NCBI GenBank assembly: GCA_002269645.1
Contig: NIVC01000031.1
Span: forward strand, 868,001-932,000
Length of the DNA: 64,000 nucleotides
DNA from: Macrostomum lignano
Taxonomy: Eukaryota
Reading direction: 5' to 3'
Shown here: positions 1 to 64,000 of the stretch, one piece after another
Position numbering within the stretch: position 1 is the stretch's first letter
How the letters are laid out: each line of letters opens with the position of its first letter
Position numbers and translations under genes: made by a program
The notes under the pieces: model-generated
What the model saw: the letters and a program-made list of their open reading frames with translations, nothing else
Databases searched by the model: none
Told to the model about the DNA's origin: nothing

Positions 1-195
1 GAGAAGGATTCATTGGCCTAGCACTGCTTGGTGGTGTGGCAGCTTTCGGTGTTAGTGTTGCTTTTGGCATTGCCCGACTCGCTAGGGGTTGACATGTTTT
101 CTTGTCTGGTTTAATTTATTGCAATTGGGGATAAGTTTAGCTCGGGAAATTTCCCGCCAAGTCTTGCCGAGTGACAGATTTTTTCACACTACTTT

Positions 196-1000
196 GAGTG
201 AGACATCCGCTACAGAGTGGATGAGACACCAGTTACAGTAGGGTGAGACACCAGCTACAGTTGGGCTGAGACACCAGTTACTGATGGGGTGAGACACCAG
301 CTACAGATGGGGTGAGACACCAGTTACTGATGGGGTGAGACACCAGCTACTGATGGGCTGAGACACCAGTTACTGATGGGCTGAGACACCACTTACAGAT
401 GGGGTGAGACACCAGTTACAGGTGGGGTGAGACACCAGTTACAGATGGGGTGAGACACCAGTTACAGGTGGGGTGAGACACCAGTTACAGATGGGCTGAA
501 ACACGAGCTATAGATGGGGTGAGACACCAGTTACAGATGGGGTGAGACACCAGTTACAGATGGGCTGAGACACGAGCTATAGATGGAGTGAGACACCAGT
601 TACAGGTGGGGTGAGACACCAGTTACAGGTGGGGTGAGACACCAGTTACAGGTGGGGTGAGACACCAGTTACAGATGGGCTGAAACACGAGCTATAGATG
701 GGGTGAGACACCAGTTACTGATGGGCTGAGACACCACTTATAGATGGGGTGAGACACCAGCTACAGATGGGGTGAGACACGAGCTATAGATGGGGTGAGA
801 CACCAGCTATAGATAGGGTGAGACACCAGCTACAGCTGATGGAGTGAGACACCAGCTACGGCTGATGGAGTGAGACACCAGCTACAGATGGGGTGAGACA
901 CCAGCTACAGATGGGCTGAGACACCACTTACAGATGGGCTGAGACACGAGCTATAGATGGGGTGAGACACCACTTACAGATGGGGTGAGACACCAGCTAC
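196..1000. repeat. Minisatellite, ~23-bp unit (GAGACACCAGTTACAGATGGGGT)
   Basis: About 35 imperfect tandem copies read directly; spacing of 23 nt checked at 429/452. Confidence 0.95.
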
Positions 1001-1759
1001 ACAGTCTACAGAGATAGCCGACATTGATAATCAGGGAAATCTTCCTGGTAAAAATACTCGTGTTAACAGAGCAGTTTAATCCGCAGATATCTCAACTTTC
1101 TTTCAGCTCAGCAAAGTTTTTATGAAAGACGATTTTTTTCCTTAGTTAACTACGAATAACGGAAGGACTGTAATATTTCAAATTGTCTAAAGTAGTGCGA
1201 TTATGACAAAGTAAGTAACATTGCCCGAAAGTAATGTTCACCTTTATTAAGTATACTTTATTACTTGATAATAATGGTGATTACCTCCAATCTATAGCTA
1301 AATAAGAGACCATATTCGATTTTAATTCTTATTATCTCATTTCATTTGCTAATAAAAAATCTTGCATTGCTACTGATAAGTAATAAAAGTAGTCCGGTGT
1401 GCAAAAAAGCAAAGATAAGGATTAGTTTATTATTAGAGTCCAGATTTCTCTTATCTACAATTTTAGTAAAGCAGTGGTATGAAGCACTTTATTTAATACT
1501 TTAAGTAGTTAAATGCGCCTGCTAGATATGCGACTTTTAAAGAGTATTTATAAATTCTTCATTGCATTAATAAGCACATAAAAGTACATTAGCAAAATTG
1601 TGTTTGTTTTTCACCTGAGTTCTTGCGTTTTTTATTTTGAAAATATTGGTAATGTGTAGTTGGTAGTTTGCAGTGCTTAACTTGTAGCTTCTCTGTAGCT
1701 TGTAGATTTGTCTTTGTGTGGATCTTCTATCAGCTAAATACCGAAATCTCTATTAGATA

Positions 1760-2135
1760 ATCGTGTAGATCTACTAGATTATCATTTAGATCTACTGGAT
1801 TATCATTTAGATCTACTGGATTATCCTGTTAGATCTATTAGATTGTTCTTTAGATCTACTAGATTATCCGGTTGATCTACTAGGTTATCCCTTAGATCTA
1901 CTAGGTTATCCTTTAGATCTACTAGGTTATCCTTTAGATCTACTAGATTATCCGGTTGATCTACTAGGTTATCCCTTAGATCTACTAGGTTATCCTTTAG
2001 ATCTACTAGATTATCCGGTTGATCTACTAGGTTATCCTTTAGATCGACTAGGTTATTCTTTAGATTTACTAGGTTATCCTTTAGATCTACTAAGTTATTC
2101 TTTAGATCTACTAGAACATCCTGTAGATCTTTTAG
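1760..2135. repeat. Minisatellite, 21-bp unit (TAGATCTACTAGGTTATCCTT)
   Basis: Tandem copies at 21-nt spacing; they generate the spurious heptad ORF 1821..2141. Confidence 0.95.
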
Positions 2136-2273
2136 ATTCAAATCCTATAAAGTTAGTTTTACCTAATAAGCCCACAATGATTAACTAATAACAGTTGTAT
2201 ATTGCATTGTATACTTGAACTAACATCCCCCAACCATAAAATCCCACTGTAATCCACCCCAATAGCAGTGGTA

Positions 2274-4481
2274 ATGTTAAAATTACTCAATTTCTCTGAC
2301 TATCTTCGCGGCTGGATCGGAGCAATTGGTTTAATCTCCGTTATTAACGGAGCCCAGGCTGTCTGGAATCCAGACTTATTGGCAAGAAATGTGTACACTG
2401 GGAATCCGCAGTCCGTTACACGTCTGGCATCCAGACAGTTTGCCTTGTGGACAATGTTCTGCGGATTAGTGCGACTGGTGTTCTGTGCTAATCCCGACGA
2501 TTCCTGCATTCGCCTGTTAACTGTTACAACTTTTCTAATGACTTTGCTACATTTTCTCGGCGAGATATACGTTTGGGGCACCAGTGTGTGGACTTTTGGA
2601 GTCATATCGCCTTGCTGTATTGCAGGTATGTATTGGTACTTATTGGTGATTATTTGCGTTTGCGTCTTTAGAATCGTTTTAGAGTCTTTAAACTTTGGGT
2701 TCTACAATCGGGACTTTGGGTTCTTCAATCGGGACTTTGGGTTCTTCAATCGGGACTTTGAGCTCTTTAATCGGGACTTTGGATTCTTCAATTGGGACTT
2801 TGGATTCTTCAATCGGGACTTTGGGTTCTTCAATCGGGACTTTGGGTTCATCAATCGGGACTTTGGGCTCTTCAATCGCGACTTCTGATTCTTCAATTGG
2901 GACTTTGGGTTCTTAAATCGGAACTTTGGGTTCATCAATCGGGACTTTGGGTTTATCAATCGGGACTTTGAGCTGTTTAATCGGGACTTTGGATTCTTCA
3001 ATTGGGACTTTGGGTTCTTCAATCAAGACTTTGGGTTCATCAATCAAGACTTTGGGTTCATCAATCGGGACTTTGGATTCTTCAATCGGGACTTTGGGTT
3101 CTTCAATCGGGACTTTGGATTCTTCAATCGGGACTTTGGGTTCTTCAATCGGGACTTTGGGTTCTTCAATCAAGACTTTGGGTTCATCAATCGGGACTTT
3201 GGATTCTTCAATCGGGACTTTGGGTTCATCAATCGGGACTTTGGGTTCATCAATCGGGACTTTGGGTTCATCAATCGGGACTTTGGGCTATTCAATCGGG
3301 ACTTTGAATTCTTCAATCGGGACTTTGGGCTCTTCAATCGCGACTTCTGATTCTTCAATTGGGACTTTGGGTTCTTAAATCGGAACTTTGGGTTCATCAA
3401 TCGGGACTTTGGGTTTATCAATCGGGACTTTGAGCTGTTTAATCGGGACTTTGGATTCTTCAATTGGGACTTTGGGTTCTTCAATCAAGACTTTGGGTTC
3501 ATCAATCGGGACTTTGGATTCTTCAATCGGGACTTTGGGTTCATCAATCGGGACTTTGGATTCTTCAATTGGGACTTTGGGTTCTTCAATCAAGACTTTG
3601 GGTTCATCAATCGGGACTTTGGATTCTTCAATCGGGACTTTGGGTTCTTCAATCGGGACTTTGGGTTCATCAATCGGGACTTTGGGCTATTCAATCGGGA
3701 CTTTGAATTCTTCAATCGGGACTTTGGGCTCTTCAATCGCGACTTCTGATTCTTCAATTGGGACTTTGGGTTCTTAAATCGGAACTTTGGGTTCATCAAT
3801 CGGGACTTTGGGTTTATCAATCGGGACTTTGAGCTGTTTAATCGGGACTTTGGATTCTTCAATTGGGACTTTGGGTTCTTCAATCAAGACTTTGGGTTCA
3901 TCAATCGGGACTTTGGATTCTTCAATCGGGACTTTGGGTTCATCAATCGGGACTTTGGATTCTTCAATCGGGACTTTGGGTTCATCAATCGGGACTTTGG
4001 GTTCTTCAATCGGGCCTTGGCTTTTTCTTGTGCAAAACATGTGCGTGAAACCTTCCTTCCAATTCGCAGGCATCTCTCTCTTGCTATTCGCCTTTGAATC
4101 CCTGACTAAGGGCTCTCGCGGATCAGCAGACGACAGCCTCAACGATGGCGAAGGCGGCAGTCGAAAGATGCGCCTGGAGAGAATGATGATGCAGTCTGGG
4201 GCTGCTCCAAATCGGGGTGAGTCGCCCCTAAACCGGTTAAGAATCGCCCCTAAACCAGCCTAAGAATCGCCCCTAAACAAGTTAAGAATCGCCCCTAAAC
4301 CAGCTTAAGAATCGCCCCTAAACCAGCTTAAGAATCGCCCCTAAACAAGTTAAGAATCGCCCCTAAACCAGCTTAAGAATCGCCCCTAAACCAGCTTAAG
4401 AATCGCCCCTAAACCAGCTTAAGAATCGCCCCTAAACCAGCCCCTGAATTTTACTTTTCAGACAGTCGCAAGAATCTGTGA
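2274..4481 (+). CDS. ERG28: Ergosterol biosynthesis protein 28 homolog (3 exons: 2274-2625, 4070-4216, 4462-4481)
   Basis: The translation LRGWIGAIGLISVING...VYTGNPQSVTRLASRQFALWT...HFLGEIYVWGT...GVISP matches the ERG28/C14orf1 pattern (LRSW..S....GNT...LY.G.P..V..L.AR.FG.WT...HF..E..V.GT). Both GT-AG introns are phase 1 and keep the frame, ending ...NRDSRKNL*. Confidence 0.88.
2693..4015. repeat. Intronic minisatellite, 21-bp unit (AATCGGGACTTTGGGTTCTTC) with higher-order blocks
   Basis: Fills ERG28 intron 1. A diagnostic variant block recurs at intervals of 462 and 399 bp (22 and 19 units). Confidence 0.97.
4223..4445. repeat. Intronic minisatellite, 22-23-bp unit (AAGAATCGCCCCTAAACCAGCTT)
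   Basis: About 10 tandem copies filling ERG28 intron 2. Confidence 0.95.
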
Positions 4482-4924
4482 TGACCAACTGTGCTACTGA
4501 TAGTAGCACGGTGACGCGCAGCCTACAACTATCGTTTTATTACATTTAACAGCTGCAACAGTATCGTGAAAATCTAAACTCAAAATAGTTTTTTGTCATT
4601 GTTATTTAACACTTTTATCATTCAATATCTACAGCTTTTTTATTGAAGAAAATTATTGTATTTACTTTTATGTGTAATATTTATTAAATTTTGAACAAAC
4701 AATTGAGTCGATTACGATTGCCCTAAATTTGACGTTCGTTTGTTTTGATAGATTTTGTGTGTTTTATCTCTAATACTATGCTAGATCAATTGTCTCATCC
4801 AGTACATGTAAGATTTATTTCAAATGCCTAGTCTAAATAACTGTCGTTTTCTCAGTTTAATATATCTAATGTAATTTTTTTGATTCAACTTAAGAACATT
4901 ATTGAATTTTGGTATCGAAATCGG

Positions 4925-5530
4925 TAGATTTTGAATCAGAATCGGTCAGAATTGGTAGCTTTGGGAGTCAGAATCGGTAGATTTGAGAGTCAGAATTGGT
5001 AGCTTTGGGAGTCAGAATCGGTAGATTTGAGAGTCAGAATTGGTAGATTTGAGAGTCAGAATCGGTAGATTTGAGAGTCAGAATCTGTAGATTTGAGAGT
5101 CAGAATCGGTAAATTTGAGAGTCAGAATCGGTAAATTTGAGAGTCAGAATCGGTAAATTTGAGAGTCAGAATCGTAGATTTGAGAGTCGGAATCGGTAAA
5201 TTTGAGAGACTGGATTTTGTAGATTTGAGAGTCAGAATCGGTAGATTTGAGAGTCAGAATCGGTAGATTTGAGAGTCAGAATCGGTAAATTTGAGAGTCA
5301 GAATCGGTAGATTTGAGAGACCAGATTTGGTAGATTTGGAAGTCAGAATCGGTAAATTTGAGAGTCAGAATCGGTAGATTTGAGAGACCAGATTTGGTAG
5401 ATTTGGGAGTCAGAATCGGTAAATTTGAGAGTCAGAATCGGTAGATTTGAGAGACCAGATTTGGTAGATTTGGAAGTCAGAATCGGTAAATTTGAGAGTC
5501 AGAATCGGTAGATTTGAGAGACCAGATTTG
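4925..5530. repeat. Minisatellite, 22-bp unit (GAGAGTCAGAATCGGTAGATTT)
   Basis: Tandem copies; 22-nt spacing checked at 5101/5123. Confidence 0.95.
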
Positions 5531-6599
5531 ATAGTTTTGCGATCAGAATATCTATATATTGAGAACTTGATTGGGTAGATTTGAAAGCAAAATCGGCAGC
5601 TTCGCCGATTTTACTAAGCATACTTAGTAAAATAGTTGTGAGATCATAGTGGAAGCGTCGGTATGTACAAATTTGTACATTATAGCTTTTTTTCTAATTA
5701 ATCTTGCCTGCTTTGATGTTCTTTGCAAAAAAAATGATGTCAAAAGAAAATTTGTGATATTATTTGTGTTTTAAGCGTTGGTTTGCTTAACCATAGTGAA
5801 AGCATGTGCCCTTTTCTGGCCTTTCAAATTGCAGTTTGCAGATTTTAGAGTCCATTTTTTCTCTGATTCATTTATTGAAACTATCTGCTTTTATAAAAGG
5901 ATCTGCAAACTTAAATATCTCACTCGGAGAGAAATTCTTAGAAATTCTGATCTAAAAATGAATGAATCTCTGTCTTAAATACATTAAAAGAAATTATTGC
6001 ATTAAGCTTTTCAGTAAAGCATATAATGATTTATGAAGTGTTTATAATCGTTTACTTTTGGAAAATGCTGTTTTTTTACAGAGCCCATGGGGTGTGGGAT
6101 CGAGTTAATGCAGTGTGCGATAAGCTTAGAATCCCAGCCATAGACAACTGCTAGAAATACTGTACCTCTTCCACTTCAAGTGTGTCAAAAGTAACTTGAA
6201 ATCTGTCATTGGCTATCTATTTTTATACTTTCAGTTGGACTTTTAAATTAGACAAAGTGAACTTCGATTTAGACCATCAGATATTCGTTTTATACAGCGG
6301 ATATTCAATTTCAACAGTTCCTCATTGAGAGCGCTAAATTCTATGGTCTAAATTCTAGTTCTGAGATAATTCAGTTTAGACACACTCATCTAAGCCCTTC
6401 AGACCTTTGTGCTTCTTGTCACCTCTGGAAATGATACGGTACAGGTAGTAACACAATTGAACACGATTTCAGATAAGGTTTACAGTGCAAGAGTAGTAAT
6501 GCTCATAAAATTTTGACTAAATTATTAGACAAAAAATCGAAATATTTGAAAATCAAGATTTGATTCGGATGCAAAAGTCTTTCCCTAAGGCTGGCCTAG

Positions 6600-7640
6600 C
6601 CTGCTGTGCTAACTCGTAAGCTTTTATCTAAACCGCGCAATTGCCGCAACAATCCCTCAAGACGTCCAAACGCCGAGAAACGTTTCGCTGGTGAGACTAT
6701 ATTGCGGTCGGGCGTGGAAGTCAAGTTATTGGCCAGAGTGGAATCGCACACTTTCAATGCGCGGAACGTTGCGTATTGTCGATCGGTAAGATAGAAAAGA
6801 AGGCAACGAGGGTCAGACGGCAAAAATGCAGTTTTACCCATAACAACAACAGCAGAATACGCAGTTAGCGTCACAGGGTGCGCTTCAAGGCCAGGTCGCA
6901 AACGAACGCCACGCCGCCGGCCGAATCCGGGGCGCCGGCGTCAGCCAGCAGGCAGTCGACGAAACGCCGAGTGCGTGCCTGCACCGACTCTGGGCAGTAC
7001 GACTCGGCGTGGATGATGTGGCCTGCCAGCTGGAGTCGCCGACGGCGCAGCAGGTCGCTTGGACGAACCAGGCCGGCGCGGCGATACAAAGCCGCGTTGG
7101 TCACTCGGCCACTCACTCGTGACCGATCTTGAAGGCGGCGCGCAGCAGGCCAGCGTGCGCCGCGTCAACTTGTTGCTCGAGCGACTCCGTCAGGGTCTAG
7201 GTAGCGTTGTACAGCAGGACGGTCTCGATCACCGCCTGGAACAACGCCGCCTTCTGGCGGTCAGGTAAAGCCTCGGACTGCAGGACTGCCCTCACGCGAA
7301 AGGCAGCCCAGGCAAGCCCGTGGCGACGCCGCAACTCTTCGCTGACGCCGGCAACCAGACCGCTGAGGTAGACGAACTGCTGACAACGTGGAAGAGCTCT
7401 GTCGCCTGTCCATCAGCGCCTCGGCACAAAATCACAGCCTCGATGTCGTCCGGCTCGCAGAGCACGATGGTATTCTGTGTGTTGACCACCAGGCCGACAC
7501 TCGCCGCAACAGCAAATAGCTTGTCCAGTTGTCGCTGGGCGCCCTCGACAGTTGAGGACAGCAGGGCGGCACGCTGAGCCGCCTCTCCGGTTGACGTCGA
7601 CCCACGCGTCGCCGCAATTTACTTATGGTCATTCAAAACT
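6600..7640 (-). mobile_element. Degenerate non-LTR retrotransposon (RTE-like), RT C-terminal fragment plus 3' region
   Basis: Frameshifted minus-strand pieces read VVNTQNT.VLCEPDDIEAVILCRGADGQATEL, ETVLLYNA..WTL and RVTNAALYRRAGLVRPSDLLRRRRLQLAGHII, typical of the RT thumb/C-terminus of RTE-clade LINEs. Stop at 6871-6873. Confidence 0.75.
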
Positions 7641-8199
7641 ATATCCTTAAGCCGGTTGGTGGGTGGCTGGCATGCCGATCACTAATCTCGTTTGTACTGG
7701 ACCCGCAGCGCACTCTCGGGGCCTGGCCTAGATCTCGCTTTGTCACGAGGCTGCCTCTGATTCGTCCGCTGATTTAAGCCAAGATTAACTTGGTGGGTGT
7801 AGGCCGCGTTGACCCCTCCGCTGGGCCAAGCTGGTTTCTGAAATGGCATCTAATTGTTTTAAACTTATTTCTAAATTAAAATTAACTCTAGTCTGACTCT
7901 ACGCACTATATGAGGGGTGTCTAAGAAATTTTTGGACGCACTAAGGTACAGAATAAACAATACCAAATAACAAAAGTTATATAACAATTTCGCTTAACAT
8001 GCTCACACTACACTCAAGTTTGGGCTCCTCATCGACCTGAACTCAGTGCATACAGGGTCTAGACGGCTTTTTCGTGCAGACCTCAGTACTTTAAGCGCGT
8101 TGGTTCCCCAAAGCAATTCGCCACCACGCAGCTGGAGCCGACCACACCACTCGCAAAATTCCTCAGAGCACGTTCGGGTCGTTTCAATACCTTCGAAAG

Positions 8200-9560
8200 C
8201 CATTGACCTCCGGAATGTCGCTAGTACGAGCTACGTTTCAACGGTACGTAGAAACTTCCACAATCTCCCGTTCGCAACGTTGTACATCAATGACGTCCTG
8301 GTACACAGGTAATCACAAAAAGAGCACCAGGTGCACATCGAAGCGGTGATGCGACGTCTCAGTGGCCAGGGCGTGGGTGTAAATTCTGAAAAGTGCCGCT
8401 TTTTCCGCGACTCTGTGGAATTTCTGTGCTACCTCGTCGCTGCCGACGGCATTAGGCCGCTACCGGACCGCGTCAAAGCTCTACGACAAACTCAAGGCTC
8501 CCACTGACTATCAATCATTGCAGCGTTTCCTCGCGATTTTTGGTTTTTACCAGCAGTGCATCCCAAGTGACAGCTTCTCACTGCGCCGTTAATTTGGACG
8601 AGTCTACACGAAAGCGCTTGAGAGGCACTTCAAGACAGCCTTGCGAATGGAGTCACGCTTGCGTTCCCACGCCCTAACGCCACGTTCACGATCAAAACCG
8701 ATGCAGGTGCAATCGGAGCAGCGTTGCATCAAGTGGGGGCTAGTCAGTCTTCACCATTGGCTTTCTACTCGCGCAAGCTATCCGCCATAGAAGCGGCTTA
8801 TGGCAAATTTGATCGCCAGTTATCTGTCATCACCAAGTTTGTGAGCGACATCATCCACATTCCGGGAAAGACAAGGTCGTAGCCGACGCGCTATGAAGAC
8901 CGGTTCGCCCCACCCAAGATCATTGGCATCAAGGACTGCCCGCTGCAGTTTGAAATCTATATCTGACAAAACCACGCCCAGTCGTCCCTAATTAGCTCTT
9001 CGGTGCGCGGTGTTCGACTCTGCATCTGTTTGCACACCCTGGCAGCAAAGCCACTCGGCGACTCAGTATCTATCGTTTCTTTTGGCCGTGCATAGCTACC
9101 AACATCCAGAAATGGGTGTCCGAGTGTCAGCGGTGTCAGCAGTCCAAGACAGGTCGTCACGTCCAATTCCCGCTGCAACAGCTTCCGACGCCCTCTGAAC
9201 GCTTCACGACAGTCCATATATCGACCTCGTTGTACTGCTCCCGCCTCCAGATTCAGCCGACGTCAGTCCAAGACCCCGCTAGTTGCTCACGATGGTCGAC
9301 GTCTATTCGCGCTGGATTGAAGCCACGCAGAAGACGCGTCTTCATAGACCCCTGTATTTCACGGTTACGCCCGCCACTGACGCTGGCATACATCACATCA
9401 GCACATCGGCCTACAACCCTCGCGACAACGGTATAGTCGAACTCTAGCTCATCGGACGCTTAGGCTGGCCTGAAAGCGCGAGGAAAGAACTGGCTACAGC
9501 AACTGCCCATTTTTCTTTTCGGAATTCGCTTTTGAACTGACGACTAAAGCACACCCCATT
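8200..9560 (+). mobile_element. Decayed Ty3/Gypsy pol fragment (RT-RNase H-integrase remnants)
   Basis: FHNLPFATLYINDVLV (Y.DD region), EKCRFF..SVEFL.YLV.ADGIRPLPDRVKAL, IKTDA..AIGAALHQ...PLAFYSRKLS and CQRCQQSKTGRH...PSERFTTVHI, with many stops and frameshifts. Confidence 0.85.
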
Positions 9561-10654
9561 TCTCCTACTTGACAGGAGAGCAACCATTGGTACCACTAGT
9601 TTTCACTGATGACTGATCACTCAAGGAACTCTCGACAGGCATGCATCAGCTGTATACAATAGACATCAAAGGAAACCGTACAGTCGAATGGAAATACGTC
9701 GCAAATGCGTTGTTTGTTCGACAGTTTACAATCTTAAAGAACAAACCGCACTTATCACTGCATTTCTTGCAAAATAAAAACGCTTTCTACCAGGGTGTAA
9801 CCGAAAAAAACACGGATGGTTCCTGTTGGACTAAAAGTCCTCAAACTTCAAGCCTATAAAAACAGCTAATAATTCATTACAGAAAAATAATAACTTCACC
9901 ATACGGAAGTGTTAGATTTCAATTACCTGTCTTTTATCTTGATAATATTTAGCCGACTTGAACCGGAAAATCCATTTCGATTGTATCCCAAATGTATTCC
10001 AAGAAATTATCAATAAACATCTTCGCGTTTACACTTAAATCATTGACGCCTCCTCCGACTCGCCTAGGTAACTAAAATTGGCAGATTGACAATACAAATT
10101 TAGCGGCTGGCTAAAGAAAAGATTAAGATATTAAAGACATTCTACATTCTTGAAGTTAACCATTGTATCAGGAAACGTTTAATAGAAACTTATTTGAAGA
10201 CCAAATTTCGCTTGAAAATACATTAACGAGACAGGAACTTATCAGGTCGTAGCTTTTAGCATGAATTGTTTTTAGCATTAATGCGTCTTGAGGGGAGAAA
10301 AAACCTGACTAGATCATGTTGGATTGGAGTCTCATGTTAGATAGAAGAGTCTTGTTTTAGATAGAATAGTCTTTTGTTAGACCCTGTCAGTACAAATCAC
10401 ATAACAATGTTCTATGGACCTAAATACTCAAAACAAGACAAATAAGCACAATGAATGCAGACCCAAATTTGCATCCTTTTCTCTGCAGTCGAACAGCCAG
10501 CTTAGCCTATTTTTATGCCTCTCTTTCAGGGTTTCCTGAATTTAAGTCTAAAAATTTTGAAGAGCTGCATCGGATGAACTTCATACCATCTTTCTGGGAT
10601 CTTCATTGCAGAAGGTAGTATTTAGTTAAGAGGCTGTGTGCACCTTAAGAGACA

Positions 10655-10980
10655 TTGTCGCACAACCGGCAAGAGGCATTACTGCCAATTCCGCCGACTC
10701 CCCTGAGCAGGCTCACAAGCACGCGGATACGTACGCAGTCATACACGCAGGCACACACTCACACAGCGGCCTTAACTTTATTTATCGTTAGGCATGTACA
10801 CTTCACTGTGCCTTGGGGGTTGGCCGTCAATGGCGTTAATTGCACGAGCAGACCAAGCCGAGTTTCCAATTCAGCCCCAAATTAATGTGACTGCACTTGG
10901 ATTCGAGCTTGGGCCGCTGGCACATCAGAGCGCCGCGCCAGACCGCTGGCCTGCGTCCTCGGCCGATTTTAGGTAAGCAA
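10655..10980 (+). repeat. Copy of a dispersed non-coding repeat family (core GACTTTCTAATCGTC[ACT]GGCATGTACACT)
   Basis: Related cores with similar CA-rich upstream flanks occur at ~10780, 15090, 31230, 33145, 42020, 43800 and, reversed, 45725. Confidence 0.65.
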
Positions 10981-11167
10981 AAATAGTCCTTTACCAAGAG
11001 TGGTTTAAAAATTGTTTTCTAGCTAGCTAGATGTATTTTAAGCGAGATTTGGCCTAAAATATGTTGCAGTGATCCTTTTAGCGATTCTGTACTTCTGTGA
11101 GCAATTTGTCTAAAAGTTAGGTCGTATCTCTCCTTCTAAGTGTGCATGGTCGTCATTAAATATTTCA

Positions 11168-13441
11168 TTACAAGAGTATGCAGTCATTTTGAAAACGTTT
11201 GTCACTTACGAAAAAATGGAATAATGAGACGATAATTTTTCTTCGATTTTCAAAACATCCGTTGCCTTCAGAACTACCAATAAACTTAGCGAGAAAGTTT
11301 ACGAGCGCCCTTATTTCTGTCTGCAGCGACCGCACTGCGCAGATCCGATCATGGCAGACCTCGATGCCAAGCGAGTCGCAGCGTTGCAGCAACTTCATCA
11401 CCGCTGTTTTGCCTTCTTTCACGGACAGCGTCGAGTCTCCTTCCGGACACAGAACGCCGCCGAACTCTTCATCGCAAATCTGGTCACGTGACTCTCCTAT
11501 CGGCATTCCGACTTTGTAGTAAGCCATCATGGTCAGACACTTCTTCACTACCTCATGACAGCCCTCGAGCTCGCTGATTTTGTGCAGCACCCGTGCGAAG
11601 TCTTCAGGTGCCACAGGCTGACACTGACTCGGTGTAGCCTCTCTGTGCATCAGGGTTTGGATCTCCCACACGATATTGAAGATCTCTTTGAAATGGAAGT
11701 TCAGCTGGCCCTTGCTAAGCTGCATCACGTCAGCAAAGTATATCAGAGGCAGAAGAGCATTGTGCAGATGAACAACTCTGACGCTGTTTTTGGTCAGACC
11801 GGCTTCAAAGACCTGAGCGATCTTCTGAATGTCATCGATCGCGGTTTTGGTCTCAGTAACGATTGACCTTTTGTCTGCGTGGTCCTTCTTCAGGTACACG
11901 ACGGCATCGCGCAAGAAGAAGTGTCTCATGCACACGGCTTCGAGTCTTCGGTCTGCGGCAGCAGCTTGAGTTGGATCGCTCACCTCTTCGTTATCAAAGC
12001 TCTCCATCATAGCTACCAGCATCTCTAGCGACTGCTTCAACAGTGACAACAAGTTTTCTGGTCTCCAGTCTTCGACAGGCGTCTCGTCAAGCATGTAGAA
12101 CAGCAGGTTCTTGGCCATGTACGTCTTCAGACCGCTCACTTTAGAGCTGATGTGTCTCTTGATGAAGAACTTGAGCAGCACAAACAACTGTCCTTGGACT
12201 GTGGAGAGGTTGTGCATGACGATTCTCTCCAACAGAGTAGTGCTCACCCTCATCCGACTGCCCTCGAGTCCGGGAGGCGACGCAGATACGGCATGACACC
12301 GCGGTACTTGGAGAACCTCTGTTCGGATGGCTTCCAAAGTCTGTGTCGAAATGTGGGACCTGTAGCCGGGCGACAGCAGCTCGACGCGCGGATAGCTGCA
12401 GCAGTGCCGTGCAGAGATGGCTTCAATTTCCGGCAGTCGAAAAGTTGCCCCGTTAAATGAAAGGCAGGGCGATGGTTCTGAAAATTTCACACAATTAGTG
12501 TGGTTTTGTTTGTAGGACATAGCTCGTATAGCATACTAGACCACTGGCCTAAGCGCTCGGCTGTGGTTTGTGAAGCGCTCTGTTTTTGTTGTCATTCTCA
12601 TTGAGTCGGATGCTTCGTAAGTTCGTAGGACATTTAATGTGTGTCGCATTATTGGTGACTTAGTCATTTCTTAGTTCACCTTCACTTGTCTCTGTTTACT
12701 ATGTTTTCTCTGCCTCTCTGTCTAGTTCAATCTTGTTATTCTTCTCTCTCTGCCTTGCTAAGTTGCTTCATTCTGATTGGCTCCTCAATCTCGCCTCTTT
12801 CCTTAGTCACGCACTCCACCCCTGCTTTTATTATCTGGACGCCCCACTTACTACTTCTGTCTGTTTAATATCTTTAATATCTGTCTGTCTAATTCAGAAA
12901 CGTATATCTTGTTATTTTCTTTACAGTTGGTAAATAAAAGCCAGTCTTTTAAGCCCATTTGTCCCATTTTCAGGAATTCCCTGACTCTTACATACTAAAC
13001 TGCCGAACCTATTTATCAAGCCGATCAAGCTAAGGGTTTCAAAACTCGGATCGTTGAAAGTTCCGGCTAACCTTTTGATGCATAACACACGTGCCCGTCC
13101 TCGTAGTCAGCCACCTTGCAGCCTTTCAAACAATTGCTCGTCTCCGAGGCACTGCAGTCAGCTGGAATGTGAACCGAGTTCGACTTCAGCACGAATGTGA
13201 TGTCAATATCCGAGTCTGAGTCGATGCTGCCGTCAATTTTGCTCAAGCAGCTGCCCCAGCCGTCGCAGAAGCTGCCGAACACGAAGAAGGTATCTTGGGA
13301 CTTGAGCAGCAACCTCAGCAAGTCTTCAAGAGCCAAGGCTACTCCGCTCTGAGCTGCTGCATTTGAGGACTTGAAGCCCGCAGTCCTCATGGCAGCTGAC
13401 AGGGCTCGGCTCTGGTCAGTGAATCGCTCTTCATCGGTCAT
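11168..13441 (-). CDS. cGAS-like receptor / Mab-21 family nucleotidyltransferase, copy A (exons 13441-13072, 12477-11168; ~559 aa, 3' end possibly spliced at 11210)
   Basis: Exon 1 has FGS-X20-DIDI. A phase-1 splice (AAAG|GTTAG ... TTTCAG|AA) puts I-E-A 59 residues later. The Mab-21 C-lobe reads CHAV...RMRVSTTLLE...VLLKFFIK...GLKTYMAKNLLFY...W...LLSLL...CMRHFF. Confidence 0.82.
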
Positions 13442-13714
13442 TTCAAGACCGAACACAGAAAACGCAGCCTTTCGGTGCTAGCACCTAGATTTGCTATTTT
13501 TCTGTGAGATTTTCTCGGTAGCTTTTTAAACATATCTAGGTACCTTAGAGGCGGTACTATATAACAATACGCTCGTACACTATGCAAACCGAACACTATA
13601 TGCTTTATAAAGAGGCCATTTTGCCTGTAGTTATTCAAGTTGATGCTTCTTTAATTCTTTTGTTTCAAAATTTTGATCCAAATATACTGATGGCTGTTCG
13701 AATTTCGAATGAAG

Positions 13715-14165
13715 CGAATGATGCTGATGATGATGATGATGCTGATGATGATGATGCTGATGATAGTGATGCTGATGATAATGATGCTGAGATGATGATA
13801 ATGATGGTGATGGTGATGATGATGATAATGAAGATGATGATAATGATGATAATGATGTTGATGATGATGATGATGATGATGATGCTGATGCTGATGATGA
13901 TGATGATGATGCTGAGATGATGATACTGATGATGATGATGCTGAGATGATGATAATGATATTTCTGATAATTATGATGATGCTGAGATGATGATAATGAT
14001 GGTGATGATGATAATGATATTGCTGATGATGATGATGATGCTGAGATGATGATAATGATGGTAATGATGATAATGATGGTGGTGATGATGATGATGATGA
14101 TGCTGATGATGATGATGCTGAGATAATGATGATGCTGAGATGATGATAATGATGGTGATGATAAT
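13715..14165. repeat. (GAT)n microsatellite, imperfect
   Basis: Direct reading; it explains the poly-His/Met/Asp ORFs. Confidence 0.97.
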
Positions 14166-15260
14166 TAGCTCTGCCAGACAATTACACAAAGGAAGTATCG
14201 TTGATCATTGTAAGCTTTTTATAGGCATGGTGGGTTGTTGCAGAAGGAAACAAAATGTATTTTCTAGATATTCATGAATTATTAAGTATATTTGAAACAG
14301 AATCAAGTCAGAACCTCTTATTGAAACAGAATCAACTAGTTTAAGTTGTCCCTGGTCAGAACTTTGTTTGATCATCTACATCAGACGTCGACAAAATTTT
14401 TACTTCAAGAGCCGGATAAAGAATCAACAATAGATCATTACTGCGGGTCAGATGAGAGAGTGGAAAGGAGAGGTAATGGAGGAGATAAAAGATGGAGGAG
14501 ATGACAGAAGAGAGAAGAGGCGAGATGAGAAATGCGATGAGATAAGAGATGAGTAAAAAGCTGAAAGAGGAGACAAAAGACAGAGGAGAGAACTAAGAAG
14601 AGACTAACCTTAAGCGCGTCGGATTGCTATCGTGAAGCTTCAAAGGACCCGAAGACCGGGCAGCGAGACTTTACAGCCCGGAGTTTGCTGACCCCAGGTC
14701 TAAGTGAAGTCGCGAGTTCTTATTTCAAATGTGCTTAAATACTTTTATTAGGTGACGATTAAACATCATCATTGTTGCCTAATGCATCGTACATGTGTCT
14801 TACGAGTCTATGCTTGAAACCTACTTCTACTTCTATCTGTTCAGTACGTGTATTCTGAAATTTTAGTACCAAAGGACTGGGTATTAGACTCCCATTCCGA
14901 AGAGATTGCCCTTAATATTAATAATATAATTGCAAGGAGGACTAGCTAAGGTCACCCTGCCGCAACGTCATAAGCAAAATCATCGCACGTCGCTTCCAGC
15001 GTCGGCAGCTACGAGCAGAAGCAAGCCCGGATACTGTATACAAGCCGACAACTCATACACACGCTCCGTCAAGGTGTACAGCCGCCCTGACTTTCTAATC
15101 GTCTGGCATGTACACTCTCCGTGCCTTGAAGAATTCACGAAACAGATCGACGCTGGATATTGGCTCTTGATCGGCGAAGAGTTTTGAGTCGAAAGGAATT
15201 AGTGTCAACCTGCCTTCAAGGATATATATCGTCGAAGAGTGTCCAAACATCCATTGAGTC

Positions 15261-15790
15261 TACTAGAAACAATGCAGGGAAAGTCAGACAAGGAGATTCT
15301 GATACTGACTGGAAGAGCTAAAATTGCACTCGTAAAACTGCGTGGACAACATCTGGAAAGCAAAAAACATCCACATGAAAAATAAAATGCTGCTAATGAT
15401 ATTGGTAGTCATGGCAAATCTTCTCTATGCGTGTGAGTGCTGGGCAATGGAGAAGAAGTATGAAAAGCAACTGAGATCTTTCGAGATGAAGACTTACAGA
15501 TCTATGATGGAGGCCTTGTGGATCTGATCAAGAGAAGGAAATTCCGCTCCTTCAGGCATGGTGCGAGAAGTGATGGAGCGCTGAAGGCCGTGGTTGAAGT
15601 TGGTGGTGAGGGGCGAAGGGACAGAGGCAGGCCACAAGGTGATTGGACAGGCAGTCTAGCTGATGGAGTGGAGTGGAGTGGAGAGTGGATGGTGCAGCGG
15701 ATTGTCTTGGATCGAAGGAGATGGAGATTCGCTGTCGAGAAATGGATACACCAACGGCCATAACCGTTTACCGACCTAATAATGATGATA
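15261..15790 (+). mobile_element. 5'-truncated degenerate RTE-like LINE fragment
   Basis: IWKAKNIHMKNKM...LLYACECWAMEKKYEKQLRSFEMKTYR resembles the LINE RT C-terminus. It ends in a TAATAATGATGAT tail and is flanked by AAACATCCATTGAGTC at 15245 and 15806. Confidence 0.7.
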
Positions 15791-16567
15791 GCCAGGAAAC
15801 GTCTTAAACATCCATTGAGTCGACTAGCAGCTGCCGAGGTCGATTGCGCCTAAAAACTCGGGTCCTGCAAGAAATGGCGTGATGTATCTGTGCAGTATTA
15901 GTCTGGGATGGCCTCTTTCCCCAGCCAGCGATGCTCACATTTGACCCTTTTTTGGCTGGAAACAGTCCAAGAGTCTCTGGGACTCTGTCTCTTGTTTTCA
16001 TCTTGCAAGGCACACTTTGAAGGGCCTTCCTGAACAGATTTATTGGCGCCGAGGACCCACAAACCCACCCTCTAATGTGTCAGTGTAACTCCGTGCTGAT
16101 GTTCGCTTGCTAGGAACGGTTTCCCTTGCGTCCTTGGGTCCTCACGCAGGGAGGGATTTTTTCTCTTGAGGAACCTGCCGCTTGGTTTGGGGAGCAGTGT
16201 ATTGCAGCCTTTTGCCTGTGTTCTGCAGTAAGTTCACCTTTTTCACTTCCAGTCAATAGCTTCAACGAGTAGCCGAAGGGACTTGCGAAAATACTTCGTT
16301 GGAAGTTACGGAAGTTATTGGTCGTCATGGGCTAGCGTAATGAGCGGTCTCGCCCGCTTCCACGCTTCATCCGCCGGACGATGCCGCCTGCAACTCAATC
16401 AAGTAATTCAACTAGCAGCTGCTCTCACAGAGTCTTGGGTTCCGAGGTTGGTCGAGCCTTTGTTAGTTATCTTTGGCGTGTGTTCAGCAGCTCGTACATG
16501 TGTTCAGAAAAATACGTAAGTTACAGATAAATACGTAGCAAAACTCCTGTGCGAATTGTAGGTAATC

Positions 16568-17510
16568 AGTCATACACATGGGTGATCAGTCAGACACATG
16601 GGTGAACAGTCAGAGACATGGGTAATCAGTCAGACACATGGGTGAACAGTCAGACACATGGGTAAACAGTCAGAGACATGGGTAATCAGTCAGACACATG
16701 GGTGAACAGTCAGACACATGGGTGAACAGTCAGACACATGGGTGAACAGTCAGAGACATGGGTAATCAGTCAGACACATGGGTGAATAGTCAGACACATG
16801 GGTAATCAGTCAGACACATGGGCAATGAGACAGACACATGGTGAACAGTCAAACATATGGGCAATGAGACAGACACATGGGTGAACAGTCAGACACATGG
16901 GTGAACAGTCGACACATGGGTGAACAGTCAGAGACATGGGTGAACAGTCAGACACATGGGTGAACAGTCAGACACATGGGTGAACAGTCAGACACTTGGG
17001 CAATGAGACAGACACATGGGTGAACAGTCAGACACATGGGTGAACAGTCAGACACATGGGTGAACAGTCAGAGACATGGGTAACCAGTCAGACACATGGG
17101 TGAACAGTCAGACACATGGGTGAACAGTCAGACACATGGGTGAACAGTCAGACACATGGGTGAACAGTCAGACACTTGGGCAATGAGACAGACACATGGG
17201 TGAACAGTCAGACACATGGGTGAACAGTCAGAGACATGGGTGAACAGTCAGAGACATGGGTAACCAGTCAGACACATGGGTGAACAGTCAGACACATGGG
17301 TGAACAGTCAGACACATGGGTGAACAGTCAGACACATGGGTGAACAGTCAGACACATGGGTGAACAGTCAGACACTTGGGCAATGAGACAGACACATGGG
17401 TGAACAGTCAGACACATGGGTGAACAGTCAGACACATGGGTGAACAGTCAGAGACATGGGTAACCAGTCAGACACATGGGTGAACAGTCAGACACATGGG
17501 TGATCAGTTT
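16568..17510. repeat. Minisatellite, 20-bp unit (CAGTCAGACACATGGGTGAA)
   Basis: About 47 tandem copies lying between the two cGLR genes. Confidence 0.97.
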
Positions 17511-18074
17511 GAACATGACCAAAACCAAAACCAACTTGAACCAAATGGGTAACTATACTTATTTCTTTATTTTATCGTCCACACTATATAAATTTGCAAT
17601 TAGCAAATAAGCTTTAAACATTGAAGTATTAAAAAAACTGTTTACAAGGAACAGAACTAAACATTCTTGAGACTGCAAAGCTGAACTTTATAAAATATAG
17701 GAATTTACTGAGTAACAAGAAGTGGCTAACAACATGTAGAAGACACATCGTCGTAAATATCACAAATGTCTTGATTCATCCAATTAACTTAATTATGAAG
17801 TAAGCTTTATAGGCCCGCGTACTCCCAGACATAAAAAAGGCTATCTGGAAATATCTTTATGTATTGTTAATAAATCTAAATACGAGTACAAATCAGATTG
17901 TATTGAACCTATCCACTTTCCAAGTTGATCTCCTAAGTTTCAGTGAATTCAAAAGCATCACTGATTGTTGTCATTTTTGTCAGTCTGAAAAATTAAAACA
18001 AAAAAATGAAACACGAGTGTATAATACATACGAATTATAAAAATTGAGATATGGAATCAAGCCTACGTTTGACA

Positions 18075-20281
18075 TTACTGGGACTGTAGTGCTTCCTCCT
18101 CTTCGTCATCTGACCAGTCTCTGAGGGCTGGACAATCTTCGGTACCGACAACTTCGCAAAATATCATGAGGATATTCCGCGCGAAATTCACTTCACTAGA
18201 ACGCCAGCCATCTCCCTCAGTTCTAAACACCTGAAGTTGAAATAAATAATTAAATAATTAAATTCCAAAACCTCCTGACGGTTTAAATAAAGCTGGTTTA
18301 GAACTGATTACCTGAAAAGGAAAATTTGTCGCGAGTAGAGCTGCTGATGCGAAATCTAGCACATGTAAAGCAGTGTCGGTGGGTAAACTACTTCTTCTGA
18401 AGTTTTGCAGAAATGCGGACAACACCTGAAACAGTTGCCAAATTTCTGTCTGCAGCGACCGCACTGCGCAGATCCGATCATGGCAGACCTCGATGCCAAG
18501 CGAGTCGCAGCGTTGCAGCAACTTCATCACCGCTGCTTTGCCTTCTTTCACGGACAGCGTCGAGTCTCCTTCCGGACACAGAACGCCGCCGAACTCTTCA
18601 TCGAAAATCTGGTCACGTGACTCTCCTATCGGCATTCCGACTTTGTAGTGAGCCATCATGGTCAGACACTTCTTCACTACCTCATGACAGCCCTCGAGCT
18701 CGCTGATTTTTTGGAGCACCCGTGCAAAGTCTTCAGGTGCCACAGGCTGACACTGACTCGGTGTAGCCTCTCTGTGCATCAGGGTTTGGATCTCCCACAT
18801 GATACCGAAGATCTCTTTACACTTGAAGTTCATCTCGCCCTTGCTAAATTGCATCACGTCAGCAAAGTATATCAGAGGCTGAAGAGCAATGTGCAGATGA
18901 ACAACTCTGACGCTGTTTTTGGTCAGACCGGCTTCAAAGACCTGAGCGATCTTCTGAATGTCATCGATCGCGGTTTTGGTCTCAGTAACGATTGACCTCT
19001 TGTCTGCGTGGTCCTTCTTCAGGTACACGACGGCATCGCGCAAGAAGAAGTGTCTCATGCACACGGCTTCAAGTCTTCGGTCTGCGGCAGCAGCTTGAGT
19101 TGGATCGCTCACCTCTTCGTTATCAAAGCTCTCCATCATAGCTACCAGCATCTCCAGCGACTGCTTCAACAGAGACAACAAGTTTTCTGGTCTCCAGTCT
19201 TCGACGGGCGTCTCCTCAAGCATGTAGAACAGCAGGTTCTTGGCCATGTACGTCTTCAGACCGCTCACTTTAGAGCTGATGTGTCTCTTGATGAAGAACT
19301 TGAGCAGCACAAACAACTGTCCTTGGACTGTGGAGAGGTTGTGCATGACGATTCTCTCCAACAGAGTAGTGCTCACCCTCATCCGACTGCCCTCGAGTCC
19401 GGGAGGCGACGCAGATACGGCATGACACCGCGGTACTTGGAGAACCTCGGTTCGGATGGCTTCCAAAGTCTGTGTCGAAATGTGGGACCTGTAGCCGGGC
19501 GACAGCAGCTCGATGCGCGGATAGCTGCAGCAGTGCCGAGCAGGAATAATGTCGATATCCGACAAGCGTAGGTCATCGCCCCCGAGAGGTAAGCTTGGCG
19601 TACTTTCTAAAATACGAGATTCACAGCGTACTAAATTGTAACTAGAAGCGGCTAGAAGCGTCGTAAAATTCCATCTACGAGCGTAATTCCCTTTCTTGGT
19701 GTCCCAGGAGACGCATGTCATGTGTTAAAATGCTGTAACTCAGTTTGACACATGAGCTCTAACTGGGGACGCCGCTTTCCAATAGGTCAGGGTGCAGGTG
19801 AGGGATCCCATAGATAGGCGCACAGCACCACATTCTAAACACTCCCTCATCATCACTAAACCGTTTGTGTCATTGCAGGAAAGAATTATAATGATCGTTT
19901 CTTGGACCCACCTTTAGACTGATAAGACACGTGCCCGTCCTCGTACTCAGCCACCATGCAGCCCTCCAAGCACTGACTCGTCTCCGAGGCACTGCAGTCA
20001 GCTGGAATGTGAACCGAGTTCGACTTCAGCACGAATGTGATGTCAATATCCGAGTCTGAGTCGATGCTGCCGTCAATTTTGCTCAAGCAGCTGCCCCAGC
20101 CGTCGCAGAAGCTGCCGAACACGAAGAAGGTATCTTGGGACTTGAGCAGCAACCTCAGCAAGTCTTCAAGAGCCAAGGCTACTCCGCTCTGAGCTGCTGC
20201 ATTTGAGGACTTGAAGCCCGCAGTCCTCATGGCAGCTGACAGGGCTCGGCTCTGGTCAGTGAATCGCTCTTCTCCTTCCAT
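18075..20281 (-). CDS. cGAS-like receptor / Mab-21 family nucleotidyltransferase, copy B (exons 20281-19912, 19606-18312, 18230-18075; ~606 aa)
   Basis: Same FGS-X20-DIDI motif, then I-D-I-I-P-A 59 residues later after a phase-1 splice (AAAG|GTGGG ... TTTTAG|AA). A phase-0 81-nt intron (CAG|GTAATC ... TTCAG|) opens a 51-codon acidic last exon. Confidence 0.82.
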
Positions 20282-20941
20282 TTCAAAATATGCCGCCAAA
20301 GTGACCGTTTTTTGAATGACTATTTATATAATACGCCAACCTTCTCCACAGTGTAGCTTTAAAACGATTCAAATTCAGAGAGGTTTTACACTGAGCTGAC
20401 TGTTAAAGATAACCTGTTCTCAAATAGACGGTACTTTAATTTAGAAATTCTGCGAGGAGTCTTTACAATCGAGTGGAACAATAAAGAAATAGATAAAAAA
20501 AATAAATTTAACCATTTAACGAATTAATGTATGTACAGACGGCTTTATATTCTATTCATAATCTATCAGCGTTTTGAATAAATATAGTACTGGCACTTTT
20601 CACGTGAAGTTATTTTAAAATAGGTTTCTTTGATCGACACACAGAGAAGATTAACAAAAGTATCCTTCTGCTAGAGTAGAGATAGGTTAGAAAATTATTT
20701 TTTTAAACACTTACAAAATTAATAAGGTACTTTTTTCTTTGAAATAAAATATTTTTTGACACTTTGCTGTACGAGTTCAATTACAGTACTAGAATCAAAA
20801 TACTGCAAACTATATATTTTAACTATGTATAGCTATAGCACTAGATAAAAGGCTTATCGCAAAATTAAAAAAAATTAGCCAGATGAGCGTTCATTTTTCC
20901 CAAGCGATGGTTCACAAGCGCGCATTATTCGCATCACTTAG

Positions 20942-27627
<6,686 letters not shown>

Positions 27628-28654
27628 TACTGACTGTATATAAAAATTGTAAGTGGTAAGATAACGAATTACAAACTAATCTACACGGGATGCGTGATTG
27701 CACATGTAATAAAATGTAGACTGTACATGCACGCTTCTTTGAAACGGAAACCAAAAAATTATCGCAGTGAAGCACATTAACAAAATAAAATGTTACTTGT
27801 TGTCTCTGAAAAAGAATTTGCACCGATTTGATTTTAACTTTTTTGTTAAGCTATTATAATTGCATTCTAATGCCCAAAGAAGATATCCTAATCTTTACGA
27901 TCAGATTTAAAAGTGAAGTTTTATAAGAACGATCGTACATCGTTCTAAAGATTTGTGCTTTCTTTCTGATTGTTTTTTTCCACTATGTTCCGAATTCACA
28001 GACAACTTTCCTTAATTAATGCTTATTCTTTTTAGTTTTTCAGATGGCAAGTTTCAAGTTTTGGCAAATATCAAACTTCATACCTGCTATGCATTTTATT
28101 TTTAAAGAACTATTTTTATATATTTGGCAATTTTTTGGCTCCAGCCTCCAGCTAAGGCTAAGGGTGGCATGGGCCGCATGACCTCTTTCTCCTTAGCCTT
28201 ACTTTAGATTTACTATTGCCAGTAGTATTGGTAGATATTAGTTTAGCAATTAGATACTCATATAATTAGAACCATAAGAAAATATATATTACCTTTAACA
28301 GTAAATTTCTTAGAACCTTAAAGTTTTAGGTGTATTTTGAGGCAAAAATGTATTTCTTGGTTTCAGTTCTAGTATCTTTTTTAATTGAAAATTTTTAAAT
28401 AATGTTGTTAATTTTAACCTTTTTTATTAAAAAACTATATGATTTCAAGTTTAACAATTTAGCTTAAAAATGTCTGCCCTCTAAGGCCTTTGTAATATTG
28501 ATATATTGACAAAGTAGGAAAATTCTGACTCATTAATAAATTTTCATTGCTATTTGCATGCAGAACCTACTTTTAAATATTAAAAAGTCTAAATTAATTG
28601 TTGTATTTAAAAAATAAAATTTGATTATTATATTTCAGAATTTAAACAACTAAC

Positions 28655-30859
28655 ATGTCATTAAAGGTTAAAATTGCTAGCAGATACTCCCATGTAACAC
28701 TAAATTTATGGTAAGTTTTTTAAATTAATACTGTTTTATATACCCCAAAATTATATTAGTTTATATATATAGTTCTATAATTTGAAGTCTATAACCACTC
28801 TGAAAAATTGTTTGAAATCTAGAAACTATATCTACCAAGAGTACAACTTATAGTATTTATTGATTTATTTTTAGGGCAAGCTGCAAAGCATTGGCTGATA
28901 AATATGCAAAAGTCAACTTGGGCCTGGTAAGAAACTTTTCATGTACAAAATTGCATGATTTTATAAGAGTAATCATAGAAGAATTGATTGACACATTGTT
29001 CAAGTCAACACAATGAAATAGATTAATAAGTTGACCATGACATTATGCTACTCATAATTGTCTGTAGCTATCAAAAAGTTCAAAGTTTTAAATGTCTTCT
29101 CATTAATTTCTTTTTTTACTATTTGAAAGTTGAAATTACTGAATATTTGATGTAAATGTTTAAATCAATCAAAGATGCCTTTATTCAACCAAAATTTGTG
29201 TTAAAAAAGTGAGGGAAAAAACTAATAGTCTACAACCCTCTACCCACGCAGGGTGCTCCAGATTACAATCCACCAGTTGAATTGTCTAAAGCTCTCACTT
29301 CTGTCCTAGAAGATGCCATCAGTGACTGCAAGATATCAGCTGCTACGCATCAATATGCACCATTGGTTGGGCATCCAGAACTTATTTCAGCTTTGGCTGA
29401 TGTTTACACAACCGAGATGAGCCATAAAATTCGGCCTGAAGATGGCTGTTTGTCTGTAGGCATTGGTGCTCAAGTGAGTTGTATGTTATTGTTGCACTTA
29501 AAAATAATTTCAGAAGGGCTGAGGTTATATAGATATTTTTTTCGTTAGCTAATTTATGTCCACGCCGCTGACTGCGGAACAGGCACGTACCCGCGTATTA
29601 TATCTACTTACGCAGGAACACACAAAAGCAGCATAGAGTGTACAATAACAGACATTCTATCATCAGACATTGTAAACAATCTGCGCCTATGAGATTTGCA
29701 TTAAACGCCCCGACGAACGTCCCTGCACGAGCATCTAATTAATGCGGCCGTTTCATTCCAGGGCTGCATATTTAATGTGATCAACGCTCTAGTGAACCCG
29801 GGCGACGAAGTGGTTATAATTGACCCGCACTACGACTGCTACCCGTCTATGGTTCAAGCTGTCGGTGCTAAGCCAGTGTTCGTACCTCTGTTGCCACCAA
29901 AGTCCTCAACAGATGGCGCAACAAGTGTCAATGCAAACGATTGGCAGTGGGATCGTTACCAATTAGACAGCGTATTTTCGCAGCGAACCAAACTGTTAGT
30001 GCTGAATTCTCCACAGAATCCGTTGGGGAAAGTGTACAACCGCGATGAGTTGTTGGTATTGGCGGAGCTGTGCCAAAAATACGATGTCGTTTGCTTAAGC
30101 GACGAGGTCTACGAATGGATGGTTTTAACTGACAGCGGTGAACGTTTGAGGATGGCTACAATGCCAGGTATTTATGCGACAATTTTTGTACTGACTCCGA
30201 CGAATGTGGCTGCAAACAGATAAAAATGATAATTTATCTTTTACAATCAATTACATTCAGGTATGTGGGACCGAACTATCACGGTGGGCAGCGCTGGAAA
30301 ATGTTTTAACATCACTGGCTGGCGCGTAGGCTGGTGCGTCGGGCCTGCCGCGCTGATTAGTCACGTGGTCACGGTTCAAAGCGAAGTAGTTTTCAGCGTA
30401 GCCAGTCCTCTGCAAGCCGCTATTGGTCGGGTGTTTCGCTCTGAACTCAACAATATTAAAGGCAAGGACGATTCCTGCCTAGCCAAGCTGAGAAGTCATG
30501 TAAAAGCGAATCGCGATCTCGCCGTGGTTGAGTTGTCACGCATGGGCCTGTCCTGCGTGATACCCAGCGGCGGCTGGTTCATGCTGGTTCCCGTTGCTCC
30601 CAGATTACTGCCGTTGCTAAGGGATACATCAGCTTCCAAAGGGCCAGCTTCGGACGTGTCAATTGTTGAACTGATAACGAAGAAGTTCCGCTTGGCAACT
30701 ATTCCAGCGTCGATGTTCTATTCGGAAGAATTTCGTTGCACAGTTGGTCACGGCTACTTGCGATTGTGCTTAAATAAGCGACGGGAGACCCTGGTGGAGG
30801 GCTTGAAGCTTTTAGAGGCTGCTTTGGCTGCCGCTGATGCTTTGGCTGCGTCGTCTTAA
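28655..30859 (+). CDS. KYAT: Kynurenine--oxoglutarate aminotransferase (KYAT/CCBL family), divergent paralog a (exons 28655-28710, 28875-28926, 29252-29473, 29762-30167, 30261-30859)
   Basis: NLGLGAPD, NPGDEVVIIDPHYDCY, LNSPQNPLGKV, SDEVYEWM and PLP-lysine motif SAGKCFNITGWRVGW. All introns are GT-AG and frame-consistent. Confidence 0.88.
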
Positions 30860-31843
30860 ATAATTGGATAAAAATTGTAAATTGTAGATTTTGAATCCAT
30901 TTGGTGATTTAGAAACTCTACATTCACCTGGGTTGAAACTTAAATTAGACCACTTTCGTTTTTGCAACTATTAACTGTCCAACTTTCTGCACTTAGGGCG
31001 TTAGCTACTCGTATATTTGCTGTTTTAGATCTTGAAAGGCCTTTTATGTTTTTGAGACCATCTATCTCTACGAGGTATGAGTAGATCGTAGGAGGGTTCT
31101 GAGCACCCCGACGCAACGCCTTCGGCGAAATTTGTCCCAATTCTGCCTCAGCAATTCTGCTGACTCCTGGATACTCTTCGCGCAGGCACGCACTTATTTG
31201 CAGGCTGACACCGGGGTGGACAGCGGTTCTGACTTTCTAATCGTCAGGCATGTACAGTCTCTGCGCCTCGGGGTTTGGTCCTCCCGGATGTGAATCGCAC
31301 GACGACTTCCGGCGAATTTTCGTGCACACAGGCCCAAAATAGATGGCCGCACACGGAATCAAGATTCAGACGCGTTTACCTCGGAGCTGTTTTGCAGTCT
31401 CCTTAAAATTGCCTGTTTCCACGGCAGTATACGAACTTGCTATATTAAATATGTTTATTACACGTAGTGTTTTATACGATCGTATCCGTAGTCTGTTGTT
31501 TTTGTTGCTCTATATAATCGCACTAAATCTATCGGAATGCTACGAAGGTGCATTTTCTGCGAATCTGTTATCATTTTCAGTGATTTATTATCAATTACTT
31601 GATGAATTTACATGAAACCATAGTCAATGTTTGTTCTTAAGCACTAATCAAATTGTAGTTAACGCAATTAAAATAAAAATCAAATTGAATGAATACTCAT
31701 TTCGGAAATTGTTAAATGATAAATTAGTTTAATTTTACTAAATATTTTAGGAATGTATAAAGTGTTTAATTTTTTTTTAATTTAAAGTTGCTTAATTTCA
31801 GACGAAAATTGTTATTACCAACAAACCAAAGCCAACTAACAGC

Positions 31844-33739
31844 ATGACAAGCCGTTTCAAGATTGCAAAACGTTTGGAAGCCTTTTCCAAAGTTGAAAAT
31901 ATATGGTTTGTACTTGATGTTCTGATTAATTTTTAGTAATGTCAACTTCAATTGGAGTTGACAAGATAAACTAAAATTTGATAACGGATAATTTCAGGGT
32001 GATGTACTCTACTCTTGCTGTGAAACACAATGCTCTCAATTTGGGACAGGTGAGTTATGTAGCATTAAAAAATCATGTCAAACACGAATCTGTAGCATGA
32101 TTTTGGTCTTTAGTGGCTTTCTAAAATAAGTCGAATTAATTTTTGAATAATGCTAACTAAAGTTTTTCTCTCCAATTCGGTGTATCTCTACTAAGAGTAG
32201 TACAACTGTTCCTTCAGGGCTTCCCAGACTATGCGCCACCAAAGTCTGCAACCGATGCACTTGCTTCAGTGGCCAATTCCTCTAACCCGATGTTGCACCA
32301 GTACACCAGGGGATACGTGAGTAGATTATTCAACATCAAGCCTTAACGCAGACTCGCTTGAGATGCCTATGAAGAACTTTCCACCGTTTTAGGGTCATCC
32401 CAGACTGGTAAATGCTCTGGCCAAGCTGTACACCACAGAGCTGCAGAATCCAATTGATCCGTTGAAGAATATTCTAATCTCCAACGGTGCCTACATGTGT
32501 CTTTATTCCGCTATCCACTCTCTAGTTGATGAAGGCGACGAAGTAGTCATCATTGAGCCGTTTTTCGACTGCTACGAGCCAATGGTCCGTTCTGCCGGTG
32601 GGCAGCCGGTCTTTGTTCCGCTGCGACCATCCGCTGATGACAGGTCGACCACTCAAAACCAACGCCATCGTTCTGCGCAGGACTGGCGCTGGGATGTCGA
32701 GCAGCTCCGGGCCGCCTTCACGCCTCGAACCAAAATGTTGATAATGAACACGCCAAATAATCCAATTGGCAAAGTGTTCGACTCTGACGAATTGAAATTG
32801 CTTGCCGAGCTGTGCTGCAAGCACGATGTTTTGTGTCTTAGCGACGAAGTGTACGAATGGCTGGTAAGATTGATCGGTTAGTTAGGAGTTGTTGCGGTTT
32901 AATGCGTACGTATTAGTACATGTAGCTACGTGTTTGCATAGGTTGATGATTATCTCTGGCAAATCAGTGTTAGTCAAGTCAGTCATTTCGTAGGGGGGGC
33001 TCTGGGTGCTGCTGCATATCAAAGCGACAGCCGACCTGCAGCCACGAGTATTCAAGCCCTCGTGTCCATTCCGTCGACCCTTGAGCCCTTACACGCACAC
33101 GGTTACGTACTAAATCACACGCTCACATAGAGTGCACAGCGGCCCTGACTTTCTCGTCTATAGGCGCTTTATTCGATACACTCTGCATCATTGGGGTTCA
33201 TCACTTTGTAAGGCCAACTTTTGTCCACCAGACCCAGGTTACCCTGCACCGAGCACAAAATCTAACCCGGATGCGGGAGTCAGACGCGTTACCTCTGAGC
33301 TGCTCAACCGCTCTTTCTGCATCCTTCTCTATAGTAGATCTTAACACGGAAGTAAATATTTAGGCAGGTTACAATGCAAACAGCCATGAATAGATCAGCT
33401 CGAAGCTCCTTTTGTAGTGGTCACGAATTTAACGGCCGTTGCTATTTACGTTGTAGCCTAGTGGCTAGAGCGTCGGACTCACGACTTGAAGGTCGGAGGT
33501 TCGATTCCCGATCCCACTGGAACAATTTGTGTCCTTGAGCAAGACACTTAACTCTCTGCATTGCTTCAGCTCACCCAGCTGTAAAATGGGTGCCAGCATT
33601 AGCTGGGGTAATTGAGGGTGTGTGTGTGGCGACCCCCCAGTCCTTGGACTGAACAGCCGTACGCAGCCTTCAGATGTGCCGCGCAATAGCTGCGGCTGAG
33701 CTGTCGGTTGCACATCTGCCCATTGGGGCAGGTGTAATC

Positions 33740-33778
<39 letters not shown>

Positions 33779-35161
33779 ACCATTGCATGTAGCTCTAACA
33801 CTTATTAAATATAATATACGGGCTACAAATAAACCTTGCTTTATAAAATCTAATCGTCGTTTAATACCTGAAGCTGAGTCGTATAAGAGTTCTAGAACAA
33901 GAAATGGCAGAAAAATGAAACAAATATTACGAGCATATTATTAGTTTAATTTTTGTAATAGTGACTACGAAATGAATAATACAATCTGGGATGCGAGTAT
34001 TTATATTTTCTCAAAATCTAAATGTAAATCGATTTTCGACCCTCTAATTGGTCTAGGTGTACCCGGGCCATCGGCATCGGCGCATAGCAACTCTGCCGGG
34101 CATGTGGGAGCGCACCATCACCGTTGGCAGCGCTGGTAAAACGTTCAGCGCAACTGGCTGGAAGCTCGGATGGTCAATTGGACCGGAAGAGCTGATCAAG
34201 CATCTGCAGGTGGTGCACAGGAACTGCTGTTACACTTGTCCAACTCCGTCGCAGGTGAGAAATAAGACAACTCTATTGGAGGTTAACAGTGAATCTTTGT
34301 CCAGTTGACTCTTTGTCCACTTGACTCTTTGTCCACTTGACTCTGTCCACTTGACTCTTTGTCCACTTGACTCTTTGTCCACTTGACTCTTTGTCCACTT
34401 GACTCTTTGTCCACTTGACTCTTTGTCCACTTGACTCTTTGTCCACTTGACTCTTTGTCCACTTGACTCTTTGTCCACTTGACTCTTTGTCCACTTGACT
34501 CTTTGTCCACTTGACTCTTTGTCCACTTGACTCTTTGTCCACTTGACTCTTTGTCCACTTGACTCTTTGTCCACTTGACTCTTTGTCCACTTGACTCTTT
34601 GTCCACTTGACTCTTTGTTCACTTGACTCTCACTGTCTCATATGATTATTTGTCCTCTTCACTTTATCTGTTTGAATCTTTGTCCACTTAAATATATTTC
34701 CTAGCGGTCGTTTACTTAATGTCATAATGTCAAACGAACAATTTCAGGACCATTTGTGAATGTGATTCATTGGGGAATCGCTCACATGTTGCAGGACTCA
34801 AAACGAATTCGAAGACTTGTAGATATTTTCTCATATGCCAAGTGCTCGCGTACTACATCACTAAATCTACGCCACTTTGAATTTTAACTACTACAAGTAA
34901 TCCAACCTAAATCTCTCAGGAAGCAGTTGGCATTGCACTGGAGGCGGAGCTGGAGAGGCGCGGCACTCCTGAATGCTATTTCAACGCCCTGCCAACCGAG
35001 CTGCTGTCGAAACGGGACCGACTGGCTGAGCTGGTTGAATCAGCGGGGCTTCCGGTCTACTTGCCCGCTGGCGGATACTTTATGGTGGGCCCTTTTTTAA
35101 GTGTCTTTTTCTGTTATTCTGCATTAGCCTTTCATTTGGTCCTAGTGTGTCTGTCTGTCTG

Positions 35162-35194
<33 letters not shown>

Positions 35195-35283
35195 GTTTCT
35201 GTCTGTCTGTCTGCTTGTCTGTCTTTCTGTCTGTCTTAGTATCTGTCTGTCTGTCTGTGTCTGCCTGTCTGTCTGTGTCTGCC

Positions 35284-35316
<33 letters not shown>

Positions 35317-35345
35317 GCTTGTCTATCTGTCTGTCTGTCTTAGTA

Positions 35346-35424
<79 letters not shown>

Positions 35425-35521
35425 GCCTGTCTGTGTTTCTGTCTGTCTGTCTGTGTTTCTGTCTGTCTGTCTGCTTGTCTGTCTGTCTGTCTGTCTTAGT
35501 ATCTGTCTGTCTGTCTTAGTA

Positions 35522-35576
<55 letters not shown>

Positions 35577-36037
35577 GCTTGTCTATCTGTCTGTCTGTCT
35601 GTCTGCCTGTCTGTGTTTCTGTCTGTCTGTCTGTCTGTCTGCTTGTCTGTCTGTCTGTCTGTCTTAGTATCTGTCTGTCTGTCTGTGTCTGCCTGTCTGT
35701 CTGTCAGTCTGTCTGTCTGTCTGTCTGTCTGTCTGTGTCTGTCTCTCATCTCACCAGCAACTCGCCGCCTCAGATCGTGGACATCTCTAGCCTGCCGGAG
35801 CCGCCGCCGGCCACCGGCAGCCCAGACGATCCTCTTGGCGAGCTTCGGGACGCCCGACTGGTCCGCTGGCTGACCCGGGAGCGCCAGCTGGCCACAATCC
35901 CCTGCTCCTGCTTCTACGGCCAAGCCGACAGGCATCTGGGCGAGAATTTCATTCGCCTGTGCTTCATCAAAGAGGACGAAACGATTGAGCAGTTTGGCAG
36001 AGGTCTGCTCAATTGGTTGAAGCCGGGGTCGTGCTAG
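31844..36037 (+). CDS. KYAT: Kynurenine--oxoglutarate aminotransferase (KYAT1/3-like), canonical paralog b (exons 31844-31905, 31998-32049, 32218-32316, 32393-32863, 34057-34254, 34920-35084, 35774-36037)
   Basis: [67 protein letters not shown] and FIRLCFIK are all canonical. Splice phases are consistent. Confidence 0.92.
33455..33775 (+). mobile_element. tRNA-derived CORE-type SINE with (TAT)n tail
   Basis: A-box TAGCCTAGTGG and B-box GGTTCGATTCC, followed by GTGTCCTTGAGCAAGACACTTAACTCTCTG...CTGTAAAATGGG, which resembles the MIR/CORE consensus, and a (TAT)n tail. Confidence 0.82.
34310..34625. repeat. Intronic minisatellite, 16-bp unit (TTGACTCTTTGTCCAC)
   Basis: About 19 near-perfect copies in KYAT-b intron 5. 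Confidence 0.97.
35140..35745. repeat. (TCTG)n microsatellite in KYAT-b intron 6
   Basis: Direct reading. Confidence 0.97.
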
Positions 36038-36868
36038 GACTGAAGTGCGGCTACTAAATGCCTACTGCATTGGGCTGGTGAAAGCTTTGATTTAATCTTT
36101 CGACAATCACTGGCATCCAAATGCATCCTAAGTTGTCAGTTTTACCAGTATCATACATTGCTTCATTTGAATGATTTTCAATAAGAAATTGAATGGTATT
36201 TTCGTGTTTGAGAAGTTCAGCGTTACTAACTCTATAATACTTGACAGGAGTTCTTTTTAGTTACTATTCATGTTTTTTTAGTTACATCTTACTTCTTTTT
36301 TGTTTTCTAGACTTTGGAAACTTGTCAATCACAACGATAGATCAATAGATTAGTATATCTCCTGATATCGTGATTTTTTAGCTCAAAACTGTAAAGCTGT
36401 CGACGAGCGCATGTTTATTGAAATTAAAGCTTTGATCAGGCAATAAACGTGTATACAAAGAAAAACTGCATTGAAGGATTATACACACCGAGTAGTTAGA
36501 AAAAAATGTAATATTACGTTCGTTATGTCATACTTCTATAATTTTAATAGTGCATTTCTGTTCACTAATTATTTTAGACACAAAAATTGTACTTTTGTTA
36601 GATATTGAGATTCCGTTGATGCTGACCAAGATTTTTGCATAAAAGTAAATCAAAAAGTGCATATTTATTACAGATTATTGTTTAATAACAAATTAGTATT
36701 ATAAGACTTGTTCATACCAATGTTTCATGTACACCAGCCGCGAGAATCAATGTCTAATTGGATGGAATGTGCAATGCGACATTTAACCATTGAAACACTT
36801 ATTCAAAGATACCGCCGATTCTGTTACTTCCCGCCTTTAGGTTTTGTTATCATAGACTGTTGATTTCG

Positions 36869-38419
36869 CTAAACAGCAGCTAAGCAAAAGCGTATTTTGT
36901 TTAGTCTCTTGTGTTGCATCTCGCGCTTGAATAATACAGCCATCCAGTTCATGAATGACTCCTTCCGACAGCAGCCAGCCAGTGTTCTGCACGTTTGCGG
37001 GTTCGCGCCACTGATCTCGAGTTCCAGTTGGCCGACTTCAGTGAACCGGAAGTTGGTGCGCAAGTTTGCTAGGCTCTCTTCTATTCCGGTATCCGAGTCC
37101 GATACTTGTCGAGGTTCTTCCTCTTCCAACAAAAAACTGGAGACATTGTCCGCGTGTAGTTTGAGCACCTCCTCGATGCGGCACTTCTCCTCGTCGGTGA
37201 GCTCGCTGCTGCCGTCAGTTGATACCGAATAGAGCAGCTTGACGACTCTTCGCACGCTTGGTATCTGCGGGCAAACTCTGTTACCAGGCAAGCCGGTGTC
37301 TGTTGGAGTCGGCTCTTCGGCATCGGCCTCAGCCTCCGTGTCGATGAGCTGCGGCAGATCTGCACCATCAGGTGTTGACTCGCTGCTGCCTTGCAGAGCT
37401 GGTCTCGGATTCTCGATGGCAAGTTTAGACTCGATCAGGTTAGCATCGTGCCTCTGGTCTGGGCTCCAACTGAGCAGATTCTCAACCAGCCTCCATAGAT
37501 TATCTGTCAACGGGAATACTGACTTACTGCGATCGAGGACCACCTTCCAGTCTTCGTTGCTAGTTGGCCTCGACAGCGTCATGGCTCCGAAAGCCTCTGG
37601 TAGGTCTAATTCCAAGTCTGGAGTGCTTGGAATTTCCAACCGTTGAAAGAGACGCTCTTCGTAGCTGTCGAAAGGCCTCTGTCGATAGATGGATTCGCAA
37701 ATCAGTATGCCAAACGAATAACAATCAGCTTTAAAATCGTAGCGCAGCTTCTTGCCGCCGTTACGCCAGTTGTGCACTTCTGGCGCCATCCAACGCCATG
37801 TGCCGATGTCAACCGTCATACCATCGGGATCGTAGTAGCGGCTCATGTCAAAGTCGCACACCTTGCATAGCCTTTTTCCTTCGAATAGGAGCACGTTGGA
37901 ACTCTTAAGATCGCGGTGCACTATACCATTATTATGCAGGTACGCCATGGCTTCGGCTACCTGGCGAAGCCAATTAATACAGTGATACCAGGTATAGCCA
38001 CCATCTCCAGTCGGGTAGGTGAACTCACTGTTGCTCTTCCTCTTGGCTGTGAGAGCAAACTGGAGGCTGCACTCGCCGAGCTCCATAAAAATGACGGGCC
38101 AACTCTTTGGATTATTCTCATCAACTTCCAGGGTGCAATCCAGCACGGTGACAATATTCTTGTGATCGCACTTGGACAAAAGCTCATATTCTTTCTGGCA
38201 TAGTTCCTTCATGTCCTTTTTGCTAATACTTCCGCAGTACTGCTTCATAGCAACGAAATCGCCTTTAGAAAGCAATGCGATCGTGTCGCCCTCCAATAAG
38301 AAGTCCTCCTGCAGCTCCTTTTTGTAGATTCGATGATTGGATCGGGCCATCAGCGAGCGTCCTGTCTCGCTGTTTTCAATCGAGACGCACCGATTCAGAC
38401 CTTTATTAGAACCTGCCAT
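36869..38419 (-). CDS. Intronless TAK1/MAP3K7-like (TKL group) protein kinase with DFD motif, paralog 1 (~516 aa)
   Basis: VAMK, alphaC Glu (KEYELL), YTWYHCINWLRQVAEAMAYLH (cf. TAK1 [21 protein letters not shown]), HRDLKSSN, KVCDFD, GTWRWMAPE and KADCYSFG. First ATG at 38419. Confidence 0.85.
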   Translation of the reverse strand: MAGSNKGLNRCVSIENSETGRSLMARSNHRIYKKELQEDFLLEGDTIALLSKGDFVAMKQYCGSISKKDMKELCQKEYELLSKCDHKNIVTVLDCTLEVDENNPKSWPVIFMELGECSLQFALTAKRKSNSEFTYPTGDGGYTWYHCINWLRQVAEAMAYLHNNGIVHRDLKSSNVLLFEGKRLCKVCDFDMSRYYDPDGMTVDIGTWRWMAPEVHNWRNGGKKLRYDFKADCYSFGILICESIYRQRPFDSYEERLFQRLEIPSTPDLELDLPEAFGAMTLSRPTSNEDWKVVLDRSKSVFPLTDNLWRLVENLLSWSPDQRHDANLIESKLAIENPRPALQGSSESTPDGADLPQLIDTEAEADAEEPTPTDTGLPGNRVCPQIPSVRRVVKLLYSVSTDGSSELTDEEKCRIEEVLKLHADNVSSFLLEEEEPRQVSDSDTGIEESLANLRTNFRFTEVGQLELEISGANPQTCRTLAGCCRKESFMNWMAVLFKREMQHKRLNKIRFCLAAV

Positions 38420-39047
38420 TCTACTCAGTTCGCTTGTTTGCACTGTTGGAATAGTTTAAAATGCTATTATCTTGCTTCACTATTTTATGTGTGTTCACTA
38501 TTATTGCTCTTGCGGACAACTGCATGTAGCACTTGCCTTCAAGGTCACAGCGCTTTAGCTTTTATGCGATATTCTGTACAGTAAACTGAGCCGTGGTAAA
38601 TGAGGAGGAGGGGGGGGGCAGAATTTTCACTCGCAAAAGAGAACAAGCCACTTTGACAGTGTCATTGCGGCCGGCTTGCTGAAACACCATATTGTACGCA
38701 AAATCTGGGGTTTGGGGCTTAAGTCTCTTTAGTTTCTGTTAACAACCCCAGTGGAAACCTGTCTGCCCCTACAGACGGTATTGTGCGCACATGTGTACAC
38801 TCGCTCTTTCCACAGTTAGTCAGCCTAGACTAAATCTAATAGCGTTTGTTAAAACACCGCGCGCACACACCTCAGATAGCGACTCATTTTCTGCTCAGCA
38901 GAGTACAGTGGATGAAAAGTTACAAAAAAATAAGTGGAACTTCCCTTGCAAAGCAGTTAACATAAAAGACCTTGCTTGTCTTTTTTAGCTCTTAGCTATA
39001 CTGAATTGTTTTTTTCTGAATAGCTAATAACAGATTTGGTTCGAAAA

Positions 39048-40553
39048 ATGCCAAGAGTAGACTCGCCAATAGACAGTCTGTACCACTGTCTGGATTTGGA
39101 GACCAAAAAAGAAATCGCCATCTCTCAGCAGAGCAGCAACTACGTTAGAATTCATTCAGTCAAGCTGAAAAGAAACTGGGCTAACGGATTTCTTTTACCA
39201 GAGCTGACTGAAAGAACTACTGTGGCTATGAAGGAGATTACTAGAAGCGCGCCTCAGATAAGTCCAATCGAAATCTGCAAAAGAGAATTTAATCGCCTGA
39301 GAGATTTGTCACACAATAACATCGTGATTGTGTACGAAGCCTGCCTGACTGTCGATCCCAACGACCCGTCGAGCGTTCCGTCCTACTTGATGGAGATCGG
39401 GGAGTGCAGCCTCAGCTTTGTAATGTGCAACAAACTGCAGGATTCAACTCACATCGTACCAGTGATGAGCGATGGCTTGGCTAGAGATCCTACAAATAAT
39501 ATTTACTACACGAAGCAGCACTTATTCCATTGGCTGATTCAGGTGGCCGATGCCATGCAGTACCTTCACGAGAGCGGTTTAATCCATCGTGATGTGAAAG
39601 GAGCAAACGTGTTAATGTTTGATAAGAAGACTAAATGCAAGCTTTGCGATTTCGACACTTGCCGTGAAGTCGACCCCGAAGGCATGACGCCCAAAGTCGG
39701 AACCGATCGCTGGAGAGCACCGGAGCTGCGAAAGCCCACTGACGGCCTCAGAGCACGGTACAACAAAGCGTGCGACCGATTTTCATTCGGCGTTCTCATG
39801 TGCGAGGCGGTTTTCCGCGAATTGCCGTTCCAAGACTATCCGGACAGCGCCTTCACCGCATGCGATGAGGACATACCAAATATCTTAGCCAACGAAGCCA
39901 ATGGTGCTATGCTGATTCGCAAGTGCGTAAGCGGGCCAGTAGTGGAAATCAACAAAAGCAAATCTGTGTTCAAGGAGCTGCCAAATAGCTTTTGGCAGCA
40001 ATTGGAGAATCTGCTCTCCTGGTCAGCGGATAGACGCAATCTCTTTTCTGCTGTGAAAAGTACTCTAACCAACTGTTTAGAGAGTTTAACAACTAGTGAC
40101 CTGCCAATCATCTTAGTAGACAAGTCGGGACAGAGAACTGACACAGGGACGCTTGCTGTCACAGAAGTTCCAAGTCGACACAGGAGATATGTGAGAAAAC
40201 GCGTTGTCTACTCATTGAGCGTAGAGTTGGACGCGGAACATCAGGAACAATTGATTACCAGTCTGCGCAAGTTTTCCGGTCAAATCAACGTGCAGGCTGG
40301 AGTACCGAACGATCAATTAAAAAACGTTCGTCACGAGTACAGCTTTGTGCAGCCTAAGGAGCTCATTCACGACATCAAGTCGCTACAGCAACAGCTCGTC
40401 GATGAAGTGTCGGAGTATTGCTCCAATGCTGATAAAAAGTTCACTAAGTGGTTAGAAGACCGTTTCGAATTTGAACCGGATATCCAAATTCGCGGCATCA
40501 AATTTTCGGCTTTGGTAGGTCAGGGCAATCTTCAGCCTGGAGCTGAAGAATAA
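39048..40553 (+). CDS. Intronless TAK1/MAP3K7-like protein kinase with DFD motif, paralog 2 (~501 aa)
   Basis: VAMK, KREFNRL, YTKQHLFHWLIQVADAMQYLH, HRDVKGAN, KLCDFD, GTDRWRAPE and ACDRFSFG. First ATG at 39048. Confidence 0.85.
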   Translation: MPRVDSPIDSLYHCLDLETKKEIAISQQSSNYVRIHSVKLKRNWANGFLLPELTERTTVAMKEITRSAPQISPIEICKREFNRLRDLSHNNIVIVYEACLTVDPNDPSSVPSYLMEIGECSLSFVMCNKLQDSTHIVPVMSDGLARDPTNNIYYTKQHLFHWLIQVADAMQYLHESGLIHRDVKGANVLMFDKKTKCKLCDFDTCREVDPEGMTPKVGTDRWRAPELRKPTDGLRARYNKACDRFSFGVLMCEAVFRELPFQDYPDSAFTACDEDIPNILANEANGAMLIRKCVSGPVVEINKSKSVFKELPNSFWQQLENLLSWSADRRNLFSAVKSTLTNCLESLTTSDLPIILVDKSGQRTDTGTLAVTEVPSRHRRYVRKRVVYSLSVELDAEHQEQLITSLRKFSGQINVQAGVPNDQLKNVRHEYSFVQPKELIHDIKSLQQQLVDEVSEYCSNADKKFTKWLEDRFEFEPDIQIRGIKFSALVGQGNLQPGAEE

Positions 40554-41414
40554 TGAAACTCTGCGCTAAACTTTGAGTTATTCGCTTTCTAAATTACGCT
40601 TGTTGAGTTGAGATCAAGGTAAACTTTCAGTAAAGTTAGTAGTTCTCTGTTAAGTAAAAATGAGGGCAAAAACAAGGCCACTTTTTGAACCATGCAGTGT
40701 CCATGGCTGTGATTTATTATTTTTTCTTTTTATTTTTTAGTATTTATTAGACTAGAACTTTAAGACTTTTGCCTCCAATAAGGTCGCCAACTGAATGTTA
40801 TTCATGTGATAGCAATAAGAGCTTTAGCTGCCTCTTTTTTCAAGCAATGGCCACTTTTTAATCAACTTAGTTGATCAATCGAAAAATACACAAAAGTTTG
40901 GTTTGGTTTGATTTTAAAATTTTAAAAGGCCTATTAATATTTTAGAATATTATTATGAAATTTTAACTATAGCTACAAGTAGCAGTGCTTTTTCCTACTT
41001 GCAAAAAACAAATACAAGTTTGTGTTTTGCTTCTGCTTCAATTGTTTTTTACTAACGGCTAAGTCTGCATGTGCCAGCAACGGAGCAATCAGGTGCATCG
41101 CGGGTCAATTCCGTGTTTACTTGTGGGGTCCTCTACAGCGGGTCCACCCCAACTGCCAGCCGACAATTGCCAGCCGACAACTGCCAGCCGACTGCCAGCT
41201 CTTTCAAAGAAAGAGCAAAGGCTACCTAAAATACGAAATTTGAATGCCTTCTCCTTCGCATATATACTTCTAAAGTTCTAATGGAAATCTGAAAAAATTA
41301 GGGAAGGGAAGGGCGACATTTAAGGCTACCCCACAAGCCTTTTGCTAGCCAAACAGTTTCGTGCTTTTTACTTAGCTGATAAGTAGGCTACAGTAGATTC
41401 AATTAGCTAGAACT

Positions 41415-41730
41415 TGTCGGCTGGCAGTTGTCGGCTGGCAGTTGTCGGCTGGCAGTTTTCCGGCTGGCAGTTTTCTCGGCTGGCAGTTGTCGACTGGCAA
41501 TTGTCGACTGGCAGTTGTCGGCTGACAGTTTTCCGGCTGGCAGTTTTCTCGGCTGGCAATTGTCGGCTGGCATTTTTCGGCTGGCAGTTGTCGACTGGCA
41601 GTTGTCGGCTGGCAGTTGTCGGCTGGCAATTGTCGGCTGGCAGTTTTCCGGCTGGCAGTTGTCGGCTGGCAGTTTTCTGGCTGGCAGTTGTCGACTGGCA
41701 GTTGTCGGCTGGCAGTTTTCTGGCTGGCAG
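41415..41730. repeat. Minisatellite, 14-15-bp unit (GTTGTCGGCTGGCA / GTTTTCCGGCTGGCA)
   Basis: Tandem copies, with inverted short copies at ~41150-41195. Confidence 0.9.
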
Positions 41731-41829
41731 TTGGGGTGCTCCCCTCTACAGAAATGGTGGTGCAGCCGTTGCTTATGCAGAATAAGTCACGATCGGTTTG
41801 CTTTCCCCCCGACCTAAGCGTAGCGTCAA

Positions 41830-41945
41830 CTCCGCTGAAGACGCCGCCGAATCTGCCGTTGCCGTGGTGTAGCCGTCTCCAGCTCTGCCGCGGGCCCAGT
41901 TATCGGTCAGACTGCCACCTCGCTCGCTGTCGCGGCAGTTTCGCC
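41830..41945 (-). pseudogene. Decayed fragment of the glycine-rich last exon of the PAN-GRD gene family
   Basis: Reads SERGGSLTDNWARGRAGDG, then frameshifts to GNGRFGG, homologous to GERGGGLANGWAGGRAGDGCTGYGGFGG of the intact copies. Confidence 0.7.
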
Positions 41946-43089
41946 TCTGCTGACTTTAAGCACTCACGCGCAATTGTAGGCAAATGCTCGCACAAGGTGT
42001 ACAGCGCCACTGAATATATGATTGTCAGGCAAGTACACACTTTGCTCCTTGAGTGTTGACCCTCAGGGGCGTGTATTGCACGACAATTGCCGCAAGACGA
42101 ATTTTCTTGAACGATCTCTGAGCACAAAATCGAACCTCGGCACTTTGGCGCCAGAGGAAGACACGCTGATCAATCCTGCTGCTTGCCTGATTCCTCAGGG
42201 AAAGGTTGAGAGTAGGCATGGGTAGCCTCACAAGACAATGGTTGTTGTCTGGGTTAATTGCTGCCCTACTTGGCGAGGGAATCCTCAAGTTCTTTTACCA
42301 GGATTTGCTGTGACCGGGTGTCCAGTTCATACTAATCCTGTTAAGGACAGTCACCTGTCCTTGTCCCGTCACTATCCCTAAACTGTGTGTCAATGTTCAT
42401 CTACTGATAAGAAGAAAGTATAGAGTGTTTGGTGCGGAAATCTTGCAAGAGTTTAGTTCTAGCTGTTCAGTCTGGCTATTGGGTAGAGTCTAGTCTTGGT
42501 CATTTAGTATGTAAAAGTGTCATTTAGTATGGCTTCCTAGTCATCCGATCGGTTGATGAACTTTTGGGGCAGCATCATCGACAGTGACATCGGTTTATCT
42601 ACTGCGTGTCGAATAAAAGCGTCATTTGGGGGTTGGGACTTTATACCTGTTAAAGAGTACCTATTTACCTAGTGATTTTGTCTATACCTGATCCTCTTAG
42701 GCAATACATGAGTGAGTATTTGCAGAATAGAAAACATATACGAATGGTTTTGTATCTGTCGGCTCTACATTACGATATTTTTCTTTCTGTTCGGTGAAAT
42801 AAATAAAAGTCACTAATGGTCTAGTTAAGATTCAATGATTTTGATGCGACACAATCCGGTTCATGGGTGCTAAAAACACCCATGAGCATATGAATGGGAA
42901 CCTAGTTCCTTCTACTCAATTTATTAGAAATCGAAGGTACGGTCCGTTTCAAAGACCAGAGTGTAACGTTATTCTAGGTATATAGTTCGTAACGTTTTTT
43001 GGTAATCGCAACTGACATGGTCTTCGAGTTAATTTTTTTGCTTGATGCATGGCTCCACACGCAGTTGGTCGATCTCTTTCAATTAAGTC

Positions 43090-45061
43090 TCAAAAACAGT
43101 GTTCCAATGAACCCAGCAGTCGCAACTCAACAAAACCGTGCTCGCTTGCTGCATTTTGTCCTGCAATGGCGGTGCACCCGCTGCCGCCGCAGAACGAGCC
43201 GCCGCCGCCTCCGGCGTTGTCCGCTTTCACGCCGGCACCGCCTCCGCTGAAGCCACCGCCTCCGCCGCTGGCTCCGTTCTTCGATCCGTCCATCTCGATG
43301 CCGCCGCCTCCACCGCCGCCGCCGAATCCACCATAACCGGTGCAGCCGTCTCCAGCTCTGCCGCCGGCCCAGCCGTTTGCCAGGCCGCCGCCTCGCTCGC
43401 CGTCGCTGGAGTTTCGCCTCGGGTTGACGGCGCTGCCCAGCCAGCCGGCGCCGCAGCCACCGTGGGTTGCTCCATAAGTAGTTCTCCAGGGCTCGTTGTA
43501 GCCGGGCTGGCCGTTGACACCTCCCAGACCAATGAATAACCCCTTTTCCGAAATCGAGTCGCTTCCGTTGACTTCCGCTTGACCTGAAAGGCCTGTTGGA
43601 TTGACAATTGGTAAAGGTAGCCTGATATTTAAAAAAATTGCAGGACTGTGGATAAGCAGAAGCAACTTTTTCAGTGACATCTTCCCACGACCAGCGCTGA
43701 GGCAATTTTGCCCATTCTGCTGATTACTGAACTGCAAATACATGTACTGTACGCAGACGCACTAATGCACACTCTCACACAGGGTGTACAGTGGTCCTAA
43801 CGTTCTAATCGTCAGGCATATGTACACTCTTGTGTTAATGTGAACACGCCGAACTGAAGCTTTAAGCATCAGAAAGTCTCCGTGTAAGCGAAGGCAAAGT
43901 TTCAGCAGGAACATGCAAACCGACAGTATTCCTACTACAGTTAAGTTATTAGGATATGCCTTATTACCATCGATTTTCCTGTTCGCACCGCCACCTCCAC
44001 CAGCTGCAATAAGCAGCTGACTGTCAACAGTGCGGTAAACGAAGCTGCCTCCTCCGCCGCCGCAGCTGCAACGTCGTTTGCCTTCGCCGTCAAGCTCGAT
44101 CGAGCCGCCAGCCTGTCCAACAACAATGCTGAGCTGAGTGCCGGCTGTCAGGTTGAAGCTGCCGGCAACCCAGGACCCGTTGCCACCGAGTTTGGATGAG
44201 GCAATGTGATCACCGCCTCTGGCTCCGGCGACCTCAATGCGGTAGCAGCCGGTCAGGGTGATATTCACCTGTTGAATGCTACTGACTCTTCCAGAGCTGC
44301 TGTCTGAAATACATAAATCATACAGAAGTTTAGAAGGATTAAAATGATTAAAATTCAGTAAAAGCAAAGCTCACTTCGCAACTTGATGGTGGTGGCATTG
44401 CTGATCACCGCAGCCAAAGTCGCATTGACTTCGGAGCTTACAAACACCTGCGATCCAACCTCCGATCCCACAGCCGATGAAGTTTCAAAGTTTAAATGTT
44501 TTACAGAAACACCGGTCACTTTTATAAGCTGGCAAACAGATTTTGTAGTCATGACAACGGCTAAGATGCAACCGTGCAGCTGGCAATGAATCACACAGTC
44601 AAGCACTGATGGCAGACCCGTGATGTTGGTCACTTCTGTGCTAACGGCACGAGTGAGGTGAAATGGGCCCTCGATCTTTTGATACTTGGCTCCGGAACAG
44701 AGTCCTAAAGTTTTAAGATGGTTGAAATTAAATACTCGTAGTTTGTAAATGGTTCTGCAATTTCGTGCATTTATCGAGTTTCATGCTTGAGAATTTTTCT
44801 CACTTTGTCATCAACGCTATCTTGTACTTCATGGGCAATTATGAATGAATGCAGATATTTAGTGACAAATGTTTGCAGAAATTACAAATTCAGATTATTT
44901 TAAGTTTGATAAACACTTTCCATGAATAACAATAATATTTTTAGGCACTGGTTGTTTACTCGAGAACAAAAGGTTTGTTTTGGCTTACCTTCCGAACAAC
45001 TAAGCTGTGTACACAACATAATCAAGGCTACCTTGACGACTGCTTTGATTCTGTAGTTCAT
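43090..45061 (-). CDS. Secreted protein: signal peptide + PAN/apple-like domain + ALK/LTK-type glycine-rich domain, copy A (exons 45061-44989, 44704-44375, 44303-43968, 43583-43090; 410 aa)
   Basis: Signal MNYRIKAVVKVALIMLC; PAN-like DCVIHCQLHGC...CQL; GCYRIEVAGARGG...VAGSFNLTAGTQLSIVVGQAG...GGGGGSFV...LLIAAGGGGG matches the ALK/LTK extracellular TNF-like/Gly-rich module. All introns are phase 1. No TM segment or kinase domain precedes the stop. Confidence 0.82.
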
Positions 45062-47689
45062 GAGGGTGCTGTTAATTATAATATCGCTTAATGTAAGAAG
45101 CGATCAGTTCTAGCAACCGTTTTTACAGAACAGGAGCATTTGGTATCCTGTCATCCTTTAAATCCAGCGGATTCTATTGAAGTAACTTCTCTCTCATTGC
45201 CTGACCAATGGCAGCAGATGCGATTCTATGACTTACCTTTCTCAGGTAGTTTTTCGAATTTTCGAGAAATGTTCTGCGTTCCTTTAATTTAGAATTCTCA
45301 TGTAAGATAGTTGGGCCAGGGCCGAGACTCTTGCGTTTGACTCTTGCGCTACGACTTGGAGGCTTTTCATACCCTGGTATTACCAATTCCAGAATCAGAA
45401 TCGGTTCGGACCTTCCAAGAAAAACAGCAGTATAACTATTTAATTCTGTTAAATGTTTGACTGCCTTAACAACCTCACTTAGCACAATTTTTCACTTTCT
45501 TCTTAGCGATTGTCATTCAATAATAAAAACTTTATAGCGCGTATCTCCCTCTAGTTATGGAGACAAAAAGTTATACTTCACAAATTGGTTCTGGTTCTGG
45601 AACCAGAACAAGCAATATGAAAAGGCCCAAGGTCGATATAATTTCTCGCACCAGTTTAAATTGACGTCCAGGAGTTGTTGCGTGATTCACAGCCATGAGG
45701 GCCAACCCCCAAGACACTGCAGAGAGTGTACATGCCGGACGATTAGAAAGTCGGGGCCGTTGTACACCCTGCGTGAGCGTGTGTGTGAGTGTGTGCCTGT
45801 ATGTGCTCAGGAGTCAGAATCGTTGCGACAGGGTGCTCACAAACCTGCTCCAATTACTACATGTAGTCCGAAGTAGTTAAATAAAGATTCATAGTACACA
45901 AAATCAGTCGCCTTTTGTAAGGAGAGGTTGACGATAGCAAAGAGTTACTTCTTCGTAAAATGCGTCCCTCCTCAATAAATTGATTACCAATAAAATGGTT
46001 TCGTGTGCAATACGAAGGTAAATATCATCCGATTACTCATCTGGTACTTATTTTATGCAATAAAAATCATATAATTCTAAGAATAAAATCATTAATACCC
46101 TACCTATTCTTAATTAGTTTTAGATAAATGCAGTTCAATATTTTCAACATTCAATAGTGTAGTTCCATATTTAAAGATATTGTCTTATTGTCTTTAAGTT
46201 CGGCACAGGTGCATTGCGTAAAGTACAGCTAGTATAATACGGTATCATTTGAATAATTCTAACTGATGGAACATACGGTTACATATATGTTCAATTTTTA
46301 TTTACGCGCATAGCTCAATTGTTTTAACTGTTTTTCTAGCTGTATTTAAACTAATTTCAATTTTTCTATCATTTTACATTTGCAGTTAAACCATAATCCG
46401 GTCCAGACCTCCGATATCCTTTTGCCAAACATATCAAGCTCCAGCTAATAATCAAGACCAGCTAATGGCCAAATAATATGCCATGCAGGAAGTCGATGCC
46501 TTGAAAATGGATATTTTGGGTGTTTAAAAGCAAATACAAAGGCGCCAAACTGCTACGGTTGCGGTGTAATATCCGATAAAAATAGACAAAGCTCCGTTCG
46601 CCTTCTATCAGTTAAATACACGAGCCGAATTCTCTGTTTCCTGCTTGCTGTCCCACAAATTCAAGGCAAATAAAGAAACCCAGTCAGTTTGCCTATCTAA
46701 ATGCATTGGCAATGGCAACCGTCTGCCAAGATAGGCAATCCTAAATTTTTCAGCCTTTTCTGTGACATGCGTCACTTGTTTGCTTTCAATGCGAGAAATT
46801 GGACTGCAGTTTGCTTTGCCGCTCAGGCCGCTCAGGCATCAGACACATAACGTGATTTATAATACATCAATTCGTCAGTACTTACTAACTGGTTTTCAAC
46901 AGTAGCTAATGCTGAAGACCTATTCTTGATCACTGACCTATGAGAGAACTAATGCAGTGAAGCCTGAGACGCCTCCCAGATGCCATCACAACAGCCTGCA
47001 TTTGTAAACAATTTGGAGTTTGTAATGCCGACAGGTTAATAACAAAGTAACGTATCCAGCTCTGCTGAATAGCTTGTGATAATATATACGTACATGTACT
47101 CAAGGTCTGTACGATTATACATTCGTTTTTATGAGCATTTTTAGGATAACTTTGCAGTTCCATCGTGAAATTAGCAAAAATGTGCTGCTAGAGCTTTTAC
47201 TGTTCCTTTTCTATTCCAGCAACCCTACACTTCGAAGCTTGGAGAATTTATAGGCTGTATTCAGAATGAAAGTTATAATATTTATGATCCAAATAAAACT
47301 TAGCAAGCAACAGCCCACCGCCAACTCAGATTCTGAGGATTTCCTGTCAAAAATTCGCTCATTGTATTGAGGCAGGGCTTGAATATTCTATCATTATTAC
47401 TAGCAGTAGATAACTGCGAGTTAATTTTCCCAACCAATTAAATAATTCCTCTTTAATTTGTTTAAATTTTATCTTTTTTGTTTTAAAGCTTATTAAATTG
47501 TTATAATTCGCTAATTTTGTTTAAATGCATGTTCCCTTCCCCAAAAATTTAGTATAAAAGGAGGAGGCCGACCCCAAAATAAAATCAACCTTTGCTCCTA
47601 CGGCTCTTCGATTTCTATTGCCGTTTGTAAGAAGCTCTTGGCGAAAGAAGTATAAATCTGACTAAGACTTATCTTGTTATTTCTTTGAG

Positions 47690-47885
47690 AATAGAGAGAA
47701 GGTCGTGGAGACCCAAAACTAGGAGTCTAGATAGGGAAAACTTGAGGTCGTGGAGACCCAAAACTAGGAGTCTAGATAGGGAAAACTTGAGGTCGTGGAG
47801 ACCAAAAACTAGGAGTCTAGATAGGGAAAACTTGAGGTCGTGGAGACCCAAGACTAGGAGTCTGAATAAGGGGGGAACTCGAGGT
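47690..47885. repeat. Tandem repeat, 45-bp unit (GAGGTCGTGGAGACCCAAAACTAGGAGTCTAGATAGGGAAAACTT), about 4 copies
   Basis: Direct reading. Confidence 0.9.
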
Positions 47886-50022
47886 CGTGCAAACCCTAAG
47901 AAGGCCGTACAGGCCAGCAATAGACATTAAGCGCTAGGTATTAGGGGATTAGGTAGCTACCGCTGGACACCCTTAGTCCTCGGAATCGCCAGACTTTCGG
48001 ACTAAATTAGGGAATTAGATAGTGTCTTACCGCTCGGGCACTACACGCTATCACAAGGTTTTCTAAGAAACCACGTGAATTAGAACATTACTAAGAGGAA
48101 TAACAGTTTAGGGGTAAACGATACCCTTTAAAGTCGACAACTTAGTGACAAATCGGTGGGAAATAATAAAGCAGCGAAGGGGCTAGCACACTATATTCAT
48201 ACACTGAACTACGGTCATTGTTTTGCTGATTAAAGAATTTCTTAGAAAACAATTCACACTGTAAATCGTGATGGCTGCATTTCTATCAATGATGGTGCTG
48301 ATCCCACAGCAGATGGAAAATGTTGATCACTTCTGTGCGCACAAGCTGACCTAGGGCTTCCCATCCTAAAATATTTGGTAGAGAGATCACTGTGGAAAAG
48401 TTAAGGCAGCGAAATTTACATTTTACAAGATCTCGCAAGAATAACAAAAGGTAAAACCAACGAGCTGAACATTTACTCTGGTCGGTGCCCAATGCTTGTC
48501 CTAAAGGCGCAGCAAATGCTATTTGGAAACTTTTCAAAGCCCAGTCAGAGTTCTTGCTATCCAGATTAATTAACGAACAGTTCACGTCACGCTCGCGGCA
48601 GCGTCAGGTAGTGGCCTGTGAATTAAGGAATTCTGCAAAAAATAGCGATTTTATTAGCTCAACGTATAAATTAGATGTCTTATTAGGCAAACAGAATGAT
48701 GTGTTTGAATTTTAGTTTTTTGAGTGATTGGCCTCGAAAATACAGGTGTGTTTGGCAAAAGTGCGTCGCGATACAATTACATGTAGGTAAAGTACAAGCT
48801 GAAAAGTAGCAAGAAAGGAATTAAAAGCAAATATATTATAGTCTATATGAAAATGTTTGCACACTGATAGCTGACTGCGAGTAAGAGAACCCAGAAACCG
48901 GTTCACGCCCTTTGTGAGTTTGAATCTCATTTTTTGACACACATGTGGAATCTTGCAGTAACATCCTGCTTGCGTACTATAACCGAAGCCAACTCTGCTC
49001 GTGTGTGAACATATAGCGCCCATATAACTGCATTCGTGGACTCTGCCCAACGTGAATTACCGTGAAAAAGCCATAGAACGACTAGGAAAAGCCAAGCCAT
49101 GAACTTTTCTGTTCACTCGTCATCGCCATTTCCGTGGCTTTCCCTGCGGCAGAGTTTTCAACATGCAACCGCCCGATGTGTTGGGTTGGCCTTGACTAAG
49201 TACCACAGTTTATGATTGGTTTTCACAGACAGGCTGGATCGTTAAAAATTGGAGACATTGTCAGAAAATTTGCATTTCTGGAAAATCTCCCCCTCCACTA
49301 TTTAGGTGTTTTTGGTAGGTAGCTATTGGCGTTTAAACACAATGGATCCCTACATGCATGCTTTTAAAGTGGGCCCTGAGCATCCTCAAGCCTAACGGAA
49401 GAAGATTCAGAGCTACAATGACTTGTCGATATTTAATGTGCTGCATTTGCATCGCATTTGACTGCTTATTGTTGCTTATTACAGCTCATTTTCTCATTCA
49501 TTTACCTCAACAGATGTCACCAAGGTAATTTTCCTCCGCTCCAGAAAAAAATTAATTGCATACCAACGGGTAAATCTAAGTAAAAAATCTAATTAGATAG
49601 GAATTTGTTTATAATATTAGAACGAAAGCAGGTAAGACGATGATCCGTAATTTTGTTGCACTGAAATGGAGAGCTGAAGACACTTTAAAAAACAGTAGCT
49701 AATACAGAAAAATGGTTTCAATTTTGCTTAAATTATATATTTATCAGTTTAATTCTTTCAAAAAAATGTTTAAACGATGTTAACTTAACTTAAATCTTAA
49801 TGTCAATATGTTCAAGGTCAATGTGTTGCTTAAGGCTATTTCTTTCCACTGTAAAACATTCATCAAAAGATGGCATGTTTCAAAAGCGGATAAACTTAAT
49901 ATCAGTAAATAAATCTTTCTTGCCTTACCTAAAGCTAGCTATTAAAGGAGACTCAGTTTGCAAGGTCAAGCAAGGTCAGGATTCGTAAGGCGCCAAAAAG
50001 TTGTAATCTTTGAATTTCCTTG

Positions 50023-53000
50023 TTAGCTGCAGGCGTCGGTAAACAGAGCCAGCAGACGCAGCACGGCAAATCCCTGCTGGCTCTCCGAGTTTCCACCAGA
50101 GACGGCGGTGCAGCCGCTGCCGCCACAGAAAGAGCCGCCGCCACCTCCAGCCTGTTTTCCTCCCATTCCAGCGCCACCGCCGCTAAAGCCGCCGCCTCCT
50201 CCGCCGGCTCCGTTCTTCGATCCGTCCAGCTGCATGCCGCCGCCTCCGCCGCCGCCGCCGAATCCGCCGTCGCCGATGCAGCCGTCGCCAGCTCTGCCAC
50301 CGACCCAGCCGTTAGCCCGACTGCCGCCTCGCTCACCGTCGCTGGAGTTTCGCCTCGGATTGTCGGCCCTGCCCAACCAGCCGGCGCCGCAGCCGCCGTG
50401 AGTCACTTTATCACCAGTCCTCCAGGGTTCGTTGTAGCCGGCATGACCGTTGACACCTCCGAGTCCGATTTTGTTAATATGTCCAACAGAGTGACTACCA
50501 TTAACACTGGCATCTCCAAACGTGCCTACAAATATTTTAAGTGTTATTGTTACATCTTCCTGCACTATTTTTGAGTGTTAATGTTATAACAGCGCGAGCG
50601 CGCTAAGATCCTTCAGTGTGAGCAAATGAGACATCTGATCCTTCATAGCGAGAGCGTTTTAATAACATTGTCGCTAGTCAGTGCTTTTAGATAATAGGTG
50701 GTTAGATGAAGGTCGGAACTCAAATTTAGTAACTCTAATTTAGCACACTCGTGCCCCCACCCATTATCCTGAGTTAACATTAACATTAACACATTAACAT
50801 TAACACCCATTAACATTAAAAATATTGCAGGAAAAATATTGCTATGCGCTTACGTCTATGGCTATTAGGACGGTACTCTAGGCAACCCGAAGATTTGCCA
50901 TTTACGCCTGCAAAGCATGGGTATATTGTGTCTTAACCTACTGAAAGCCGAAGACGCATCAATATTTAGTACAGCTAGTCTATGGCACAAGCTATGTAAC
51001 TGACTGGCTAAAGTACTGTGAATCTTAAAGCAGTCCATCCAGTTTTTTCTTCTTCTACGAGTACATAAACAAGAATCGCCTGATACTAGGAGATGGACCA
51101 TACAGAATCTCCGAGCGAAGCGAGTAGATACTGTCTCTGGTTCATCTCCTCGTATCAGGCGATTCTTTGTATGTAATCCACGGCATGTGCGATCTGAATA
51201 TAACGCCTTATCTCCGCCGGAGATAATGAGTTATCTTCGCTATCCATGTCTATCCATCTCGTTGGTTTGTCTATGGTAGCGGAGTTACGCTACTGATTAT
51301 CTCCGCTCATTTAACACTGGGGGAATAGACGAGGCGCACAGGCAAAGTGGATTACATACGAGTACATGATAGTAACATTTTGCCATGGAAGACGAGTTAG
51401 ATCTAGTGCTAAGATATATTGAAAGTAAAGAATACACTGCAACGAATCCTGCTACGCATACGACTGACGATATACAAGAGAAGCTGGATGCTGCATCCCA
51501 CCAAATGCTCGAAGGAAAGAACAATGGGCTGTAAAATGTTTTACCAGTGGTTCGAGCAGCGACCCAAAATTCTACATGGTGATACAACTAGCCTTCTCGT
51601 GGTGAAGGAGGATCATGAATGGAACGCTTGCGATTGGAACTATCTATTAAAGATGTTCATGCATCCAGCAAGGCAGGTGGTACCAAAACTCACCGCACCC
51701 GTCGGCTGGCACAGCTTGACGGTATTGTTCGTGAATTAACGGCTCCCCTAACTGCAATGACTGAAAGGTACACTAATCAGTCTCTATGCAAGACTTGCGC
51801 AAGTACTCTACACCGTGCTGGCTTCACTAGAGAGGACATTACTCGTGTTACAGGACACTCTTCGACAGCTATTGAGCGCTATATTCAGTTTGACGTATAA
51901 GACCATGTTAAAGTATCGCACGCTCTTCAATCTGGTGGTCAGTCATCAAGTCCGTCTATTGAAACCGAGCCTGAACGCTCTGTTGAAGCTAAGGAACAAA
52001 AGCACCGTAGTGAGTGCTAATCCTGCAAATAAAACGAGGCTTAACATCAATGGTAACACCAACAACGTTAAAACCGTTTTTAAGCGATTGCTTGGAAGAC
52101 GCTTCTATTTCTTACTATGCTTCCTGTTGCCGTTAGTTTTGTTGGTTTGAATTTGTTAAATAGAACTGTAGCAAACTACTTCTCAGGCCTCGTTCGGGGA
52201 CTGAGAGATGGTTTTCAGTCCACCTACAACCGATAAATTACCATAGAAGTTGTTCCCCCTGGAAAAAGATGATACTGGAAAAGAGCTGAGAATGCACTTT
52301 CTGTAGGTTAAATATTTTCTCTTCCTTTCCAAATATGGCTATGGAAAAGAAAGTCCGAGGATGCATTTCTCAGGTCGAGGCCGAGTATGGTATTCTAGGT
52401 AGCCCGATGATTCGCCATTTACGCCCACAAAGCATGGGTATTACTGTTTTTGTTCCTTAGAAATTTTTGCTTCAGCAAGACTACGAGAGAAAGAATGAAA
52501 GAGCGGATAGTGGGGGTGCGGGGGCTAAGCCCCGACATTGCTATACGCTTTAGTCTATGGTTATTAAGACCCCCAGTTTATCAAATATACCTTTTCAAGC
52601 CCGAATGTGACAAAAGTAATTTGTTACAAATTGTGACAAAAGCAATTTGTCACATTAAGTAATGTGGCACCACTATATTCAGTCGCAAAATTCTGTACCT
52701 GTTTTTCGAGCCTTCGTCGGTCAGTCGCTAAGATTCTTGTGTACGGCAGTACGGTCTTTGAGTCAGATAGATAGCTATTCGATCGTTGCCACATTTCGCT
52801 TACTTTTATCACTTTTGGTTTTGGTATTTAAGGTACGACCATAGACAACTATTTTTATAACTCTAAAGCTCATATCCAAGCCATAGAAAGAATAGCCACA
52901 TTTGAAATTACTTTTGTCATTTTCGCGCCACTGAGCTGTTCGTCTCCATGAGTTATGAGTTTAGGATACGATTATCGACACAAACAGTTTAAAGAGGAAC

Positions 53001-54252
53001 TCGGGTCTTATTTGTATTCTCACGCAAAAGAGTTATTGAAAAGACTAAATTTCACTTGCCATTAAAGCCCCTTCCGGCTCCGCCGCCTCCACCAGCAGCA
53101 ATCAGCAGCTGACCGTCTGCCGTCCTGTACACAAAGCTACCTCCGCCGCCACCTCCGCCGCAGTCTTTTGTAGCAGATGACTCTGACACCATGCCACCAG
53201 CCTGTCCGACCACGATGGTCAGCTGAGTGCCCGCTGTCAGGTTGAAGCTGCCAGCAACCCAGGACCCCTTGCCACTGATTGTGGACTTGTAGAGGTTGTC
53301 GCCGCCTCTGGCTCCGGCGACCTCGATGCGGTAGCAACCGGTCAGGGTGATGTTCACCAACTGGACACTCCCGATTTGGCCAGTGCTGCTGTCTGGAAAA
53401 ACGAGACGGAAGCAAGAGAACATGTGTTATCAACTGAGACGATAAGAAATCAGCTCAAAGCAATGCTGAGAATGGCTGGAAGCCAACATAACCACCTGCT
53501 GAATACAGCCTCCGGAGTTGGGCTCTTCACCACACCGACTGCAAACGATGAATTATCAGCCTACATGACTAGAAACGCCGAGACATAACATCTAGCTCCC
53601 GAAGCTAGAGTCCAATAGGATAACAGTGATACAAATGGGATTTCATTTCAACTTAAGGCATTAAAAGTATTTTACTACAAGTTTGATCGTTGAAATTAAA
53701 AATCGTAAACTAAAGAGCCAATTCATATAGACATTGAATTCACTGCCCTACGAAAACGGAAAACTCACTCAGCAACTTGACGGATGAATTTTTGATCATA
53801 GCAGCCAAAGTCGCATTGATGTCGGCGTTGACCAACACCTGCGATCCAGCCTCTGATCCCACAGCTGATGGAGAATCCAGTATCGTGTTTGACAGAGAAA
53901 GTCCCTTCAATATTAAAAGTCGACAAGCAGTCGAGGTCGTCGTCATGGCAACGATAACTGAACAGCCTTTCATCCGGCACAGCATCATGCAGTTGTTCAC
54001 ATTTTGCACACCTGTGATGTTGATCACTTCGCTGCTCACTAGAGGGCTGAGGAGAAACGGTCCGTGAATTTTTCGGTACTTGGTCTGGTCGCACATGTCA
54101 GCTAAAAAGTGAGTCAAATTCGAGATCTAAAAATATTTGTCTGTATTTCTGATACAAGCCATCTAGACATGAATTAGCCAATAAATACCTTGTGCTATCA
54201 CCAGGTTGCAGCACATGAAGATCATCAGGATTTCGATCTGTAGAAACTCCAT
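50023..54252 (-). CDS. Secreted PAN + ALK/LTK-type glycine-rich protein, copy B (exons 54252-54189, 54101-53769, 53392-53060, 50525-50023; 410 aa)
   Basis: Same four-exon phase-1 structure as copy A. Signal MEFLQIEILMIFMCCNLVIA. Intron 3 needs a GC donor (AATG|GCAAGT) at the position where copy A has GATG|GTAAT. Confidence 0.8.
50838..52570 (+). mobile_element. Decayed Crypton-like tyrosine-recombinase element inside intron 3 of PAN-GRD copy B
   Basis: Frameshifted CKMFYQWFEQRPK...APVGWHSL...RYTNQSLCKTCASTLHRAGFTREDITRVTGHSSTAIERY resembles the Crypton/DUF3504 C-terminus (PVG.N.L...YTNHSLR.T....L...G.....I...TGH.S.....Y). Flanked by repeated 34- and 53-bp segments. Confidence 0.65.
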
Positions 54253-55230
54253 TTAGTTAGTGGTGAAATCAACGACTGCAAGTAATCGGACAGTCAATTT
54301 TTCAAAACTTAGAGCGTTTTTCTTCAATTTATTGTACTTTTCACGACCAATTTAGCTCTATCCATCCATTTGAATGGCCAATAAAACTCCTACTGACAAA
54401 ACAGTTCTCGTGGAGGAAGGCTGTGCATGACTGTAGTTGTGACGCCTAGAAATGGAAAAATAGAGAGCGATGGTAAGAATATGGAATGAGCCCTGTGCCT
54501 ATGGAAGGAATTTTATGGTCCTTTCTGCTCTCAAGCCACGTAATTCATTAACAGGCGGATGCCGATGGGGAGTATTTCAAATACCCAAAAAGTTATGCAC
54601 GCCATAACTCTGGAACACGACGATGGATTCGTCTGAAAATTCCCAGCACGAGCTAAAATTTATCGAGGAATCTGATGAAGCCATCGCCGACTCTCTCCGA
54701 CATCGAGATCGTCGAGATATTCAGCGAGATATTCGTCGAGATGTTTTTGAAGGCAAACCGTAGAATTCAGTGGCTAGGTCTTGACACCAGGCAATAAGGT
54801 GCACAAAATGATCCCAAACCTCATTTCAGCCATTGGTGAGGTAACCCAGAACACTTGTAGTGTGCTACAACAATGCCCGTGGCCACCGTCGACCATTGTC
54901 ATGACATTCAACGAGCACATTCTGACATCATCGGAATTTAAGATCCGAAACAAATTTCGGTCAAATATTTATTATGAAATCTTGTCAATGAGCAACCTAC
55001 GACTCCTTCTTGCACTCACTATACTTCCTGCACCATCCCGACCGTCTGGACGACCGTCGGGACCTTCAACGGATGTGTCCATCGGACTTCTGGCAGTCTA
55101 GCATATACTTTGGCTAGAAATTCTTGATCAAGCCTCACCAACCAGCAACGTGAGACTCCCTGTCGCACTCACTATACTTCCTGCACCATCCTGACCATCT
55201 GGACGACCGTCGGGACCTTCAACGGATGTG

Positions 55231-58172
55231 GCCGGCAACATTTGCCTGGACTTCAGCGACCGCGCAGAGGCACCACCAAGGAGCTCGTGCGCAATGGACG
55301 GTGTGAGCCACCTCGACGCTGACAGCCAGCTGAAGGACCTCGAAAAGAAGCTGGTGCCGGATTTCAGCAAGGAAAAGGTCGACCTGCCTGTCGTAAAGGA
55401 CCCAGACATCCGAGCCCTGGTGCACGAGTTCAACGAAATCTTCTCAAGGCGGCCGGGGCTGACAGTTCGCCACGAGCACAGCATCCCCCTGATCGACGAT
55501 GTCCCGGTGCGGACCCCGCCAAGGAAAGCTGCCGGTGCCCTGGGAGCTCGAGGTGAACCAGCTGATCCAGGAGCTGCTCGACAACGACATCATCGAGGAG
55601 TCGGACAGCCCGTATGTGGCGCCCCCGGTGTACGTGCGGAAGAAGAACGGAAACCTGCGGCTGACGATCGACTACCGCGAGCTGAACAAGAAGACGGTGC
55701 GGTCGGCGCAGGGCATTCCGCAGATTGACTTCGTCAAGGACAAGCTGGCTGGCAACGAGATCTTCTCGGTGATTGACCTGAACGGCGGCTACTTTCAAAT
55801 CCCGATGAAACCGGAAGATAGGCAGAAGACGGCCTTCAGTCCCGGGCCCGGCATGCCGCTGTACCAGTTCAAGCGGATGCCGCAGGGCGTCTGCGGCGGC
55901 CCGAGCTCGTTCACCATCCTGATGAACCGCGTGTTCAAAGGCGCCGAGCAAACCTTCACCTGCATGGACGACACGCTATGCTTCTCCAAGTCGAAGGTCG
56001 AGCATCTCCAGCACCTGCGAGAAGTGTTCGAGAAGATCAGAGATGCTGGGCTCACAGTCAGGGGCAGCAAGTGCCAGCTGGGCCTGCCGGAGGTCACGTT
56101 CCTCGGCACCGTGTTCTCGGCCAAGGGTGCCACGGTGAGTCCCGAGAAGGTGTGCGCCATTCAGGAGTGGCCAGAGCTGCAGTCCCCAACACAGGTGCGG
56201 CAGTTCCTGGGCCTCTGCAACCAGTACAGGAAGTACGTGCGAGCTTCTCCGACATCGCCGGGCCGCTGCACAGACTGACCAGCAAGACGGAGAAGTTCGA
56301 GTGGACCGGCGAGTGCAGCACGGCATTTCGACGGCTCAAGGAGGCCCTGCAGCAGCCGCCGATCATTGGCCACCCGGATTTCTCCAAGGAGTTCCAGCTC
56401 TACACGGACGCCAGCAACACCGGAGTCGGGATCGTGCTCAAGCAAGGTGACCAGGTGATTGAGTACTGCAGCAGAGCGCTCACGGCTCCGGAGAAGGGCT
56501 ACTCAACCGTTGTGAAGGAGTGCCTGTCGATCCTGCACGCGCTGAAGACTTACCGCCACTACATGCTCGGTCGGCACTTCACGGTCTTCACCGACCACTG
56601 CCCGCTCACGTTTCTGAATTCCCAGCGAGTTGACAGTCACGGCCGGCTCGGGCGCTGGCGGTTGCTGCTGCAGGAGTTCACATTCACCATCAAGTACACA
56701 AAGGGTGTCGACAACGTGGAGGCGGACGGCCTGTCGAGGATGCACGAGGGCCATTGCGAGACGCTTGGAGCCTCGGCAACTGAGCTGCAGCCGCAGGTGT
56801 CCAACCGAGAGATGCGGCAGGCGCAGCGGGTTGATCCGAAGCTCAAGCTGGTCATCGATGCACTGGAGAACGACAGCACGACTCCGCCAAGATGGTCCGA
56901 CAGCAGCCTGCGACACCTCAGCCGCATCTGGCGGAAGTTGCGGATTCAAGACGGCCTTCTCTGTCGCGCCTTCAATGACGCTGCGGGACCGAGGGAGGTG
57001 CCCGTGATTCCGGAGTCGCTGCGGCGCCAGTTCCTCACTGACTTTCACGAGGGCATCCGCGGCCACTTCAGACCGGAGAAAATGGCCGACACGCTGAAGC
57101 AGACCGCGTACTGGCCTGGGCTGCAGAGCGACGCGGTAATTTTCTGCCAGGAGTGCCAGACCTGCCAGCTGAAAAGGCGCAGCACCGGCCCGCAGCCCCA
57201 CTCGGTGAGATGCCGATCGGCAAGCCCTGGCAGACCGTGGCGATCGATGTGCTGAAGGTGCCGACATCAGACAGAGGCAACATCTACCTGCTCGTGATGC
57301 AGGACCAGTTCTCCAAGTTCCTGACCGCCGTGCCGATGCCAGATCAGACCGCCAAGACCATTGCGGACGCTGCAGTGAAGGTCTTCTCCCTGCTCGGAGT
57401 CCCGTCCGTCATCCACTCGGACCAGGGCGCGAACTTCGAGAGCGAGCTGTTCCAGGAGACGCTGCGAGCACTGGGCATCAAGAAGACGCGCACCACGCCG
57501 TACCATCCGCAGGGAAACGGACTGGTGGAGCGCGGCAACAAGTCGCTGCTGCAGCTGCTGCGGCTGTTCACCGAGACCGAGACCAGCTGGGAGGAGCAGC
57601 TGCCGCTAGTGGTCCTGTCCTACAACTCCAGGGTCCACAGCTCAACCAAGGTGGCGCCGCTGACGGTGATGACCGGCCGCGAACCGCAGCTCCCGCCGCA
57701 GTTTCAGAACAGCGAGCGGCAGTTTGACATCGGCATCTACTCGGAACAGCTGGAGCAGCGGCTGACCCGGATCTGTGAGTTCGTCCAAGAGAACCTGGTA
57801 GCCGCTGGGCAGCAGCAGAAGGCGGCTCACGACAAGAAGGCGACGGACCTGCCGCAGTTTCCGCAAGGTGCCGAGGTGCTGCTCAGTATCGAGATGCGGC
57901 ACTCGAAGCTGGCGCCCTACTGGGAGACGGGCTGGACGGTGCTTGAGCAGCGCGGCTACTCGGTGTGCATCCGCCGCGCCTTCGGCAGCCGGCCTGTCTG
58001 CTGGGTGCACGTGAACCGGCTGCGCAGGCGGTTCGCAGCCCAGCCCGACTCTGACCAGCTCCGCCAGCAGCCGGTGAACCACCAGTTCGCGCCGGAGCCC
58101 AGCCAGGCCGAGCGGCGGTACCCTGAGCGGGAGCGGCGGCCTCCGGACTTCTTTGGTGTGAGCACTGAGTGA
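55231..58172 (+). mobile_element. Ty3/Gypsy pol (RT, RNase H, integrase), 5'-truncated, with three frameshifts
   Basis: SDSPYVAPPVYVRKKNGNLRLTIDYRELNK, DLNGGYFQI, CMDD, LYTDASNTGVG, H..H..CQTC zinc finger, AIDVL / SDQGANFES / NGLVER DDE core. Frameshifts near 55530, 56250 and 57200. No gag, protease or 5' LTR. Confidence 0.95.
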
Positions 58173-58310
58173 GCTGAGTGTGATGGACTGTCAGAGACCG
58201 TGATGCATGTTTTTTTAAAAAGGTTCTGTGTTTAAATTTTACGATCCATATTGCTGAAGTGTGTTGCGTTTTAATTTCCCCACTTTTTAACTTGTTTCGC
58301 GGGGGAGAAA

Positions 58311-58498
58311 TGTAATGGTTTTATTCCTCGCCTTATTGGCAGTTCTTGAACTGGTATCGTATTGAAAAATATTTTTCTGAATAATTGTAATGTACGTTCG
58401 CTCTCTCTATGTACATCGTTGACTCGAATAAATATAGCCATCACTGCCTCACGGGGCCTTCGTGAGTTTTTCTACACTGCCAAATACCGCGCGTCACA
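58311..58498 (+). repeat. Probable 3' LTR of the Gypsy element
   Basis: Polypurine tract GGGGGAGAAA (58301-58310) immediately before TGTAAT; contains AATAAA; ends in TCACA. Confidence 0.7.
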
Positions 58499-58499
58499 G

Positions 58500-59676
58500 A
58501 TGCTAGACTGCCAGAAGTCCGATGGACACATCCGTTGAAGATCCCGACGGTCGTCCAGACGGTCAGGATGGTGCAGGAAGTATAGTGAGTGCGACAGGGA
58601 GTCTCACGTTGCTCGTTGGTGAGGCTTGATCAAGAATTTCTAGCAAAAGTATATGCTAGACTGCCAGAAGTCCGATGGACACATCCGTTGAAGATCCCGA
58701 CGGTCGTCCAGACGGTCAGGATGGTGCAGGAAGTATAGTGAGTGCGACAGGGAGTCTCACGTTGCTCGTTGGTGAGGCTTGATCAAGAATTTCTAGCAAA
58801 AGTATATGCTAGACTGCCAGAAGTCCGATGGACACATCCGTTGAAGGTCCCGACGGACGTCCAGACGGTCAAGATGGTGCAGGAAGTATAGTGAGTGCGA
58901 CAGGGAGTCTCACGTTGCTCATTGGTGAGGCTTGATCAAGAATTTCTAGCAAAAGTATATGCTAGACTGCCAGAAGTCCGATGGACACATCCGTTGAAGG
59001 TCCCGACGGTCGTCCAGACGGTCAGGATGGTGAAGGAAGTATAGTGAGTGCGACAGGGAGTCTCACGTTGCTCGTTGGTGAGGCTTGATCAAGAATTTCT
59101 AGCAAAAGTATATGCTAGACTGCCAGAAGTCCGATGGACACATCCGTTGAAGATCCCGACGGTCGTCCAGACGGTCAGGATGGTGCAGGAAGTATAGTGA
59201 GTGCGACAGGGAGTCTCACGTTGCTCGTTGGTGAGGCTTGATCAAGAATTTCTAGCAAAAGTATATGCTAGACTGCCAGAAGTCCGATGGACACATCCGT
59301 TGAAGGTCCCGACGGACGTCCAGACGGTCAAGATGGTGCAGGAAGTATAGTGAGTGCGACAGGGAGTCTCACGTTGCTCATTGGTGAGGCTTGATCAAGA
59401 ATTTCTAGCAAAAGTATATGCTAGACTGCCAGAAGTCCGATGGACACATCCGTTGAAGGTCCCGACGGTCGTCCAGACGGTCAGGATGGTGAAGGAAGTA
59501 TAGTGAGTGCGACAGGGAGTCTCACGTTGCTCGTTGGTGAGGCTTGATCAAGAATTTCTAGCCAAAGTATATGCTAGACTGCCAGAAGTCCGATGGACAC
59601 ATCCGTTGAAGGTCCCGACGGTCGTCCAGACGGTCGGGATGGTGCAGGAAGTATAGTGAGTGCAAGAAGGAGTCGT
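58500..59676. repeat. Tandem array of a 153-bp unit (7.7 copies) with a 3-unit higher-order repeat
   Basis: Units start at 58500, 58653, 58806, 58959, 59112, 59265, 59418 and 59571. Diagnostic variants of units 2-3-4 recur in 5-6-7. About 1.5 inverted copies lie at 55012-55230. Confidence 0.97.
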
Positions 59677-61566
59677 AGGTTGCTCATTGACAAGATTTCA
59701 TAATAAATATTTGACCGAAATTTGTTTCGGATCTTTAATTCCGATGATGTCAGAATGTGCTCGTTGAATGTCATGACAATGGTCGACGGTGGCCACGGGG
59801 CATTGTTGTAGCACACTACAAGTGTTCTGGGTTACCTCACCAATGGCTGAAATGAGGTTTGGGATCATTTTGTGCACCTTATTGCCTGGTGTCAAGACCT
59901 AGCCACTGAATTCTACGGTTTGCCTTCAAAAACATCTCGACGAATATCTCGCTGAATATCTCGACGATCTCGATGTCGGAGAGAGTCGGCGATGGCTTCA
60001 TCAGATTCCTCGATAAATTTTAGCTCTTACTGTGAATTTTCAGACGAATCCATCGTCGGGTTCCAGAGTTATGGCGTGCAGAAGAACCCAACCTCGCATT
60101 TCTGTAAAACGCACTAAATGTAAGTAACTCTTCTCAATAAATGCGTCCACACTTTTGCATTCGACTCATCCAAAATATTTTCATACAAGCAGTCCCTAAC
60201 ACTCGATTTTCTTAGAAATGAGCTGAAAGCCACTGGTAAGGATTTCTAACTCTGTAAGAAAGTAAGAAATAAAGATTCTTACTTGTAACTGACTCTGTAA
60301 GACAAATACACGTTCCTTACCAACCTCCAGACAAGGACAGATTTCAAAGAAAACTAAGCGTCCTTCTGCTTCCTTCTTGTCCATGGTCTAACGGTGAGAA
60401 AGCCAGCTGCAGAAGAAATCTACAACAAGCTAGGGTGTCTCATATTTTGCAAAGATTCTCAATAACAAAGAAGTCTATTTCCTATAGCGTGAAGTTAATC
60501 AAAATTAATTTAGGGGTCGCCCAATGCAACATAAGTTTAACAACAAAATGCTGATAAAAACGGCCTTTTTAGTTTAGATCCGCCAAGGTGCACAGTCATA
60601 GAGACCGCTTGCTCATGGCTTTGCTGGCAGCTGGCCCAGTGTAGAGATCTCCAAATACGATACAAAGTAAACTACTATAAGTAGCAACATAAAAATGCGA
60701 AAACTTAAAATCTAAAAACACCAAGTGGTCATACTCTATTTTTAGAAGACCACGAAAACAACGAGTGATCATCTTATGTAACATCTAAAAATAGAATTCC
60801 AAATATAGTATTGAAACGCAAAGGCAAAACCTATTGTATTCTATTCAATTTTCGAGAGGTCAAAATTCCAAAACGCTAATGAGTCACCTTCCAAAAATAA
60901 CGAAATCCGAGCTAAAAATCTCAGACTCGGAGCAGCCTCAAAACACCTTGAGCTTACTGCAGAAGCTACTCGAGGCTACATCTCTGAGGGAGAAGTAAAC
61001 CAATTGGTGAGCCTTTTTTCGAGCCTTTGTTATTTGGATTAATTGAGAGCGAGATTATTGCCGGCCGTTACTGTTCAGTTGATTTTACTGAGTCTATTGA
61101 GTTTGAGGCCTCCGTTTTCCCAAGGGATTGGATAGGATCTGCGGACCGATTCCGATACCCTTAGAGGATTATCGAGTTATTGATTTTGGATTATCCTAGA
61201 TTAACCGATAGGAGCACACGGCTCCGATTCCGTTAGTTCTAGAAGAAGACGCCTTTTCTGGAGTACCTCGTATTGTTATAGAAGTTGATTTTTTTGTTAT
61301 TAGGGCGCATTGTTGATATTGATTTCTGAATCCGAGGCCTATATTGATTCCCGCATTCGAGGAATACTGCGACGTCGATTTAATTGTTACGCTCTCACCT
61401 TCGGCCGATTTTAGACTTAAAGAAGACTACCCCAGGAGGAGCAGCCTTTCGAAGACAAACAAACAGACACGAGCGACAAAGAAGAGGAGCCCGCCACAGT
61501 AAGTGATCACTGAACTTTGTTCCCAGGCTTAGGGTCTGGAAGTGGGAGTTCTCGAGTGACTGATTA

Positions 61567-61800
61567 TCACTCGAAGAAACTCTTCACCAGATTATGGCGG
61601 ACAATCGAATTAGAAATCAGTACAACCACGTGAGGCACCTCCGAGCGGCATCGTCTGCGAGTCGCTGCACAACAGGTGATTCTCTGTGGCGTGGCCATAA
61701 CGCTGACAAGCTGGTCCATGATGCCGCAGGGAACGTTGGCGTACACGTGCTCGGCTTCCCAACAGGCCAGAGCCTTCTCCACCTGCGGCGGTTGTCACTC
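61567..61800 (-). pseudogene. GALK1: Isolated galactokinase gene fragment
   Basis: ALACWEAEHVYANVPCGIMDQLVSVMA and VVLISNSIVRHNL match galactokinase (CQQAEHSFAGMPCGIMDQ...LITNSNVRH), but the ALLIDCRSL segment is garbled, there are in-frame stops on both sides, and no other exons are visible. Confidence 0.75.
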
Positions 61801-62804
61801 AGCTGTAAACCCAATGTCACTCTATGTTTACATCAAATCAACCTGAATATGCGTCAGTGGGTGGGTCGGACATAATACTCGTATTCTACTCTTCTATTCA
61901 TGATAAAACCTGCAGGCTTTGAAGCATTTAATAATGAAGCTTATCTTCCCTCAGTTCATGATTTTAAACGAATGGAAAAGATATTCTTTAACCTCGAGCA
62001 GCCTGCCAGGTTGTCTGGTTGCAACAGACTTCTAAATGAGACTCGAAAGCATATGGGATCAAGCTCGGAAAAAATATTTTAGGATTTTGCTGAACGAACT
62101 TAAGAAGCTGTTTTGGGTTTAATATTTCTCCTCACATCTATTTCTTCTACTCAAAATCATATGGTTGCTTATAGAACTTTTGGATGTCAACCCACACTTG
62201 AAACATGTTTTAAACATTATAACTCTACACTAACTCAGAACAAAACGTGAATTTGTCAGGAATAAACTGAAAACTAAAAAGGATACGTTTTAGTAAAAGT
62301 GATTTAATTACCATCAACATGCACAACACAGCCAGCTCAACTCACATGCGATAAAAGCAGAATTTAAAGTAGGATGGCCAATAGCACTAGATGTAACCAT
62401 TACCTGTAACCATGTTGTTAAAAGCACCTGCAAAATTCGTTGCGTCGCCGCTTTTGGTAACTCAATAGACGCTAGCAGTCGACGCCACGAATTTATGTTT
62501 ATTTCTGTGTATGGCTCGGGTACTCGACGCTTTTCGGTCAGGACGGCAGAAGCCATTTTTTCGCTCGTCGCCGGATTAGGGTAGCGAACAGGGAATTGCG
62601 CCCAGGTAGATGTCTCGGACACAGCACATAGCAACCCGAGTATTAAGCCTTCATGGCAATATATTAACCTACTAGTTAAAGCTACCGTTTACAGGCCCAG
62701 CGGCCTACTTACAAAGTTTAAAAGCTTGAAACTCCATTGTGGTCCAAAAGTGAGTCCTAGCAAGCAGTATGGAAGGGCGCAGATGCCAGATTAGCACCGC
62801 AGAT

Positions 62805-63965
62805 GCCTGCGGTGCTAAAATGAGTGCCTGTGGCGCTAAAATGAGTGCCTACGGCGCTAAAATGAGTGCCTGTGGCGCTAAAATGAGTGCCTACGGCGCT
62901 AAAATGAGTGCCTACGGCGCTAAAATGAGTGCCTGTGGCGCTAAAATGAGTGCCTACGGCGCTAAAATGAGTGCCTGTGGCGCTAAAATGAGTGCCTGTG
63001 GCGCTAAAATGAGTGCCTACGGCGCTAAAATGAGTGCCTGTGGCGCTAAAATGAGTGCCTACGGCGCTAAAATGAGTGCCTGTGGCGCTAAAATGAGTGC
63101 CTGTGGCGCTAAAATGAGTGCCTACGGCGCTAAAATGAGTGCCTGTGGCGCTAAAATGAGTGCCTACGGCGCTAAAATGAGTGCCTGCGGCGCTAAAATG
63201 AGTGCCTGCGGTGCTAAAATGAGTGCCTGCGGCGCTAAAATGAGTGCCTGCGGTGCTAAAATGAGTGCCTGCGGCGCTAAAATGAGTTCCTGCGGCGCTA
63301 AACTGAGTGCCTGCGGCGCTAAAATGAGTGCCTGCGGCGCTAAAATGAGTGCCTGCGGCGCTAAAATGAGTGCCTGCGGTGCTAAAATGAGTGCCTGCGG
63401 CGCTAAACTGAGTGCCTGCGGCGCTAAAATGAGTGTCTCCGGGGCTAAAATGAGTGCCTGCGGTGCTAAAATGAGTGCCTGCGGCGCTAAAATGAGTGCC
63501 TGCGGCGCTAAACTGAGTGCCTGCGGCGCTAAAATGAGTGCCTGCGGTGCTAAAATGAGTGCCTGCGGCGCTAAAATGAGTGCCTGCGGTGCTAAAATGA
63601 GTGCCTGCGGCGCTAAACTGAGTGCCTGCGGCGCTAAAATGAGTGTCTCCGGGGCTAAAATGAGTGCCTGCGGCGCTAAAATGAGTGCCTGCGGCGCTAA
63701 AATGAGTGCCTGCGGCGCTAAACTGAGTGCCTGCGGCGCTAAAATGAGTGCCTGCGGCGCTAAAATGAGTGCCTGCGGCGCTAAAATGAGTGCCTGCGGT
63801 GCTAAAATGAGTGCCTGCGGCGCCAAAATGAGTGCCTGTGGCGCTAAAATGAGTGCCTGTGGCGCTAAAATGAGTGCCTACGGCGCTAAAATGAGTGCCT
63901 GTGGCGCTAAAATGAGTGCCTGCGGTGCTAAAATGAGTGCCTGCGGCGCCAAAATGAGTGCCAAA
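62805..63965. repeat. Minisatellite, 21-bp unit (GGCGCTAAAATGAGTGCCTGC)
   Basis: About 55 copies. Variant domains differ between the left part (CCTACGG/CCTGTGG) and the right part (CCTGCGG), and a rare variant recurs 210 bp apart. Explains ORFs 62757..63980 and 63164..63826. Confidence 0.97.
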
Positions 63966-64000
63966 ATTAGTCATGTACATGTTGAATTCTTGGCTTTGTC

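What the first reader, a model, noticed from the sequence alone, without database searches (positions are those of the whole stretch)
11168..20281. Tandem pair of catalytically complete cGAS-like receptors (cGLRs) differing at the third active-site acid
Seen: after splicing, both genes give FGS-X20-D-I-D-I-X59-h[DE]h, with IEA in copy A and IDI in copy B, followed by a Mab-21 C-lobe and a long helical extension. No cGAS-type zinc ribbon is evident. Established: cGLRs (Mab-21 superfamily) with motif h[QT]GS-X8-20-[DE]h[DE]h-X50-90-h[DE]h are innate pattern-recognition receptors that make cyclic dinucleotides for STING. Inference: these may be uncharacterised flatworm-type cGLRs with different ligands or products; the residue before GS is F here rather than Q/T.
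Basis: partly seen in the sequence, partly recalled or inferred. Interest (0 to 1): 0.72.

Follow-up and report, generated by a model that had tools for sequence, protein, structure and literature searches.

The report
Tandem flatworm cGAS-like receptor genes
Two neighbouring genes of the flatworm Macrostomum encode enzymes of the cGAS-like receptor (Mab-21) family with intact catalytic residues; they are new copies of a flatworm gene family that is already catalogued, and its activity, trigger and downstream receptor are still unknown.

Summary
Two minus-strand, GT-AG spliced genes lie at 11168-13441 (copy A, 559 aa) and 18075-20281 (copy B, 606 aa). Both read FGS-X20-DIDI-X59-h[DE]h, with E142 in A and D142 in B.

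All close relatives are Macrostomum lignano "Mab-21 domain-containing" proteins. A bridged profile aligns the family to human cGAS over 300 columns (99% probability). It pairs G56-S57, D78/D80 and residue 142 with cGAS G212-S213, E225/D227 and D319. The cGAS zinc thumb falls in a gap. AlphaFold models find only cGLR, cGAS, MAB21L1 and MB21D2 structures.

The family is not new. Li et al. 2023 listed M. lignano members as cGLRs and cloned five for their screen, one 41% identical to copy B. None carries the table's active-enzyme label.

New here:
- The catalytic cores are acidic (pI 5.3-5.8), unlike nucleic-acid-sensing cGLRs (pI above 8.5).
- E at the third acid occurs only in the A lineage.
- The two copies are mosaics: exons are 96-97.5% identical, while the intron, the flanks and the 21 codons around the third acid are unrelated or saturated.
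- Copy A lacks the family's C-terminal end.

Enzyme activity, ligand and a STING partner remain untested.

The parts
13072..13441 (-). Copy A, exon 1 (codons 1-123 plus 1 nt): N-terminal spine helices, G56-S57 (13271-13276), D78 (13208-13210), D80 (13202-13204)
   Evidence: 95.8% nt identity to copy B exon 1
12478..13071 (-). Copy A, intron 1 (594 nt, GT..AG, phase 1)
   Evidence: junction confirmed by database protein P0018; no similarity to copy B's intron beyond shuffles
11168..12477 (-). Copy A, exon 2 through the stop: third acid E142 (12422-12424), Mab-21 C-lobe, helical extension. A lineage-specific tail follows residue 512 (below ~11313).
19912..20281 (-). Copy B, exon 1: G56-S57 (20111-20116), D78 (20048-20050), D80 (20042-20044)
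19607..19911 (-). Copy B, intron 1 (305 nt, GT..AG, same position and phase as in A)
   Evidence: junction matches P0002
18312..19606 (-). Copy B, exon 2: third acid D142 (19551-19553), Mab-21 C-lobe, helical extension
18231..18311 (-). Copy B, intron 2 (81 nt, GT..AG)
   Evidence: junction matches the C-termini of P0001 and P0002
18075..18230 (-). Copy B, exon 3 with the acidic C-terminus and stop codon. No counterpart was found downstream of copy A.
12415..12477 (-). Copy A, first 63 nt of exon 2 (codons 124-144, including E142). This patch is saturated against copy B (19544-19606): 8 of 21 residues identical.
13718..14162 (.). (ATG)n microsatellite just upstream of copy A, in the spacer between the two genes
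16567..17508 (.). 20-bp satellite, 47 copies, in the spacer between the two genes

Best explanation
The two genes are tandem paralogues of a Macrostomum-expanded clade of cGAS-like receptors (Mab-21 superfamily nucleotidyltransferases).

Shown:
- Each encodes a bilobed cGAS-type fold.
- A GS activation loop precedes a strand carrying D78 and D80, and a neighbouring strand carries the third metal-binding acid (D142 in B, E142 in A).
- These residues sit at the positions of cGAS G212-S213, E225/D227 and D319.
- There is no zinc thumb.
- A family-specific, mostly helical C-terminal extension follows the core.

Inferred:
- On binding an activating ligand, the enzyme condenses two NTPs into a cyclic or linear nucleotide second messenger that a downstream receptor reads.
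- The catalytic cores are acidic (pI 5.3-5.8), so the ligand is probably not dsDNA or dsRNA. That would explain why relatives did not stand out in a screen that used those ligands.
- The pair is an old duplication whose coding exons were recently homogenised, most simply by gene conversion. The conversion left the intron, the flanks, the 21 codons around the third acid and the 3' end unconverted.
- Copy A has a different, shorter C-terminus and may be functionally reduced.
For: - Origin and family. All close homologues are M. lignano "Mab-21 domain-containing" proteins. An exhaustive profile search gives 75 cluster representatives at E<=1e-30 and 970 at E<=1e-3. Nine of ten distant hits scanned pass Pfam Mab-21_C and seven also pass Mab-21.
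- Catalytic equivalence. A bridged profile against human cGAS 157-522 gives probability 99.0, E 6.5e-18 and 300 aligned columns, with GS, DxD and the third acid on the cGAS catalytic residues. The cGAS sequence was verified against PDB 4lew.
- Fold. The copy B model has core pLDDT of about 80-97. The copy A core model has pLDDT 84.5 and pTM 0.87. The top 50 listed PDB matches are all Cv-cGLR1, Sp-cGLR1, cGAS, MAB21L1 or MB21D2 (E 4e-8 to 1e-5, TM ~0.5).
- Selection. 59 of 70 family domains keep the full triad. For the core, codons 145-345 of A versus B give dN/dS 0.12.
- Precedent. Li et al. 2023 list M. lignano members as cGLRs, including ankyrin fusions, and cloned five; PAA57558 is my P0006, 41% identical to B.
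- Ligand. Core pI is 5.76 (A) and 5.27 (B) against 9.07 for human cGAS. Li et al. report pI above 8.5 for nucleic-acid sensors and propose non-nucleic-acid ligands for acidic cGLRs.
- Mosaic. Exon blocks are 95.8% and 97.5% identical with dS 0.05-0.08. Intron 1, 600 nt upstream and 600 nt downstream score no better than shuffles. Codons 124-144 are saturated.
Against: - No activity data exist. The five M. lignano relatives in Li et al.'s Table S3 carry no "active" label.
- The strict h[QT]GS motif is not met (F55), and the GS-to-DxD loop sits at the upper limit of 20 residues.
- Pfam scores on the proteins themselves are weak: Mab-21_C is below the cut-off (20.7 and 21.8 against 24.1) and the N-terminal Mab-21 model does not hit.
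- MAB21L1 also keeps a nominally complete site without known activity.
- STING and cGAS are reported lost in Schistosoma and Schmidtea, and I could not establish STING in Macrostomum.
- TM-scores of ~0.5 are moderate, and I could not measure the distances between the three acids in the model.
- dN/dS rests on few substitutions: 10 in the core and 24 in the extension.
Confidence: 0.55

Rival explanations
1. The proteins are Mab-21-fold proteins that no longer make a nucleotide signal. They would act as scaffolds or ligand binders, as proposed for MAB21L1/2 or MiD49/51, and the conserved acids would be kept for nucleotide or metal binding only.
For: - MAB21L1 is among the best structural matches.
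- Li et al. note that Mab21L1/2 have nominally complete sites without known products.
- None of the five M. lignano proteins in their screen is labelled active.
- The [QT] before GS is missing.
- STING is absent from the other flatworms examined.
Against: - The triad, the GS, and Y243, which the alignment places opposite the Tyr of cGAS's SSYHVK motif, are conserved across a fast-evolving, highly duplicated family: 59 of 70 domains are complete and Y243 is Y in 84 of 88.
- The proteins are not Mab21L1/2 orthologues. Pfam PF03281 does not hit, and identity in the structural alignments to MAB21L1 is about 10-14%.
- The screen used only dsDNA and poly I:C, ligands an acidic cGLR is not expected to bind.
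Confidence: 0.25
2. The proteins are template-independent RNA nucleotidyltransferases or oligoadenylate-type synthases (ncPAP/TUTase- or OAS-like) that make linear products rather than cyclic dinucleotides.
For: - The N-lobe motif FGSxxDGWGxxL...SDIDI looks like the hGS...DhDh signature of PAP/TUTase enzymes (my own knowledge).
- Pfam gives a faint MTPAP-like palm match (E 0.28).
- One database fragment (P0018) is named "NTP_transf_2 domain-containing".
Against: - No PAP, TUTase or OAS structure appears in the top 50 Foldseek matches of either model.
- The C-lobe aligns to the cGAS/Mab-21 helix bundle, not to a PAP-associated domain.
- The full-length profile match to cGAS has 99% probability.
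Confidence: 0.08
3. Copy A is a decaying partial duplicate, a pseudogene in the making, and only copy B is functional.
For: - Homology to B and to all relatives stops after residue ~512 (window ~11279-11313).
- The 47-residue tail is not significantly similar to B's (793 of 1000 shuffles score as high).
- No exon-3-like sequence lies downstream.
- A carries the E142 variant, seen in only 3 of the 80 family domains that cover this position.
- Database A-type entries are only fragments.
Against: - The 559-codon frame is open and the splice sites are intact.
- The A-type sequence recurs in independent M. lignano gene models (P0017, P0018).
- Core dN/dS against B is 0.12.
- E is an allowed third acid in the published motif.
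- The tail could still splice from good GT donors to an exon I did not recognise.
Confidence: 0.25

Closest known systems
Macrostomum lignano cGLR candidates in Li et al. 2023 (PMC9980059): Table S3 nos. 89-93 (PAA86972, PAA45980, PAA57558, PAA93208, PAA68676) and Table S2 ankyrin fusions
   Same: Same family: hGSxxEGWGxxL...SD[IV]D, hDh...CCxYP, MRVSTTLLER, LKTYxAKNLLFYMLDETP, CMxHFFLRD, followed by the helical extension. PAA57558 equals P0006, which is 41% identical to copy B over 80% of its length at E 6e-92. It also has F before GS.
   Different: Copies A and B are a separate, ankyrin-less subclade. Their nearest database relatives are UniProt A0A1I8HU34 (95%) and A0A1I8H961 (92%). Copy A has E at the third acid and a truncated or novel C-terminus.
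Human cGAS (catalytic domain 157-522)
   Same: Bilobed Mab-21 NTase fold. GS loop, E/D-x-D and third D at equivalent columns. WRLSFS matches MRVSTT, SSYHVK matches LKTYMAK, and NYFIPEFNLF matches RHFFLRDAVVY.
   Different: About 14% identity. No zinc thumb and no unstructured basic N-terminus. Acidic rather than basic (pI 5.3-5.8 against 9.07). The GS-to-DxD loop is 20 residues rather than 11. There is an extra C-terminal extension of about 210-260 residues.
Cv-cGLR1 (PDB 8gjw) and Sp-cGLR1 (PDB 8gjy), invertebrate cGLRs with known products
   Same: Cv-cGLR1 is the best structural match of the copy A core (E 4e-8, TM 0.54-0.55). Sp-cGLR1 matches both models and the family profile (E 1.8e-3).
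   Different: Those enzymes are nucleic-acid sensors with pI above 8.5. Sequence identity is only 14-17%.
cGLR-like proteins of about 650-750 aa with C-terminal TPR (distant hits P0109-P0163); I take them to be molluscan from their resemblance to the oyster and scallop entries in Li et al.'s Table S3
   Same: They share the hGSxxEGT...SDxD N-lobe motif, hDhhxAhxCxxWP around the third acid, the WRISFS and SYHxKT motifs, and a long helical C-terminal extension.
   Different: E-values are only 1e-11 to 1e-15. These proteins pass the Pfam Mab-21 thresholds and carry recognisable TPRs. The Macrostomum extension has no Pfam match.
MAB21L1 (PDB 5eom, 5eog)
   Same: Top structural match of the full-length copy B model (E 2.4e-6).
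   Different: Not an orthologue. Pfam PF03281 does not hit and identity is 10-14%. MAB21L1 is a single-copy developmental gene, whereas this is a large lineage-specific expansion.

Membership tests
cGLR (criteria of Li et al. 2023) | Strict activation-loop motif h[QT]GS | tested here: not met
   Both copies read V-F-G-S, with F55 at the [QT] position. Across the family this position is V 44, F 21, T 10.
cGLR (criteria of Li et al. 2023) | Relaxed G[S/G] activation-loop motif, used in their final curation | tested here: met
   G56-S57 are present in both copies. They align to cGAS G212-S213.
cGLR (criteria of Li et al. 2023) | [DE]h[DE]h located 8-20 residues after GS | tested here: met
   D78-I-D80-I follow 20 residues after S57, at the upper limit. 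They align to cGAS E225-F-D227.
cGLR (criteria of Li et al. 2023) | Third acid h[DE]h, 50-90 residues further on | tested here: met
   I-E142-A in A and I-D142-I in B, 59 residues after DIDI. They align to cGAS D319.
cGLR (criteria of Li et al. 2023) | [quoted passage not shown] | tested here: met
   The bridged profile against human cGAS aligns columns 7-343 to 3-363 at probability 99.0 and E 6.5e-18. Without the bridge only the C-lobe aligns.
cGLR (criteria of Li et al. 2023) | Predicted structural homology to known cGLR or CD-NTase enzymes | tested here: met
   For both models the top 50 listed Foldseek PDB matches are all cGLR, cGAS, MAB21L1 or MB21D2. TM is about 0.5. Distances between the three acids could not be measured.
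cGLR (functional definition) | Ligand-dependent synthesis of a nucleotide second messenger | not testable with these tools
   This needs recombinant protein and NTP assays. The relatives in Li et al.'s screen carry no active label.
cGLR-STING pathway | A STING (PF15009) receptor encoded in the same genome | tested here: inconclusive
   A search with the human STING cyclic-dinucleotide-binding domain collected only 357 candidates. Those listed are vertebrates, one hemichordate and unnamed short contigs. The literature reports loss in Schistosoma and Schmidtea, not in Macrostomum.
cGAS proper | Zinc-ribbon thumb (H390, C396, C397, C404) and a basic DNA-binding surface | tested here: not met
   The thumb aligns to a gap. 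Core pI is 5.3-5.8 against 9.07 for cGAS.
Pfam Mab-21 (PF03281) and Mab-21_C (PF20266) | Score at or above the curated gathering threshold | tested here: not met
   PF20266 scores 20.7 (A) and 21.8 (B) bits against a cut-off of 24.1. PF03281 gives no hit. Paralogues and distant relatives do pass.
ncPAP / TUTase | PAP-associated C-terminal domain and a Pol-beta-type fold match | tested here: not met
   Only a faint MTPAP palm match (E 0.28). No PAP or TUTase structure appears among the top 50 matches.

The most novel reading that the evidence does not exclude
Macrostomum kept and expanded an acidic clade of cGLRs, often fused to ankyrin repeats. These would sense a non-nucleic-acid (for example cationic or protein) ligand and signal through a receptor other than canonical STING. 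That would be a STING-independent cGLR pathway in a phylum otherwise thought to have lost cGAS-STING. The locally unconverted D/E142 patch would mark functional divergence between the tandem copies.
Probability: 0.12. Interest if true: 0.75.

Novelty: new member of a known kind. Interest (0 to 1): 0.33.

Why it matters
Flatworms are usually described as having lost cGAS-STING, on the evidence of Schistosoma and Schmidtea. Macrostomum is the exception: it carries a large, partly ankyrin-fused cGLR expansion that is catalogued but has no known ligand, product or receptor.

This pair adds two members with intact catalytic residues. It also gives a concrete lead: the acidic cores suggest that dsDNA and dsRNA are the wrong ligands to test. 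M. lignano is amenable to RNAi and transgenesis, so it could serve to find what acidic cGLRs sense and what reads their signal.

As a genome feature, the finding itself is ordinary: new paralogues of an annotated family.

Tried and rejected
- Direct Pfam scan of both proteins: only a sub-threshold Mab-21_C hit.
- Single-sequence phmmer against PDB sequences: nothing relevant.
- hhalign of the Macrostomum-only profile against human cGAS: only the C-lobe aligned, at 2.3% probability. Adding 24 distant Mab-21 relatives as a bridge solved this.
- The second word-index homologue search, run with the family profile, found nothing outside Macrostomum except two short contigs. The exhaustive HMM search was needed.
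- STING search with the human STING binding domain collected only 357 candidates, essentially vertebrates. It says nothing about Macrostomum.
- Li et al.'s Table S5 has no Macrostomum row and their Table S4 holds only pI data.
- Homology of copy A's C-terminal tail to copy B's was rejected: 793 of 1000 shuffles score as high.
- A tblastn search with 12 family C-termini found no missing exon downstream of copy A.
- Smith-Waterman alignment of intron 1 and of 600-nt flanks scored no better than shuffles. A simple recent segmental duplication is therefore rejected.
- tRNA and Rfam scans of the window found nothing.
- A literature search for cGLR together with Macrostomum returned no papers.

Full report
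**What is there.** The region holds two protein-coding genes on the minus strand of a eukaryotic genome. Reading the sequence, listing ORFs and locating splice signals gives these models:
- Copy A: exon 1 13441-13072, a 594-nt GT..AG intron, exon 2 12477-11168; 559 aa.
- Copy B: exon 1 20281-19912, a 305-nt intron, exon 2 19606-18312, an 81-nt intron, exon 3 18230-18075; 606 aa.

The outer coordinates equal those of the finding. Independent database gene models contain the same junction peptides: P0018 for A, and P0002 and P0001 for B.

The stated motif is exact. F55-G56-S57 is followed by 20 residues, then D78-I-D80-I, then 59 residues, then I-E142-A in A and I-D142-I in B.

**Whose genes they are.** The nearest proteins are all from the free-living flatworm Macrostomum lignano and are named "Mab-21 domain-containing protein". 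The two closest are 95% and 92% identical to copy B, and the paralogues that follow are 37-53% identical. Several paralogues carry N-terminal ankyrin repeats. Two database fragments (P0017, P0018) are of the A type. None of the hits is flagged as encoded by the window itself. The window is therefore M. lignano, or a very close relative, in an assembly whose models are not in the database.

**Family membership.** Tested directly, the two proteins give only a sub-threshold Pfam Mab-21_C hit (20.7 and 21.8 bits against a cut-off of 24.1). The N-terminal Mab-21 model does not hit, and a single-sequence PDB search finds nothing.

A profile of the family core (alignment A1) was searched exhaustively against 1.84 billion representatives. 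It finds 75 proteins at E<=1e-30 and 970 at E<=1e-3. Of ten distant hits (E ~1e-11 to 1e-15) that I scanned, nine pass Pfam Mab-21_C, seven also pass Mab-21, and some carry C-terminal TPRs. The same profile hits the cGAS C-lobe (E 4e-4) and Sp-cGLR1 (E 1.8e-3) among PDB sequences.

I then built a bridge alignment from the Macrostomum cores and 24 of the distant relatives. I compared it by hhalign with human cGAS 157-522. I had typed that cGAS sequence from memory and verified it as 100% identical to PDB 4lew_B. The result was probability 99.0, E 6.5e-18 and 300 aligned columns across both lobes.

In that alignment:
- G56-S57 pair with cGAS G212-S213.
- D78 and D80 pair with E225 and D227.
- Residue 142 pairs with D319.
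- MRVSTTLLER pairs with WRLSFSHIEKE.
- LKTYMAK pairs with SSYHVKT.
- The cGAS zinc thumb (H390-C405) lies opposite a gap.

**Predicted structure.** The AlphaFold2 model of full-length copy B has mean pLDDT 70.9. The core (residues 1-350) is mostly at 80-97 and the extension is poor. The model of the copy A core has pLDDT 84.5 and pTM 0.87.

Both show the expected topology. Two long N-terminal helices lead to strand 51-56, then the GS loop, then a strand starting at residue 78 that carries D78 and D80, and later strand 140-149 with the third acid.

Foldseek against the PDB lists only Mab-21 superfamily structures among the top 50 for each model:
- MAB21L1, cGAS and Sp-cGLR1 for copy B (E 2e-6 to 1e-5).
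- Cv-cGLR1 first for the copy A core (E 4e-8, TM 0.54-0.55), then cGAS, MAB21L1, Sp-cGLR1 and MB21D2.

No PAP/TUTase or OAS structure appears. I could not obtain coordinates, so the distances between the three acids were not measured.

**Conservation.** I aligned 89 family sequences to the core HMM. Of 70 domains that cover all five catalytic positions, 59 have the full G-[SG] / [DE]x[DE] / [DE] set. The third acid is D in 69 domains and E in only 3, which I take to be copy A and the two A-type fragments. The residue before GS is V (44), F (21) or T (10), so the strict h[QT]GS is a minority state in this clade.

**What was already known.** [quoted passage not shown]

Their Table S3 lists five M. 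lignano proteins cloned for the biochemical screen (nos. 89-93). No. 91, PAA57558, is identical over the stretch printed in that table to my P0006, which is 41% identical to copy B, and it has FGS. Their Table S2 lists M. lignano accessions with Ank_2 domains.

Sp-cGLR1". That column is blank for the five Macrostomum entries. The family is therefore catalogued but functionally uncharacterised. The screen used only poly I:C and a 45-bp dsDNA.

**A lead on the ligand.** The catalytic cores are acidic, with pI 5.76 (A) and 5.27 (B) against 9.07 for the human cGAS catalytic domain. Li et al. report pI above 8.5 for dsDNA- and dsRNA-sensing cGLRs. They propose that acidic cGLRs respond to positively charged, non-nucleic-acid ligands. 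That fits the lack of a noted activity for Macrostomum proteins in their screen.

**Receptor.** Wu et al. 2014 report loss of both cGAS and STING in Schistosoma mansoni. A 2026 study found neither in Schmidtea mediterranea. M. lignano retains other antiviral genes lost elsewhere, such as Mx with at least six copies. My one remaining database search, with the human STING binding domain, gathered only 357 candidates, almost all vertebrate. It is uninformative for Macrostomum. Whether a STING exists there is open.

**How the two copies relate.** They are not a simple recent duplication.
- blastn aligns only 13070-13446 with 19910-20286 (95.8%) and 11313-12414 with 18442-19543 (97.5%).
- The first block is exon 1, from 5 nt before the ATG to the first 2 nt of the intron. 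The second is exon 2 from codon 145 to codon ~512.
- Intron 1, 600 nt upstream and 600 nt downstream score no better than shuffled sequence.
- Within the aligned blocks dS is 0.05-0.08. In the 21 codons between them (124-144, including the third acid) synonymous sites are saturated and only 8 of 21 residues match.
- The intron position and phase are identical in the two copies.

The simplest reading, which is an inference, is an old duplication whose coding blocks were recently homogenised by gene conversion. The D/E142 difference sits in an unconverted patch. Why the block ends coincide with the ATG and with the exon 1 donor is unexplained.

Core dN/dS is 0.12 (10 substitutions) and extension dN/dS is 0.84 (24 substitutions), so these are small numbers.

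**Copy A's end.** After residue 512 copy A reads 47 residues that are not significantly similar to B's tail. No exon-3-like sequence lies downstream. Good GT donors exist in that tail, so an unrecognised exon is possible. Otherwise A is C-terminally truncated relative to its family.

**Wider family.** Many strong hits are 800-1600 aa with long ankyrin arrays before the cGLR domain. One (P0024) has two complete cGLR domains. The helical extension, with motifs FHPF, LPDCA, GIxCP and DSAWKF, is family-specific and has no Pfam match. Copies A and B carry a divergent, shorter version.

**Verdict.** The genes are new members of a known, catalogued but biochemically uncharacterised flatworm cGLR clade. 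Activity, ligand, product and receptor remain to be shown.

Noticed in passing
window 13070-13446 / 19910-20286 and 11313-12414 / 18442-19543: Nucleotide homology between the two genes is confined to coding sequence. It starts 5 nt before the ATG and stops 2 nt into intron 1. It resumes 63 nt into exon 2 and ends at codon ~512. I have no explanation for why the block ends coincide with the ATG and the exon 1 donor.
   Followed up: partly
window 16567-17508: A 20-bp satellite (consensus CAGTCAGACACATGGGTGAA), 47 copies at 88% match, lies in the spacer between the two genes.
   Followed up: no
window 13718-14162: A degenerate (ATG)n microsatellite of ~150 units lies about 280 nt upstream of copy A's start codon.
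   Followed up: no
window 15342-15763: Short plus-strand ORFs (e.g. ...LLYACECWAMEKKYEKQLRSFEMKTYRSMM...) look to me like the C-terminal tail of a non-LTR retrotransposon reverse transcriptase. This is from memory and was not tested.
   Followed up: no
window 36869-38443 (-) and 39036-40553 (+): Two divergently oriented, apparently intronless ORFs of 524 and 505 aa. Each has a protein kinase domain (Pfam Pkinase, E 9e-37 and 1e-30) and an unannotated C-terminal half.
   Followed up: partly
window 29777-30859 (+), 32462-32881 (+), ~35700-36037 (+): Exons of class I/II aminotransferase genes (Pfam Aminotran_1_2). They appear to form a tandem pair, and the second is interrupted by a CTGT/LSVC-type microsatellite.
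   Followed up: partly
window 43090-44367 (-) and 50023-50565 (-): Glycine-rich ORFs. One matches the ALK/LTK glycine-rich domain (PF12810, E 4e-12), and a second similar copy lies about 6 kb away.
   Followed up: partly
window 55228-58172 (+): Retrotransposon pol ORFs with reverse transcriptase (RVT_1) and integrase (rve) domains, in the most GC-rich part of the window (GC 0.63).
   Followed up: partly
window 21282-23036 (-): A cysteine-rich ORF that a long (CAGA)n microsatellite (22066-22747) runs through in frame, giving LSVC repeats. An (ACTG)n array lies at 21313-21526 and a 26-bp repeat at 23165-23662.
   Followed up: no
window 2268-2888 (+): An ORF with an Erg28-like domain (PF03694, E 2e-22), followed by a tandem-repeat array.
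   Followed up: partly
database proteins P0023, P0021, P0024: P0023 belongs to this animal cGLR family but is labelled as from a Kangiellaceae bacterium MAG, on a 1065-bp contig, which looks like eukaryotic contamination. P0021 is its near-identical JGI counterpart. P0024 (1346 aa) has two complete cGLR domains, either a real tandem-domain protein or two merged tandem genes.
   Followed up: partly
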